NCBI GenBank assembly: GCA_963666835.2
Contig: CAXXGO010000005.1
Span: 32,001-96,000 of the forward strand
Source: Phycisphaerae bacterium
GTDB lineage: Bacteria > Planctomycetota > Phycisphaerae > UBA1845
Length of the DNA: 64,000 bases
Direction of reading: 5' to 3'
A model generated the notes under the pieces. That model did not search any database. It was not told the origin of the DNA and was given only the letters and a program-made list of their open reading frames with translations. The stretch's first letter is position 1; each line of letters starts with the position of its first letter. A program made the position numbers and the translations under genes. Shown here piece by piece: positions 1 to 64,000 of this stretch.

Positions 1-234
1 AACAACGGCGGCGACGAGCAGGACTGTGTCTACTGGTACACTGATTCGGTACCTTCATCCGTGGGAATGTGGGACGACCAAATGTGCATCAGCACCACCC
101 TCGCCATCATCGAGCGCGCCCCCTCTGTCCCCACCGTTTCCGAATGGGGCCTACTCGCGATGGTCCTGCTCGTGCTGACGGCCGGAACGATCGCGTTCGC
201 CGGGAGAAAGCGATGCCACGGACAACGAGGCTGA
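1..234 (+). CDS. 3' end of C-type-lectin-like protein with IPTL-CTERM sorting tail (partial)
   Basis: Frame +1 reads NNGGDEQDCVYW...WDDQMC (C-type lectin end), then VPTVSEWGLLAMVLLVLTAGTIAF plus a basic tail; stop at 232-234. Confidence 0.8.
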   Translation, partial: NNGGDEQDCVYWYTDSVPSSVGMWDDQMCISTTLAIIERAPSVPTVSEWGLLAMVLLVLTAGTIAFAGRKRCHGQRG

Positions 235-360
235 CTCCGAAGATCAGTGACTGGCAGATGCTGCCGCTCGGCTGTGAGCTGGGCGCGCCGGAGAGGGAGC
301 GAGAGGTTCTTCACTGTCTGCTCGACGGGGCGAATGAGCGTGTGGCGGTGTCCTGGAACC
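213..360 (+). pseudogene. Degenerate LuxR-type HTH remnant
   Basis: MPRTTRLTPKISDWQMLPLGCELGAPEREREVLHCLLDGANE aligns with the N-terminus of the 7470-7766 protein (MPRAKQAPKVSDAQLRTLSLQFNLAERETDVFRAILDHADE), then loses similarity. Confidence 0.45.
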
Positions 361-715
361 GGACATTGCGATGTAGTGGGGCGCCCGCTGGCCGACCCAG
401 AGGGTCGCTCGTGCCGGGCGCGGGTTGCGTCCGTACATCTTGTCATGGATATGTTGCAGTGGTTATCCGGCCTGGCGGCCTGGAACGGCCCAGAACCGGG
501 CATTATGTTGCACTGCACGCGGACCAATATGGCCCTCGCGTCCGTCCGTGCGGTCACTAGCCTCCGCACTGCCACTCACGCTGTCTCCCTGCTTCAATCT
601 CAGCTTGGTTTGACATCAGGAACTTGGTTTGCTAATCTGACAGCCTGTCCGCATTGGCTGAGGCCAGAGGGGGGCCATCTCGATTGTGAAGGTAGAGGAA
701 AGGAGCTTGAGAGAG

Positions 716-1555
716 ATGTCAAGGGTTCAACTCTTTGTTTTGTTTGCGCCGGTATTGAGCTTTGGGTTTACTGTCTCTGCCGCGACCGTGCAGTTCGCGC
801 CAGTGGCTTCAAACCCGGCTTTCCTGCTGGAATCTGAGAATCTCTACAATCCAGGCGGCATCGAGCGCAGTTGGTATGGACACGTCTTGACTAACGCCGG
901 ACAACGCGACTTGGCTGGCTTCCGCCAAGAAATGTCAACGCCGGGGCGATACGGCGGCGGAGTTAACTGGGATGGCTTGCCTGACAGGTTCGAGATAGCC
1001 AACTCGATGGGTGTCCCTCTGGATGTTCTTGGCCTTCCTTCTCCTCTCCGGATCATGGCGACAACGAGCGGTGCACCCTTGACGACTGCGACGCTTACCC
1101 CCCCTGACCCCTTGCCGCATCATCCGGCGCCGACGTCGGGTGACAACATGATTGGCCGAGTCTATGAGGGTTGGTTTAGCAGCTCAGTTTCAAGAGAGTT
1201 GACGCTTGAGTTTCAGCCTGCTGGTGGTTTGAAGCTGCATGGGTTCGGAATGGTCATCGTTGACTCCGGCGCCGACAGCGGTGGGTTAACGGTCAGCTTC
1301 TACAACTCTGACACGCTGCTGGATCAGTTCTCTGCCAATGACGGTATACTTTTTCACAACCAGCCAACGAACGACAACTTTGTGGGATATTGGTCGGACA
1401 CCGAGATCACGCGAATCCACATGGAAACGAGTGGTACCGTCATCCGGGGACGATTCGACGATTTGGGGTTGGTTTTCGTTCCAGAGCCAAGCTCATTGCT
1501 GCTGCTTGGCATCGGCGGGTTGGCGGTCATCCGCCGCCGGCGCTGCCTGACCTAA
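716..1555 (+). CDS. PEP-CTERM sorting domain protein
   Basis: Signal peptide; C-terminal VPEPSSLLLLGIGGLAVIRRRR. Confidence 0.85.
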   Translation: MSRVQLFVLFAPVLSFGFTVSAATVQFAPVASNPAFLLESENLYNPGGIERSWYGHVLTNAGQRDLAGFRQEMSTPGRYGGGVNWDGLPDRFEIANSMGVPLDVLGLPSPLRIMATTSGAPLTTATLTPPDPLPHHPAPTSGDNMIGRVYEGWFSSSVSRELTLEFQPAGGLKLHGFGMVIVDSGADSGGLTVSFYNSDTLLDQFSANDGILFHNQPTNDNFVGYWSDTEITRIHMETSGTVIRGRFDDLGLVFVPEPSSLLLLGIGGLAVIRRRRCLT

Positions 1556-1765
1556 GTCTACCAGGTCTCGTCTCTCGACATTCATCACGCCGGACTCTCC
1601 GGGCGGTCGCCTATTAAAACGCGAAGCCGGCAGTATACGCTGAGGCGGACGCAGCACAGAGTGCGTCTCCAATTCCCCTGCTTAGTGGTATATAAAGGAT
1701 GTAAGGTTAATCGGAATGGCGCAATCACCGACACCGCGCTTGGCCAGGACGTCTCCCCGAAGGTG

Positions 1766-2473
1766 CTACGGGTCGCGCTTCAGTATCCGCACCACCGCCG
1801 AGTGACTCCACTGCTTCGACCTGCCCGTCTTAGTAGGGATGCCGCGTTCCGTCAGTTTTTCGGCGATGGCCACGAGGGTGTTCCCGCTCACCCGCATAGC
1901 CTGTATGTCCCGGATTACGGTCTGCTCGGGTTCGTTGGGGATGAGCGCTATCCCGTTTTCGGCCAAGTCGAAACCGTAGGGGACCGTCCCGACTCTCTGA
2001 CCGTTGGACTTCTTCACGGCCATGGCGGACTTGGTTCGCTCGCGGGTGAGGTTGCGTTCCATCTCAGCCGCTCCGGCCAGGACTACCAGCATGAACCTCC
2101 CGGCCGCGCTGGTGGTGTCGATCGCGTTCCCGCCAAGATCGACCACGTGCAGGGCGATTCCCTTCTTGTCCCAACGCTCCACGGTGTTCAGGCAGTCGCC
2201 AGCGTTCCTGAACCCTCGATCGAGCTTCAACATGACCACCGCTCCGGCACGACGCTGCCGGAGACACTCCAGAAGCCGATTCCCGCCTTCTCTGCTGGCT
2301 AACGGCTTCCCGCCCGAAACCCCGGCGTCGACGATTATCTCGGCCAGCGACAAGCCCTTGAGCGTTGCATAGGCCCTGATCCTCTCGGCCTGCGCTTCCA
2401 ACCCGAGCCCGCTACTCGCCTGCTCTTGGGTGCTGACGCGGGTGTACGCGATAGCCTTGGTATTCGTGTCCAT
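1766..2473 (-). CDS. Serine recombinase (resolvase catalytic domain plus short recombinase-type DNA-binding domain)
   Basis: YTRVSTQEQ catalytic Ser motif, KLDRGFR, GRFMLVVLAGAAEMER, G..PYGF. Confidence 0.93.
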   Translation of the reverse strand: MDTNTKAIAYTRVSTQEQASSGLGLEAQAERIRAYATLKGLSLAEIIVDAGVSGGKPLASREGGNRLLECLRQRRAGAVVMLKLDRGFRNAGDCLNTVERWDKKGIALHVVDLGGNAIDTTSAAGRFMLVVLAGAAEMERNLTRERTKSAMAVKKSNGQRVGTVPYGFDLAENGIALIPNEPEQTVIRDIQAMRVSGNTLVAIAEKLTERGIPTKTGRSKQWSHSAVVRILKRDP

Positions 2474-2491
2474 CTTCTTCCCTCCCCGGAG

Positions 2492-3187
2492 TTAGGCCGC
2501 TACCGGAACGGCAGGCGACTTGACCGGCTTGCCCTTGTATCTACGAAGCGTGTCGGGAAGCTGGTCGATAGCGTCCCGGATGTTGTTGCCCTTTAAGTCG
2601 ACTCCACACTTGCCTTGAACGTAGGAAAGGAACCGGAAACCCGGTGGAATCGGTAGGTTCGCTTCTCGCGCGATTCGCTCCAGGTGCTCAGCAACGGCCG
2701 GAGCGCTGGGTTTGCGGAACCGGAACCGGCGCCACCGACTGGCCAGTCCGTCGACTTCGCTCGCCCACGTTGTGCTTGTCGTGGTCCCGATGACGATGAC
2801 GTGATTCGGCAGATTCTCCAGAAGCCCCAGTAACAGGCGCTGGCAATCTCTATTAAGGTGTTGAATCTCATCGACAATGAAGGCGCGTCGCCCCGATCCG
2901 CCCATAGCGAAGCAATACATCGACGCTTCCAGGGCACGGAAGTCCGCAACGCACACGGACCGGCTATCGATCCGCTCGATACTCATATCGGAGCAACCAA
3001 GAGCGCGAGCGGTGACGTAGGCCGCGCTAGTCTTGCCGCAACCGGCAATCCCGTCCGACTCGAATAACCAGCGCTCGCCGCAACCCTCAAACAGCCAATC
3101 GTCCGAGCAGGCTTCCCGGATGTCGTCGATAATCGGCTGGCCGATGAAGTCTTCCCACGTTTGCGGTCGGTATCGTTCACTTAGCAT
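2492..3187 (-). CDS. Short DnaX/clamp-loader-clade AAA+ ATPase
   Basis: LSERYRPQTWEDFIGQ N-terminus, Walker A GIAGCGKTS, Walker B IVDEIQHL, SRC-like SRW. Confidence 0.85.
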   Translation of the reverse strand: MLSERYRPQTWEDFIGQPIIDDIREACSDDWLFEGCGERWLFESDGIAGCGKTSAAYVTARALGCSDMSIERIDSRSVCVADFRALEASMYCFAMGGSGRRAFIVDEIQHLNRDCQRLLLGLLENLPNHVIVIGTTTSTTWASEVDGLASRWRRFRFRKPSAPAVAEHLERIAREANLPIPPGFRFLSYVQGKCGVDLKGNNIRDAIDQLPDTLRRYKGKPVKSPAVPVAA

Positions 3188-3375
3188 GGCGTTCCCCCAA
3201 GGTAACAGGCAGTCGGGATTATCCCGGCGTAGTAGGTGTCCAAGCCGACATCGTCGGTCACGAAGTAGGCGTCCGCGTTATCGCAGTCCTCAGTCGGATC
3301 GAAGACCACGTAGACCGGTTCGTCGCTCTGGCGACTCCGGCGGATTGCTCGGCTTGTGGCCTTTGACAGTTTCAT
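3181..3375 (-). CDS. Hypothetical protein (64 aa)
   Basis: Translationally coupled within the ardC operon; preceded by the repeated GAAAGGCGGTG RBS. Confidence 0.65.
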   Translation of the reverse strand: MKLSKATSRAIRRSRQSDEPVYVVFDPTEDCDNADAYFVTDDVGLDTYYAGIIPTACYLGGTPC

Positions 3376-3653
3376 TAGGACACCGCCTTTCTCGGATGTC
3401 CCCCGGCTTTGGCGAATTCGTAAACCTTCCGACTGCCGGTAGCGTCACAACATCGGCAGGGTGTGCCGTTCCAGCTTGCCCCATGTCCACTACAGGCAGG
3501 GCAGACGTCATCCCGCAAACGAGCGGTTTCGCAGTCGACGTGCCTTGCTCCCTGTCCGCGCTGCCAGTAAATCGAATCGCCAACGCGAATCTCACCGCCA
3601 CAATCCCGACACTTTCCGGCATACTTCGCTCTGATTCTTCTCGCGCCGATCAT
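3375..3653 (-). CDS. Small Cys-rich zinc-finger protein
   Basis: AKYAGKCRDCGGEIRVGD...HVDC, CPACSGHG...CRCCDATG; coupled TAATG junctions. Confidence 0.75.
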   Translation of the reverse strand: MIGARRIRAKYAGKCRDCGGEIRVGDSIYWQRGQGARHVDCETARLRDDVCPACSGHGASWNGTPCRCCDATGSRKVYEFAKAGGHPRKAVS

Positions 3654-3913
3654 TACGCCACCGCCTTTCCGGAGAGAACCGTGAAGCGGTGTCGGCCTAC
3701 CGTGGCTATTTCCTGGAGATTCTCAGCGTCGATCGAACCGTCAAAACAGACGCATTGCCAGCGCACTAGCATTGCCAACGCTTCGATAGTGCATGTCACG
3801 GGTTTGAAGTCCGCCAGTCCGAACCCGTCGAAGATCGATAAGTCGTCCATGTTCAACGGCCGATCGGACCGGGCGATAGCCAATGCGGCGTCAAGGTCGA
3901 TAGCCTTCATCAT
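3653..3913 (-). CDS. Hypothetical protein
   Basis: ATGA overlap with the ardC stop, RBS GAAAGGCGGTG; MMKAIDLDAALAIARS... Confidence 0.7.
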   Translation of the reverse strand: MMKAIDLDAALAIARSDRPLNMDDLSIFDGFGLADFKPVTCTIEALAMLVRWQCVCFDGSIDAENLQEIATVGRHRFTVLSGKAVA

Positions 3914-4773
3914 GCCACCGCCTTTCGGGTCTTGAGGGTCTCGACATCGTCGATAATCTCCCGCGCCGTCTTGCTGATTCGTTCGAGACTCTCGCGCAAG
4001 GCTTTCGAGTCTCCGTCCCAAAGGGCGATATAGCGACTTGCCCGGACTTCGACGTCAAGACCGAAGTGCGCACAAACCACGTAGGCGACCGATTCGGCTT
4101 CAAGCTCCGCCATATTGCGGGTTAAGGCGCCCCGATTCGTCTTGTGTAACGCTTCGTGGGCTAGCTCGTGGGCGAGCGTTTTTGCCTGTTGTCCCGTTTC
4201 GTGGGTGTTGTCGACTTCGATTGAACCGCCCTTGCTGACTCCGAAGACTCCGTCGTCAATCCGCTTGAATTCCAGGGCGATTCCGCGATTCGTGGCAACC
4301 GCTTGCAGATTGGAAAGCAGCGTATCGGCTGCAACGTCGATCGTCGGACAGTCGACGCTTGGTAGGTCTTCCCCGTCGGTTTGCGAAACGTCGAAGACAT
4401 GAACGGCACGGAAGGACACGCCGTGAACGGTCTCTTCCTCCCCGGACGCGGTTGTGACCGCTTTCGCGTAGGGACGCGGTGCGAAGATCATAATGCCGCG
4501 CTCGCCCTTGCGGACATTGCGCCGGAACTTCGTCTTCCAGGCCTTGAACCCCGCAACGCGAGACGCTCCAGGGCATTGCGATAGGATCAAGAGGGAATTG
4601 TGCCAGGAATACCGGTGAAACTTGGCTTGAATGGTCAGATAGGCTTGGAACGTCTCCGAAGCTCGAACCGCGTCAACCGCGTTTGCCAGGGTATCCAGGC
4701 TCTTATCGATTGTCTCGCGGAGTCGCTTCGCCTTGTCCTTCGTCGATTCTCTTGCTACAGTTTCCATCGTCAT
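3910..4773 (-). CDS. ardC: ArdC-like antirestriction ssDNA-binding protein with zincin HExxH domain
   Basis: FHRYSWHNSLLI...VAGFKAWK...VRKGERG...VFDVSQTDG (ArdC N-domain); HELAH...ELEAESVAY...YIALW. Confidence 0.85.
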   Translation of the reverse strand: MTMETVARESTKDKAKRLRETIDKSLDTLANAVDAVRASETFQAYLTIQAKFHRYSWHNSLLILSQCPGASRVAGFKAWKTKFRRNVRKGERGIMIFAPRPYAKAVTTASGEEETVHGVSFRAVHVFDVSQTDGEDLPSVDCPTIDVAADTLLSNLQAVATNRGIALEFKRIDDGVFGVSKGGSIEVDNTHETGQQAKTLAHELAHEALHKTNRGALTRNMAELEAESVAYVVCAHFGLDVEVRASRYIALWDGDSKALRESLERISKTAREIIDDVETLKTRKAVA

Positions 4774-4798
4774 TAGCTCCTTAGTAGCTAGTGGCCAC

Positions 4799-4828
4799 GG
4801 TCCCGGATGTTGGTAGCATCGCGGGACC
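4799..4828 (-). other. Hairpin in the ardC 5' leader
   Basis: GGTCCCG-GATG-ttggtag-CATC-g-CGGGACC inverted repeat. Confidence 0.5.
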
Positions 4829-4848
4829 ACTTGTCATTCCACACCCTC

Positions 4849-4877
4849 ATTATGACACACGTTTGACGCAAAGGCAA
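4849..4877 (-). promoter_or_regulatory. Sigma70-type promoter of the ardC operon
   Basis: TTGCCT-N17-CATAAT on the minus strand. Confidence 0.65.
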
Positions 4878-5465
4878 GAAGAAAATTCGACAACCGTTCC
4901 GTTGTGCAAAAAATGCCAGGATGTGGCACCGTATACAATCTTAATCGGGCAGCCATGTTTCACCCTTGTTTTCAAGGCGTTTCCGGCTGTGTTCCGGTTT
5001 GTTTCCGTATTGTTTGCGGCGAGTCTATGCCGGATGAAGGTGCCTTCAGTCGATGACATAAGCGCGGCACGTTTCAGAGGAAAGGTGGCGACATCGAAGG
5101 CGGAGCACGTCCGGACGGGCGAATCAAGAGACGTTGGGACCCCTATCGGCCTGGAAAAGCTGAACCACACCCCCCGGTCGATCCTGGCGGTACCATCTAG
5201 ACTTAACCCCCCTCCGACGCGCGAGCAGTTTCCGGGCCGGGCAGGCCTGGATAACGCTGGCGGTCCTTTCCGGAGTCGGGTATCGTGTCGGCCATGATCC
5301 GCAAAACCATCCTGTTCGGGTGTGCGTTCGGGGCGATCGTCTACGCCGTTGCCTGGGTTGTTCTGGCCTTTCCGGTCTGCCTTCGCGATAATGGGCCATC
5401 GATTTCGGCTACCGGCTCTTGCTGGCGAGCCCTGCCGCAGCAGAGGTGATGTGAAAGTGAGTAGA

Positions 5466-5843
5466 ATGGAAGAACAAAGATCCAGTGATGAACAAGTCAT
5501 AGACGAGAAGCTATGGCAAGCCTTCTGGCTAGGAGTATGCGTTGCTAATGACCCCTTCGATGTTGAGCCAGAGAAGCTTGGCTCTGATAAGGTCTCTTCC
5601 CTTAGAGCCACGGCCGCTGCCATCCGCGCGAAGGCGCAGAATTTGAGGAGACTAGATGCGTCACTCCGCGAAATAGCGGAGGGCAAGTCTTTGCTGGGGC
5701 CAAACGTCACCGACGGTCTTGACCCGAAGGTCAAACGCCGACTAGACCAACAGGAGCGTGAAAGGCAGAAGCTAGCCCAACGATTAGTTGCGTTTCTGGA
5801 CAGAAAAGACGAGGAGCTGAACCGTTACCGAGAACAGAAGTGA
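5466..5843 (+). CDS. Hypothetical coiled-coil protein
   Basis: ORF MEEQRSS...; charged helical C-terminus; GTGA overlap with the next ORF. Confidence 0.55.
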   Translation: MEEQRSSDEQVIDEKLWQAFWLGVCVANDPFDVEPEKLGSDKVSSLRATAAAIRAKAQNLRRLDASLREIAEGKSLLGPNVTDGLDPKVKRRLDQQERERQKLAQRLVAFLDRKDEELNRYREQK

Positions 5844-6112
5844 GAGCCATTGCTGAACGACCTTGCTTTCTCGCAAGCGCAGTTACGGAATCTCGGAAGC
5901 CCGGCATCCGAGGGACAGTCGGTATGACTCTTCTGCTACTGCTCCAGCCGTTCCTGTTTCTCGTCTCTGTCTACGTCACGCTCGCCTTCATTCGTGACCC
6001 GGCGCGACGCTGGCGCCGGAAAAAGCGAGGCCCGTGCCTGACGTGCGGGTACAGCCTGGAAGGGAACGTGTCGGGAGTGTGTCCGGAATGCGGTTCGGAG
6101 ATCGCGCCATGA
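5840..6112 (+). CDS. Membrane protein with C-terminal zinc ribbon (possibly truncated)
   Basis: TM segment, basic stretch, CLTCGYSLEGNVSGVCPECG. Confidence 0.65.
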   Translation: MRAIAERPCFLASAVTESRKPGIRGTVGMTLLLLLQPFLFLVSVYVTLAFIRDPARRWRRKKRGPCLTCGYSLEGNVSGVCPECGSEIAP

Positions 6113-6678
6113 TTCGCGAGATTCTCAGCATGCTGCGCGCTGCCATTATTGTTGGGTTGACGTTGGGGGCGGTGTCGACGGCATCTGTCGGGGCGTTCCT
6201 GGTTCATGGATCATTATGGCGGTACAAGGGGCCGTCAATCACTGGGGGGGGGCCGACAACCACCCCCTGGTGGTGCGACATCTTCTTCTTGGAAAACGGC
6301 GTGGTATACTTCGATGTTGTTGCATGCCAGCCTTACGAACTGGAATACTGTGTTGGTTTTCCGAGGTCGGCATCTGATGGTCTCAGTAGAGGATCACGCT
6401 TTGAACGATTCATCGGTCTCAACGTCTTCTACCCAAAGGGTCCGTCGTGTGAATGGGGCCTGTCCGCCTACGTATCGCCCAGATTCCTTTGGGTTATCGC
6501 GTGTCTTCTGGCAACCTACCCGGCCGTCACATTCATGCGCGGTCCGCTCCGCCGTCGCCGTCGGCGCAAACGCGGCCTGTGCGTCGGCTGCGGCTACGAC
6601 TTAACCGGCAACATCACGGGTGTCTGTCCCGAGTGCGGCGTCCCGATCGATCCCAAGCAGGATGAGGCTACCGGATGA
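6109..6678 (+). CDS. Membrane protein with C-terminal zinc ribbon
   Basis: Two TM segments; RRRRRRKRGLCVGCGYDLTGNITGVCPECG; ATGA coupling. Confidence 0.8.
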   Translation: MIREILSMLRAAIIVGLTLGAVSTASVGAFLVHGSLWRYKGPSITGGGPTTTPWWCDIFFLENGVVYFDVVACQPYELEYCVGFPRSASDGLSRGSRFERFIGLNVFYPKGPSCEWGLSAYVSPRFLWVIACLLATYPAVTFMRGPLRRRRRRKRGLCVGCGYDLTGNITGVCPECGVPIDPKQDEATG

Positions 6679-7175
6679 CCACCATGCGGACCATCTCTCG
6701 GAAACGACGAATCCTGAAGTGGGCGGGGTCGGTGGCGTACGTTCTTTTGGCGACAACGCTCATCTTATCACGATGGTGGACCGCGGGTTGGCTCGGCGGG
6801 ACCTACATTGTAGTCACCAAAGGTGGCGCGGTAGTGGTCACCGTTCTTGACCAGACCGGACGTGAACTTGGCTGGAAGGTCCGCCGGAACGTCCCCACTT
6901 CACGCATGGACTGGTGGTTTCGCCGCACCCCGGCGAACCTCTCCGGGATGTCGGTCTTCGCCACCCCTCTCTGGGCACCCCTGGTTGGGATCGGCCTCCC
7001 GACATTCTTGGCATGGCGGCGCGATCGCCGGATTCCGCCCGGTCACTGTGCGAGCTGCGGTTACGATCTGACGGGCAACGTCTCGGGCCGGTGTTCGGAG
7101 TGCGGAACGCCCGTGCCCCAGCAAACAACTTGCGACGACGGGATACCCCGGTCTCCGGAGGATGAAAACAAGTGA
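6675..7175 (+). CDS. Membrane protein with C-terminal zinc ribbon
   Basis: PLWAPL...RRIPPGHCASCGYDLTGNVSGRCSECG; ATGA coupling. Confidence 0.8.
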   Translation: MTTMRTISRKRRILKWAGSVAYVLLATTLILSRWWTAGWLGGTYIVVTKGGAVVVTVLDQTGRELGWKVRRNVPTSRMDWWFRRTPANLSGMSVFATPLWAPLVGIGLPTFLAWRRDRRIPPGHCASCGYDLTGNVSGRCSECGTPVPQQTTCDDGIPRSPEDENK

Positions 7176-7469
7176 CCGCTGGAAGGACTCGGCGCACGGA
7201 GCAAGCGGCGGGGGGATCTGGCATCATGGCCGCAAGGTACCTTGCGATCGAACGCAACGGGTGGGGTGTTGCGCACTGCCGGCGGGAGAGTGAGGAGCTT
7301 GAAGGCAAGATCGTGAAGAACTTCCGCAACTAGCGGGAGCTGCAAGCCAACGCCATTTCGCTGGGGAGAGCACGATCAGACCGCCGCGGCCATTCTGTCC
7401 GTCTCCGCCCGCGACCACGAACACATCTGTTACGAATTCAACTCCCGATGGTCAGTCTCACCCGCCATG

Positions 7470-7766
7470 TCACGCGCCGCGCCCCCCGAAGCTCGGATGT
7501 CCGCGCTTGGCGAGGGCAGCGCACTCCCCGGCCACGCGGCGAAGCATGCCAGTTCGGTCATTCACGCTGAGCAGACGATACAGCCGGTAGGTGTACGTGC
7601 GAGCCGTGCAGTCCCGGACGCCCAGCGACTCTGCGATTGCCGCTTCGTCGGCATGGTCGAGTATCGCCCGAAACACGTCAGTCTCTCGTTCTGCGAGGTT
7701 GAACTGTAAGCTCAGCGTCCGTAACTGTGCGTCTGAGACTTTTGGGGCCTGTTTGGCTCTTGGCAA
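7470..7766 (-). CDS. Stand-alone LuxR-family HTH regulator
   Basis: LAERETDVFRAI...AIAESLGVRDCTARTYTYRLYRLLSVNDR. Confidence 0.8.
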   Translation of the reverse strand: MPRAKQAPKVSDAQLRTLSLQFNLAERETDVFRAILDHADEAAIAESLGVRDCTARTYTYRLYRLLSVNDRTGMLRRVAGECAALAKRGHPSFGGRGA

Positions 7767-7780
7767 GGTCCGCCCTCCTA

Positions 7781-8077
7781 TTACGCTCCCGCCGGCGTCG
7801 CGAACTGTGGGTGCTTCCGCCGGGGCATCTTCGCGTATGTGGCGAACACGAGCAAGACCAGTTGACTGCGGCTATGCACTCCCAGCCGTTGGTACATCCG
7901 GCAGAAGTGCGTATGGACCGTAACGGGCGAGATGTACAGTTCGTCCGCGATCTCGATCTGTCGTTTGCCCTGGAGCACGCACCGGACGATGTCCAGCTCT
8001 CGACCGGAGATGCTCATACTCTCGCCCGACGTCCAGAGCTGGGCTATCGTGATCGGCGGGATCTGATTAGTCGGCAT
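7781..8077 (-). CDS. Stand-alone LuxR-family HTH regulator
   Basis: ISGRELDIVRCVLQG...IADELYISPVTVHTHFCRMYQRLGVHSRSQL. Confidence 0.88.
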   Translation of the reverse strand: MPTNQIPPITIAQLWTSGESMSISGRELDIVRCVLQGKRQIEIADELYISPVTVHTHFCRMYQRLGVHSRSQLVLLVFATYAKMPRRKHPQFATPAGA

Positions 8078-8269
8078 AGCGGCCTTTCGTCAGGGAGAAG
8101 GGGATGTAGCTGATTGTCCGCCAGTCGAGTCCATGCCGACAAAACGCCGGTGCCGTCACGCTGACCGGCCCCGCTCCCGCGGAAGCTCCTCAGCCCAGGA
8201 CCCATCGTAGCCCGCCAGGCCACCGGACGGAAGAAGCGCAGAATCAGTGATGCCCCCTTTCCCTTTTTG

Positions 8270-8458
8270 GTTCCCGAGCAAGTCCATCGACCAAGTGTGA
8301 GCCGTGGGCTTCCCGTCCTCCGGCGTCTCGAACCCGTCGGGCTGCCCGTCCCCATCGAACGTGAACTCCCCCGATTCGGCAAGAATCAGCCGGTTCAGCC
8401 GGTCGTAGCGATAGAGGTAAGATCGATCGTTGTCGTGCCCGGCCTGCGTGATCTCAGC
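8270..8458 (-). pseudogene. Orphan Rhs core fragment
   Basis: AEITQAGHDNDRSYLYRYDRLNRLILAESG...WSMDLLGN matches main Rhs AKINQAGHANNRSFLYGYDNLNRLVYAERG...WNLDVLGN; no start codon. Confidence 0.75.
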
Positions 8459-8669
8459 CTAGGGGTGGTTCCCAACCGTGCTCGCCCGGAAGCGTTGGCC
8501 GTTTCACCCTACCCGCGCTGGGTATAGCCGAACGCCAAGATCCCGACGGCGGTGTCCAGGACTCCGTCCATGCACCCCCGAACGCGGCACCCCGAAAAGC
8601 GACGTGGGCGTAATCAGTATGGTGTCCCCCGAATTGCCACCGAATTGCCAGAAGATCGAGTGGAATTGA

Positions 8670-9194
8670 CTAAATGGACACGTCGTATCCCTTGGCGAGG
8701 ATCTGCCGCACCGCATCCTGGGCGGCCTCAAAAGTGGAGAAGCCCGGGATACGAAACTGGTCTCGAAGGGGCGACGAAAGACGATCAAAGCAGACCAACC
8801 TGCCGTCAACAGCAATGCCGAACATTCCCCCGATGCGATCCTGTGACCATAATGCAAGACGATCTCTGCACTGCTCCCTCAACCACAGCACAACGGCGAA
8901 TGTTCCGTTCGACTGCTCATTCGCGTAGATTCGCGTGTATTCGCAGCAGGAGAGCGTAACACCCGGTTCTCTCTCGCGATACCAAACCGATCCATCCTCC
9001 GCAACAATCTCCACAGTGTGAGCGTCAGTTCGAACGCGGTCTAGGCTCAACAACTGCACATAGTCACGATTGCCGGGCGCTGCTACCCGTACCGGCGAAA
9101 AGTCGACGTGCAGAATGCAGCACTGGTTCGGCGTAGCCAGCACCGATACAACAAGTACGGCCAACGCCAACAGGATCACCATCATCCTAAGCAT
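8670..9194 (-). CDS. Exported protein with SecDF-head-like domain; putative Rhs immunity paralog 2
   Basis: N-terminal hydrophobic segment; strong similarity to 9423-9941; GIAVDGRLV...IPGFSTFEAAQ. Confidence 0.7.
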   Translation of the reverse strand: MLRMMVILLALAVLVVSVLATPNQCCILHVDFSPVRVAAPGNRDYVQLLSLDRVRTDAHTVEIVAEDGSVWYREREPGVTLSCCEYTRIYANEQSNGTFAVVLWLREQCRDRLALWSQDRIGGMFGIAVDGRLVCFDRLSSPLRDQFRIPGFSTFEAAQDAVRQILAKGYDVSI

Positions 9195-9422
9195 TGCCCT
9201 GTCGCATCACCACGGCCGAATCCTCAACACATATCATGGGAGTTAGTCTTCGACTACCGAACTCCGCGGGGTGTCCGGCTTCTGCCACCTTTGCGTGCCT
9301 ACCTTGCCGAGGACACCCGTTGTGGGGCCGCGGTAACACGGGCGCACGCCCTGCTCGCCTGTCCATGTCCGGGATGGCTGCCGCTGCAAGCTGGCGGGCA
9401 ATCCGCGGTGTGGTCGACAGAA

Positions 9423-9941
9423 TCACCTACGGACTCCGAACCCCTGCAGGAGAATCTCTCTGGCTGCTTCATCAGCTGCCTCAAGTGTCGAGAAGACCGG
9501 AATGCCAAACCGGAGGTCAAAAGGTCCGCGAAGCCGTGCAGTATACACCAGCTTGTCGTCGATAGTAATGCCAATCATCTTGCCGAGACGGCCCTTCGAC
9601 CAATGTCTGAATCGATCCCTGCACAATTCTTGCACCCAAACGATGACGCCGAAGTTCCCATCTGGAAAGTCCATCGTTTCGATCCGGTCACAGTCACAGC
9701 AGGCAAGTGAAATCCCGGCTTCTTCTTCTCGATACCAGACCGATCCGTCTTCGCCAACGATCCTTACGGTGTGGGCATCAGTGGGGATGCCGCTGAGGCC
9801 CAACACCTGCACGTAGTCAGGGTTTCCGGACGGCGCCACCTTGACCGGCGCACTCGTCGTATCCGTGTTACGCTGTTGATTCCCTACAAACAGAATCAAG
9901 ACAATCAGTCCGACCACCGCTATACCCGTGATTACTCGCAT
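9423..9941 (-). CDS. Exported protein with SecDF-head-like domain; putative immunity to the orphan Rhs toxin
   Basis: Start overlaps the orphan Rhs stop; TM/signal segment; GITIDDKLVYTARL...FSTLEAADE. Confidence 0.72.
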   Translation of the reverse strand: MRVITGIAVVGLIVLILFVGNQQRNTDTTSAPVKVAPSGNPDYVQVLGLSGIPTDAHTVRIVGEDGSVWYREEEAGISLACCDCDRIETMDFPDGNFGVIVWVQELCRDRFRHWSKGRLGKMIGITIDDKLVYTARLRGPFDLRFGIPVFSTLEAADEAAREILLQGFGVRR

Positions 9942-11212
9942 TTGCCTACATCACCCTCGCCGCACTGAAGAGGCCCTGGATTATTAGTCCCCAGCGGACT
10001 ACCGTGTACATCACAGAGCGTCTCGCCATACCCTATTGTCTCGCAGGACAGAACCGCTCTCATGTTGTCAAAAACGGCCTTCCCATAGATATGCTGGGAT
10101 TTTCCTGTGCCCTCGATCGTCTTCTCTTCTCGGTACTCACCTGCTCCGTCGTCGCAATCCCGCACACACGTGCGGACACATATCTCCTTCTTCCGGCAAG
10201 CCCTGCCACTCCAGTCAATGCGGCTATGATCATAGCTGCTGTAGCCGCGAAGTAACACTTCTGCAGTCGGCAAATAGAACACACTTCTCATACCGAGTGT
10301 CATGTCGGCATCGTCCGCCTCGCCGTTGTCGGCTCTGAAGCCAATGACCTTTACACCAACCTTCACGGTGTTGAGGATCGTGAAATCGACATCGCGGACT
10401 GTGGCCCTCGCCTCTTTCAGCGTCCGTTGCAGGAGCCCCCTGATCAACCATTTCTCGGTTGACTTCGCCTCTCTCAGATACGTCCCGCGCACTGTTACAG
10501 TCTGGAAACCATTGGATACACGCAAACTCGTCCAGGGCCCACACTTCATGCCGAGAACATCCGTGTGCCGGGCGGGATTACTCTGAACATAGTGGTACAG
10601 ACTCATCCCATCACCGTATTGCGCCGCAACACGCGCCGCCGGTTGTACGGCAAACGTGACCGCATTATGCGAGGCGCCGCTCGTGAGCACCAACCCCGTC
10701 CCGTTCGGGTCCGCCTGCAGGAAGCGGCTTAGCAGGGGATCGTAATAGCGGGCGCGGTTATAGTAGAGGCCGGTTTCGCGGTCAAGGATCAGGCCGTTGC
10801 GGCCGAGGGGGATCAGCAGCTCGGTTAGATCGGCAGGGCCGTTGCCTTCTGCGTTGCCGGATCCGTCCTCGATGTGCTGATACGCACCGTATGGGGCGTA
10901 CGAATACTGCTGCTCGAGGTATCCCAGGTGATCGGTCACGCCGACGACGTCGTAGTTGGCGTCCTGCAACACGAAGTGCGGGTCCGGATCGGCGGCACCG
11001 GTGTCGTAATATGCCACGACCTCATCGATATAATCCAACCCGTAAACGTACCGGCGATGCGGCTCGACGGCCGTGTCGCTCGCGCTGGTCTTACGGTGCT
11101 CCAGCACGCGGTGGCCGTCGTAGTAGAAATAGTCGCCGTAGCCGGTCGTGTCGAGCGGGGCTCCGGAGTTCTCCACCCGTTTGCGAATCCGCCGGCCGAG
11201 GGCCTCGTAATC
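9932..11212 (-). pseudogene. Orphan Rhs C-terminal module (core end plus alternative toxin domain)
   Basis: YEALGRR...YYDGHRVLEHR...TGLYYNRARYYDP; PARHTDVLG boundary then an unrelated C-terminus; DNA nearly identical to 13008-13450; no good start codon. Confidence 0.85.
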
Positions 11213-11256
11213 GAAGCTCAGCGAGATTCGGGCGCTGGTCGGGAAGAGCCGATTGC

Positions 11257-11475
11257 TCAGCGAGTCAAGTACAGGATCATTACACCGGTTCTAACCAAAC
11301 CAATAGCCACCCCCAGCGCCGCGACAATTGTGTACCCGCGCGACGGGCTGATTGCGATTCCCCACGCCCCATAAGCCAGAGAACCCAGCATCAAGGGAGG
11401 GGCGCAAACCACGAATGACAAAATGCCGCACGATACAGAAATCGCCCCGCTTGTCCTTGCCCAATCAATGTCCAC
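11257..11475 (-). CDS. Small hydrophobic hypothetical protein (possibly a remnant)
   Basis: 72-aa ORF with two TM segments between the immunity gene and the orphan module. Confidence 0.35.
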   Translation of the reverse strand: MDIDWARTSGAISVSCGILSFVVCAPPLMLGSLAYGAWGIAISPSRGYTIVAALGVAIGLVRTGVMILYLTR

Positions 11476-11579
11476 GCGTATGCAGACTCCTGTGATATGA
11501 GTACGCTCAGCAGCAACCCGATGTCCGGAGGATGCCGTATCTCCGAACTACCGCACTCACCCTGCGCCTCGCCCCCCCG

Positions 11580-12368
11580 TCAGTCCGACCTATCGCGCCC
11601 TTCAGCTCCTGCGACATTCCTTGCTCCCTCCGACGGCGAACCTTCAGCAAACGAACGACAGCCAAAGGCCGTTCCTAGTGGAAGGAAACTGCTCATTCGG
11701 CCAGTGCGATCTTCTATGGCAGCGTAAGCAGATACCTGCTCACCAATAGCATACGGAAGAACCGACACATCTCCGATGTTGACCCGGAGAAGTCCGTCAG
11801 CATCCGCGATGCCGTGTTCTTTGTATAGGTCCCAAGATACCGGCTCCAGTCTCCACATCCTAGATGATAGGATAGAATTGTCTTTCTGCTGCTGTGTATC
11901 CTCAATCAACGTGTGAACGATTGCTGCGTCTGGACCACAAATTATAATGTGATATCGGTAAGTCTCTCGGTTTAAATTGACCCAGTCTAACCCAAGAACA
12001 GGTTCCCCATCCATTGTGTAGTTCGCCGTAGCCATTAGTAGTACCGGTGGTCGTCTTTCCGGCAGCGTGCCCTCATCCAGTAGGCGGAGCGCCGCCAGAG
12101 CCTGCGCAACATGAAGGCTGCTGTCCCTGTACCGGATAGTGCTTCCCTGAATGACCCTGTGCAAAAAACGTCTCGTACTCTCAATCTGCTTGTGGAGCGT
12201 GTTTTTGTAATCGCGCGCGATTGCCGGGACATCTGGAAGCGCAGTATAGCCAGCGTGCGGCGCATCTGTGTCCGAGTTACGGTTGCATGCTCCTGCAAGC
12301 ATGATTAGAGCGACAACCGCACCATATCCACACGTTAGTGTAATTGCAGCTAGCGTTATTCGGGGCAT
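11580..12368 (-). CDS. Putative Rhs immunity protein (membrane-anchored or lipoprotein-like)
   Basis: Start overlaps the Rhs stop; hydrophobic N-terminus ending LAGAC; visibly AT-richer than the Rhs core. Confidence 0.7.
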   Translation of the reverse strand: MPRITLAAITLTCGYGAVVALIMLAGACNRNSDTDAPHAGYTALPDVPAIARDYKNTLHKQIESTRRFLHRVIQGSTIRYRDSSLHVAQALAALRLLDEGTLPERRPPVLLMATANYTMDGEPVLGLDWVNLNRETYRYHIIICGPDAAIVHTLIEDTQQQKDNSILSSRMWRLEPVSWDLYKEHGIADADGLLRVNIGDVSVLPYAIGEQVSAYAAIEDRTGRMSSFLPLGTAFGCRSFAEGSPSEGARNVAGAEGRDRSD

Positions 12369-15300
12369 CTTTTTTGCGTTGCGCATTTCTGTTCCACCAA
12401 CGCCTGAGTCTTTATCGCGCAGTCGTTGATAAGCTTCTTCTGGAGTTCAGAACTAAACCCAAGGTGCGATTCGCCGGGCTCTACCGACGGGAGCACCCTT
12501 ACAGGACATCGTTTCCACTTCCAGCCGTCGATCGCCTCTGCCCAGAAAGACGACGACCACCAGGGATCGACGCAGGCTTTGCACCGATATCGATACCAGA
12601 TGCTAAAACCGCCCTTGCGTGTGAAGGCGCGGATCAAAGGAACTGCCGCAATCGCCATCGAATTCTCCTCGAAGTACTTTGGCGCGTTCCATTTGTTGCA
12701 TTCAAACACAATGGGACCCTTGAAGGATTGGGCGTATGTCACAGCCATGTAGACGTCGGCAGCAGCCAACGAGAATCCAACGTACTTCGCTTCGTCCGGA
12801 TTAAGTAATCCGGGAACGACCTGCGTTTCCAAGTCGTAACAGACGTCACCTTCGTTGCACAGTCCACGTGGATCGCGGTTGTTGACAGGGCGTCCGCTGA
12901 GGTACTGGTAGAGGTTCATTCCATCGCCATACTGAACTCTGGCGCTGAGCGAAAAACTCGTACCAAAGGTCTGGCCTCCGTAAGCTAAGCTGCAGCTCTG
13001 CCCCATTCCCGTCCCGTTCGGGTCCGCCTGCAGGAAGCGGCTTAGCAGCGGATCGTAATAGCGGGCGCGGTTATAGTAGAGGCCGGTTTCGCGGTCAAGG
13101 ATCAGGCCGTTGCGGCCGAGGGGGATCAGCAGCGCGGTTAGGTCGGCGTCCATGTTGTTATATCGCACGCCGGATCCGTCCTCGATGTGCTGATACGCAC
13201 CGTAGGGGGCGTACGAATACTGCTGCTCGAGGTATCCCTGGTGATCGGTCACGCCCACGACGTCGTAGTTGGCGTCCTGCAGCACGAAATGCGGGTTCGG
13301 ATCGGCGGAGCCGGTGTCGTAATACGCCACCACCTCATCGATATAATCCAACCCGTAAACGTACCGGCGATGCGGCTCGACGGCGGTCCCGGCCGCGTTG
13401 GTCTTGCGGTGCTCCAGCACGCGGTGGCCGTCGTAGTAGAAGTAGTCGCCGTCCCATTCTTGGTCTGAAGGATCGAACACGCCTTTGTAGATCCGCCGGC
13501 CGAGGGCGTCGTATTTGTACCAGGCGACAGCGCCGCCGGAAGTGCCGGTGAAGGCATCGCCGCTCACGGCCAGGGTGCCTCGCTCGTTGACGCGTACTAC
13601 CCGATTCCAGGCGTCGTACTTGTAGAAATGCTTGTTATCGAGGATCACGTTCCCGGCCTTGTCGTAGTGGAAATCGGTGGTGTCGAAAGAGGTCGGGGGC
13701 TGGGGATGTGCGTCATAGTGATGTTGCACGATCTGGTTCGTCGCGTCGGTATCGTGATGGGTATAGGCGGTAACGGTGTCACCGCTGGAGTACCCGGGAT
13801 TCCCGGACGAGAACGTGTAATCGATCACGCTTCGCTGATTCGTCTGGTCCCCGGACCAGTTTCCCAAAACGTCCAAATTCCACGCCCGGCCGGTCCCGCC
13901 GTTGTCTATCACCGGTACTGATGTATCGAGCACGCCCCGTTCGGCGTAGACCAGCCGGTTCAGATTGTCGTAGCCATACAGGAACGACCGATTGTTCGCG
14001 TGCCCGGCCTGGTTGATCTTGGCGTACGTGCGGTTGCCGTTGGCGTCGTAACCGTACTCGTAACGATGAAGGGTAGAGGCACCGTTGCGCTTGAAGCCCA
14101 TGCTGGTGATGCGGCCGAAGCGGTCGAGGGCGCTGGCGGTCGTGTAATCGAGCGCGACCGCGTTACCACCCCAAGCCTTCTTTACATTTCGCCCGCCGCC
14201 GGTAGCGGTATAGGCGATCAGCGGATTGCTCGTACCGTCGACCTCGGACACGCCGGTCATGCGGCCGATGGCGTCGGTCCAACTCTGGCCGTTGTACGAG
14301 AACTCCACCGCGAAATCAGCCGTGGCATCGAGCTCGTGCGGGTACGAGATGCCGGTTACGCGGTTCTGGTTTCCTTCCCACTGCCAGTTGTAATCGACCT
14401 TCCTGGTCATGGACTCTGACGCCGCGGTTCTCGGATTCAGCGTCTCGCTGATCAGGTTGCCGAAGGCGTCGTACTCGAAGAGCACTTGGTTGGACAGGGT
14501 GTCCGCGGAGCAGTACTGCTGGGCCGAGGTTAGCTGGCGTCGGGTGTTGTAGCCGAAGGCGAGGTGGTCGATGGTTTTATAGCAGGCGTCGGAGATGGAG
14601 GGTGGATCACCGGCCGGGTAGCTGACCCGCACCTCCGTCGGTTGATTCCCCGGCGAGGCCGAGCAGGAGGAACAGCCCGCGTTGCCGTCGTAATAGAAAT
14701 CAAGCGAGACGTCCCGCTGGTCCGTCCGCCGGGCGAGCCGGCCGTCGACGGTGTATTTGAACGTCAGGGCGTTGAGCGGATCCGGCTGCCCGGTGTCCCT
14801 GGCCGGGTACTGGATCACCCCGACCAAAGTCGGCGCGTGAGAGACCGCCGTGGACGGACTGTGGTCCGTCCCGTCGACGAGTTCCGCGCTGTAGACGTAG
14901 CGGGTGGCTTGAACCGTTGCGTTGGGGACGGTCACCTCGGTGGCCGCGAAGTCCGCGTCGGCGTCTTCGGTCCAGGTGATGGATGTCGGCGTGATGTCCA
15001 GGTAGGAGGCGGGGTTGCTGGGGATGATAGCAACCATCATGTCGGGCAGGCCGCCGCGGGTGTAGTGATGCGCGGTGTAGCGGACGGGGCCCTCGTAGTT
15101 CGCATCGCCCGGGTTCCAGTTTTCGGCCACCAGCAGGGTGTGCCCGAGCAAGTCGAACCAGGTCTTGGTGACGATGCCCTTGGGATCGCGGACGAAGTCG
15201 CGCCGACCGGCGGCGTCGTAGTCGTAGAGCGTGACGAGGGCGTTGCCAGTTAAGTTTGTGGTGCCGATCACGTACTTGGACCCGTCCCAAGTTGGTGCGT

Positions 15301-18300
15301 CAGGCCAGCCGCTCGGATCGCCTGTGAACCCGGTGGGCGGATTGAAGCTCGTCGTGTAGCCGGTCGCGGCGTTCGTGCCGAAGTTGGCCGTCGCGACAAG
15401 CCGCTTTGTGTACGGATCATACCAATTATAGGCGTATGTGATAAGAGCGCCGGAATAGGGGCCCATGATGCCCGTGGTGGCGTAGTCGTGCATGCGATCG
15501 CGGCGTATCTCGCAAAGCACGTTTCCGAAGGCATCGTACGTACGTTCTGTGCGGGTTAGCTCGTAGCCGCCGCAGGTGCCCGGGGTGTCGGGGTGCTCTT
15601 CACTGCAGAAGCTGGTGCGCACCACCCGGCCGAGCGAGTCGTACTCGTTGACCGTGATGCCGGTGGGAGTAAGGCTGGCCGTGACGCGGTTGAGGTCGTC
15701 GCGGAAGGTGCGGGTGTAGGTGTAGTGGTCGGGCGCGCCCGGCTCGTACGTTCTCTGTTCGTAGGTGCGGCCCCGCTCGTCGTACAGCGTTAGGGAAAGG
15801 GTCTGCGGGGTTTGCAGCCCCTCACGCGTGCAGACCTGGTTGACCGCGATTTCCGGCGCGAGTTTTGTCCAGGCTTCGATCTCGTCAAGCGTGGGGAGGA
15901 TGCCGTCGGGTGGCCAGGTGGCCACGATTACGGGGCGATCCAGATTGTCGAAGACCGTCGCGGTGGCCGAGAGCAGCGCGGGGTCGGCCCGGCCGTGCCC
16001 GGCGCCGTCGACAACAACCTCCTTGGTGATAACGGCTCGGCCGCGCCAGTCGTAGACGTATTGGGTGTCTCGGCTGGGCGTGTCTTCGTTGAAGGCGGTG
16101 TTGCAGGCTTCGGGGCTGTCGGTGAAGCGACGCGTGCGAACGAGCCTGCCGGCGTCGTAGGGGAAGTCTTCATTGCCGGGAACGCTTTGGTCGTTCGATT
16201 CGTAGTCCGGATCGCCGTCGTTGTAGAGGCGCTCTTCGGACAGGACCATATCGTCGTCCTCGGTCGCGAACACGCGCGGGAACCAGTCTGCGCAGCCGTC
16301 GGCCGAGCCGTTGAAGACCTTAGTGGGCCGGCGTTTTGAGTCGAACAGCATTCGTTTGATCGTGCCGTCCGGCTCCTTCTGCCGCGCGATGCGGTCTTCG
16401 AGGTCGTACGTGAATTCGCGGACGACCGTCCGGCGGTCCGGGCCGGAGTCTGGGGGCTGCTTGAAGTCGTTGTAGCTGATGTCGTGGGTCGGCTTGAGCG
16501 TGGAAGCCTGGCGGTATTCCTTGGCGGTCCGGGCGAGGGTGATGATCTGGTCGGCGGCACCCGGTGGCCAATTGATGGTCGTTTCATCTCCTTGGGTCTG
16601 GGTCGGAATGGGTGGCGTCCAATTCTCGGTGTTATTGCCCTGAACGTAACCCAAACAGGGAGTACTCGAGCCGCATGGTATCCAGTTATCGCCGGGGACT
16701 ACGCCGTCTTCGCCCGTCCAACCGGCTATCGCGCCATCGTGATCATAATCGAGAAGAGAGACGGCCCAGCCGAAATCGTCGATCTTGTCCGTCATGTTCT
16801 TGCCGGTCGCGCCCTGCCTGGCTGGGTTCCAGGCGATAACGCGCTGTTCGACGAACCTGCCGCCCTTGTCGACGACCTTCACGGTCGTCGTGCCGTGGAC
16901 CTGAACGTCGCTATTGCCCACGTGGACCCCGGTGTGCTCGATGGAGTATGAATAGGGGTCGCGCCATTGGAGGGAGACCGCTCCGTTAACCTCCTCATAA
17001 CGAATCGTCCGGTTGCTCAGAACCGCATAATCGGTTCTCGTCATGTCGCCTTCAACGAAGTCTGAAGCAGTCCACTCGTTGGATTCGATGGAGTGGTCAA
17101 GCCTGTCCAACACATCTGTCGTGAGCTGCCCCACGATCCGTGATGTCACTCTCTCCGAGGACCCCTCGCGAAGCAGCAGCGTGGTGATGTTCTTCGCATT
17201 GGCGCTGCCTTTCCGACCGTACGATCCGCCGGACGTAGGCCAGTTGAAGCCGGCTATTGCCGGCGTGATTCCGTCTCCTTCCTCGTCCACATGGATCTTA
17301 CCCGTGTCTATATCGCGGACTTCGATGATGTTCCGACCGGATTCGTCGTAGCCGGTGTAATCGTAATAGAACGGCATAGCCGGCTGGGGGGGGTCGTCAT
17401 CAGCACCGGCAACACCGGCACCGCGTCCGTGCAGGCGCAGCCGCCCGCTGCGGTCAAAATACCACAGCTCGAGGGCGATATTTCCGGTTCCGCCCTGATC
17501 TGTGCTGACAGCCTCCTCCCAGCGCCATTTCCATTCGACGGAGTTCTGGTGGTCATTCTTCTGATGGAACTCGTAATGGTAGTTCACCAGACTCACGCCG
17601 TCCTTGGTTGAATCGCCACTGGCGATTGCGGGGGGGATGGCATCATACGTGACCTCGGCGGCGTCTTGATTGTGCAGGTCGACGTAACGCAGGTAGTCGT
17701 TGCAAGTGCCGCCGTCGGGGCAGGAACAGCCGGAGGTGTCATCAGTGCACTCGGCCGCCTCTTCGTCCAGGCACGTTACCTCGGCACCGATTGTCCCGGC
17801 CGGGTCGTGAATACACCCGCTGGTGCTTTCAGTCGAGAAAGTCAAGTTGCTACCGGCCATAGGGGCGTAGTACGTTGCTTCGGTCTCGGGCAGGTCCAGG
17901 ACCGTCGGCTTATTTGGGCCCGAGCCCTCAGGCGTGCGCTCGAAGTGCTTCGTCAGGGTGACGACGTTAAGCTGATCCGGCGTCACCCGCTGGACCGGGA
18001 CATCTTCGACTACGTCGGGCGTCTTGCACTGCTGATTGTAGAGGTTTCCGCCGGCGGAGCCCTTCGCGATACCGGTAAGGACCGTGTGCCAGCCGCCTTC
18101 GCCGCCGAACAACTGCGTAAGCACTCGGCCGGTGGTTTTCACCGCGTGCTGTCCGCCGTCGCGGAGGGCGGCCACCCAACTTTCGTCGAAGACCTGTCCG
18201 GTCTGCCCGCGTTTGTTGACCAGTTCATACTGTTGGTCGTCCACCAGAGAGGTCTGGATGCCGTCGTATCCGGGCGTAAGAATAAGTCGATCGCTCAGGG

Positions 18301-21300
18301 CGATGCCGTAGTAGTTCATGACTACGACCCGGCGAGTCTTGACCTTGGCGGGCATGTAGAGGTAGTGCGAGGTCGTGTCGTATCCGTCAGCTATCGCGTC
18401 CCGGGTCTCCGCAGCGTCCAGGGTCAGGCGGAACTCATCTTCGTAGATGTAGAAGTCATTCCGCTCGTCGACATCACCGGGGATCTCCTCGTCCGTCTGC
18501 TCGACGATTTCGTCGACGATGGTGATGTTGTGCGGATCAGCGTACGAGGTCAGCTCCGCCCCCGCGTATACGCTGGAAGCGGCGCCCAGGTAGTCGAAAC
18601 GGTAGAGGTGCATCCCGCCGTCGCCGCCGCGGACACGGGCGGTCTTGATCAGGTACTTCCGGAACCGCGGCTGGGCGCCCGGAATACCAAGCTGAGTCAG
18701 CATCGTCGCATCGAAAGCGACCCCGTCGTAACAACTGCAAATGGGGTCCGGACAAGTGTGGCTGCGCTCGCCACATGCCAGGCGAGCGAAACACGCCCCG
18801 CAGTCGTTTCGAACCAGATCGCTGCAGTCCGGATCGGTGTGCATCTCGTCACTGTAACCGTCCTGCCAAAGGTACTCGCCGTCGCAGCCGTTCACTGGCA
18901 GATAGGCCATGGGGTTGTCGAGGTCCAACCTGGAACCGAGGTGATCCGCGCAATCGCCCACAAACGGCGGCTCATCGTAACAGTCCGGTATGCCCTCGTC
19001 CCCAAGCATGTAGGGGTTGTAGTACGTGTACCAGGTGGAGGCGTACATGATCAGCGCTTGCTGCGCACCCGCCGGCCCCACCGGAGCAGTGTCCGCCAAG
19101 CGGAGGATGTCGTCCGGCTCGTTGAGGTTCTCGTCCGCGTCGAGGATAGCCTGCACTGAAGGCGGATCAAACACGGCCTTGAGGAAGCCGGCATCGTTGT
19201 AACGATACAACCAGACCCGTTCGACGTAATTGTCGGGATTCGCAATATCGTCACGGACCCGCACGATGCGCTTAATCAGGTTGATTCCGGAGGGTGCTAC
19301 GGGGTCGAATACGGTAAGCTCGACGCCTTCCTCTTCGGTTTCCTCCTCTATTCGACCTTGTGGTCCGCGGAAGTCGGGATGCGGCAGGCAGTCGGGATGG
19401 ACGTTCCCCGCGAACTCATCGAATGCGCCGTTGTTGTTGATGTCCACAAACTCACCGGCATCCGCGATGCCGTCGTTGTTCGCGTCGTTGAACGGCTCCG
19501 TGAATGGCGGATGGTAGTAGTACTTCGGCACTTCCAGAGCAACCTGATTGCCCGCACCGTCACGGGCGGACAGCAGCCAATACGGATTGCTCCGCGCGTA
19601 CACGTACTGCACCTGATAGACCCAGGGGTCGGAAGCGGCTTCCTCCACCGGCAGGCAGTGCGCCGTCCGGTCGTTGCTGTCGGGCATAACGGCCCCGTCA
19701 GCTCCAGCCGTAGCCGGCAGGAACGGATGCTTGCCCGCGGCGCAGATGTCGTCCTTGTGAATCGCCCTGATGTGAACTAGCAACGGGTTATCCGTTCCGT
19801 CCTCGTCTATCATCCCGTCTTCATCATCGTCCCAGTGAGCAAACGGGTCCATGCGGTCCTTTGGATCGTTGCCCGTCGCCCCCGGACGCCAGTACAGTGG
19901 GTTGTCGCAGTGAATCACGCTGTCCCACGTTCCATCACCGTCAAGGTCGACAAATGCCTCGCCGTCGTCGTACTCGTGGTTGTTGTTGGCATCCGTATAT
20001 TCTTCCTCAAAGGAGTGGTCATGCGATTGCAGGATGACGCCCTCATCGTCGTAACACCGGCTGTCTATGGTCGTTCCGTTTTGCAGCAAGTCCTGGCAGA
20101 ATGCGCAATCAGATCTCCCCACCTTGAGATAGGCTTGGTACCCGTTCGTATCTTCGTCAATCAGCCCATCACCGTCATCGTCAACGCCCGCCTCACCGGG
20201 CTGCTCGTCTCCGTTGGTATCGCCGTCACGATCCACCACAGTTGTCGGTGGTGTCGCGTCATCTCCTAAGTGAGCCAGGGGGTCGCGGATTACGGCCACG
20301 TCCGTACCGTGATTATCGTAGAGCCATGCCCAGTATCTCGGGTTCAGGCACGGATCCCCTGAAGGAAGATCATCTTCATTCCCTGTGGCCAGAGGTTCGG
20401 CGTCTTCTGTCCCTGGATTACTCCAACACATTTCGACGGTTGTGTCCCCCGTCGCAACAGCCGCCTGGCAAGTTGCGCAATCCCAGTCGACTTCCGGATC
20501 GTCATTATACAAATAAGGAAGATTGCCACGGCTATCCTCATCTATGAGGCCGTCGCCGTCATCGTCGTGGTTGCGCTCGCCGGGAAAACCATCGTCGTTC
20601 GTGTCGCGTACGTTTATCTTCCTTCGTACGGCCCACGGTTCGACGTTGTCTGTGGTGCTGCCCCACACATGGAGATCGTCCCGAAAAGGCGCTCCGTTAA
20701 TGTCAAATGCGGTTTCGTCGTCCTTGCGACGGTAAGCCTGCACGGTCAGCAACGTCGTCTCGTCGAGAAGCTCGGGAAGCCTGCCAAACTCCCACTCAGA
20801 TTGAGGGAGATGCGAGTAGATGGACTTCCACTCACGCCAGGGCTCGGGCGTTTTCCACGGAGTGTCCAAAGGTGATATCCGATCGCTGTCCGGGTGTTCG
20901 TAGACGAAGGCGATCGTCCACTCCGGCTCATCTCCGTTGGCAATTGCATCCGCTGAGAAGAGCTCTACCGTTCGAAGTCGCTTATGCGGCAAACGCCAAG
21001 CGTTTGGGGTCGGACCATAGGCTTTGGGGATCAGTTTGGCGTACGTATCGTGGCTAAGATCAGCATCCCATGGGGGAATCTTGTAGTCCGTTTCCCAACC
21101 GTACTTGGGCACGCGGTCAAAGATAACCTGGTTTTCGTAGGCGTCGACGGCCCGCCTAGCAACGGATGCACCGGATACTGCTCCGCCGTCCACGGCACGC
21201 CCATTAGCGTCTCGGGTTACGTCCTGACGCGGCCAGGTTGCCGACCTTTCGAAGTCGATGCTGAGACTACCGCCGTCGAGTTCGAGGGTCTCGTACGTGT

Positions 21301-22147
21301 ATATGTTGTGATAATTGGGAAAGTACTTCCCCGCGATATGAACGGAATCACCGGTTTCGTCCGGATTGAAGAAGAGCTTCTTGTTGAATGCCGGTTTCAG
21401 CCCCCGGGCCTGAAACCAAGGCTCTCGAAACTCGAACGGACACTCGCCCTGCAATGCGCCGAGACGACCGGCTACCTTGCTGGCCTGATAGAGACCGCGA
21501 GCCAATTGCAGGTTGAACGACGATTGTATTCCACGAGGGCTCGTCCCCCCGGTAAGGCAAGTGATCGTCGGCGAGTGGGGCGCGGGTGTCAGGCCGGCAT
21601 CGCACATCGCCGGATAGTACTGCGTTTCGTGAGGGCATTGTTCGAAGGCCCAGTAGGGCTGCCCGGCAAGCCAACCAGCGCTGTAGCGATAGCCGTGCCA
21701 CGAGATGTCTTCTCCAGGGTGCCAGCGGGCCTCGGTCCACGGGAGGAAGAAGTCCCACGAGTGCTGCTGCAGGGTGCCGGCCGTGCCCACTTGTGGCGCG
21801 GGTTCGGGACTGCCCAAAGTACTCATCTGGTTGCGGTAGACGAGTGAGCCGGCGCGCAGCGTGAAGTTGAGCCCCAGTTGCGGCGCCGCTCCCGAGAATA
21901 GGATGACGCCGTCCTGTTGCGCCAGTTGAGTGTGCGGAGCCCGATCCGGATGGAGCATGCGGTCTTCCGGGCCGGGGCCCACGCACAAAAACGCCTTGCT
22001 CGGTGGGACGGAGTTCATGAACTTCGACAGCCCATCGCGCGTCGTTGTGTCAATGTCCGCGGTTACGCCGGCCGCATAGCCGAGCATGACTGCGGTAGCC
22101 GCCACCGTTGCCCATCTCCCGGACCCGTTACTCTGACAAATGGTCAT
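12356..22147 (-). CDS. Giant Rhs/YD-repeat polymorphic toxin (3263 aa) with signal peptide and acidic Ca-binding-type repeats
   Basis: Many YD repeats, Rhs core TGLYYNRARYYDP, PVNNRDPRG boundary motif, repeated DDDGDGLIDED, N-terminal signal-like segment. Confidence 0.93.
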   Translation of the reverse strand: MTICQSNGSGRWATVAATAVMLGYAAGVTADIDTTTRDGLSKFMNSVPPSKAFLCVGPGPEDRMLHPDRAPHTQLAQQDGVILFSGAAPQLGLNFTLRAGSLVYRNQMSTLGSPEPAPQVGTAGTLQQHSWDFFLPWTEARWHPGEDISWHGYRYSAGWLAGQPYWAFEQCPHETQYYPAMCDAGLTPAPHSPTITCLTGGTSPRGIQSSFNLQLARGLYQASKVAGRLGALQGECPFEFREPWFQARGLKPAFNKKLFFNPDETGDSVHIAGKYFPNYHNIYTYETLELDGGSLSIDFERSATWPRQDVTRDANGRAVDGGAVSGASVARRAVDAYENQVIFDRVPKYGWETDYKIPPWDADLSHDTYAKLIPKAYGPTPNAWRLPHKRLRTVELFSADAIANGDEPEWTIAFVYEHPDSDRISPLDTPWKTPEPWREWKSIYSHLPQSEWEFGRLPELLDETTLLTVQAYRRKDDETAFDINGAPFRDDLHVWGSTTDNVEPWAVRRKINVRDTNDDGFPGERNHDDDGDGLIDEDSRGNLPYLYNDDPEVDWDCATCQAAVATGDTTVEMCWSNPGTEDAEPLATGNEDDLPSGDPCLNPRYWAWLYDNHGTDVAVIRDPLAHLGDDATPPTTVVDRDGDTNGDEQPGEAGVDDDGDGLIDEDTNGYQAYLKVGRSDCAFCQDLLQNGTTIDSRCYDDEGVILQSHDHSFEEEYTDANNNHEYDDGEAFVDLDGDGTWDSVIHCDNPLYWRPGATGNDPKDRMDPFAHWDDDEDGMIDEDGTDNPLLVHIRAIHKDDICAAGKHPFLPATAGADGAVMPDSNDRTAHCLPVEEAASDPWVYQVQYVYARSNPYWLLSARDGAGNQVALEVPKYYYHPPFTEPFNDANNDGIADAGEFVDINNNGAFDEFAGNVHPDCLPHPDFRGPQGRIEEETEEEGVELTVFDPVAPSGINLIKRIVRVRDDIANPDNYVERVWLYRYNDAGFLKAVFDPPSVQAILDADENLNEPDDILRLADTAPVGPAGAQQALIMYASTWYTYYNPYMLGDEGIPDCYDEPPFVGDCADHLGSRLDLDNPMAYLPVNGCDGEYLWQDGYSDEMHTDPDCSDLVRNDCGACFARLACGERSHTCPDPICSCYDGVAFDATMLTQLGIPGAQPRFRKYLIKTARVRGGDGGMHLYRFDYLGAASSVYAGAELTSYADPHNITIVDEIVEQTDEEIPGDVDERNDFYIYEDEFRLTLDAAETRDAIADGYDTTSHYLYMPAKVKTRRVVVMNYYGIALSDRLILTPGYDGIQTSLVDDQQYELVNKRGQTGQVFDESWVAALRDGGQHAVKTTGRVLTQLFGGEGGWHTVLTGIAKGSAGGNLYNQQCKTPDVVEDVPVQRVTPDQLNVVTLTKHFERTPEGSGPNKPTVLDLPETEATYYAPMAGSNLTFSTESTSGCIHDPAGTIGAEVTCLDEEAAECTDDTSGCSCPDGGTCNDYLRYVDLHNQDAAEVTYDAIPPAIASGDSTKDGVSLVNYHYEFHQKNDHQNSVEWKWRWEEAVSTDQGGTGNIALELWYFDRSGRLRLHGRGAGVAGADDDPPQPAMPFYYDYTGYDESGRNIIEVRDIDTGKIHVDEEGDGITPAIAGFNWPTSGGSYGRKGSANAKNITTLLLREGSSERVTSRIVGQLTTDVLDRLDHSIESNEWTASDFVEGDMTRTDYAVLSNRTIRYEEVNGAVSLQWRDPYSYSIEHTGVHVGNSDVQVHGTTTVKVVDKGGRFVEQRVIAWNPARQGATGKNMTDKIDDFGWAVSLLDYDHDGAIAGWTGEDGVVPGDNWIPCGSSTPCLGYVQGNNTENWTPPIPTQTQGDETTINWPPGAADQIITLARTAKEYRQASTLKPTHDISYNDFKQPPDSGPDRRTVVREFTYDLEDRIARQKEPDGTIKRMLFDSKRRPTKVFNGSADGCADWFPRVFATEDDDMVLSEERLYNDGDPDYESNDQSVPGNEDFPYDAGRLVRTRRFTDSPEACNTAFNEDTPSRDTQYVYDWRGRAVITKEVVVDGAGHGRADPALLSATATVFDNLDRPVIVATWPPDGILPTLDEIEAWTKLAPEIAVNQVCTREGLQTPQTLSLTLYDERGRTYEQRTYEPGAPDHYTYTRTFRDDLNRVTASLTPTGITVNEYDSLGRVVRTSFCSEEHPDTPGTCGGYELTRTERTYDAFGNVLCEIRRDRMHDYATTGIMGPYSGALITYAYNWYDPYTKRLVATANFGTNAATGYTTSFNPPTGFTGDPSGWPDAPTWDGSKYVIGTTNLTGNALVTLYDYDAAGRRDFVRDPKGIVTKTWFDLLGHTLLVAENWNPGDANYEGPVRYTAHHYTRGGLPDMMVAIIPSNPASYLDITPTSITWTEDADADFAATEVTVPNATVQATRYVYSAELVDGTDHSPSTAVSHAPTLVGVIQYPARDTGQPDPLNALTFKYTVDGRLARRTDQRDVSLDFYYDGNAGCSSCSASPGNQPTEVRVSYPAGDPPSISDACYKTIDHLAFGYNTRRQLTSAQQYCSADTLSNQVLFEYDAFGNLISETLNPRTAASESMTRKVDYNWQWEGNQNRVTGISYPHELDATADFAVEFSYNGQSWTDAIGRMTGVSEVDGTSNPLIAYTATGGGRNVKKAWGGNAVALDYTTASALDRFGRITSMGFKRNGASTLHRYEYGYDANGNRTYAKINQAGHANNRSFLYGYDNLNRLVYAERGVLDTSVPVIDNGGTGRAWNLDVLGNWSGDQTNQRSVIDYTFSSGNPGYSSGDTVTAYTHHDTDATNQIVQHHYDAHPQPPTSFDTTDFHYDKAGNVILDNKHFYKYDAWNRVVRVNERGTLAVSGDAFTGTSGGAVAWYKYDALGRRIYKGVFDPSDQEWDGDYFYYDGHRVLEHRKTNAAGTAVEPHRRYVYGLDYIDEVVAYYDTGSADPNPHFVLQDANYDVVGVTDHQGYLEQQYSYAPYGAYQHIEDGSGVRYNNMDADLTALLIPLGRNGLILDRETGLYYNRARYYDPLLSRFLQADPNGTGMGQSCSLAYGGQTFGTSFSLSARVQYGDGMNLYQYLSGRPVNNRDPRGLCNEGDVCYDLETQVVPGLLNPDEAKYVGFSLAAADVYMAVTYAQSFKGPIVFECNKWNAPKYFEENSMAIAAVPLIRAFTRKGGFSIWYRYRCKACVDPWWSSSFWAEAIDGWKWKRCPVRVLPSVEPGESHLGFSSELQKKLINDCAIKTQALVEQKCATQKRCPE

Positions 22148-22321
22148 CGAATCACCCTCGCAACCCGGCGCCGAATGCGCCTTCCTCGAACATCCACTGC
22201 GTCTTTCCGCGTGGTCTATCGTTTCGTCCTCTTAATCCGGCGCGTGATCGCGTCGTTAATGCGTCCGCTCGTTCAACCGGCCGGTCGCCGACCCTGTTTC
22301 GCCGATGTCTCGTGCCTCCGG

Positions 22322-25300
22322 CTAGCTCTTGCCCGGCGGGTAGATCGGCACGGGGTCAGGTGGGATCAGCGGACCGGTAGGCTGCGGCGCGCACCACCAA
22401 ATGTAGTTCTCGGTCTCATCGCCCTCGGCACACTGGCACTCCGTCCCTTCGCCGCAAAGCCTGTTTTTCGGCTCGCACGGTTCGCTCGGCCGAACGACGA
22501 TCCGCCCGATCCTCATCTCCGCCTGGGTGCGACACCGCCCGCTTGGGCAGTCCCTTCCGTACAGCGCTCGCTGGGCCGCCCACGTCGCATTCCGAACGTT
22601 AATCGCGTGTTCATTCCCCCCATCCGCCAGCTCTTCCATCTTGTGCATGAAGGGGTAGCCAGGGCTCAAGCACATACATTGGGCTGGGTTCGGGCACGTG
22701 TTGTACATGCAGGGGTTACAGAAGTTCGACTGCTCTTGGTCGATCGTCCCATCCAGATCACAGTCGGTCAGATGCGTATTAGAGTCGCAGGCGTCGCCGA
22801 TACCATCACCATCTGCGTCAGCCTGATCCGGATTCGGTGTCGTGGGGCAGTTGTCGCAATCACTGCACTCTATCGCCTCTGCCTGATAGGCTTTACATTC
22901 GCCGTGCAAGTACTGCACGCAGACGAGTTTCACAGAGCCATCTTCTTCGACCGCTAATTCGTAGTCGGGAGAACCATCACAGTCTGTATCCGGCCGAACG
23001 GCGCCGGGCACTGGAGCCGCGCAACCATCTGGAGGTTCCCAAGCGGAATCGCACCTGTCCGGAGTCCCATTCCGGTCCGCGTCAGCCTGGTCTGGATTCC
23101 AGTTGCCACGCACGCTTGTTCTTCCGTTACGACAGTAATCGCAGGACTCGCCGACGCCGTCCGGGAGGCGGACCTTCCAGTCTTCAGACCACGTAGGAAT
23201 GGTATCCTCATCCACACCTCCGCCATAACAATACGGGCAAAGGTCTGTTATATCGGGGTCCCCGTCCCCGTCGGCATCTAGTTTGTCTACCGTACATGAC
23301 GCCTCAGAGCGGCACGGGTTGAAGACATTGCATGTGTTCTCCGGACAGTTGTTTTCGCTGTCGGGTCGCAGGCATTCGCAGGCCACTGGTTTCGAGAACC
23401 ACCAATCCGGATCGCACCAGTCGCCGATTCCGTCGCAGTCGCTGTCCGGCTGCCACAGATCCCCTTCCTCGAGCCCCCAGTTGGTTTGAGCGCAGTCGTA
23501 GTCATACCCATAGTCGCGCTCACGAGGAGGATCAGAGTCAAAGGGGATACGTGGGTTAAACACATCGGGACAGTTGTCGAAGACGTCAAAGACGCCGTCT
23601 TGGTCAGGATCGAATTCGGAGTAGACTCGGTCACATGCGTCCCCCCAGCCATCCCCGTCCGAGTCGACCTGTCTTCCGTTACTCATATTCGGGCAGTTAT
23701 CCATGCAATCGGCAATGCCGCATGTGCCACTAGCCAAGTCGCCGGGGGGATCGGTCAGCTCGCAATAGGTTTGTTCCCAGGCCTCGCGTGTGACGGTATC
23801 GACGAACCAGCACTTGCCCGGATTGTCAGAGCTATCGGGATCGGCCAACGGATCACAGCAGTAGTCGTCTTGCTGATAGGGATTGCAGGCATGTACGCCG
23901 ACACCGTCACGCTGAAAACAGTCGCCGTAGCCAAGGTGCTCGGGTGACCCATTCCCGGTATTTAGGAATCCCGCATGAAAGTACTCGCTGCAGAGCACGC
24001 TGGGCGAAGTACTCCATGTGTCGGGCGAAGTGCTGTCCGGTCCGTTTGTCTTGCACGTTGGCGCCTGGTTATTACTCGTCAGGCGGAGCATTATTCCACG
24101 TTGAGTGTACGGCTGAAGCTCTCCCAATTCGTGGTAGCGGTAGTCGTTGGGATGGTGTGGGGCGTAGCATTCATTGGTGGCGCAAGTTCCGCTACTGGTG
24201 CGAATGTGCAACGCAACCGCCTCGCCCCCTCCGTTCCAGACGAGTCCGGCGCTTGTGGTTGTGTAGTGGCGTGAGCTATCGATGAATATCGTGAATCGGA
24301 ACCACTCCGCTATTGGGTAGTTGCGGTCGGCATCCTGCATGACCGGATCGACGTCGGCGCCACAACCGCGGCAACGCCCCGTTTGCACCCAGATGCTGCC
24401 CTCACCGGCCACGGCCGGGTCGTCGCGGAATTGGACGTGTACGCGCCGGGCATAATCGGGAGGAACGGGGCTGGTGCTCTCGATACAGGGATCGAGCACA
24501 TAGAGATCGTAAACAGCACCGTCGGTGTTGTCGATGAAGAGATCAACCTCAATCGCGGTAACTCCCCACTCGTCGGGCTCCGCACCGCACAAGCCCTGTT
24601 GTGTGTCTACGAACTCCGCGTCCGGGAGGATGAGCCCGGGGCCTTCGAGAGCCCACGTAGAGTACCCGTCGACGGCTTGAGCGTAGTCGAGAGTCATCGC
24701 CGCGACGTGCGCATAGGTGCCTTCCGACAGGCCGACAACGTCACTCTCGTCATCCACCACGTACACGCAATGCTCGGCAGATTCGGGTCCGAGCGTTCGC
24801 CATGCGGCGGCAGCGTCCTGCGGAAGAAACAGGCCGAGCGTCGTTTCGCTGGGAGACAGCCCGTCGAAATCTTCCTCGTATGTGAGGTCGGACATGCTGC
24901 TGATATTGCATGCTGCGGGCGCGAGGAAGGTGCAGCCGGACGTGCTGCCTGCGCATTCGCGGGCGGCCTGACAGATGTCGTCAGCACCGTCGTGGTCGCA
25001 ATCGCAATCGCATTCACCCTCTTCGGTGCAGCCTCGCAACGCAAGCGTATCAGCAATGTCGCAGTCATCACCGCCTTCGCAGATGTCCAGATCGGTGTGC
25101 ACGCCATCTTGGTCGCGATCCTCAGCCGGTGTGGCGCCGCAGCGATTCGGACCGGGTTGGCATTCGTCACCGAGACCGTCGCGGTTGCAGTCTTGCTGGT
25201 CGGGATTCGGGCAGTGCGGGCAGTTGTCGCAGATGTCGGTAAGCCCATCGGCATCGTAGTCGGTTGCTCGCGAACAGAAGATGTCAGCAATGGCTAAGGC

Positions 25301-26329
25301 TACGTCGAGTGCCGTACCCGGCGTAGTGCTATGGGGCGGATACGGTGCGATCCGGGTGAGATTGCCAACTGCTTGCGGGGAGGCGCAATCTCCGACGTTT
25401 GTGATTTCGTGAAGCAAACCGTCGCGTCCCGGTTCAAAGGGATGCAAACAGTAGTCGGGGACCGTGCCGTACGGTTCGGCGTTCTCCACACAATCATCGC
25501 CGTTATCGTGGTAAACGAGACGCCAGTCAGGACCGAGGCGAAGCGCGCTCACCGTGATACCGGCCTCGCGCGCGGCATCGGCAGCTTGACGAATATGGCA
25601 GGCCCGGTTGCAGTACTCGTTGTTGTAACACGCCGCGGTAGCAGAGGCGCAGTCGTCCGTATCTTCGTCCGCTGGGTCACATTCCGGGTCGAAACCGCCG
25701 TAGCATTTCGGGGGACATGGAAGCGGGAGCCGGTACTCGCCTGTCGTGAGCAGAACGATGTGTTTGTCGACATTCGTGAGATCCGGATCGGCAAGTATGG
25801 CAATGGCTTCGCGGATGCCCGTCTCCATGAGGGCGGCTGAGTAATGGTCGGAGTGTTCGAGATCGAGGACCTTTTCGATAAGATAGATACGCGTGCGTTC
25901 AGTGAGAAGCTGGGTTAACGGCAGCCAATGGCGAGACCATTCATACTCGGGGGCTCCGTGCGGCGTGTACTGGATCACGGCAAACGCGTTGCTTCCGCCG
26001 GTCCACAGACCGGGGAGATTGAGGAACTCAGCGATACCGCCCTTGGCCAGCTCGAAGTAGTCCGGCCCAACACGAGGGAACATGCTGGTGGACCCATCAA
26101 CCACGAATACCGTGGCCGTTTCAATGGCTGGTGGCGGATCCGTGGGAGATCTTGTGTAGCAGCCCGTTGCGTCGCAGTAGATATCCTCGACGATATCGTC
26201 GGGAATAGGGAGCTCGATTTCGGCCTGGCTGGGGGTGGGTTCGGCGGTCCAGTTGAGGACGCCGTAGAACAGCGCTACGCAGAGGCCGACGAGTAGCGAT
26301 ACGAGTACTTTCCTTCTGAGCAAGAACAT
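22322..26329 (-). CDS. Secreted vWA-domain protein with thrombospondin type-3 repeats
   Basis: TM/signal segment; MIDAS-like VVDGSTSM, IVLLTTGE; DNCP...NPDQADADGDGIGDAC repeats. Confidence 0.85.
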   Translation of the reverse strand: MFLLRRKVLVSLLVGLCVALFYGVLNWTAEPTPSQAEIELPIPDDIVEDIYCDATGCYTRSPTDPPPAIETATVFVVDGSTSMFPRVGPDYFELAKGGIAEFLNLPGLWTGGSNAFAVIQYTPHGAPEYEWSRHWLPLTQLLTERTRIYLIEKVLDLEHSDHYSAALMETGIREAIAILADPDLTNVDKHIVLLTTGEYRLPLPCPPKCYGGFDPECDPADEDTDDCASATAACYNNEYCNRACHIRQAADAAREAGITVSALRLGPDWRLVYHDNGDDCVENAEPYGTVPDYCLHPFEPGRDGLLHEITNVGDCASPQAVGNLTRIAPYPPHSTTPGTALDVALAIADIFCSRATDYDADGLTDICDNCPHCPNPDQQDCNRDGLGDECQPGPNRCGATPAEDRDQDGVHTDLDICEGGDDCDIADTLALRGCTEEGECDCDCDHDGADDICQAARECAGSTSGCTFLAPAACNISSMSDLTYEEDFDGLSPSETTLGLFLPQDAAAAWRTLGPESAEHCVYVVDDESDVVGLSEGTYAHVAAMTLDYAQAVDGYSTWALEGPGLILPDAEFVDTQQGLCGAEPDEWGVTAIEVDLFIDNTDGAVYDLYVLDPCIESTSPVPPDYARRVHVQFRDDPAVAGEGSIWVQTGRCRGCGADVDPVMQDADRNYPIAEWFRFTIFIDSSRHYTTTSAGLVWNGGGEAVALHIRTSSGTCATNECYAPHHPNDYRYHELGELQPYTQRGIMLRLTSNNQAPTCKTNGPDSTSPDTWSTSPSVLCSEYFHAGFLNTGNGSPEHLGYGDCFQRDGVGVHACNPYQQDDYCCDPLADPDSSDNPGKCWFVDTVTREAWEQTYCELTDPPGDLASGTCGIADCMDNCPNMSNGRQVDSDGDGWGDACDRVYSEFDPDQDGVFDVFDNCPDVFNPRIPFDSDPPRERDYGYDYDCAQTNWGLEEGDLWQPDSDCDGIGDWCDPDWWFSKPVACECLRPDSENNCPENTCNVFNPCRSEASCTVDKLDADGDGDPDITDLCPYCYGGGVDEDTIPTWSEDWKVRLPDGVGESCDYCRNGRTSVRGNWNPDQADADRNGTPDRCDSAWEPPDGCAAPVPGAVRPDTDCDGSPDYELAVEEDGSVKLVCVQYLHGECKAYQAEAIECSDCDNCPTTPNPDQADADGDGIGDACDSNTHLTDCDLDGTIDQEQSNFCNPCMYNTCPNPAQCMCLSPGYPFMHKMEELADGGNEHAINVRNATWAAQRALYGRDCPSGRCRTQAEMRIGRIVVRPSEPCEPKNRLCGEGTECQCAEGDETENYIWWCAPQPTGPLIPPDPVPIYPPGKS

Positions 26330-26572
26330 AGTCCGCCCCTTAGCTGGGGAACCCCTCGTGGGTCCGGTGTTGCCGTGTTTCCTAGTGGGGTATGCCCCTG
26401 CCGACGTACAGGGCAGGTGGAGGCCAGCAAGCAGTACCCCGACCGTTGCAGGGTTATCGGCAGAGTGTTGGGGGCACTGAAGAGCGAATCAATTGTCGCT
26501 TGGCGCGGGGGCGCGAGGTGCAGTAGCCGCTGAGCGGTACAATCTGGGGATACCGACGGGCCTCCCATCGTT

Positions 26573-27025
26573 GATGGCAGAGATCCGCAAGGACAAGCGC
26601 TACTACGTTCTGGCGTAGGTCCCCAAGGACTTTGCCGTCAAGGAGCAGTGGCCGAGCATCAAGGCCGTTGGCATGGCGGTCCGGGTGACCGAAGCGGCTG
26701 ATGGCACCGCCGCGGGCGATGTGCGGTACTTCATCGCAGGCCGATACCTGTCGGCGGCCCGCTTCGCCGGGGCCGTACGCGGCCACTGGGGCATCGAAAA
26801 CACGCTGCACTTGGTGCTTGATGTGACCTTGGACGAGGACCAGACGCGTACGCGCGAGCGCCACATGGCCAACAATCTCTCCTGGCTCCGCCGCTTCGCA
26901 ATCAGCCTTCTGAAACGGCACCCGTCGAAACACAGCACCAACGGCAAGAGCCAGATGCCGGCTGGAACAATGACTTTCTAATGGAAGCCCTTATGGCGCA
27001 AGCGGTTTAATGTGCGCTGGCCCTG
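26573..27025 (+). mobile_element. ISAs1-family transposase remnant with right terminal IR
   Basis: VRGHWGIENTLHLVLDVTLDED motif, in-frame TAG at 26616, frameshifted tail, end ...TGCGCTGGCCCTG. Confidence 0.85.
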
Positions 27026-27233
27026 CGGCAAGCCCCCAAACGGTGCTCGCAATCAGTCGAGCAGAGGCCTCGATGATGGGCATTGGCTGTGATGTAGGCG
27101 AATCGGGGCAGGTGATGACGCTAGCGCTTGATTCCGGCTTCCCGATCCGGATAGAATGGCGCCTGCGACGGGGGATGGAGGCACGCGCCTACCGAAATCT
27201 CCCAGGAGCGCAATTCGGCTTGCGGAGGATGCG

Positions 27234-28394
27234 ATGATGCGAAGACTCATGACGACGGTGGTGTTCTTGTTCTGGCCAGCTTCCTCGATTCTCGCGCAGG
27301 CGAGCTTCCAGGCGCTGGGGTATCTGCCGGGCGAGGGCCGTGAGTGCTACGCCTACGGCGTGTCGGCCGATGGTTCGGTTGCGGTTGGCATGAGCAGTTC
27401 TGCGGGCTCTCCTCCGGGAGGAATGGAGGCCTATCGCTGGACGCAGAGCGCTGGTATGACCGGGCTCGGCTACTTGCCCGGGAGCGATCCATACAGCTTG
27501 TCGCTCGCCGTCTCTGCTGACGGGTCGACCGTTGTTGGGCGGGATGACTCCGCCGTTTACTCTGCGGGCATTCGGCAGGCTTTCCGTTGGACGCAGGGGA
27601 CGGGCATGGTGGGGCTCGGCGACTTGCCAGGGGGAGAGCATATCAGTATGGCTCGCGGGGTCTCTGCTGATGGGTCCGTCGTCGTTGGTGCGGGTAATTA
27701 CAATGGCGCTGCTCCCGAGGCTTTTCGTTGGGAGAACGACGCCATGGTCGGACTGGGCGATCTGGCCGGTGGGGAGTTCTTCAGTGATGCGCACGGGGTG
27801 TCGGCGGATGGCAGCGTTGTAGTTGGGGCGAGTCACTCTGACTCCGGCTTTGAGGCTTTCCGCTGGGAGAACGGAACGATGGTGGGTCTCGGGAGCCTGG
27901 GAGGTCAGAGCCTCGCCAATGCAGTATCGGCAGATGGAGCAGTTGTTGTTGGTTGCTACAGTAGTCCACATTACGCTTTCCGGTGGACTGAGGAGACCGG
28001 AATGCAGGGCTTAGGGCCGCTGCCCGGCGAGTCACTTGCCGTGTCAGCGGACGGTTCGGTAATAGTCGGCAAGTACACGATTTCTGGGCATCCTACGGAC
28101 GAAGCTTTCGTGTGGGAATCATCTGCCGGAGTACGGAACCTCAAGGGGATGCTGGAAGATGATTACGGCCTTGATCTCAGCGAGTGGACGCTCAAAGAGG
28201 CGACTGGCGTCTCTTGGGATGGTCTGACGTTCGTTGGGACGGGTTTCAATGCTGACGGGCACAACGCCGCCTGGATTGCACATATTCCCGAACCCGGCAC
28301 CCTGTCTCTGCTTGTCTTCGGTGTCCCGGCGGTCCTCCGACGAAGGCTTTTCTGCGCCAGACAACAGACGCGGGAGCTGCAAGCCGTAATCTAG
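27234..28394 (+). CDS. PEP-CTERM protein with HAF-type extracellular repeats
   Basis: Repeats GVSADGSVVVG...EAFRW...GMVGLG; IPEPGTLSLL tail. Confidence 0.9.
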   Translation: MMRRLMTTVVFLFWPASSILAQASFQALGYLPGEGRECYAYGVSADGSVAVGMSSSAGSPPGGMEAYRWTQSAGMTGLGYLPGSDPYSLSLAVSADGSTVVGRDDSAVYSAGIRQAFRWTQGTGMVGLGDLPGGEHISMARGVSADGSVVVGAGNYNGAAPEAFRWENDAMVGLGDLAGGEFFSDAHGVSADGSVVVGASHSDSGFEAFRWENGTMVGLGSLGGQSLANAVSADGAVVVGCYSSPHYAFRWTEETGMQGLGPLPGESLAVSADGSVIVGKYTISGHPTDEAFVWESSAGVRNLKGMLEDDYGLDLSEWTLKEATGVSWDGLTFVGTGFNADGHNAAWIAHIPEPGTLSLLVFGVPAVLRRRLFCARQQTRELQAVI

Positions 28395-28565
28395 CGCGTC
28401 CGGTTTCGTGGGGAGCCCCGTGCAGCCCGGAGTCCTGCCGCCACCGATTATGGTTGATTCGGCTTATCTCGCTCTGTAAAGTGGGAAGTTAGATGGAGTT
28501 CATATGCTAAACGGGATGGGTGGGCCACAGTCCGCTGGTGATCTGCAGTTTCGGAGGGACCGAAC

Positions 28566-29804
28566 ATGGCGACTTCTTACGAGATCGGCTTGATGCCTAG
28601 TCTCTTGGCTTGGCTTGTGGCCGCGCTTGTTCTCGGAGTTGGCTACGCGTCAGGCGCGGGCGACGGTCATTGGTTTGACGTTGATGGTGGCGCGTGTTGC
28701 GTCGGGACCGGGTGCCTCTCTGAGCTGACGGAGGAGTTCTGCACGGATCTCGTCGGCGGCTGGTTTGCGGGGCCGGGTACGCTGTGCCCCGAGCCCTGCA
28801 GGCAGGGCGCGTGTTGCATGCCGGACGGTCCGTGCGAGGACGGAACCTACGAAGGCCACTGCCTCGATGTTGGCGGTGTCTGGCAAGGGCCTGACACGGA
28901 TTGCGAAACGGCACCGTGCCCTGGGGCATGTTGCCACTCGGACGGAACGTGCTCAGTCCTCTCGGAAGATGCATGCCTGGCGTCTGGCGGAGCCGCGTGG
29001 GTTGGTGGAGACGCCCATTGCGAAGCGATCTCCTGCCTTGGGGCTTGCTGTCTCAACAGCCTGTGTGTTCCAACGCAGAGCCTGGACAACTGCATGAGTG
29101 TCGATGGGGAGTGGGGTGGCCCTGGCATGCCGTGCGAGGCGGACTCCTGCAGTACAGGGGCCTGTTGTTTCGATGATGCGACGTGCGTGCCGAGGGAGAC
29201 CGAAGATGCTTGCGAAAGCGCGGATGGTGTCTGGATGGGGTTGTTCTCCGGCTGCGATCCGAGCCCATGTACGTGCATACTTGGCGCGGTCACATTCGTG
29301 AGCCCGCCTGATGGCACGCTGGACGCCCGGCAACCGCATCCGATTGACGACGCAACGATCCTCCAAGGTTGGGATACGTTTGTGGTCGACGCCCCGAGTA
29401 TGGACTTGGGCTGCTGGTCGGTTTCCGAGACTGGCGGGGGCACGAACAGTGTGGCGAGCGCCGATGGGACGGCCGGTTCGTTCACTATTATGCTGAGCCA
29501 TCCGATCGCGCCCGGGGAACTCACGGAGCTTACCTATACCACTCTGCGCGGGTATTCCCAGACTGGGACCTTCTTCTTTCTGCCAGGCGACGTTGATGGC
29601 AGCATGGAGGTTGAGCGCCTTGATCTTACCGGGTTGATCGGATGCCTGAATGCCGGACACTGTGACGAATGGCGGACGGACATCAATCGTAGCGGAGCAA
29701 CGAGCGCCGAGGATCTTCTGCGGCTGATCGATCTATTCAACGGTGCTCAATCGTTCGCGCCATGGGAGCATGAGACTGTGCCGAGCACGTGTCCGCTGGA
29801 ATGA
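28566..29804 (+). CDS. Secreted Cys-rich (GACC-repeat) protein with dockerin-like C-terminus
   Basis: Five GACC repeats; LPGDVDGS...DL and DINRSGATSAEDL. Confidence 0.82.
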   Translation: MATSYEIGLMPSLLAWLVAALVLGVGYASGAGDGHWFDVDGGACCVGTGCLSELTEEFCTDLVGGWFAGPGTLCPEPCRQGACCMPDGPCEDGTYEGHCLDVGGVWQGPDTDCETAPCPGACCHSDGTCSVLSEDACLASGGAAWVGGDAHCEAISCLGACCLNSLCVPTQSLDNCMSVDGEWGGPGMPCEADSCSTGACCFDDATCVPRETEDACESADGVWMGLFSGCDPSPCTCILGAVTFVSPPDGTLDARQPHPIDDATILQGWDTFVVDAPSMDLGCWSVSETGGGTNSVASADGTAGSFTIMLSHPIAPGELTELTYTTLRGYSQTGTFFFLPGDVDGSMEVERLDLTGLIGCLNAGHCDEWRTDINRSGATSAEDLLRLIDLFNGAQSFAPWEHETVPSTCPLE

Positions 29805-29905
29805 CGACGACTTCAGTCTGGCTCTGACTCTCATGCATCCCCCGTCGACACCGTAAGAGCCCAAGGATCAGGTGGTCGAGGGAGTGGGGTAGCGAGTCTC
29901 TATCC

Positions 29906-31111
29906 TTACCTGGTCCACTCGCCGTTCTCGTCGTAGTTCTGGCTGCACGGATACCCGCAGGCATTCCAGACTGCGTCGAAGATCGGCTTCATCTCCTTCG
30001 GCACGTCGACATCTAGGCTGTCGATTACGACATCGGGCAGGAGGACCGTGTCTCGATCGATGGGGTGTTGCTCCTCCGGCCAGACGAAACCGCGGACGGA
30101 CATGATGGCCCCTTTGCACCCCAAGAGGGCAAGCGATATCATCATGGGCGGAGCTAGATCGAGCTGCCGATACCCCTCCAGATAGGACGATATGCCCCTC
30201 ATCAGGTACGCCTCGTACTCGGCGCTGGGAATGTTGCGACGGCCACCTGCCTCGCCGCGGAGCAGCACGTTTGAGTAAACGGATTCGATTGAGCCGTCGG
30301 AGAACAACTGGCAGTAGCCGTGTTGCCCTGCGATACCGTCCCGTTCGCCAGAGCACGTCAGAAGACCGTCTACGTTGTATCGCCTATTCCCCCCATAACT
30401 TCCGATCGGCTTGAATGACGTCGAGAGGCCGTCGCGGTTCGACAGATCCAGCCGCTCGCGGTTCAGGAAGGAGCCCAAAGGGATCATGTGCAGGACCAGC
30501 CGGTGGGGAGAAGATAGCGGCACGGGGGTTTCGTCGGCTACGATCCTGCTGAGACGGTCCTGCTGGAAACGTCTGATCCGCTCGCCTTGAGAGTCGGTAG
30601 CTAAGAACGCGGAGCGTAGTTCCTGTACGTCGAGACGGTACTTGCCAGCGGAGTTACGCGAGTAGAATCGCGACGCCCCCTTGTAGATCATCATGTGCGG
30701 GGAGGCGAAACTCCTGTGAACACGGATCAGGATGATGAACCCCCTGGTGTCGTTATCCCATCCCATGATCTCCTTGATCTGGACAGGGAGACGTGGGGCA
30801 AGCCCATGCTCAAGCCTCTTCTCTAGGTCGAGCTTCACTTCGTCCGCTGTCTTACCGGTGATGGGAGCTGCGCGCTCCGGAGCCCCAGTCTTCTTGCCGT
30901 TCTCGTCGACCGCGGCCTTCACTCCGTAGAGGATGTCTCCGCCGGATGCGTTCCCGAAGGATGAGACGTCGGCCAGGAACTCCTTCCTCTCTCTGTCGGA
31001 ACCGCCCGGCAACTCCTGTTTGTACTCCAGCGTCTTGGACTCAAGGACGCCGTTCTCGATCAGGGCCTCGATGTCTTCCTTAGCGATACTGTCGAAGCTC
31101 TTCTGGATCAC
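29906..31111 (-). CDS. Schlafen/AlbA_2-domain protein
   Basis: ESKTLEYKQE...EFLADVSSFGNASGGDILYGV...PH...FYSR. Confidence 0.88.
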   Translation of the reverse strand: MIQKSFDSIAKEDIEALIENGVLESKTLEYKQELPGGSDRERKEFLADVSSFGNASGGDILYGVKAAVDENGKKTGAPERAAPITGKTADEVKLDLEKRLEHGLAPRLPVQIKEIMGWDNDTRGFIILIRVHRSFASPHMMIYKGASRFYSRNSAGKYRLDVQELRSAFLATDSQGERIRRFQQDRLSRIVADETPVPLSSPHRLVLHMIPLGSFLNRERLDLSNRDGLSTSFKPIGSYGGNRRYNVDGLLTCSGERDGIAGQHGYCQLFSDGSIESVYSNVLLRGEAGGRRNIPSAEYEAYLMRGISSYLEGYRQLDLAPPMMISLALLGCKGAIMSVRGFVWPEEQHPIDRDTVLLPDVVIDSLDVDVPKEMKPIFDAVWNACGYPCSQNYDENGEWTR

Positions 31112-31187
31112 GATAGTGCCCCTCTGTTGTGCATCCCGGCGGCCGCGTTTCTTCCCTCTTCAATCCCGGCGCGGGCTTCCGTCTCCC

Positions 31188-33464
31188 TTACGGCCCCGTG
31201 ATTGCTGTCTTGAAGAACCGGAAGTCGGCCAAGCCGATCGCTCCGCACCCATCCACGTTCCCCTGTTCGCACTCTGCGGCGACGGCGCCACCGTTGCCGC
31301 CGGTGAAGCACTGATAGAAGGCCGCCACGTCGAGCAGGTCTACGTCACCATCGCTGTCGAGATCGCCGAACGAACAGCCATCCGCGCAGATCGAGCCATC
31401 CCCCTGATACAGACCCCCGATAGCCAGGCAATCCTCGCCGTTCAGGTCATCCCAGCAGGCGCCGACCGGAAAGCAGCATGCGCCTTCCGCCAGACAACCG
31501 CACCGATTGACCGGGGTGCCGAATGACGTCTCCGCACAGTGATCCTCGCAATCCATCACGCCGTCGTTGTCGGAATCCGCATCCGCGACGCCGCACCCGC
31601 AGACTCCGGGGTCAGTCTTGTTAGAATCGTCCGGGCAGCCATCAACACAGTCCGGCACATCGTCTTCGTCAGTATCGGTGTCGGCAACTCCGCACCCGCA
31701 GATTCCCGGCTCCGTCTTGTCGGAATCTCCCGGGCAGTTGTCGCAGTCATCGATGGTGCCATCTTCGTCCGCGTCGCTCTCGCACTCGTCGGGAATCGAG
31801 TCAATATCGCAATCGCCACTCGTACCTTCCGCAATGTCACAAACGTCGCCTATCCCGTTGGGTTGGCAATCCTGCTGGTCACTGTTAGCCAGCGCACAGT
31901 TGTCCACGCAATCCAGAACGCCGTCGTCATCCAGGTCGACGTCAGGTGTTCCGCACCCGCAATCACCGGGCTGTGTCTTGTTCGGATCCAACGGACAGCA
32001 ATCGTCGCACCCGGTTATTCCGTCGCCATCCGGGTCCCCGGCGCAGGTCAGTCCGTCACCCAGGAACTCGCCAGACACCAACGCGCACTCCGCACCCGTA
32101 CGCTCATCAATGCAGACTCCGCTATCAAAGCAGCACGGTCCGAACGGTACTACGCATCCGTCGGGAGTGACGATCAACCCCGGGGGCGTGCCCAGGCATG
32201 AGTCGCAGTCATCAATCACGCCGTCCTCGTCTTCATCCGGCTCGCACTCATCGGGTATCGCATCCGAATTGCAGTCGTCGCTTATGCCGTCAGTAAGATC
32301 GCACTCGTCCGGATAGTCGTTGTGGTTGCAGTCAGCCTCGCAATCATCGGGTATTTGATTCTCGTTGCAGTCCGGCGCCGCCATGTCGAGGGGCGGCACC
32401 TGGCACTCATCCGGAATGCCGTCGGGCTGGCAATCCTGGCTGGTGTCTGCCGCGATATCCTGATCGTCAGGGATGTCGTTGTTGTTGCAGTCCCGCACCA
32501 TTAACTCGGCGGTAGCGACACGGAACCCGACGCCGTCGTACTCGTTCGCCGGGTCGATGTAGTTGCGGTTGGCCGCGCGAAGGGCGAAGCCACCGTTGGC
32601 GAACGATCCGCCGCGCAGACCACGATAAGAACCGGAGATCATCGCTTCGTTCCACTCCCACACGTTCCCGCCCTGGTCGAACGTGCCGTGCGGGCTGTCC
32701 GACGGTCTGGCGTCGTACGCACCAACTTCGGTGCGGTAGTACGGACTGCCAATGGCATAGCAGCTTCCGAGGTAGTTGGCCGAACCGCTCAGCGGGTCTG
32801 TACCTGGTGGAGCTTGGCTGGTTGGCACCGAATCCGATGCCGTTGGATAATCCCAGTAGTTCCCCGTCACACCGTCGTTTCTGTAATACGCAGCCTTGTA
32901 CCATTCATCCTCCGACGGGATCACCCACGTGGCGTCCGGCTCGCGGTCGACGCTGAGCAGCGCGGCATTACTAGTCGCACCGTTAAGGGAGTACGAACCA
33001 TCCTCCGTCGTGCTCAGATCCTGCGCACCCTCAGGTTGGCCGTTATGCAGCCAGTTGCAGAAGCGGGCTGCGTCACCCCATGAAACGTAGTTCACCGGGC
33101 GGTTTTCCCAACTTGCCTGCGATCCGCTCGGGCGGCCACTGAAGTCGTATACGTAGTTCCCTGGCGTTCCGTTACGCGTGATCTGGCAGCCGTCGGCACT
33201 GCTGTCCATGATCGGGTTGTACAGCCCGTAAGCGTCCTCCCTCGCCACTGAATTCAGGAATCCGCAGTACTGCCCGGCAGTGATCTCGAACTTGCTGATC
33301 GTGTACACGTAGTCGACGCCGCCGTACCCGTCACCTTCGTTGTCGTCGGCATTCCCTGGATTCCCAACCGGCACGGTCTCGATGACGACTTCAGCCCAAA
33401 CCGAAGACACGCAGACCGCACCCAGCAACAACGGCAACACGACACCGAAACGCAACATCGCCAT
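31188..33464 (-). CDS. FGE-sulfatase (SUMF1)-domain secreted protein with Cys/Asp-rich repeats and EF-hand/dockerin tail
   Basis: IPSEDEWYKAAYY, DQGGNVWEW, RGGSF, GFRVA; DCNxNxIPDxC repeats; GDLDSDGDVDLLD. Confidence 0.88.
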   Translation of the reverse strand: MAMLRFGVVLPLLLGAVCVSSVWAEVVIETVPVGNPGNADDNEGDGYGGVDYVYTISKFEITAGQYCGFLNSVAREDAYGLYNPIMDSSADGCQITRNGTPGNYVYDFSGRPSGSQASWENRPVNYVSWGDAARFCNWLHNGQPEGAQDLSTTEDGSYSLNGATSNAALLSVDREPDATWVIPSEDEWYKAAYYRNDGVTGNYWDYPTASDSVPTSQAPPGTDPLSGSANYLGSCYAIGSPYYRTEVGAYDARPSDSPHGTFDQGGNVWEWNEAMISGSYRGLRGGSFANGGFALRAANRNYIDPANEYDGVGFRVATAELMVRDCNNNDIPDDQDIAADTSQDCQPDGIPDECQVPPLDMAAPDCNENQIPDDCEADCNHNDYPDECDLTDGISDDCNSDAIPDECEPDEDEDGVIDDCDSCLGTPPGLIVTPDGCVVPFGPCCFDSGVCIDERTGAECALVSGEFLGDGLTCAGDPDGDGITGCDDCCPLDPNKTQPGDCGCGTPDVDLDDDGVLDCVDNCALANSDQQDCQPNGIGDVCDIAEGTSGDCDIDSIPDECESDADEDGTIDDCDNCPGDSDKTEPGICGCGVADTDTDEDDVPDCVDGCPDDSNKTDPGVCGCGVADADSDNDGVMDCEDHCAETSFGTPVNRCGCLAEGACCFPVGACWDDLNGEDCLAIGGLYQGDGSICADGCSFGDLDSDGDVDLLDVAAFYQCFTGGNGGAVAAECEQGNVDGCGAIGLADFRFFKTAITGP

Positions 33465-33590
33465 TTCTCCGGAGAATGAGGTCCGCGCGGCCGCCAGGGC
33501 GGAAGAACCTCGACGACGGCCACGCGATCGATAAAAAGTCATGATACCGGACGCGTCCCGTGAAAGCAACTGAGATCAAGTGCTACTGGA

Positions 33591-34688
33591 TTGGGCTGGC
33601 TGGGGGGCCCAGGAGGCCGGTGCGCCTCTGGTCGTCTCCGCGCTTTTTGCGTAACCCCCAGGGCGTCGTGGCGTTGCCCGGACCAAGCAACGACCACGTT
33701 GTCATCGTGCATGAAGAGCGGCTGCGCGTACAATCCCAGGTCCACGCATGTGCGGCGTGCTTGGAGGGCGGCGGAGGACTCGAAGGTCTGCAACTGCTCG
33801 TTGGTGACGGACGTGGAGAACGCTGGAACAAAGGCGGGCGTTGGGTTGCACATTGACACGCAAAGTTGGACGAAGCTGGCTGATGAATTCCGAACGCACA
33901 CGCCGCCGGACGCCCCAGGTGTGTTACCGTTGGGGCTGCGGGAGCGAGTATTCGGTCTGATGGCTAGGGCGGGGCTCGACTTCCACCACTTGCTCAAGTC
34001 TACTGACGTTCTACCGGAACGTAATGACGCCTGGGGCATCCTCGATCAGAAACCCATCGGAAAGTGGCTGGCGCCTTCTGAATTTGGGCGGACAGAGTGG
34101 TACGAGCGTTCTTTCTGGGAAGAGTATTGGGTCCTTGCGACGCAATGGTTGCATGAGGTGCCGGGAAGCGGCGTAGTCCTATCGCCAAGGAAACTGTGGG
34201 ATCTTGTGGCCATCCCCGACGGCTGGGGCGAGCCCGAGTATGCGGAGCGATATGCGGGGCATTGGTGTACTGGGTCCCGGCTGAATGAGCTTGAGGACAG
34301 CCAGTCTTTCAACGGGCTCTGCTACTCATGCATCTCAGCGATCGAGTGTCTGGATCGACTAATAGAGAAGTGGAACGAAAGCCTGCTGTGGCGGATGGAT
34401 TTCTCTGATTGCGACCAACGGAAACCGACGTACGACCGAGAGGCACGAACACTGAGATTGGCCAACTCGGTTGTCAAGCAGTTCAGGCAACCGGCCAAGA
34501 ACCAAGAATTGGTTCTCAAGACATTTGAAGAACTAGACTGGCCCGAGAGGATCGATGACCCTCTACCGCCGAAACAGGGGCTTCTCGGGCAGACCGTCAA
34601 GGACCTCAACCGCAACTTGAGGGAATCGTTGCTTCGGTTCAAACTCGACGGCAGAAGTGAGGGTATCACGTGGGAGCGGAGGACGTAG
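33591..34688 (+). CDS. Hypothetical protein with C-terminal winged-helix-like domain (start uncertain)
   Basis: PTYDREARTL...FRQPAKNQELVLKTFEELDWPERIDDPL...GITWE shared with the next ORF. Confidence 0.7.
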   Translation: MGWLGGPGGRCASGRLRAFCVTPRASWRCPDQATTTLSSCMKSGCAYNPRSTHVRRAWRAAEDSKVCNCSLVTDVENAGTKAGVGLHIDTQSWTKLADEFRTHTPPDAPGVLPLGLRERVFGLMARAGLDFHHLLKSTDVLPERNDAWGILDQKPIGKWLAPSEFGRTEWYERSFWEEYWVLATQWLHEVPGSGVVLSPRKLWDLVAIPDGWGEPEYAERYAGHWCTGSRLNELEDSQSFNGLCYSCISAIECLDRLIEKWNESLLWRMDFSDCDQRKPTYDREARTLRLANSVVKQFRQPAKNQELVLKTFEELDWPERIDDPLPPKQGLLGQTVKDLNRNLRESLLRFKLDGRSEGITWERRT

Positions 34689-34791
34689 CCGCCCGAGGAC
34701 CGCCATGCTAGTAATGCCAACGCCTGCGTAGACGGTCGCGAGTTCCTACATGGACGGCGCAGGTACGCAATCGGAAAGGCGCGTCGATTAG

Positions 34792-35562
34792 ATGAAAGGG
34801 TTGGTGGCGATGTTGGCGAGTTCCTATTATCTCCTATTCGGCAGTCATCTTGGCTCAGGGGTTGCACTCTTCAATTGCGTGGATGTCGTTGACGAGAAGG
34901 ACCTCGACCTTCTCTTTGAAATGCTCTACAAGGAGTGTGCCGATCGTAACCTGTTTCTCCGACATCTGTGTGAAGATCAACTTGATACAGCGGACAAACT
35001 CGTTTGGCGGCGGCGTTGGGCTGAGTGCGTTCATGTCATCCAGGGCGGTAGCAGCGTTGGATCCGATCTCATCCGTGGCGATTACTGCCGATCCGGTGAC
35101 GTCCGCGAATTGCATCAGCTTTCCAACAGCTGCATCGAACAGATCAAGGCAACGCATGCGCGGTTGACGCCCGAGTATGCCGCTCTGGCTGACGAACTTG
35201 CCGATCTGCGCGGCAAGGGCGCGTCGCAAGAGGAGCTTGCCCGTCACATGGAGTTGTGGGCAGCTGCCCATCCCGAGGAGCACAAGGGTGGAACGTCTGC
35301 CAAACCTGCCTTCGACCCTGTATCGCGGCAGTTGAGTTACAGGGGTGAGATCCTGAGGCTGTTCAAACGACCGGCTGAGAATCAGGAACGCATCGTAAAG
35401 GCATTCCACGAAGACCGGTGGCCCACCAGGATTGATGACCCTCTGCAGAAGGGCAAGCTGAATCAGACCATTCGCGACTTGAACCGATCCCTGAAACAAC
35501 CGAGCATAAGATTCCGTGCGGACGGCAGAGGGGAGGGGGTTATATGGGAACGTGCCGATTAG
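34792..35562 (+). CDS. Paralog with the same C-terminal winged-helix-like domain
   Basis: PAFDPVSRQL...FKRPAENQERIVKAFHEDRWPTRIDDPL...GVIWE. Confidence 0.75.
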   Translation: MKGLVAMLASSYYLLFGSHLGSGVALFNCVDVVDEKDLDLLFEMLYKECADRNLFLRHLCEDQLDTADKLVWRRRWAECVHVIQGGSSVGSDLIRGDYCRSGDVRELHQLSNSCIEQIKATHARLTPEYAALADELADLRGKGASQEELARHMELWAAAHPEEHKGGTSAKPAFDPVSRQLSYRGEILRLFKRPAENQERIVKAFHEDRWPTRIDDPLQKGKLNQTIRDLNRSLKQPSIRFRADGRGEGVIWERAD

Positions 35563-35634
35563 CTCCACCGAAGCTCCCGTAAACCCGCCACTTCTTCGTT
35601 CGTAGCTCCCGTGTAGTTCCCGTGGTGCTCACGC
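35559..35634 (+). repeat. 11-bp direct repeats (consensus GTAGCTCCCGT), probable operator
   Basis: Copies at 35559, 35570, 35602, 35613 and 35624. Confidence 0.6.
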
Positions 35635-35657
35635 GCGTCGTGTTGCACACTGGAGGT

Positions 35658-35900
35658 ATGGAACAAGCACGGACTTCTGTGGAACGGGAGCAGCTTGAGC
35701 AATCCGCCAGATACAGCGCCTCCCCCGCAGGAACATCGCATACGCAATCCTGGAGGTATCGCTCCACCGGAGGACCGCTCCTACCCGTTCGACTCGGCGT
35801 CCGAGCCCCGTCTTGGCGAGTGGGCGAGCTGCGCGCCTGGCTGGAAGCGGGATGCCCTGAACGGCGGACATGGTTGCGGATGAAGGGGGTAGCGCAATGA
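35658..35900 (+). CDS. AlpA-like HTH regulator (divergent N-terminus)
   Basis: GGAGG RBS; PVRLGVRAPSWRVGELRAWLEAGCP. Confidence 0.65.
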   Translation: MEQARTSVEREQLEQSARYSASPAGTSHTQSWRYRSTGGPLLPVRLGVRAPSWRVGELRAWLEAGCPERRTWLRMKGVAQ

Positions 35901-36754
35901 GCACACACCCCGACTGGAACCGCGTTTCTCGCGGTCAACTCTGCCCAATCTGCCAGAAACCCGACTGGTGTTCCGTGGCTGTTGACGGTTCGGCTGCGCT
36001 GTGTCAGCGGGTCGAGTCGGAGAAACGAGTCGGCGACGCCGGGTGGCTGCACCGCCTAAGCGACAATCAACACCGGCCAGCGCAAGCGAGGAGAGTCATG
36101 TTGGAGGACGAACATCGCTCGGACTTCGGGGGATTGGCGGACGACTACAAATCGAAAGTTGACCTTGTGAGGCTGGAGGAACTTGCATCCTCGCTCGGTC
36201 TTGAGGTCGGCAGCTTGAACCGGCTCGACGTCGGCTGGGACGGCGAGGCCTGGACCTTTCCGATGAGGAACGCCGGCGCCGACGTAGTCGGCATCAGACG
36301 ACGCCTTCCCGACGGGCGGAAGCTGTCTGTGAAAGGTGGGCATGAAGGACTCTTCATTCCCGTACACCTTCCCGAATCCGGGGACTTGATCATCGCGGAA
36401 GGGCCGACGGACGCCGCAGCACTCCTGGACATGGGGTTTGACAGCGTTGTAGGTCGCCCGAGCTGCTGCGGGGGCACGAGGTATCTCATCGACCTTGTCA
36501 AACTCCGCGGGTCTCAAGAGGTCGTTGTTGTTGCGGACCGGGACGGACCGGGCAGGCGCGGAGCCGATTCGCTGGCATCGGTGTTGATCGCGTACGTGAG
36601 GAGGGTTCGCGTCATTGAACCACCGGCAGGCGTCAATGATGTACGGGCTTGGCTGACGTCGGGCGGAACACGGCAGGATGTTGAACATGCGGTCAAAGCC
36701 GCGCCCGTCCGGGAGATTCACGTTGAGACAAGGATGGTATCGGTCTATGGATAA
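35897..36754 (+). CDS. Primase (Zn finger plus TOPRIM)
   Basis: CPICQKPDWC...C; IIAEGPTDAAAL; VVVADRD; DVRAW. Confidence 0.88.
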   Translation: MSTHPDWNRVSRGQLCPICQKPDWCSVAVDGSAALCQRVESEKRVGDAGWLHRLSDNQHRPAQARRVMLEDEHRSDFGGLADDYKSKVDLVRLEELASSLGLEVGSLNRLDVGWDGEAWTFPMRNAGADVVGIRRRLPDGRKLSVKGGHEGLFIPVHLPESGDLIIAEGPTDAAALLDMGFDSVVGRPSCCGGTRYLIDLVKLRGSQEVVVVADRDGPGRRGADSLASVLIAYVRRVRVIEPPAGVNDVRAWLTSGGTRQDVEHAVKAAPVREIHVETRMVSVYG

Positions 36755-38306
36755 GCGAACGGATTCGGTGGCGCTGGATTGGGAGAACACTGGCGATGTC
36801 AAAGCCAAGATCACAGCGCGCATAGGTGGTGACCCCGTACATGCTGACAAGTTTGACCCTGCCAGCGCATCGCGACGCGGGCAGTTTATTGGGGTTCTGT
36901 GCAAGAAGTTCCCTGGTATTGACCCTGAAGAGGTCGACAAGGAGCTAATGAAGATCGGCGACGAGATGGCTGTAGGACCCGCGCCCCCGGGCGACACCGG
37001 CGTTCAGGACCTTCTGAGCGATATGCCTGAGTCTGCTAGGAAGGAAGCTCTGGCAATGTTGCGGGATCCCCAGCTTATCCAGCGCATCGTGGATGATATC
37101 GCCACGCTCGGCGTCGCCGGGGAAGGCAAACTCGCCGCAATGGTCTACTTGATTGGGACATCGAGGTTGCTCAACAGACCCCTGGCTGGCATTGTCCAGG
37201 GGCTCACATCATCGGGGAAGAGCTACGTTGTGGACGTTGTTGCCCGCCTATTCCCGGAGGAAACGATCGTTCGCGCACACAGGATAACTCCGCAAGCGCT
37301 TGTGCACATGCCGGAGGGAGAGTTGGTGCATCGCTTCGTTGTGGGTGGTGAACGTAGCCGTCGACAGGACGATTCCACTGCCGAGGCAACGCAAGCTCTA
37401 CGAGAGATGCTCTCTGACGGGTGTCTCACGAAGCTGATGCCGGTCAAGAGCGGCAATACCATCGAAACGGTGAAGATCTATCAACCAGGTCCGATCTCCT
37501 ATGTCGAGTCGACTACGCTGCAGGAGATCCTGGACGAGGATCGCAATCGGTGCATCGTGCTGAATACAGATGAGCGGCCCGAGCAAACGCGTCGAATCAT
37601 CGAGGCAATGTCGGCCCGCAAGGCTACGATAGAAGATGTTGGGTGTGATGATGTAACCCACAAGCACCATGCCGCACAGCGGATGTTGCACCAGTGCCGC
37701 GTCGTCATCCCGTTCGCGGAACACTTGGGCGATCTGTTTCCCTGTACGCGAACCGACGCGCGCCGATCGTTTGGGCACCTTCTGTCCGTGATTGAGGCCA
37801 TTACGCTCCTGTATCAGTACCAGCGTGTTTCTGATCCCGGCGAGGGTGTCACCATAGAGGCCACACGTGCAGATTACGAGGTCGCTCGGTACCTGGTCGC
37901 CGAGGCATTCGCTCGAACACAGTCGGGCGGCGTGAGCGACGCGGTACGTCGGTTCCACGGTCGCCTACTTAGTTGGGCGAACGGACGCACGTTTACTACG
38001 GCGGACATAGGTTCCCACGAGGAGGTAATCAACGACCTCCAGACAATCCGAAGTTATGTCCGGGTGTTGGCCAATGCTGGCTTCCTTGAGCTCGTCGACC
38101 CCAACCGAGGGAGCAAACCCGCCACATACAAGCTCGCCGCGGATCCGCCTGGCAACGCTGAGTTGGCTGGGCTGCCCGAAGTAGATGCGGTTTTCGATAG
38201 AATGGATAATGCCCCACGTCACCGCGTCGACGCACAAACCACTACGACAGTAGGGTTTTCGACGCGGGAAGGTGTTTTCCTCGTCGATTCCGCGTCACCA
38301 ACGTAG
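36747..38306 (+). CDS. Primase-associated P-loop NTPase/helicase
   Basis: TSRLLNRPLAGIVQGLTSSGKS Walker A; DEDRNRC; C-terminal wHTH-like region. Confidence 0.8.
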   Translation: MDKRTDSVALDWENTGDVKAKITARIGGDPVHADKFDPASASRRGQFIGVLCKKFPGIDPEEVDKELMKIGDEMAVGPAPPGDTGVQDLLSDMPESARKEALAMLRDPQLIQRIVDDIATLGVAGEGKLAAMVYLIGTSRLLNRPLAGIVQGLTSSGKSYVVDVVARLFPEETIVRAHRITPQALVHMPEGELVHRFVVGGERSRRQDDSTAEATQALREMLSDGCLTKLMPVKSGNTIETVKIYQPGPISYVESTTLQEILDEDRNRCIVLNTDERPEQTRRIIEAMSARKATIEDVGCDDVTHKHHAAQRMLHQCRVVIPFAEHLGDLFPCTRTDARRSFGHLLSVIEAITLLYQYQRVSDPGEGVTIEATRADYEVARYLVAEAFARTQSGGVSDAVRRFHGRLLSWANGRTFTTADIGSHEEVINDLQTIRSYVRVLANAGFLELVDPNRGSKPATYKLAADPPGNAELAGLPEVDAVFDRMDNAPRHRVDAQTTTTVGFSTREGVFLVDSASPT

Positions 38307-38404
38307 AGGGCACGGACGCGGCGACGCGGCGACGACGCGGTAAGGTGGTTCCCGCGTCGTAAGTCGCACAAATCAAGGGCAAAGACGTTCGACGCGGCGA
38401 CGCG
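38223..38404. repeat. Cluster of nine GACGCG/CGCGTC repeats; putative replication origin
   Basis: Copies at 38223, 38261, 38291, 38315, 38323, 38334, 38353, 38391 and 38399, in both orientations around AT-richer spacers. Confidence 0.6.
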
Positions 38405-38410
38405 GGGAGA

Positions 38411-38677
38411 ATGTGGACCATGGAACTGGAGCTGGATCGAATCTTCGACGCTGACAGGCTCATGGGGGTCTTACGCTCTCGCCTCACATGGTCGGGGCAG
38501 CGCCATGCCTCTGCTCGCGCCATTATGCCTGACGACCTCCCCGGTGATTGGCGGGTCGAGTGGGAGGAGCGCGCGGCCATCCGAGAGTATGACGGCCTGC
38601 AGCATCGGGAGTACGCCGAGGCCGAAGCCCTGACCGAGATCCTGCAGCGGATGCGGGCTGCCGGGGAGGGCGTATGA
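38411..38677 (+). CDS. Small phage/MGE-type hypothetical protein (start uncertain)
   Basis: EWEERAAIREYDGL..EYAEAEA; ATGA overlap with the next gene. Confidence 0.6.
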   Translation: MWTMELELDRIFDADRLMGVLRSRLTWSGQRHASARAIMPDDLPGDWRVEWEERAAIREYDGLQHREYAEAEALTEILQRMRAAGEGV

Positions 38678-39135
38678 GGAAGCGCCGCCTTGTCTACGAG
38701 TCCGTGATCTCCGCCGAAGAAGCCGGGGCCGTCGCTGGATTATCGGAGACCGAGATTCGGCGGATGATGCGATCCGGCCAGATCAAGGGGCGAACCGAGC
38801 AGCCTATGCGGATTTCGGTTGAGTCTCTGGCGGATCATCTTCAAGTGTCGGCAGAGTCAATTCGTCAAACGCTTGCCGAGCTGCGGGGTCTACCGGTGAG
38901 TAGTGCCGAGACGTCGTCAACGCGGAGCTGTGTCCCAGCATCCGTTGAACGGAAGTCAAAGGCATTACCCGTTGCGACCGACCGGACGCGATCTTCCGGA
39001 AGTCGGCCACCGTCAACTCGGTCCAGGGCGACCCGGCAGCCTGGCGAACGCGAGAGTACCACGTCCGCAACGTGTAACCCGGAAACAGAGGCATTGTTGG
39101 CAAAGTTTGATCGAGTAGCCGCTGGAGGGGAGTGA
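38674..39135 (+). CDS. Excisionase-like HTH protein
   Basis: ISAEEAGAVAGLSETEIRRMMRSGQIKG...MRISVESL. Confidence 0.65.
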   Translation: MRKRRLVYESVISAEEAGAVAGLSETEIRRMMRSGQIKGRTEQPMRISVESLADHLQVSAESIRQTLAELRGLPVSSAETSSTRSCVPASVERKSKALPVATDRTRSSGSRPPSTRSRATRQPGERESTTSATCNPETEALLAKFDRVAAGGE

Positions 39136-39913
39136 GTAACGCGCCGTGGATCGGCACCACGAGATTACCGGGATTGCTCCGACGGGTCTTCCGTCGTTGA
39201 GTGGTGATTGTCTGCTCTTCGAGGTTGAAGTGCTGTGCTTTTAGGCTGGCGATAACTCCCCGGTCAAGCCCGGTGGTCAACCCAATCATCGCGGCAACCT
39301 TCAGCCTCGTATCGTCGATGGCCTCGATAAGCCGGGCGATGTCCTTGTCAGATGGTAGGGCGGTTAGTTCCTTTGCCCCGGCAACCGGCTTCACCGTCAC
39401 GCCGTCCGTCGGTGACCCACTACAGTAACCCCGCTTTCCCGCCCAGTGAAAGAACCGGCGGAGGTAGCTGTAGTGCTTAGCCAGCGTCGATTCGCTAGTC
39501 TTGCGGACCTCATCCTTCCGTTTCCACGTGGACCGATCTCGGAGGTACTCTTCAATGTCGGTGGTGGTTACTCTGGCCACGGGACGATCCTGCCCGACCT
39601 GGGCAGTCAACAACCCGAGCATGTTGGCGTATTCGCTCTTGACGGAGTCGCTGAGTGTCCCGATTGACTGCAAGTACTCCCGGCTGGCCTCGCGCATGGT
39701 CACGGGCAGCAGGCCGTCGGCCGACTCCCGTTCGAACCGCTCGGTGAGGGCGCGCATGAACTGGGAAGCGGACTTCTTGAGAGTGAATCGCTTGGACCGA
39801 TGCCGACCGGATTCGTTCCATTCGACGTAGTACCCCGGCAGGACCCTGCCGCGGTCGACCCGCTTCCCGGTTCCGTTCGTCAGCCATGCTCGGCGTCCAC
39901 GACCCATGCCCAC
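38804..39913 (-). CDS. Tyrosine recombinase/integrase with atypical active site
   Basis: Core-binding domain (YLRRFFHWA), TTGLDRG, RRKT, ADFRK, LGHSS...TSRHY; adjacent to a tRNA. Confidence 0.88.
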   Translation of the reverse strand: MGMGRGRRAWLTNGTGKRVDRGRVLPGYYVEWNESGRHRSKRFTLKKSASQFMRALTERFERESADGLLPVTMREASREYLQSIGTLSDSVKSEYANMLGLLTAQVGQDRPVARVTTTDIEEYLRDRSTWKRKDEVRKTSESTLAKHYSYLRRFFHWAGKRGYCSGSPTDGVTVKPVAGAKELTALPSDKDIARLIEAIDDTRLKVAAMIGLTTGLDRGVIASLKAQHFNLEEQTITTQRRKTRRSNPGNLVVPIHGALLTPLQRLLDQTLPTMPLFPGYTLRTWYSRVRQAAGSPWTELTVADFRKIASGRSQRVMPLTSVQRMLGHSSALTTSRHYSPVDPAARQAFDELTLPTLEDDPPETQPKSA

Positions 39914-40021
39914 AACATACCGTCAGCCAAAAACGCCGTCAATATCCAACACGTACACTACACGCAAGCATCCGAGGGACACCAACAGGCGCGTAAACTC
40001 TTATTTTTCAGTGGGTTAGAC

Positions 40022-40094
<73 letters not shown>

Positions 40095-40160
40095 TTTCAG
40101 GCCCGCGGTTTAGCGGGGCCTCTTCGGTGGACATGACCCGGCATGCTGCCACCGTTTGAG

Positions 40161-40188
40161 ATCTTACCTTATGTCGGCGTTGAGGCAA
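40161..40188 (-). promoter_or_regulatory. Probable tRNA promoter
   Basis: TTGCCT-N16-TAAGAT. Confidence 0.5.
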
Positions 40189-40468
40189 GGGTCGGCTTAC
40201 AGGTCCGTTGCGGGGAACCACTCGCCGTCGCGGAGAACCGTGCGCTGTTGCGGGAAATCGTCCGCCACTACCGGGAACCGGGACGACGCTCAAAGTGCGG
40301 CCATGTCCCCGGATGGGGGCGGCACGTTGGCGGCCGGTATCCGGCTTTCGGAACATCACCGGCCATGCCCCCGGATAATGGGGCCACACGCTCCGGGACC
40401 GGCACCGCGGCACCGCACGTGCGTATACGTATCGACGCGAAACACCCTCGGGGGCGGCGTCAACGGCG

Positions 40469-41248
40469 CTACGTGGAAAGCCCGAAGAACTCGATCGTGT
40501 TGCGAGTCAACCGGGCCGCGAAGTCGGCAGGGGGTTCGCCCCGAAGGTCGGCCAGGAATCTGGCCGTGTGGACGATCAACGCCGGCTCGTTAGGCCGCCG
40601 CGAGCGGACCGGTTCCGGCGAAAGATACGGCGAATCGCTCTCGATCATGATCTGGTCCGCAGGATAAGCTCGGGCGATCTCCTGCAGCCACTGCGACTTC
40701 TTGAACGTCACCACTCCAGTGAACGAGATCCGCCAACCATGTTCAGCTACCCTCGCGGCCTCCTCTGCGGTGCCGGTGAAACAGTGGAAAACGACCGGCC
40801 GGTCGCGGAAACCATGGTCGCAGAGTAGCTCGATAGTGTCCGCCAACGCCTCCCGGCTGTGGATAATGAGGGGCTCGGGGCGTGGCTCGGCCAGCTCCAA
40901 TAACCTTGAGAAGACGCGGTGTTGGGCGGATCTATCGGCGAAATCGTAATGGTAGTCGAGTCCCATTTCGCCTAACCCGACGATGCGAGGGTGAGCCCAC
41001 AGCTCGGCCATTCCTGAGAGGGCATCGTCGTCGACCTTCTCGGCCTCGTGCGGATGGAACGCGGCGGCTGCGGAGAGCTGCTTAGGGTATAGCTCTGCCA
41101 AACCCACCGCGGCGCGGGCATCGGCCAGGTCGATCCCGATGGTGATTGCGTGGTCGACGCCGGCGTCTGTACAGTTTCGAAGGACCTCTTCGGTCCGGTC
41201 CTTCAGCCCCGGCATGGTCAGATGGGCGTGGGAGTCGATCAGGCTCAT
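40469..41248 (-). CDS. tatD: TatD-family hydrolase
   Basis: DSHAHL, HPH, GEMGLDY, IHSREA, FHCFTG, ESDSPYL. Confidence 0.95.
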   Translation of the reverse strand: MSLIDSHAHLTMPGLKDRTEEVLRNCTDAGVDHAITIGIDLADARAAVGLAELYPKQLSAAAAFHPHEAEKVDDDALSGMAELWAHPRIVGLGEMGLDYHYDFADRSAQHRVFSRLLELAEPRPEPLIIHSREALADTIELLCDHGFRDRPVVFHCFTGTAEEAARVAEHGWRISFTGVVTFKKSQWLQEIARAYPADQIMIESDSPYLSPEPVRSRRPNEPALIVHTARFLADLRGEPPADFAARLTRNTIEFFGLST

Positions 41249-41281
41249 TGTCGATACCCTGGCCGGCGAGCCGGCTTTGAT

Positions 41282-41710
41282 TCAGGTCCAACGCGGCTGG
41301 TGAACGTCCTCGAAATGCTCAATGACCGGCTCCGCTCCATCCGGCCATACCACGGTGACAAGATCGAATCTGCACGGAAGGTCCCCGCGGCAATGCTGTG
41401 TCAGAAAACACCGGGCAGCGCGCTCGACGCGCGACCACTTGGTATACCGGGCAGCTTCCTGGGGGTCGGCGGATCGATCGCTCGATCGGGTCTTGACCTC
41501 TACGAAGACAATGGTCCCATCCTGCGCGGCTACGAGATCCACCTCTCCAACCGGGCAGCGGTAGTTGCGGCGGACTATGCGATATCGACGGCTTTTCAGA
41601 TGCCGTTCGGCAAGACGCTCCCCGCGGGGTCCGAGGTCCCCATTGGGGTCAGACGGCCGCAGTCTCCAGCGCAGGCTGGGCAGCCTTCTTGTGATGAACG
41701 CGAAGTTCAC
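41282..41710 (-). CDS. yraN: YraN/UPF0102 family endonuclease-like protein
   Basis: LGPRGERLA...RNYRC..GEVDLVA...VFVEVKTR...RFDLV. Confidence 0.92.
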   Translation of the reverse strand: MNFAFITRRLPSLRWRLRPSDPNGDLGPRGERLAERHLKSRRYRIVRRNYRCPVGEVDLVAAQDGTIVFVEVKTRSSDRSADPQEAARYTKWSRVERAARCFLTQHCRGDLPCRFDLVTVVWPDGAEPVIEHFEDVHQPRWT

Positions 41711-42044
41711 GGAGCTTACGAGCCTTCCCGATACGATCGCGGAGGAAGTACAGTTTCGCCCGGCGGGTCTTGCCGCGCCGCATGATGTCTACCTTGACGA
41801 CGTTGGGGGAGTGGACGAGGAACTGCCGTTCCACACCCTGGTTTGCGACGATTCGGCGGACCGTGAAGATCTCGTTTATTCCGGTTCCACGGCGGGCTAT
41901 TACCACCCCGTTGAAGATCTGCACCCGCTCCTTGTCGCCTTCCACGATGCGACAGTGAACGTTGACGGTGTCACCAATATGGAACACGGGTGGGTCGGCC
42001 TTGAGATACTGCTTTTCCACCAGGTTTATCAACGGCGAACTCAT
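41649..42044 (-). CDS. rplS: 50S ribosomal protein L19
   Basis: GDTVNVH..IVEGDKERVQIFNG...GVER...RRAKLYFLR. Confidence 0.97.
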   Translation of the reverse strand: MSSPLINLVEKQYLKADPPVFHIGDTVNVHCRIVEGDKERVQIFNGVVIARRGTGINEIFTVRRIVANQGVERQFLVHSPNVVKVDIMRRGKTRRAKLYFLRDRIGKARKLRELRVHHKKAAQPALETAAV

Positions 42045-42110
42045 TACACCACTCCAAGAACCTTCGGCGTTTGCGGCGACTGGCCGGCAAACGCGCCTCA
42101 AGAATAACGT

Positions 42111-42818
42111 CTAGGTTAAACCCGCTGACGGTCCATCGTCAGGGGCCATCAAATCGGGGCGCCGAGCCGCCGTCCGTTCCACAGCCTGTTTCCGGCGCCA
42201 CGCTTCTATCGCCGCGTGGTTTCCGGAGAGCAGAACATCTGGCACCTCTTGCCCGCGAAACACTCTCGGCCTGGTGTACTGCGGGTACTCCAACAGGCCG
42301 TTGGAAAACGAATCATCTCCCGCCGAGTCCTCGTCGCCCAGAGCTCCGGGCAACAACCGCACCACGGCATCAATCAGTACTATCGCCGCCGGCTCGCCGC
42401 CGGACAACACGTAATCGCCGATCGAGATCTCGCGAGCCCCGATGCCTGTGCGAATCCTCTCGTCGAAACCCTCGTAATGTCCGCAGAGCAGCATGAGCCA
42501 AGGCTCAAACGCCAACTCCGCCACGGTCTGCTGGGTAAGCCGCTCACCCTGCGGGGTAAGCAGAACCCTATATGGCTCCCCGCCGTGCTGCGCCTGCACG
42601 TGCTCAACGGCGTCGAACACGGGCTCGCACATGAGGACCATTCCAGGCCCGCCGCCGAAGGGCCTGTCATCAACCGTGCGATGCTTATCCTGCGCAAAAT
42701 CGCGGATATTGGTGCATCGGACCGTCGCGAGATTCGCGTCCCTGGCTCGCCCGAGGATGCTGGAAGCCAGATACGGCTCGAAGACTTCCGGGAAGAGCGT
42801 CAGGACGTCGATCCGCAT
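42111..42818 (-). CDS. trmD: tRNA (guanine37-N1)-methyltransferase
   Basis: [43 protein letters not shown]. Confidence 0.98.
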
Positions 42819-42838
42819 AGGCGAACGGCTTATCCCGC

Positions 42839-43105
42839 TCAGGCCGAGGGGGCCTCTTTGCCAACGCCGTGCTTCTCCAAAAGCCGGCGGACTGTGTCGC
42901 TCGGCTGAGCGCCGACGCTGAGCCAGTACTCGATGCGTTCGCGCTTCAGGGCGACCTGCCGGTCCGGATCGGTATTGACCGGGTCGTACGCGCCCAGCTC
43001 TTCAATGACCTTGCTGTCTCGCTGGCGACGGCCATCGACGGCAGCAATCCGGTACACCGGGTGATGCCGGCGACCAATACGTTTCAACCTGATCCGGACA
43101 GCCAC
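42839..43105 (-). CDS. rpsP: 30S ribosomal protein S16
   Basis: VRIRLKRIG...YRI..DGRRQRD..IEELG.YDP...[12 protein letters not shown]. Confidence 0.97.
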
Positions 43106-43180
43106 AGTATTCTCCTGGCAGAATCGGGACTCCCGCCGGCCTCCAAATGCCGATTGCGTCCCATGAACCCAAGTCCGGCA

Positions 43181-43208
43181 AGTATAGCAGCGGCGCTGCA
43201 GACGGCAA
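43181..43208 (-). promoter_or_regulatory. Promoter of the rpsP-trmD-rplS operon
   Basis: TTGCCG-N16-TATACT with extended -10 TG. Confidence 0.6.
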
Positions 43209-43267
43209 TACCGCGTGCCGGCGTATTACCGCAAACTAGTGGAAAAAAAGAGGAACGTGTTCCGCAT

Positions 43268-43310
43268 AACAAGAAAGCACCGCTCGCCCTAGAGCGAAAC
43301 GGTGCTTTCC
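43268..43310 (-). terminator. Intrinsic terminator downstream of nrdJ
   Basis: GAAAGCACCG...CGGTGCTTTC stem followed by a T-rich tail on the minus strand. Confidence 0.65.
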
Positions 43311-43534
43311 GGAGGGGAAAGAAGCCTGGCGATGCGAATGTCAGCCCTTTTGGGCAGCCTCCTAAGTATACACACGGACCAAGCGGTCGCTGGTTCCGAG
43401 GGAACCGGTTTCTCCAACGAGTATTACTATCGACCGAATGTACCCACTAACTTTGACTCGTCAACAGATAATCCACACGACCAGGGCGAAAAAACAGGGC
43501 GTTACATGCGGTTTTACCGGACATTCAACCCAAA

Positions 43535-46123
43535 CTAGCACTTCGAGAACCCACACGAGTCGCAGGTCACGCACCCTTCACTGAATCGCAAGGAACTCTG
43601 GCAATCTGGGCAGATGACCTTGTACTGCGTCTGCTGCCACTGAAATCCAAGGGAATCGAGCCTCGAGGGTGCTGTCTTCGATCGCGCGCGGGCGGCGGTG
43701 TTCGCTCCCGATCCGTTGGCCTTACCGCTACTGTTACCGTTTTTTTTTCGGGCGTTCTTGCCGTTCGCATCGGAGCCGGCCGGTTCACGGGCAGGCTCGT
43801 CGCCGCTGTCTCCGAGCAAGAGCCCGCGAAGTCCCATCGTCTCTTTGCTCTGCGTGTACCTCTGCAGGGCGCGGGCGAGCCCGTCGCCGAGGCTCATGAT
43901 CTTGCCGTCCTTTGTATGCACCTGCAGGCTGGAACCGATCGAGTGTAGCTGCTGGATCACGTGGTTGAGACTGCCGCCGGCCCGTAACCACAGGCTGACC
44001 ATGCGGCAGATCGCCTCCAGATCGCTATTAGCCAGGTCGCCACCCTTGCCGAGCTGAGCGAACACCTCCAGCTCGCGGTTTGTTGTTGGGTCCACCGTTA
44101 TGTTTATGTGCATATTGCCGAACGGTGTAAGCTGCCGTACGCGGATTCCCGTGGCAATTTCGGGGAGCACGGCCGGCTCGAGGGGCTTGAACTCCGCCGG
44201 CTCGTAATCAACGTCTGCGGGTTCCGCTTCCTTGTCGTCGCTCTTAAGCGCCATCGGCTGGTTCTCGCGACATCCGTTCCGGTAGACCGTGACGCCCTTG
44301 CAGTTCAAGTCGTATGCCATCCGGTAGATGGTCGCAACGTCTGCGATAGTGGCGTCCTCGCGGAAGTTGATGGTCTTGGAGATCGATGCGTCACAGTGCT
44401 TTTGGAAAGCCGCTTGCATCTGCATGTGCCACTCCGGGGCGATGTCGTGAGCGCATACGAATACGGCCCGGGCTTCGGGGGGAACCCCGTCAACATTAGC
44501 GAGGGTGCCGTCCGTGGCAATCCGCTCCATCAGTCCCTCGCTAAAGAACCCCTGCCGACGGGCGACGGTCTCGAAGATCGGATTGATCTCGACCATCGGC
44601 GTCTGGCCTTCGTCCTGCTCGCGCAGGACGTTGCGGAAGAAGGCCAAGCTGTAAAGCGGCTCTACGCCGCCTGAACAGCCGGCAATAATACTGATCGTGC
44701 CCGTAGGGGCCACCGTCGTGGACGTGGCATTCCGCATCGGGCGATGGTACTTCGTGTCATATACGCTGCCTTCCCAATTCGGGAAACAGCCGCGACTCTC
44801 CGCCAGTTTCTCGCTCGCGTTGTGCGATTCTTCGTTCACGAACTCCATGAACCGCTCGCCCCACTCCACCCCTTCGTCGCTGTTGTAAGGGACGCCGAGA
44901 AGGAAGAGGGCGTCGGCGAAACCCATTATACCGAGGCCGATCTTGCGGTTGGCCTGGCACATCCGGGTGATTTCGTCCAGCGGGTACTTATTGACGTCGA
45001 TTACGTTGTCGAGGAAACGAACGGCCTCGTGGATCGTCCGGCGCAGACCGGCCCAATCTACCGTCGGGGCGGCGCCGTCGTCGTGGTGTACGAATGACGC
45101 AAGGTTGACACTGCCCAGGTTGCACGCCTCGTAGGGTAGCAAGGGCTGTTCGCCGCACGGGTTCGTTGCTTCCATACGTCCGATGTGCGGCGTCGGATTC
45201 GCCTGGTTAATACGATCGATAAAGATGACCCCGGGTTCGCCCGTCCGGTGGGCGTTGGTCACGACCATGTCCCAGATGTCCTGGTATGTGTGATACTCGC
45301 CGGGTGGAAGCGATCCGTCTTCCTCGGCCGGAACCAGCGAGCGAAGGTCGTACTCCCAGGTCTCCAGGTCTTTCGGCAGTCCGTACTTCTTCCCGGTTCG
45401 CGGGTTGATTGTCAGGTGCGGACTAGCCGGATTCGCAATGAACGACTCCATCCACTCGTCGGTGATCTTCACCGATATGTTGTAATTCGTGAACTGGGTC
45501 AGGTCCTCCTTAGCGTGGAGGAACTTGAGAATGTCGGGATGGGTGACGTTCATCATCCCCATGTTGGCTCCGCGGCGGAACGCTCCCTGTTGGATCGCGT
45601 TCGTGGCTTCGCTGAACGCGCGCCAGAAGGAAATCGGACCGCTCGTGGTTCCGCCGGAACTGCTGATAAAGTCGCCGGTGGGACGCAGCTCGTCAAAAGC
45701 GAAGCCGGTACCGCCACCGGCTTTTTGGATCAGGGCCGTGTGCTTGATCGAATCGAAAATCTCGTCGATGCTATCGCCCACGGGAAGCACGAAGCACGCG
45801 CTGAGCATGCCCATCTCTCGCCCGGCGTTCATCAGCGTGGGACTGTTGGGCATGAACCGTCGGCTCATCATCAACGCGTAGAAACGATCCTCCCACTCGC
45901 TTCGGATCTCGGGATCGGAGTCATACTGCGCTTCGGCTTCGGCAACGGCCTTAGCAACCCGCCGAAACATGTCTCTTGGCGACTCCGTGCACCGGCCCTG
46001 CTCATCCTTCTTCAGGTACCGCGCCCGAAGAACGCGCAGAGCATTTGCTGCGAAGCCCGTGCCCGGTTTCTGCGTGTCGTCCGTGACACCCGATTCACGA
46101 TTCCTGATCACTGCTTCCGACAT
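43535..46123 (-). CDS. nrdJ: Class II (adenosylcobalamin-dependent) ribonucleotide reductase with TSCPD and Zn-ribbon tail
   Basis: PNSPTLMNAG, SACFV, TNPCGEQPL, CNLGS, VAPTGTIS, ISKTIN, C-terminal CPDC...EGCVTCDSCGFSKC. Confidence 0.96.
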   Translation of the reverse strand: MSEAVIRNRESGVTDDTQKPGTGFAANALRVLRARYLKKDEQGRCTESPRDMFRRVAKAVAEAEAQYDSDPEIRSEWEDRFYALMMSRRFMPNSPTLMNAGREMGMLSACFVLPVGDSIDEIFDSIKHTALIQKAGGGTGFAFDELRPTGDFISSSGGTTSGPISFWRAFSEATNAIQQGAFRRGANMGMMNVTHPDILKFLHAKEDLTQFTNYNISVKITDEWMESFIANPASPHLTINPRTGKKYGLPKDLETWEYDLRSLVPAEEDGSLPPGEYHTYQDIWDMVVTNAHRTGEPGVIFIDRINQANPTPHIGRMEATNPCGEQPLLPYEACNLGSVNLASFVHHDDGAAPTVDWAGLRRTIHEAVRFLDNVIDVNKYPLDEITRMCQANRKIGLGIMGFADALFLLGVPYNSDEGVEWGERFMEFVNEESHNASEKLAESRGCFPNWEGSVYDTKYHRPMRNATSTTVAPTGTISIIAGCSGGVEPLYSLAFFRNVLREQDEGQTPMVEINPIFETVARRQGFFSEGLMERIATDGTLANVDGVPPEARAVFVCAHDIAPEWHMQMQAAFQKHCDASISKTINFREDATIADVATIYRMAYDLNCKGVTVYRNGCRENQPMALKSDDKEAEPADVDYEPAEFKPLEPAVLPEIATGIRVRQLTPFGNMHINITVDPTTNRELEVFAQLGKGGDLANSDLEAICRMVSLWLRAGGSLNHVIQQLHSIGSSLQVHTKDGKIMSLGDGLARALQRYTQSKETMGLRGLLLGDSGDEPAREPAGSDANGKNARKKNGNSSGKANGSGANTAARARSKTAPSRLDSLGFQWQQTQYKVICPDCQSSLRFSEGCVTCDSCGFSKC

Positions 46124-46347
46124 TGAACGGCTGCGCCTCCACCGGCGTTTCCACCGGATTGTCTTTGGTCATCGCGCGTTAAAGGACCGGCTCACCGTCG
46201 CGTTGGACAGCACGCCCCCAGTGCTCCCTCTTCCCCGCCTGGGTGCCCAAGGTTGGGCTCGTTAATCTGGAAACGCTCGCGCTTTAAGAAGATCGAACTC
46301 GATCTTCGCCTCTTTCCGGAAGATCTTATACATCACGAGCGAAGGCA

Positions 46348-46399
46348 ATCGTAGCCCATGTATCGATGTTCGTCAAGCGCGAAACACAATATCTTGTAG
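46348..46399 (-). promoter_or_regulatory. nrdJ promoter with tandem NrdR boxes
   Basis: TTGACG-N17-TACGAT; box ACACAATATCTTGTAG (46384-46399) and a weaker core CCATGTATCG 31 bp away. Confidence 0.75.
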
Positions 46400-47138
46400 G
46401 TTCTGTGAACTGGAGCGGGCGCCATGACGCTACCGCGTTGGAAGTATCGGCCGCAGGGGAGATTACGATGAAAACAACAGAGAAATGAACATGTGAGTTT
46501 ATCTGGACTCTGCGAGCCGAAGCCCAGACCGCTCCAAAAAACCTGTCCGATTCAGCGTGTTTCGCAGGAGCTGCGCCGGCGGATCGAGCCGAAGGGCGCT
46601 TCGAAAGAGGCCACTCAAACCGGGGCGTTACGCCTCTGCGGGGCACACCGCGATGCGGAGTTAGCCGACGCCGTGCTCCGGATTGCAAAATTACTTAATC
46701 GAGGCGTCTGCTGGTGTCGCCCAGGGTGCAGAACAGGGTAGGGAAATTACTTTCTGTACCGAGTGCGATTCAATTATGTTCGCTATCGGAATAGTGGAAC
46801 GCGATTCTGTTGGCTGTGAGCGGGAGCGTAAAGGTCGGTGAGTCCGCGATGAACCGGCCGGGGGCGGTTGCAATCATGCTGCAGGGGGGCGGAAAGGTGC
46901 GGGACGGGCCTTGGCGAGGGGCGAGAGCCGCCGGTGATTCCGGCGTCTCCAACCAAAGCGAGCCGGGAGGAGATTGTGCCCCCCGGCGAAAACGCCGGCC
47001 TGGATCGTTGATGACGTTCGCATGGAGTAGGGTCGAGATGCGGTGGCGCTGCGCCGCTCCGTCTCCACATCCCGCTCGTCAGACCGGACGTGCGAGTTTC
47101 CCGTATCCGGCTTCCGAGTTGCCCTTAGGCACCGGACG

Positions 47139-47180
47139 AATAAAGAACGGGCCGGAGCACGCGCACGCGCCCCGGCCCGA
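47139..47180 (-). terminator. Intrinsic terminator (repeated at 53746 and 60358)
   Basis: CGGGCCGG...CCGGCCCG stem plus TTCTTTATT on the minus strand. Confidence 0.7.
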
Positions 47181-47285
47181 CTATTACTCTTTTGTACAGG
47201 GTGTCTTGCCGACGTCACGGTATCACAATTACCGACCGGAACGCTGCCTGGTCGGTCCGACCGTGCCCTGTATCAGCTCGGCGTT

Positions 47286-50200
47286 TCAAGGGGTGCCGAT
47301 CGCCCAGATCTCCACGTCGTCGACATTCCAGCCGCTGTAGAGCCAGCTACTGTCCGTCGTACCCATCGTCCACCGCAGATACACCGTACCCTCACCGTCC
47401 GCCACGGCCGAGATGTCGTACTCCATCTGGCTCCAGGCGGAATCGGTAACCTCGGCGGAGTTCTCCCAAACGGTCGTCCAAGTGCTGCCGTTGTTGCTTA
47501 CCCGCAGGTAAGCGTGGTCGTACCTGGGCTGCTCGACATTCAGCCAGCGCCAGAACTTGACCGTGACATCGGTCAGGTTGGTGCAGTCGATTGCGGTCGA
47601 GGTCAGGTTTGTCTCGGCGAGGTTGTTGGTGTAATCGCCGGACAGGTTGTAGCCGTATACGTTGCTGCCGGTATACCCGCTACTCGGGTCGGCGTTTCCA
47701 TGGGAAGCCCCGCCACTTCCGGTCGGCTGTCCCCAGGCCCATTGGCCCGCGGTCGTCCATCCCGGATCAGTGTCCATGTTCCACGAATACTTGACCGCCG
47801 GTCCCGCGACACAGGTGTCGGAGATCTCATCGCAAGTCTGTCCCGGACACGGATCCGATCCCGGCTGGCAGAGGTTGCTGACGCAGGTTTCCGCGCCGTT
47901 GCAGAACAGGCCGTCGTCGCACTCCGCATCACCGGTGCAGGAGATGGCCGCCGTTACGTCCACGGTAATGTCGTCAACCGCCATATCGCTGCGATAGCTG
48001 GTGCCGGTGACTCCGTGGAAGCGGATGGTGATCGTCTTGCCGACGTAGGCGGTCAGATCGACGGTCGCCTCGTACCACGAGTTGCCTTGATTCCCGGACA
48101 GGCTCCATACATTCGTCCAGCTTGTGCAATCTTCGGATACCTCGACGTTCAGCGTGCCCATCGACGTTCCGTACATGTGATACCAGAAGGTCAGCTCTAC
48201 CTCGCTGGTATTGGCCAGATCGAAGCACGGGCCCTCGAGCAGGGCCGTCTTGCTCGGGTAGTTCGGGCTCGACGACTCGGTGTAGACATAATACGACCCG
48301 CCGTGGGCCGCGGACGGACCGGTGCTGCTCGACGAAGTTGAACCGCTCTTTCTGGTCCAGTCCATGTCATCGCCGGTCATGTTGACCCAATCGCCGAAGC
48401 CGCTTTCGAAACCTTCAGTATAAGGATACGAGGAGACGGTGACGTCGCACTCGTTGTAGCAGACCCCGTCGACACAGGTGTCCGTCGTACAAGCGTTGTC
48501 GTCGTCACAGTCCTCGTCTTCCACGCACTCGACTGACTCGCACGTGTCGGTTTCTTCGTTGCAGTATTCGCCCGATTCGCACGGCTCAACTCCCGCCTGG
48601 CAGTCATTGACCGCATCGCAGGTCTCGGTTCCGTCACACCACAGACCATTGTCGCAGTTAGCGTCGTTGGCCACGTTGTCACACGAATCCGTCGACTCAT
48701 TACACGAATCATCCGTGCAGCTCACGCCGTCGTCGCAATCCACCGCCGTGCCGGACTGGCAACCCAGCGTGATGTGGCAGACCTCGGCTCCGTCGCAATA
48801 CACGCCGTTGTCACACAGGCTGTCGTTGGCGATGTTGTCGCACGAGTCGGTACTCTCGTTGCAGGAATCGTCCGTGCAGCTTACGCCGTCGTCGCAGTCC
48901 ACGGCAGCGCCGGTCTGGCAGTCGAGGGCGGCGTCGCAAGTCTCCGCCCCGTCACAGTAATCGCCGTTGTCGCACAGGTTGTCGTTCGCGATGTTGTCGC
49001 ACGAGTCGGTGGTCTCGTTGCACGAGTCATCCGTACAACCGACCCCGTCGTCGCAGTCCACCGCGGTACCGGCCTCGCAGACTCCGTCGACGCATTGCTC
49101 TTCGCCGTTGCAGTACACGCCGTCGGCGCAATCCGCATTCTCCAGGCAGTCATAGCAGGTATCGGTGCTTTCGTCGCAAAGCTGCCCCGGACACGGGTCG
49201 CTGCCCGACTGGCAATCCAAGGTTGCGTCGCAAGTCTCGGTTCCGTCGCAGAACGCGCCATTGTCGCAGTTGGCATCGTTGGTGACGTTGTCGCACGAAT
49301 CGGTGGTCTCGTTGCACGAGTCGTCCGTGCAGCCGACCCCGTCGTCGCAGTCGACGGCCGTTCCCGATTGGCAATCGGAGGCGGCGTCACACCACTCGTC
49401 TCCGTCGCAATACAGGCCGTTATCGCAATTGTCGTCGTTCGCAACGTTGTCGCACGAATCTGTGGTCTCGTTGCACGAATCATCGGTGCAAGCGACGCCG
49501 TCATCGCAGTCCACGGCGGTGCCTGCCTCGCAACCGGTAACCGAATCACAGACCTCCGCCCCGTCGCAGTAAAGACCATTATCGCAGTTGGCGTCGTTAG
49601 TGACGTTATCGCAAGAGTCCGTACTCTCGTTGCAGGAATCGTCGGTGCAGTCGACCCCATCGCTGCAGTCGATTGCCGTACCCGCAACACACGAGCCGTC
49701 GACACAGTCCTCAGCTCCGTTGCAGTACAGCCCATCGTCGCAGTCCGCCGGGACGGAGCATTCCGGCCCGGACGGATACGCGACTGCCGTCTCGAACACA
49801 ACATAGCCGACCTGCTCGTTAATGTGGTTGCGCTCGGTATCGGCGAGCTGATCCTCGTCGATCACCAGATCTATCGTCGTGGCAGTAGTAGGACTTGCGC
49901 CGTAGGTATACGACCACCCACCGTTAGCACCGTCTACGCCGGCCATCGTCGTGACTGCCACCGTCGGCGCAGAGGCGAAAGCACTATCGAACGTGTATGT
50001 GTAAGGTGGCGAGTTGCTCACTCCAAGGACCGTATCAGTGCCCAGCAGAGCCTCGAACTCGACATCACCGATCGTCCCGTGATCGGCCTCGAACACAATG
50101 AAGCCAATGGTCTCATCCGACCGGGTCGTATCCGGGTCTTCGCATACGGTCTTGCCGGTCACCAGCGTGGTTGAAGACGGCGGATTGGTCCGCGCGCTAC

Positions 50201-53200
50201 CCTGGCACCAGAAGACCGACCAAGCATCGTTAGCCGTCATGACTTGGCCGAGCACCACCGGATCCGTGTAGGTCTGATTGTAGGTTTGAGTCTCGCCAAC
50301 CCAACTGCCGTTCTCGTCGGTTACGGTTGAGAGATAGGTTTGAGCCTCGATGGCCACTCCGTCAATCGTCCAGGTGCCTTCTTCGACCACCAGGTAACTG
50401 ACGGTCTCAGACGCAACCGCACTGCCCGACGGGTTCTCCAACCACACGTCGAAGCTGTTCGACGTAACAGAGTCGACCCGAGCGACGACGGGGATGCTGT
50501 TGTTATAGTACTGCACCGAGCAGACCACTACCGGGCTAACGTAGCTGTTGACCAAGTCGACGGTCACCGCCGTGTCGCCCACCGTCAACGTATCCGCCTC
50601 CAGTTGGGCCGTCGGACCGGCAAGGCACTCGTCATTCACTTCGTCGCAGCTCTGACCAGGACAAGGATCCGTGCCGGCCTGACAATCGTACACGGAGTCA
50701 CACGTCTCCGTCCCATCACACCACAGACCATTGTCGCAGTTAGCATCGTTGGCCACGTTGTCACACGAATCCGTCGACTCATTACACGAATCATCCGTGC
50801 AGCTCACGCCATCGTCGCAATCCACCGCCGTGCCGGACTGGCAACCCAGCGTGATGTGGCAGACCTCGGCTCCGTCGCAATACACGCCGTTGTCACACAG
50901 GCTGTCGTTGGCGATGTTGTCGCACGAGTCGGTACTCTCGTTGCAGGAATCGTCCGTGCAGCTTACGCCGTCGTCGCAGTCCACGGCTGTCCCGGACTGG
51001 CAACCGAGTGTGGCGTGACAAGTCTCCGCTCCGTCACAGTAAGTGCCGTTATCGCAGTTTGCGTCATTGGCGATGTTGTCGCACGTATCGGTGGTCTCGT
51101 TGCACGAGTCATCCGTGCAGCCGACGCCGTCGTCGCAGTCCACCGCGGTACCGGCCTGACAAACTCCGCCGACGCATTGCTCTTCGCCGTTGCAATACAA
51201 GCCGTCGGCGCAATCCGCATCCTCCTGGCAGTCATAGCAGGAATCGGTGCTTTCGTCGCAGAGCTGCCCCGGACACGGGTCACTGCCGGATTGGCAATCC
51301 AAGGTTGCGTCACAGGTCTCTGCGCCGTCGCAGAACGCGCCATTGTCGCAGTTGGCGTCGTTCGTGACGTTGTCGCACGAGTCGGTGGTCTCGTTGCACG
51401 AGTCGTCCGTGCAGCCGACCCCGTCGTCGCAGTCGACGGCCGTTCCCGATTGGCAACCCAAGGTGGCGTGGCACGTTTCCGCCCCGTCACAGTAGGCGCC
51501 ATTGTCGCAGTTGGCGTCGTTCGTGACGTTGTCGCACGAGTCGGTGGTCTCGTTGCACGAATCATCTGTGCAAGCGACGCCGTCGTCGCAGTCCACGGCG
51601 GTGCCCGCCTGGCAGCCCAATGTGGCGTGGCAGGTTTCAGCTCCGTCGCAGTAATCGCCGTTATCGCAGTTGCCGTCGTCGGCGACGTTATCGCACGAAT
51701 CGGTGGTCTCGTTGCAGGAGTCGTTCGTGCAAGCCACGCCGTCGTTGCAGTCGGGCGCCGTGCCGTCCACACAGGATCCGCTTACGCAGTCCTCCGCGCC
51801 GTTGCACCACAGCCCATCATCACAATCGGCCGCTTCGGTGCATCCCGAACTGACCAGGGCCAGAGTGTTCAGCACGTCGATGCGCCCGTAGCCGTAAGCG
51901 CGGTCGTGACCGGTTGTTCCCATATCGATCGCGCCGTCGCGGATGGCCTGCCGCACTTCCGCCGGCGTCAGGTTGCCGTCTACGCCGATTACCAAAGCGG
52001 CAAGACCGGCCACCGTGGGGCAGGACATGCTCGTGCCGCTCATGCCGGTGATCGAACCACCGCCCGAAGCATTGCTGGCCGACCAGATATTTGCACCCGG
52101 GGCGGTCACATCGAGGTAATCACTCTCGTTGCTGAAGCAGCCGACCTCGTCCGTCTCGGGAGCATAATCCGTGCAGATTCCCCAGTTCCAGTTGGTTGTG
52201 TTGTCCTCGCAAGTCGGATAATCGTTCTTCCAGGTCATTCCGACGGAGATGACGTCCGCACCACACGCCGGCGAGCCCATCGCGTTGCTGTTGTTTTCGT
52301 TGCCGGAGGCCGCGACCGCCACCACGCCGTTGGCGACGGCGTTGTTGGCTGCCACCGCCCAACTGTGGGTGCAACTTCCGCTACTGTAACTTCCGGTTCC
52401 GATGCTCATGCTGATCACATCAGCTTGGGCGCCGGATGAGGTCTGGTCTGCGCAGTAGTCGATACCGGCGATGATGTCGCTGTCGTATCCACCGCCACTG
52501 CTATTAAGGACCTTGACTCCAATCAGCGTGGCGCCGGGGGCAACACCCTGGAGCGGCATTGAGCCGGTGCCGCACGGATCCCAGCTAAGCCCCGTGCCGC
52601 CGGCGGCGATCCCGGCACAGTGCGAGCCGTGTCCGTTATCGTCCTCCGGGTTGGAGTCGTCGTTGTAGAAGTCGTATCCGGCCGATGTGTCGATCCGATC
52701 CGAGTACATTACGTGGTCCGAGTCGATACCCGTGTCGACGATGCAGATGCGCACCCCGGCACCGTCTGCCGAGTAGCCGGCCCCCGTGATCTGGCTCTGC
52801 AGACCGCGGATTAGCGGAATGCTGTCGTGGAGCCGGAGCACGTTCGGATGGTATTCGTCTTTCTCCACCCTGAGCACGCCAGGCAACTTGCGCAGTTCTT
52901 CGACCTGATCTACGGGGATATCGCGCAGGTTGATAACGCCCGGCATGGCGGCACCGTACTCATACTTGACGATCCCGTCCTGCTGAGTCGCAAAGGCCCG
53001 CACATTTGCGCGTTCGCTGGACCTGCTTTTGGTAGCGGTGTCCATGTAGACGAGCACGCTTGTCAGCCCTACCCTGGCCCGAGGGCCGTCCACCGAGGTC
53101 GGGTCGGTTGGCGCCGCCGTGCCGCTCAGCTGGCCGGGCGTGCGCGATCCGACCGAATCGTCGTACCGGTCGTCAACCTGGAGCATGGACTCCCGGTAGA

Positions 53201-53288
53201 CGTCATCGGCGGCCAAGGCGGTACCCGTCCCGAAGGTAACCGCTGCAGCCACCATCATGACCCACATCCAGTCTCTTCCTCTCATCAT
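47286..53288 (-). CDS. Secreted S8 (subtilisin-like) protease, 2000 aa, with Cys-rich repeats, a lectin-like region and a MAM domain
   Basis: Signal peptide, propeptide, VDTG / HGSH / GTSMS triad; CDDGVxCTDDSC repeats; MAM motif (GPSAAH...FWYHMYG...DMAVDDI). Confidence 0.93.
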   Translation of the reverse strand: MMRGRDWMWVMMVAAAVTFGTGTALAADDVYRESMLQVDDRYDDSVGSRTPGQLSGTAAPTDPTSVDGPRARVGLTSVLVYMDTATKSRSSERANVRAFATQQDGIVKYEYGAAMPGVINLRDIPVDQVEELRKLPGVLRVEKDEYHPNVLRLHDSIPLIRGLQSQITGAGYSADGAGVRICIVDTGIDSDHVMYSDRIDTSAGYDFYNDDSNPEDDNGHGSHCAGIAAGGTGLSWDPCGTGSMPLQGVAPGATLIGVKVLNSSGGGYDSDIIAGIDYCADQTSSGAQADVISMSIGTGSYSSGSCTHSWAVAANNAVANGVVAVAASGNENNSNAMGSPACGADVISVGMTWKNDYPTCEDNTTNWNWGICTDYAPETDEVGCFSNESDYLDVTAPGANIWSASNASGGGSITGMSGTSMSCPTVAGLAALVIGVDGNLTPAEVRQAIRDGAIDMGTTGHDRAYGYGRIDVLNTLALVSSGCTEAADCDDGLWCNGAEDCVSGSCVDGTAPDCNDGVACTNDSCNETTDSCDNVADDGNCDNGDYCDGAETCHATLGCQAGTAVDCDDGVACTDDSCNETTDSCDNVTNDANCDNGAYCDGAETCHATLGCQSGTAVDCDDGVGCTDDSCNETTDSCDNVTNDANCDNGAFCDGAETCDATLDCQSGSDPCPGQLCDESTDSCYDCQEDADCADGLYCNGEEQCVGGVCQAGTAVDCDDGVGCTDDSCNETTDTCDNIANDANCDNGTYCDGAETCHATLGCQSGTAVDCDDGVSCTDDSCNESTDSCDNIANDSLCDNGVYCDGAEVCHITLGCQSGTAVDCDDGVSCTDDSCNESTDSCDNVANDANCDNGLWCDGTETCDSVYDCQAGTDPCPGQSCDEVNDECLAGPTAQLEADTLTVGDTAVTVDLVNSYVSPVVVCSVQYYNNSIPVVARVDSVTSNSFDVWLENPSGSAVASETVSYLVVEEGTWTIDGVAIEAQTYLSTVTDENGSWVGETQTYNQTYTDPVVLGQVMTANDAWSVFWCQGSARTNPPSSTTLVTGKTVCEDPDTTRSDETIGFIVFEADHGTIGDVEFEALLGTDTVLGVSNSPPYTYTFDSAFASAPTVAVTTMAGVDGANGGWSYTYGASPTTATTIDLVIDEDQLADTERNHINEQVGYVVFETAVAYPSGPECSVPADCDDGLYCNGAEDCVDGSCVAGTAIDCSDGVDCTDDSCNESTDSCDNVTNDANCDNGLYCDGAEVCDSVTGCEAGTAVDCDDGVACTDDSCNETTDSCDNVANDDNCDNGLYCDGDEWCDAASDCQSGTAVDCDDGVGCTDDSCNETTDSCDNVTNDANCDNGAFCDGTETCDATLDCQSGSDPCPGQLCDESTDTCYDCLENADCADGVYCNGEEQCVDGVCEAGTAVDCDDGVGCTDDSCNETTDSCDNIANDNLCDNGDYCDGAETCDAALDCQTGAAVDCDDGVSCTDDSCNESTDSCDNIANDSLCDNGVYCDGAEVCHITLGCQSGTAVDCDDGVSCTDDSCNESTDSCDNVANDANCDNGLWCDGTETCDAVNDCQAGVEPCESGEYCNEETDTCESVECVEDEDCDDDNACTTDTCVDGVCYNECDVTVSSYPYTEGFESGFGDWVNMTGDDMDWTRKSGSTSSSSTGPSAAHGGSYYVYTESSSPNYPSKTALLEGPCFDLANTSEVELTFWYHMYGTSMGTLNVEVSEDCTSWTNVWSLSGNQGNSWYEATVDLTAYVGKTITIRFHGVTGTSYRSDMAVDDITVDVTAAISCTGDAECDDGLFCNGAETCVSNLCQPGSDPCPGQTCDEISDTCVAGPAVKYSWNMDTDPGWTTAGQWAWGQPTGSGGASHGNADPSSGYTGSNVYGYNLSGDYTNNLAETNLTSTAIDCTNLTDVTVKFWRWLNVEQPRYDHAYLRVSNNGSTWTTVWENSAEVTDSAWSQMEYDISAVADGEGTVYLRWTMGTTDSSWLYSGWNVDDVEIWAIGTP

Positions 53289-53892
53289 CCATTCCTCCTG
53301 CAGAACCTCACGTCCACCTGACTACGGACACCCGGCACTGCTGTAAGTGCCGCGAGCCCGCCACGTTGATACTCGATTTGTTGCGAAGAAGAAGTGCCGA
53401 CTCCGGGTTGTCCGGTTACTCGTACGCACCATGCTCTGGTTTCCCGTGGATGGCCCGCCAACGAATCGCTGACGCGCCGGGTACACCGTAAGAAATCGCA
53501 ACCAGAGTCAGTGTAACGTCCTAGAAAAACAAGAACAAGGTTTTCTTTCTTCGGGAGGGCCGTTCGGTGTCTCGCGGACTCCTTTGATCGCGTTTGGCTC
53601 TCCATGAAGCCTCCGCGGACTGCCGGCAGCTCGAGCAGACGCTATCGTGACGCGCGGTCTTGAGGTTTCTTCAGACTTCTTTGCGCTGAGGCCTCGTTTT
53701 CCCTTGCCTTCGCGGATCAGAACGGTTGTCGTGTTCGTCGTATGAAATAAAGAACGGGCCGGAGCACGCGCACGCGCCCCGGCCCGACTATTACTCTTTT
53801 GTACAGGGTGTCTTGCCGACGTCACGGTATCACAATTACCGACCGGAACGCTGCCTGGTCGGTCCGACCGTGCCCTGTATCAGCTCGGCGTT

Positions 53893-56800
53893 TCAAGGGG
53901 TGCCGATCGCCCAGATCTCCACGTCGTCGACATTCCAGCCGCTGTAGAGCCAGCTACTGTCCGTCGTACCCATCGTCCACCGCAGATACACCGTACCCTC
54001 ACCGTCCGCCACGGCCGAGATGTCGTACTCCATCTGGCTCCAGGCGGAATCGGTAACCTCGGCGGAGTTCTCCCAAACGGTCGTCCAAGTGCTGCCGTTG
54101 TTGCTTACCCGCAGGTAAGCGTGGTCGTACCTGGGCTGCTCGACATTCAGCCAGCGCCAGAACTTGACCGTGACATCGGTCAGGTTGGTGCAGTCGATTG
54201 CGGTCGAGGTCAGGTTTGTCTCGGCGAGGTTGTTGGTGTAATCGCCGGACAGGTTGTAGCCGTATACGTTGCTGCCGGTATACCCGCTACTCGGGTCGGC
54301 GTTTCCATGGGAAGCCCCGCCACTTCCGGTCGGCTGTCCCCAGGCCCATTGGCCCGCGGTCGTCCATCCCGGATCAGTGTCCATGTTCCACGAATACTTG
54401 ACCGCCGGTCCCGCGACACAGGTGTCGGAGATCTCATCGCAAGTCTGCCCCGGACACGGATCCGATCCCGGTTGGCAGAGGTTGCTGACGCAGGTTTCCG
54501 CGCCGTTGCAGAACAGGCCGTCGTCGCACTCCGCATCACCGGTGCAGGAGATGGCCGCCGTTACGTCCACGGTAATGTCGTCGACCGCCATATCGCTGCG
54601 ATAGCTGGTGCCGGTGACTCCGTGGAAGCGGATGGTGATCGTCTTGCCGACGTAGGCGGTCAGATCGACGGTCGCCTCGTACCACGAGTTGCCTTGATTC
54701 CCGGACAGGCTCCATACATTCGTCCAGCTTGTGCAATCTTCGGATACCTCGACGTTCAGCGTGCCCATCGACGTTCCGTACATGTGATACCAGAAGGTCA
54801 GCTCTACCTCGCTGGTATTGGCCAGATCGAAGCACGGGCCCTCGAGCAGGGCCGTCTTGCTCGGGTAGTTCGGGCTCGACGACTCGGTGTAGACATAATA
54901 CGACCCGCCGTGGGCCGCGGAGGGACCGGTGCTGCTCGACGACGTCGAACCGCTCTTTCTGGTCCAGTCCATGTCATCGCCCGTCATGTTGACCCAATCG
55001 CCGAAGCCGCTTTCGAAACCTTCAGTATAAGGATACGAGGAGACGGTGACGTCGCACTCGTTGTAGCAGACCCCGTCGACACAGGTGTCCGTCGTACAAG
55101 CGTTGTCGTCGTCACAGTCCTCGTCTTCCACGCACTCGACTGACTCGCACGTGTCGGTTTCTTCGTTGCAGTATTCGCCCGATTCGCACGGCTCAACTCC
55201 CGCCTGGCAGTCATTGACCGCATCGCAGGTCTCGGTTCCGTCACACCACAGACCATTGTCGCAGTTAGCGTCGTTGGCCACGTTGTCACACGAATCCGTC
55301 GACTCATTACACGAATCATCCGTGCAGCTCACGCCGTCGTCGCAATCCACCGCCGTGCCGGACTGGCAACCCAGCGTGATGTGGCAGACCTCGGCTCCGT
55401 CGCAATACACGCCGTTGTCACACAGGCTGTCGTTGGCGATGTTGTCGCACGAGTCGGTACTCTCGTTGCAGGAATCGTCCGTGCAGCTTACGCCGTCGTC
55501 GCAGTCCACGGCAGCGCCGGTCTGGCAGTCGAGGGCGGCGTCGCAAGTCTCCGCCCCGTCACAGTAATCGCCGTTGTCGCACAGGTTGTCGTTCGCGATG
55601 TTGTCGCACGAGTCGGTGGTCTCGTTGCACGAGTCATCCGTACAACCGACCCCGTCGTCGCAGTCCACCGCGGTACCGGCCTCGCAGACTCCGTCGACGC
55701 ATTGCTCTTCGCCGTTGCAGTACACGCCGTCGGCGCAATCCGCATTCTCCAGGCAGTCATAGCAGGTATCGGTGCTTTCGTCGCAAAGCTGCCCCGGACA
55801 CGGGTCGCTGCCCGACTGGCAATCCAAGGTTGCGTCGCAAGTCTCGGTTCCGTCGCAGAACGCGCCATTGTCGCAGTTGGCATCGTTGGTGACGTTGTCG
55901 CACGAATCGGTGGTCTCGTTGCACGAGTCGTCCGTGCAGCCGACCCCGTCGTCGCAGTCGACGGCCGTTCCCGATTGGCAATCGGAGGCGGCGTCACACC
56001 ACTCGTCTCCGTCGCAATACAGGCCGTTATCGCAATTGTCGTCGTTCGCAACGTTGTCGCACGAATCTGTGGTCTCGTTGCACGAATCATCGGTGCAAGC
56101 GACGCCGTCATCGCAGTCCACGGCGGTGCCTGCCTCGCAACCGGTAACCGAATCACAGACCTCCGCCCCGTCGCAGTAAAGACCATTATCGCAGTTGGCG
56201 TCGTTAGTGACGTTATCGCAAGAGTCCGTACTCTCGTTGCAGGAATCGTCGGTGCAGTCGACCCCATCGCTGCAGTCGATTGCCGTACCCGCAACACACG
56301 AGCCGTCGACACAGTCCTCAGCTCCGTTGCAGTACAGCCCATCGTCGCAGTCCGCCGGGACGGAGCATTCCGGCCCGGACGGATACGCGACTGCCGTCTC
56401 GAACACAACATAGCCGACCTGCTCGTTAATGTGGTTGCGCTCGGTATCGGCGAGCTGATCCTCGTCGATCACCAGATCTATCGTCGTGGCAGTAGTAGGA
56501 CTTGCGCCGTAGGTATACGACCACCCACCGTTAGCACCGTCTACGCCGGCCATCGTCGTGACTGCCACCGTCGGCGCAGAGGCGAAAGCACTATCGAACG
56601 TGTATGTGTAAGGTGGCGAGTTGCTCACTCCAAGGACCGTATCAGTGCCCAGCAGAGCCTCGAACTCGACATCACCGATCGTCCCGTGATCGGCCTCGAA
56701 CACAATGAAGCCAATGGTCTCATCCGACCGGGTCGTATCCGGGTCTTCGCATACGGTCTTGCCGGTCACCAGCGTGGTTGAAGACGGCGGATTGGTCCGC

Positions 56801-59800
56801 GCGCTACCCTGGCACCAGAAGACCGACCAAGCATCGTTAGCCGTCATGACTTGGCCGAGCACCACCGGATCCGTGTAGGTCTGATTGTAGGTTTGAGTCT
56901 CGCCAACCCAACTGCCGTTCTCGTCGGTTACGGTTGAGAGATAGGTTTGAGCCTCGATGGCCACTCCGTCAATCGTCCAGGTGCCTTCTTCGACCACCAG
57001 GTAACTGACGGTCTCAGACGCAACCGCACTGCCCGACGGGTTCTCCAACCACACGTCGAAGCTGTTCGACGTAACAGAGTCGACCCGAGCGACGACGGGG
57101 ATGCTGTTGTTATAGTACTGCACCGAGCAGACCACTACCGGGCTAACGTAGCTGTTGACCAAGTCGACGGTCACCGCCGTGTCGCCCACCGTCAACGTAT
57201 CCGCCTCCAGTTGGGCCGTCGGACCGGCAAGGCACTCGTCATTCACTTCGTCGCAGCTCTGACCAGGACAAGGATCCGTGCCGGCCTGACAATCGTACAC
57301 GGAGTCACACGTCTCCGTCCCATCACACCACAGACCATTGTCGCAGTTAGCATCGTTGGCCACGTTGTCACACGAATCCGTCGACTCATTACACGAATCA
57401 TCCGTGCAGCTCACGCCATCGTCGCAATCCACCGCCGTGCCGGACTGGCAACCCAGCGTGATGTGGCAGACCTCGGCTCCGTCGCAATACACGCCGTTGT
57501 CACACAGGCTGTCGTTGGCGATGTTGTCGCACGAGTCGGTACTCTCGTTGCAGGAATCGTCCGTGCAGCTTACGCCGTCGTCGCAGTCCACGGCTGTCCC
57601 GGACTGGCAACCGAGTGTGGCGTGACAAGTCTCCGCTCCGTCACAGTAAGTGCCGTTATCGCAGTTTGCGTCATTGGCGATGTTGTCGCACGTATCGGTG
57701 GTCTCGTTGCACGAGTCATCCGTGCAGCCGACGCCGTCGTCGCAGTCCACCGCGGTACCGGCCTGACAAACTCCGCCGACGCATTGCTCTTCGCCGTTGC
57801 AATACAAGCCGTCGGCGCAATCCGCATCCTCCTGGCAGTCATAGCAGGAATCGGTGCTTTCGTCGCAGAGCTGCCCCGGACACGGGTCACTGCCGGATTG
57901 GCAATCCAAGGTTGCGTCACAGGTCTCTGCGCCGTCGCAGAACGCGCCATTGTCGCAGTTGGCGTCGTTCGTGACGTTGTCGCACGAGTCGGTGGTCTCG
58001 TTGCACGAGTCGTCCGTGCAGCCGACCCCGTCGTCGCAGTCGACGGCCGTTCCCGATTGGCAACCCAAGGTGGCGTGGCACGTTTCCGCCCCGTCACAGT
58101 AGGCGCCATTGTCGCAGTTGGCGTCGTTCGTGACGTTGTCGCACGAGTCGGTGGTCTCGTTGCACGAATCATCTGTGCAAGCGACGCCGTCGTCGCAGTC
58201 CACGGCGGTGCCCGCCTGGCAGCCCAATGTGGCGTGGCAGGTTTCAGCTCCGTCGCAGTAATCGCCGTTATCGCAGTTGCCGTCGTCGGCGACGTTATCG
58301 CACGAATCGGTGGTCTCGTTGCAGGAGTCGTTCGTGCAAGCCACGCCGTCGTTGCAGTCGGGCGCCGTGCCGTCCACACAGGATCCGCTTACGCAGTCCT
58401 CCGCGCCGTTGCACCACAGCCCATCATCACAATCGGCCGCTTCGGTGCATCCCGAACTGACCAGGGCCAGAGTGTTCAGCACGTCGATGCGCCCGTAGCC
58501 GTAAGCGCGGTCGTGACCGGTTGTTCCCATATCGATCGCGCCGTCGCGGATGGCCTGCCGCACTTCCGCCGGCGTCAGGTTGCCGTCTACGCCGATTACC
58601 AAAGCGGCAAGACCGGCCACCGTGGGGCAGGACATGCTCGTGCCGCTCATGCCGGTGATCGAACCACCGCCCGAAGCATTGCTGGCCGACCAGATATTTG
58701 CACCCGGGGCGGTCACATCGAGGTAATCACTCTCGTTGCTGAAGCAGCCGACCTCGTCCGTCTCGGGAGCATAATCCGTGCAGATTCCCCAGTTCCAGTT
58801 GGTTGTGTTGTCCTCGCAAGTCGGATAATCGTTCTTCCAGGTCATTCCGACGGAGATGACGTCCGCACCACACGCCGGCGAGCCCATCGCGTTGCTGTTG
58901 TTTTCGTTGCCGGAGGCCGCGACCGCCACCACGCCGTTGGCGACGGCGTTGTTGGCTGCCACCGCCCAACTGTGGGTGCAACTTCCGCTACTGTAACTTC
59001 CGGTTCCGATGCTCATGCTGATCACATCAGCTTGGGCGCCGGATGAGGTCTGGTCTGCGCAGTAGTCGATACCGGCGATGATGTCGCTGTCGTATCCACC
59101 GCCACTGCTATTAAGGACCTTGACTCCAATCAGCGTGGCGCCGGGGGCAACACCCTGGAGCGGCATTGAGCCGGTGCCGCACGGATCCCAGCTAAGCCCC
59201 GTGCCGCCGGCGGCGATCCCGGCACAGTGCGAGCCGTGTCCGTTATCGTCCTCCGGGTTGGAGTCGTCGTTGTAGAAGTCGTATCCGGCCGATGTGTCGA
59301 TCCGATCCGAGTACATTACGTGGTCCGAGTCGATACCCGTGTCGACGATGCAGATGCGCACCCCGGCACCGTCTGCCGAGTAGCCGGCCCCCGTGATCTG
59401 GCTCTGCAGACCGCGGATTAGCGGAATGCTGTCGTGGAGCCGGAGCACGTTCGGATGGTATTCGTCTTTCTCCACCCTGAGCACGCCAGGCAACTTGCGC
59501 AGTTCTTCGACCTGATCTACGGGGATATCGCGCAGGTTGATAACGCCCGGCATGGCGGCACCGTACTCATACTTGACGATCCCGTCCTGCTGAGTCGCAA
59601 AGGCCCGCACATTTGCGCGTTCGCTGGACCTGCTTTTGGTAGCGGTGTCCATGTAGACGAGCACGCTTGTCAGCCCTACCCTGGCCCGAGGGCCGTCCAC
59701 CGAGGTCGGGTCGGTTGGCGCCGCCGTGCCGCTCAGCTGGCCGGGCGTGCGCGATCCGACCGAATCGTCGTACCGGTCGTCAACCTGGAGCATGGACTCC

Positions 59801-59895
59801 CGGTAGACGTCATCGGCGGCCAAGGCGGTACCCGTCCCGAAGGTAACCGCTGCAGCCACCATCATGACCCACATCCAGTCTCTTCCTCTCATCAT
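53893..59895 (-). CDS. Second copy of the 2000-aa S8 protease
   Basis: Translation appears identical to 47286-53288; offset 6607 bp. Confidence 0.9.
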   Translation of the reverse strand: MMRGRDWMWVMMVAAAVTFGTGTALAADDVYRESMLQVDDRYDDSVGSRTPGQLSGTAAPTDPTSVDGPRARVGLTSVLVYMDTATKSRSSERANVRAFATQQDGIVKYEYGAAMPGVINLRDIPVDQVEELRKLPGVLRVEKDEYHPNVLRLHDSIPLIRGLQSQITGAGYSADGAGVRICIVDTGIDSDHVMYSDRIDTSAGYDFYNDDSNPEDDNGHGSHCAGIAAGGTGLSWDPCGTGSMPLQGVAPGATLIGVKVLNSSGGGYDSDIIAGIDYCADQTSSGAQADVISMSIGTGSYSSGSCTHSWAVAANNAVANGVVAVAASGNENNSNAMGSPACGADVISVGMTWKNDYPTCEDNTTNWNWGICTDYAPETDEVGCFSNESDYLDVTAPGANIWSASNASGGGSITGMSGTSMSCPTVAGLAALVIGVDGNLTPAEVRQAIRDGAIDMGTTGHDRAYGYGRIDVLNTLALVSSGCTEAADCDDGLWCNGAEDCVSGSCVDGTAPDCNDGVACTNDSCNETTDSCDNVADDGNCDNGDYCDGAETCHATLGCQAGTAVDCDDGVACTDDSCNETTDSCDNVTNDANCDNGAYCDGAETCHATLGCQSGTAVDCDDGVGCTDDSCNETTDSCDNVTNDANCDNGAFCDGAETCDATLDCQSGSDPCPGQLCDESTDSCYDCQEDADCADGLYCNGEEQCVGGVCQAGTAVDCDDGVGCTDDSCNETTDTCDNIANDANCDNGTYCDGAETCHATLGCQSGTAVDCDDGVSCTDDSCNESTDSCDNIANDSLCDNGVYCDGAEVCHITLGCQSGTAVDCDDGVSCTDDSCNESTDSCDNVANDANCDNGLWCDGTETCDSVYDCQAGTDPCPGQSCDEVNDECLAGPTAQLEADTLTVGDTAVTVDLVNSYVSPVVVCSVQYYNNSIPVVARVDSVTSNSFDVWLENPSGSAVASETVSYLVVEEGTWTIDGVAIEAQTYLSTVTDENGSWVGETQTYNQTYTDPVVLGQVMTANDAWSVFWCQGSARTNPPSSTTLVTGKTVCEDPDTTRSDETIGFIVFEADHGTIGDVEFEALLGTDTVLGVSNSPPYTYTFDSAFASAPTVAVTTMAGVDGANGGWSYTYGASPTTATTIDLVIDEDQLADTERNHINEQVGYVVFETAVAYPSGPECSVPADCDDGLYCNGAEDCVDGSCVAGTAIDCSDGVDCTDDSCNESTDSCDNVTNDANCDNGLYCDGAEVCDSVTGCEAGTAVDCDDGVACTDDSCNETTDSCDNVANDDNCDNGLYCDGDEWCDAASDCQSGTAVDCDDGVGCTDDSCNETTDSCDNVTNDANCDNGAFCDGTETCDATLDCQSGSDPCPGQLCDESTDTCYDCLENADCADGVYCNGEEQCVDGVCEAGTAVDCDDGVGCTDDSCNETTDSCDNIANDNLCDNGDYCDGAETCDAALDCQTGAAVDCDDGVSCTDDSCNESTDSCDNIANDSLCDNGVYCDGAEVCHITLGCQSGTAVDCDDGVSCTDDSCNESTDSCDNVANDANCDNGLWCDGTETCDAVNDCQAGVEPCESGEYCNEETDTCESVECVEDEDCDDDNACTTDTCVDGVCYNECDVTVSSYPYTEGFESGFGDWVNMTGDDMDWTRKSGSTSSSSTGPSAAHGGSYYVYTESSSPNYPSKTALLEGPCFDLANTSEVELTFWYHMYGTSMGTLNVEVSEDCTSWTNVWSLSGNQGNSWYEATVDLTAYVGKTITIRFHGVTGTSYRSDMAVDDITVDVTAAISCTGDAECDDGLFCNGAETCVSNLCQPGSDPCPGQTCDEISDTCVAGPAVKYSWNMDTDPGWTTAGQWAWGQPTGSGGASHGNADPSSGYTGSNVYGYNLSGDYTNNLAETNLTSTAIDCTNLTDVTVKFWRWLNVEQPRYDHAYLRVSNNGSTWTTVWENSAEVTDSAWSQMEYDISAVADGEGTVYLRWTMGTTDSSWLYSGWNVDDVEIWAIGTP

Positions 59896-60504
59896 CCATT
59901 CCTCCTGCAGAACCTCACGTCCACCTGACTACGGACACCCGGCACTGCTGTAAGTGCCGCGAGCCCGCCACGTTGATACTCGATTTGTTGCGAAGAAGAA
60001 GTGCCGACTCCGGGTTGTCCGGTTACTCGTACGCACCATGCTCTGGTTTCCCGTGGATGGCCCGCCAACGAATCGCTGACGCGCCGGGTACACCGTAAGA
60101 AATCGCAACCAGAGTCAGTGTAACGTCCTAGAAAAACAAGAACAAGGTTTTCTTTCTTCGGGAGGGCCGTTCGGTGTCGCGCGGACTCCTTTAATCGCGT
60201 TTGGCTCTCCATGAAGCCTCCGCGGACTGCCGGCAGCTCGAGCAGACGCTATCGTGACGCGCGGTCTTGAGGTTTCTTCAGACTTCTTTGCGCTGAGGCC
60301 TCGTTTTCCCTTGCCTTGCCTTCGCGGATCAGAACGGTTGTCGTGTTCGTCGTATGAAATAAAGAACGGGCCGGAGCACGCGCACGCGCCCCGGCCCGAC
60401 TATTACTCTTTTGTACAGGGTGTCTTGCCGACGTCACGGTATCACAATTACCGACCGGAACGCTGCCTGGTCGGTCCGACCGTGCCCTGTATCAGCTCGG
60501 CGTT

Positions 60505-63500
60505 TCAAGGGGTGCCGATCGCCCAGATCTCCACGTCGTCGACATTCCAGCCGCTGTAGAGCCAGCTACTGTCCGTCGTACCCATCGTCCACCGCAGATA
60601 CACCGTACCCTCACCGTCCGCCACGGCCGAGATGTCGTACTCCATCTGGCTCCAGGCGGAATCGGTAACCTCGGCGGAGTTCTCCCAAACGGTCGTCCAA
60701 GTGCTGCCGTTGTTGCTTACCCGCAGGTAAGCGTGGTCGTACCTGGGCTGCTCGACATTCAGCCAGCGCCAGAACTTGACCGTGACATCGGTCAGGTTGG
60801 TGCAGTCGATTGCGGTCGAGGTCAGGTTTGTCTCGGCGAGGTTGTTGGTGTAATCGCCGGACAGGTTGTAGCCGTATACGTTGCTGCCGGTATACCCGCT
60901 ACTCGGGTCGGCGTTTCCATGGGAAGCCCCGCCACTTCCGGTCGGCTGTCCCCAGGCCCATTGGCCCGCGGTCGTCCATCCCGGATCAGTGTCCATGTTC
61001 CACGAATACTTGACCGCCGGTCCCGCGACACAGGTGTCGGAGATCTCATCGCAAGTCTGCCCCGGACACGGATCCGATCCCGGTTGGCAGAGGTTGCTGA
61101 CGCAGGTTTCCGCGCCGTTGCAGAACAGGCCGTCGTCGCACTCCGCATCACCGGTGCAGGAGATGGCCGCCGTTACGTCCACGGTAATGTCGTCGACCGC
61201 CATATCGCTGCGATAGCTGGTGCCGGTGACTCCGTGGAAGCGGATGGTGATCGTCTTGCCGACGTAGGCGGTCAGATCGACGGTCGCCTCGTACCACGAG
61301 TTGCCTTGATTCCCGGACAGGCTCCATACATTCGTCCAGCTTGTGCAATCTTCGGATACCTCGACGTTCAGCGTGCCCATCGACGTTCCGTACATGTGAT
61401 ACCAGAAGGTCAGCTCTACCTCGCTGGTATTGGCCAGATCGAAGCACGGGCCCTCGAGCAGGGCCGTCTTGCTCGGGTAGTTCGGGCTCGACGACTCGGT
61501 GTAGACATAATACGACCCGCCGTGGGCCGCGGAGGGACCGGTGCTGCTCGACGACGTCGAACCGCTCTTTCTGGTCCAGTCCATGTCATCGCCCGTCATG
61601 TTGACCCAATCGCCGAAGCCGCTTTCGAAACCTTCAGTATAAGGATACGAGGAGACGGTGACCTCGCACTCGTTGAAGCAGACCCCGTCGACACAGGTGT
61701 CCGTCGTACAAGCGTTGTCGTCGTCACAGTCCTCGTCTTCCACGCACTCGACTGACTCGCACGTGTCGGTTTCTTCGTTGCAGTATTCGCCCGATTCGCA
61801 CGGCTCAACTCCCGCCTGGCAGTCATTGACCGCATCGCAGGTCTCGGTTCCGTCACACCACAGGCCATTGTCGCAGTTAGCGTCGTTGGCCACGTTGTCA
61901 CACGAATCCGTCGACTCATTACACGAATCATCCGTGCAGCTCACGCCGTCGTCGCACGGGTCGGTTCCTGCCTGGCAGCCGTAGACCGCATCGCAAGTCT
62001 CGGCTCCGTCACACCACAGCCCGTTGTCACAGTTGGCGTCGTTAGCGATGTTGTCGCACGAATCAGTGCCTTCGTTACAGGAATCGTCCGTGCAAGCGAC
62101 GCCGTCGTCGCAGTCGATTGCCGTACCGGCTTGGCATCCGTAAACCGCATCGCAAACCTCGACCCCGTCACAGAACACGCCATTGCTGCAATAGGCACTG
62201 TTGGCGACGTTGTCGCACGAGTCGGTGGTTTCGTTGCACGAGTCATCCGTGCAGGCTACACCGTCATCGCAGTCTACGGCGGTACCGGATTGGCAGTCGT
62301 AGACGGCGTCACAGGTCTCCGTTCCGTCGCACCACAGGCCGTTATCGCAGTTGGCGTTGTTGGCGACGTTATCACACGAGTCCGTAGCTTCGTTGCACGA
62401 GTCGTCTGTGCAAGCCACGCCGTCATCACAGTCTATGGCGGTGCCGGCTTGACAAGAGCCACCGACGCAGGTTTCGGCGCCGTTGCAGTACAAGCCGTCA
62501 TCGCAGTCCGAATCATCATCGCACCCCGGACTTCCGCCGATCGCCCAGATCTCCACATCGTCAATGTTCCAGCCGCTGTACAGCCAGCTTCCATCGGTCG
62601 TCCCCATGGTCCAACGCAGGTAGACCGTTGCCTCACCGTCCGCCACGGCCGAGATGTCATACTCCATCTGGCTCCAAGAGGAATCGGTGACCTCGGCCGT
62701 GTTCTGCCAGACTGTGGTCCACGAGCTTCCGTCGTTGCTGACCCGCACGTAGGCGTGGTCGTATGCGGGCTGCTCGACGTTCAGCCACCGCCAGAACTTC
62801 AGCGTGACCTCGGTCAGATCGGTACAATCGATCGCGGTCGAAGTCAGGTTGGTTTCCGCGAGGCTGTTCGTGTAGTCGCCGGACAGGTTGTAGCCGTATA
62901 CGTTGCTGCCGGTATATCCGCTACTGGGGTCGGCGTTTCCGTGGGCGTCGCCGCCGTCTCCGGTCGGTTGACCCCAGGCCCACTGCCCTGCGGTTGTCCA
63001 CCCCGGATTGGAGTCCATGTTCCACGAGTACTGCGCACTCGCTGCCCCGACGGCCAGGCTGACCGGTCGAGTCGTATCACCGTCATGGTCGGTAGTGTTC
63101 ACGAAGCTGACGGTGTCCGTGTAGCTGCCGACGGCCAGCGCATCCGCGTTCGAGTTGAAGGACACGGTTACGGTGGCGGTAGCGCCTCCGGCCAAGTATC
63201 CGCCGGTGTTGTCGAGCGATACCCATGCTTCCCCGTTGGATACGGTGTAGTTAATACCGGTGCTGCCCTGGTTCTCTATTGTGTAGACTGTGCTACTGGG
63301 CGTGAACGGTCCGCCGGCCGGCCCGGAGGAATCGAGCCCGGCGGCGGGCGTTACTTTCATACCACCGGCGCCCGGCACTAGCGTATCCACGGACGCGGCT
63401 CCGGTGCTGCTGGGATCCAACCAATCACTCAGCCGAGAGGAAGAACTGCCCCCGCCGTTCCACGACGTGTAGACTCGTCCATACCAGTCCGAGCTGTCAT

Positions 63501-63999
63501 TCCCGCATGCTGCGTAACCCCCGTGCAACTGCCCGATGACGTGGTGGTTCTGATCGAACAAGGGCGAACCGGAGGATCCTCCTTCGGTTGTTCCCACGTC
63601 CCAGTCCGTAATTCGGATATGCGTTCCGTCGCCGGGGACGGCGGTTTGTAGATACGATGTAACGGTAGTCGAGTCGTACTCGAAGCTGATCCGCTTCTCA
63701 TCGCAGCTTGGATGGTGGATTGCAACGGCCGTGGTCGCATCGGCTCCGGTCCGATCCCAACCGGCGAAGGCAACTCCCCAGGACGGATCAGGATCCTCGT
63801 CCAATTCCACAAGGGTGAAGTCGGACGTGCTGTACTCGGCCCGCAGGTACGAGCCCGATTGGAAGTCGCTCAGACTGCCGTCCGGAGTGCCGCCGCACGT
63901 CGATGTCTCGTAGTTCCAGTAGACTACGAGGGATGCCGCATTGGACGATCTGATCTCGCAGTGGTACGCCGTTTGGAAGTAAGGCGTCTCATCCTGTGC
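60505..63999 (-). CDS. Secreted lysyl-endopeptidase-like (S1) protease with BACON-like, Cys-rich and MAM modules (5' partial)
   Basis: Frame open to the window edge; TAYHC, SDFTLVEL, TTEGGSSGSPLF, GQLHGG; C-terminal ~480 aa shared with the S8 genes. Confidence 0.9.
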   Translation of the reverse strand, partial: AQDETPYFQTAYHCEIRSSNAASLVVYWNYETSTCGGTPDGSLSDFQSGSYLRAEYSTSDFTLVELDEDPDPSWGVAFAGWDRTGADATTAVAIHHPSCDEKRISFEYDSTTVTSYLQTAVPGDGTHIRITDWDVGTTEGGSSGSPLFDQNHHVIGQLHGGYAACGNDSSDWYGRVYTSWNGGGSSSSRLSDWLDPSSTGAASVDTLVPGAGGMKVTPAAGLDSSGPAGGPFTPSSTVYTIENQGSTGINYTVSNGEAWVSLDNTGGYLAGGATATVTVSFNSNADALAVGSYTDTVSFVNTTDHDGDTTRPVSLAVGAASAQYSWNMDSNPGWTTAGQWAWGQPTGDGGDAHGNADPSSGYTGSNVYGYNLSGDYTNSLAETNLTSTAIDCTDLTEVTLKFWRWLNVEQPAYDHAYVRVSNDGSSWTTVWQNTAEVTDSSWSQMEYDISAVADGEATVYLRWTMGTTDGSWLYSGWNIDDVEIWAIGGSPGCDDDSDCDDGLYCNGAETCVGGSCQAGTAIDCDDGVACTDDSCNEATDSCDNVANNANCDNGLWCDGTETCDAVYDCQSGTAVDCDDGVACTDDSCNETTDSCDNVANSAYCSNGVFCDGVEVCDAVYGCQAGTAIDCDDGVACTDDSCNEGTDSCDNIANDANCDNGLWCDGAETCDAVYGCQAGTDPCDDGVSCTDDSCNESTDSCDNVANDANCDNGLWCDGTETCDAVNDCQAGVEPCESGEYCNEETDTCESVECVEDEDCDDDNACTTDTCVDGVCFNECEVTVSSYPYTEGFESGFGDWVNMTGDDMDWTRKSGSTSSSSTGPSAAHGGSYYVYTESSSPNYPSKTALLEGPCFDLANTSEVELTFWYHMYGTSMGTLNVEVSEDCTSWTNVWSLSGNQGNSWYEATVDLTAYVGKTITIRFHGVTGTSYRSDMAVDDITVDVTAAISCTGDAECDDGLFCNGAETCVSNLCQPGSDPCPGQTCDEISDTCVAGPAVKYSWNMDTDPGWTTAGQWAWGQPTGSGGASHGNADPSSGYTGSNVYGYNLSGDYTNNLAETNLTSTAIDCTNLTDVTVKFWRWLNVEQPRYDHAYLRVSNNGSTWTTVWENSAEVTDSAWSQMEYDISAVADGEGTVYLRWTMGTTDSSWLYSGWNVDDVEIWAIGTP

Positions 64000-64000
64000 G

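Follow-up and report, generated by a model that had tools for sequence, protein, structure and literature searches.

A conserved ardC, collarless ATPase and serine recombinase operon in tRNA-integrated islands of a Phycisphaerae family

Clamp-loader subunits are joined through a C-terminal collar (PMC3643586), and Arg169 of gamma is the documented trans-acting arginine finger (PMC11044049). Divergent, partly viral homologs of HolB, DnaX, RarA and RFC have been reported in environmental clusters (PMC12153180). Among mobile elements, tycheposons are described as combining a tRNA-targeting tyrosine integrase, a partial-tRNA repeat, an excisionase, a primase/helicase and cargo, and their gene labels include a small serine recombinase (bioRxiv 10.1101/2020.12.28.424599). 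In conjugative plasmids, establishment operons are known, and anti-restriction activity has been shown for the ArdC protein of R388 (PMC7213743).

We analyzed an operon in a 64,000-nucleotide stretch of a Phycisphaerae genome (the window). Its six ORFs, all on the minus strand in the same orientation, run from ardC through three tiny coupled ORFs to a 231-aa ATPase and a serine recombinase, as the first-pass annotation had it.

4886..4909, no strand: palindrome of 11-2-11 bp, 8 bp upstream of the -35 box, 18/22 to consensus
4849..4877, minus: sigma70-type promoter, TTGCCT-17-CATAAT with extended -10 TG, 9/12
4799..4828, minus: hairpin P1 in the 5' leader; a second, weaker hairpin comes next and covers the RBS; covariation in 39 sequences
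3910..4767, minus: ardC, ArdC-family protein with ssDNA-binding N-domain and HExxH zincin domain, 285 aa counted from the ATG behind the RBS
3653..3913, minus: 86-aa passenger ORF, no family, 8/102 loci
3375..3653, minus: 92-aa Cys-rich, zinc-finger-like passenger ORF, three CxxC, phrog_1581 at E 1.4e-6, 3/102 loci
3181..3375, minus: 64-aa passenger ORF, no family, 2/102 loci, which are the two copies of its own genome
2492..3187, minus: AAA+ ATPase of the clamp-loader clade, 231 aa, without collar and consisting of AAA+ core plus lid, 263 homologous clusters
1766..2473, minus: short serine recombinase, 235 aa, catalytic domain and first half of the RD domain, no zinc ribbon or coiled coil

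The ardC product matches PF08401 (35 bits, cut-off 22.6), PF06114 (22.9 bits, cut-off 22) and the anti-restriction family phrog_7245, and has an HELAH motif at residue 200. It has both the ArdC-N domain and the HExxH metallopeptidase domain of ArdC proteins, with PF18818 itself at 21.2 bits, under its cut-off of 27.5. Stop and start codons overlap or abut in the 86-, 92- and 64-aa ORFs that follow, and the two copies of the 86-aa ORF within the same genome differ by 11 synonymous and 1 non-synonymous codon changes. The small ORFs between ardC and the ATPase are an exchangeable slot, occupied by ArdA in one locus. The zinc finger, previously counted in the gene set, is found at only 3 of 102 loci and is a passenger.

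The ATPase aligns to E. coli gamma across the N-terminus, Walker A, Walker B and SRC motifs and skips the zinc module, in agreement with the earlier description of a DnaX-like protein without zinc module or collar. Against host DnaX, the missing zinc module appears as a 23-residue gap between Walker A and B, and CxxC occurs in 3 of 120 homologs. The collar (domain III) is likewise absent from the homologs compared, which are 214-241 aa long. The protein has the Walker A/B motifs, arginine finger and lid arginine of DnaX gamma/tau, with SRW in place of SRC. Of the top 120 homologs, 114-120 retain these catalytic motifs, including the trans-acting arginine finger, and 114/120 have the lid motif GNNxR, which the first-pass annotation had not mentioned. 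A check of the residues that we take to be the DNA contacts of gamma gave no confirmation, and a homotrimer prediction scored 0.40 against a mark of 0.42 and was not used as evidence. HMM and structure searches, proposed earlier as a check, found clamp-loader folds best (E. coli gamma and RFC) and placed the protein outside both named families: the best named matches are DnaX models, with TIGR02397 at 63 bits against a cut-off of 250, and there is no match to PF12002 (MgsA_C) at E 0.1. No longer form was found among 2496 candidates, which is weak evidence. The ATPase is apparently a short clamp-loader relative that has so far not been described.

The recombinase matches PF00239 at 114.5 bits and PF07508 only over positions 3-51 of 102. 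It has the catalytic Ser and the Arg/Asp residues of the serine recombinase superfamily, and R12, S14, D85, R86 and R89 are invariant in 10 aligned homologs. It lacks the complete RD and the zinc-ribbon/coiled-coil parts of large serine integrases. IS607 transposases have an HTH N-terminal to the catalytic domain; here the catalytic domain begins at residue 7, and NF033518 scores 37.4 against 110 bits.

A single promoter ahead of ardC had been proposed to drive the operon. Taken alone, its sequence does not exceed chance (2 found against 1.4 expected), but reading by eye of 29 aligned upstream regions shows a TTGACA-17-TAnnnT-type promoter at this position in most of them. The palindrome and the leader hairpin are new cis elements that had gone unnoticed. 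At a threshold of at least 16/22, the palindrome is present in 24/27 recombinase-bearing loci with a leader and 0/2 recombinase-less loci, on a consensus drawn by eye, mostly from recombinase-bearing loci, and among related loci that are not independent. It is missing near the leader in 3/27 recombinase-bearing loci and is also missing from L058 and L066, and the recombinase-less group comprises four loci in all. The central dinucleotide is AC in 19/31. Neither island of this genome has a second strong copy, and matches of 16-17/22 across the genome are scattered background. The palindrome tracks the recombinase gene, and its arms are of a length compatible with the 13-bp contact area reported for RD domains (PMC3783163). 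It is a candidate binding or crossover site for the recombinase, and a candidate operator; any dimeric repressor could also explain it.

The leader structure was obtained with RNAalifold. Across 39 sequences, 98.1% of cells in helix 1 are paired and 8 of 11 pairs show two-sided changes; none of 500 shuffles reaches the covariation score, and slid controls are 30-49% paired. No Rfam family came near its gathering score on the leader, where the two matches are at chance level. An Frpo-like ssDNA promoter was also considered but is not supported: folding of the 498-nt upstream region does not surpass that of shuffled versions (z 0.29).

The conserved unit is the promoter, ardC, swappable small ORFs, the ATPase and the short serine recombinase. 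After dereplication into clusters at 90% nucleotide identity, the recombinase lies directly 3' of the ATPase in 46/62 clusters (65/82 undereplicated), ardC lies less than 2 kb upstream in 39/45 (57/64), and both flank it in 30/39 informative clusters (44/53), so the neighborhood proposed as a check is indeed conserved. The ATPase occurs without the recombinase in 16/62 clusters and without ardC in 6/45. In G366 the ATPase position is filled by another collarless ATPase, 34% identical, around which ardC (63%), the recombinase (71%), the palindrome (20/22) and the leader are kept. The module is patchy, occurring in 23 of 101 genomes of one Phycisphaerae family and in 0 of 288 sampled genomes from other families of the class. 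Variant joints were noted in contigs from two studies, one of them possibly the source sample.

The operon is the backbone of tRNA-integrated, tyrosine-integrase islands, a context that the first-pass annotation missed. It lies in an island of 43,156 bp with a tRNA-Arg, a tyrosine integrase, a primase and a PC4-like gene:

40021..40094, minus: tRNA-Arg(ACG), island attachment site; 43-nt direct repeat, 97.7% identity
G000:C5:28939-28981, outside the window: the 43-nt direct repeat of tRNA-Arg
38804..39913, minus: tyrosine integrase of the island, phrog_1 at E 2.8e-35
38674..39135, plus: excisionase-like HTH ORF, PF12728 at 21.5 bits, below the cut-off of 27
36678..38306, plus: 542-aa ORF adjoining the primase, P-loop-like by eye, putative helicase, no Pfam or PHROG match
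35870..36754, plus: Toprim primase-like replication gene, phrog_239 at E 9.7e-13, Toprim matches below cut-off

A second copy of the operon in the same genome lies in a 45-kb tRNA-Pro island. Both islands are bounded by tRNA 3' repeats and carry different integrases along with replication genes. Homology between the two copies ends at the last codons of the recombinase and about 350 bp above the palindrome. A separate distal block of 837 bp is common to both islands at 93%, close to the 91% of the module itself, so a shared backbone with exchanged cargo is suggested. Integrase-like matches were found in 12 of 24 longer stretches, with four integrase queries drawn from these loci, and of the 12 without a match several are short, at a contig edge or missing the module; G353:C82 holds a complete island from tRNA to att. 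A PC4-fold gene recurs in the islands, which also carry R-M genes and secreted proteins. The scan of island ORFs gave no Pfam or PHROG match to relaxase, conjugation or T4SS genes (a novel relaxase would escape such a scan), and no small terminase, capsid or head/packaging gene, ORFs under 75 aa and some overlapping ones lying outside the scan. PADLOC gave no matches. In the ORFs scanned, the islands show none of these features of IME/ICE or of PICI/phage satellites, and both islands of this genome have those of tycheposons: a tRNA-targeting tyrosine integrase, an att repeat, replication genes and no conjugation genes.

From these comparisons of sequence we propose, with moderate confidence, that this is the establishment-and-resolution operon of tycheposon-like islands integrated at tRNA genes by tyrosine integrases in one Phycisphaerae family. 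Once the island has been excised or has reached a new cell, the sigma70-type promoter would fire, and ArdC and the exchangeable small proteins, ArdA in one case, would shield the incoming DNA from restriction. The ATPase, we tentatively suggest, would be active and self-oligomerize on DNA, probably at ss/ds junctions of island replication or integration intermediates, in the manner of RarA and not as a loader subunit. The recombinase, the last gene product, may bind the palindrome, resolve multimers of the replicating circle and probably shut the operon down, a role to which we give an even chance.

The first-pass annotation inferred an early, leading-region-style anti-host module whose ATPase may hijack or poison the host clamp loader. 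The early, establishment-like look stands, with ardC first, ArdA in the slot of one locus and distant relatives among small phage ORFs, but hijacking or poisoning of the loader is not supported and is less likely, since the protein lacks the collar that joins loader subunits to one another (PMC3643586). More broadly, it seems unlikely that the ATPase is an anti-host effector on the host beta clamp or clamp loader, unloading clamps or stalling host forks in favor of the island or phage, though it might act on the clamp alone. Its closest folds are clamp-loader subunits and its gene is co-transcribed with anti-restriction genes; collarless look-alikes are also common in phage clusters, and distant relatives sit amid small phage ORFs. 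The gene is however intact in resident islands of 23 genomes with all catalytic residues conserved, which a simple poison would presumably not need. That the best named matches are DnaX models would also suit a decayed fragment of host dnaX, to which we give practically no credence. It is refuted by an identity of only 29% to host DnaX, itself intact at 484 aa, against 71-80% to more than 100 short homologs, by a clade apart from DnaX in a FastTree tree, and by 10 synonymous versus 2 non-synonymous changes between the two copies in this genome. The ATPase is thus an intact member of a conserved short family, and not the fragment that the first-pass annotation had set against its own proposal.

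IstB, TnsC and MuB are target-capture adaptors, and by analogy ardC, the ATPase and the recombinase could form a small mobile element that hops into islands with the ATPase as adaptor for the recombinase. The abrupt ends of homology between the two copies and the tight linkage of ATPase and recombinase agree with this, as does L116, where a distant ATPase and a short serine recombinase lie about 2 kb apart. We still think it rather improbable: the two copies show no terminal repeats of a 3.5-kb element and no target duplications, the distal block that the islands share is close to the module in identity, and the L116 recombinase has a different C-terminus (HTH). A split clamp loader or split RarA, in which the ATPase would serve island replication together with a collar partner encoded elsewhere, is very improbable. 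In viral locus L036 a 194-aa ORF 2 kb downstream resembles by eye the RarA C-terminal domain (phrog_33349), and JGI names some homologs RarA; that ORF, however, has no Pfam match and no homolog in the other loci compared or in this genome, and no clamp or loader partner recurs among the neighbors.

Beyond the islands, two viral contigs carry the ATPase without ardC and without the recombinase. A viral scan with the protein from the window gave no match, and searches of plasmid and phage records gave only matches at about 26-34% identity, most of them carrying DnaX or clamp-loader annotations; the scan with P0186 found only RFC-like 310-aa genes at 29%, and the alignment of distant members showed no stretch of sufficient conservation for scanning. 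A wider proposal, which we regard as doubtful, is that collarless clamp-loader ATPases of 200-240 aa are a widespread, so far undescribed class of early island and phage proteins that would come together only on DNA or on the beta clamp of the host and would act by remodeling replication forks. In these islands they would be switched on briefly by a circuit that includes a new structured leader RNA and a serine recombinase serving as resolvase as well as repressor.

In the clamp loaders known so far, it is the collar that holds the subunits together. A conserved family that lacks it, yet has kept its catalytic residues, offers a natural way to ask whether the AAA+ spiral can form on DNA by itself and what it would do there. 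The operon is also the marker of an island family that about one in five of the genomes sampled from one Planctomycete family contain, and its palindrome and leader are two cis elements open to testing. Clusters of look-alikes are frequent in phage data, and some homologs are auto-named DnaX or RarA.

Compared with DnaX (gamma/tau) and phage DnaX-like subunits, the ATPase has in common the N-terminal RP motif, Walker A/B, the SR-x arginine finger, the lid arginine and the fold. It differs in having no zinc module or collar, in its length (231 aa against 300-650 aa), in being mobile and patchily distributed and in occurring alongside the host's own gene, and in forming separate clades. RarA/MgsA, a clamp-loader-clade ATPase that acts on DNA and is not a loader subunit (PMC5389604), is our proposed model for it, although the ATPase has no MgsA_C, its motifs are DnaX-like and the host, which has its own DnaX and HolB, also has RarA as a separate gene. 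The environmental clusters of PMC12153180, compared by description only, are given there, in the text available, without a collarless form, a Planctomycete link or an ardC/recombinase context. Like our islands, tycheposons are without conjugation or capsid genes as far as the preprint text available describes them (bioRxiv 10.1101/2020.12.28.424599), and that text makes no mention of ardC, a collarless ATPase or the palindrome and leader. The present islands have a Phycisphaerae host and are 21-45 kb long, and the likeness is one of gene content and attachment site. The operon itself can be likened to the establishment operons of conjugative plasmids, such as R388 with its ArdC (PMC7213743) and the EGeRS operons of p576/pLS20 (PMC8708921). 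Here, in contrast, the operon belongs to an integrated, non-conjugative island, a Reg-type repressor did not turn up, and it is the serine recombinase that is the candidate for regulator.

The operon consists of six minus-strand ORFs within 1766-4767, as proposed in the first-pass annotation: ardC (285 aa), three passenger ORFs (86, 92 and 64 aa), the AAA+ ATPase (231 aa) and the serine recombinase (235 aa). Pfam cut-offs were passed by the ArdC-N, AAA, Resolvase and partial Recombinase domains. A second copy of the operon (G000:C3:438664-442129) is 91% identical to the window block, and in each of the six ORFs crude counts between the two copies give an excess of synonymous over non-synonymous codon changes (47/14, 11/1, 17/8, 3/2, 10/2 and 31/11). 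The operon is conserved, mobile and co-oriented, and its catalytic motifs are intact. A 23-nt repeat, comprising the RBS and the stop/start overlap, occurs at three gene junctions (3372-3394, 3650-3672 and 3907-3929), and many passenger ORFs of other loci have the same KAVA/GGA-like tail; this repeat could be a join for swapping small ORFs.

A word-indexed search with the ATPase returned 263 clusters of homologs. The best 120 of these are 214-241 aa long, are mostly 71-80% identical to the ATPase and keep its motifs (Walker A 120/120, Walker B 119/120, SRW 117/120, GNNxR 114/120), while CxxC is found in only 3/120. The host's own DnaX (484 aa) is intact and 29% identical to the ATPase, with the Zn module as a gap in the alignment, so the short clamp-loader ATPase without a Zn module described earlier is borne out, and the decayed fragment of host dnaX that the first-pass annotation raised as an alternative disagrees with the number of clusters, the kept motifs and the intact host gene. 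The host also encodes RarA and a HolB-like match; membership tests of the ATPase as DnaX and as RarA both failed. The structure search that had been suggested gave E. coli gamma and RFC as the top fold matches to a predicted structure of modest confidence (pLDDT 66.7), and in the alignment the counterparts of gamma R105 and S132/R133, putative DNA contacts, are R84 and N112/R113 of the ATPase.

Further short relatives came from two sources. Among 1.84 billion proteins, a profile search returned many of 200-250 aa (~30% identity) that likewise end shortly past an NNxR lid, some possibly cut by contig ends, and the ESM Atlas lists many look-alike clusters of 211-237 aa, largely viral among those with known taxa. 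In a FastTree phylogeny of 132 rows, the window ATPase groups with short proteins only, in a clade of 16 with support 98, and 44 of the 47 short rows fall outside the host-DnaX branch, forming two groups. A dedicated search found no longer forms of the family, which the tool graded as weak evidence. The ATPase is a conserved family and not a decayed gene. Two copies, L013 and G353:C82, have an internal stop in the ATPase, so some islands are decaying. On a terminase-bearing viral contig, a stand-alone 194-aa ORF (L036:5728-6312) that by eye resembles the RarA C-terminal domain lies 2 kb from a collarless ATPase; it has no Pfam match and no second copy among the loci. On another viral contig (L116:2203-10861), MoxR-type AAA/DUF2201-vWA and a distant collarless ATPase form one run with small ORFs, a tyrosine integrase and a resolvase-HTH recombinase.

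Neighbourhoods were counted in 102 of 106 loci, a set separate from the two own-genome context stretches and omitting L107 and L108 (weak or distant matches) and L063 (a duplicate of L035). The recombinase lies at most 900 nt downstream of the ATPase in 65/82 informative loci, ardC at most 2 kb upstream in 57/64, and both flank it in 44/53; after dereplication at 90% nucleotide identity these become 46/62, 39/45 and 30/39, so the neighbourhood conservation that the first-pass annotation had proposed to check is present. The zinc finger does not belong to the gene set as had been claimed, since only 3 of the 102 loci carry that ORF (86-aa ORF, 8; 64-aa ORF, 2). ardC immediately adjoins the ATPase in 29/57 loci, and in the remainder many unrelated small ORFs lie between the two genes, including one for ArdA (145.6 bits). 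On one contig of another run the ATPase start is joined to the 86-aa ORF's end, with the 92- and 64-aa passengers missing between them. In genome G366, where ardC, recombinase, palindrome and leader have all been kept, the slot is filled by a collarless ATPase of only 34% identity, an exchange suggestive of selection for the collarless type. The family was detected in 23/101 genomes of the host's family (E 1e-25) and in 0/288 genomes drawn from the class's other families (E 1e-30). The records that carry a name come from Phycisphaerae/Planctomycetota MAGs.

Aligned regions upstream of ardC share a palindrome, a sigma70-type promoter and a leader. The promoter reported earlier is present, but its sequence taken alone is not above chance (2 found vs 1.4 expected). 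The leader hairpin has no Rfam match and covaries strongly across 39 sequences (helix 1 98.1% paired, two-sided changes in 8/11 pairs, slid controls far lower), with a shuffle test inflated by sequence relatedness and a structure taken from the same alignment as tested. Each arm of the palindrome is 11 bp long, and the 2 bp between the arms are AC in 19/31. It matches at 16/22 or better in 24/27 recombinase-bearing loci vs 0/2 recombinase-less loci with the leader, and is also absent from two further recombinase-less loci; in one recombinase-less locus, a 16/22 match occurs elsewhere within 2.6 kb. Two strong copies ~850 bp apart (L021:5274 and 6120) bracket an RCC1-repeat ORF, a segment that is possibly excisable or invertible. 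The recombinase has the catalytic domain, part of the RD domain and nothing else; membership tests as a large serine integrase and as IS607 failed. Resolvases, such as that of Tn3, repress promoters overlapping their own site. In serine integrases, the contact area of the RD domain measures 13 bp and lies beside the site centre (PMC3783163).

The window operon lies inside a 43,156-bp island. Its boundaries are tRNA-Arg(ACG) (40022-40094) and a 43-nt repeat (C5:28939-28981), and its tRNA end carries a primase, an integrase and an excisionase-like gene. The island around the second copy is 44,890 bp long, sits at tRNA-Pro(GGG), has a 51-nt repeat and differs from the first in its integrase and replication genes. 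Both islands share an 837-bp distal block (93% identity), whose 116-aa product is modelled (pLDDT 92) as matching PC4 homologs of phage T5 (E 8e-4) and Burkholderia (E 1.1e-3) and is encoded in 12/102 loci:

G000:C5:29841-30191 (L002:7841-8191), near the distal att: PC4-fold, ssDNA-binding-like gene, present in both own islands plus 12 or more other loci

An integrase-like match occurs in 12 of 24 longer stretches and in none of the other 12, and G353:C82 is a complete tRNA-to-att island of ~21 kb. The operon points away from the integrase in both G000 copies and in G305, G306, G353:C82, G366 and L041, and toward an integrase in L025, L032, L080 and L084. Among the picked ORFs of both own islands, scans detected no relaxase, T4SS, capsid or terminase; most of the cargo encodes secreted and membrane proteins.

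In both islands the operon is flanked by tandem genes for small membrane proteins with CxxCGYxLxGNxSGxCPECG at the C-terminus (window 5285-7175 and L001:3603-8494), with further arrays elsewhere in the genome and no Pfam/PHROG family among those scanned. A second tyrosine-integrase-like gene (627 aa; L002:5109-6992, G000:C5:27109-28992) runs across the distal att of the tRNA-Arg island, with a Toprim gene further left, and probably belongs to a tandem element. Two related ORFs (window 33591-35562), sharing by eye a winged-helix-like C-terminal tail and lacking a family match, are candidate island regulators. Window 9932-22147 holds an RHS-like 3263-aa ORF, a 414-aa orphan C-terminal module and putative immunity-type ORFs, with similar tips at C5:127-135 kb and C6:363-384 kb. 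A near-identical (98.7%) tandem duplication of 8.5 kb (window 47139-62296) is possibly an assembly artefact.

By analogy with the p576 establishment genes, which in the accessible part of PMC8708921 are briefly expressed and have an operator directly above the -35, the operon may be briefly expressed at entry or excision. ArdC would counter restriction, as does R388 ArdC in the portion of PMC7213743 available, and the recombinase would resolve multimers and autoregulate the operon. For the ATPase, the first-pass annotation proposed a mini-DnaX hijacking or poisoning the host clamp loader. The collar is the part that joins clamp-loader subunits (PMC3643586, in part), so entry of the collarless ATPase into the host loader is unlikely. 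The Arg finger, conserved here, works in trans in clamp loaders (excerpt of PMC11044049), which implies ATPase oligomers. We favor an ATPase that would self-assemble on a DNA template in a RarA-like job (part of PMC5389604).

In the literature, mainly open-access and without supplements, we found no paper on the ardC/ATPase/recombinase gene set or on a collarless clamp-loader family, in line with the earlier remark that no such system was described; the words 'clamp', 'AAA' and 'recombinase' are absent from the available part of the polyvalent-protein paper (PMC5512222). Real and conserved, the operon is apparently undescribed. The carrier island works like a cargo-type tycheposon, and the operon is a variant of island and establishment systems that are already known.
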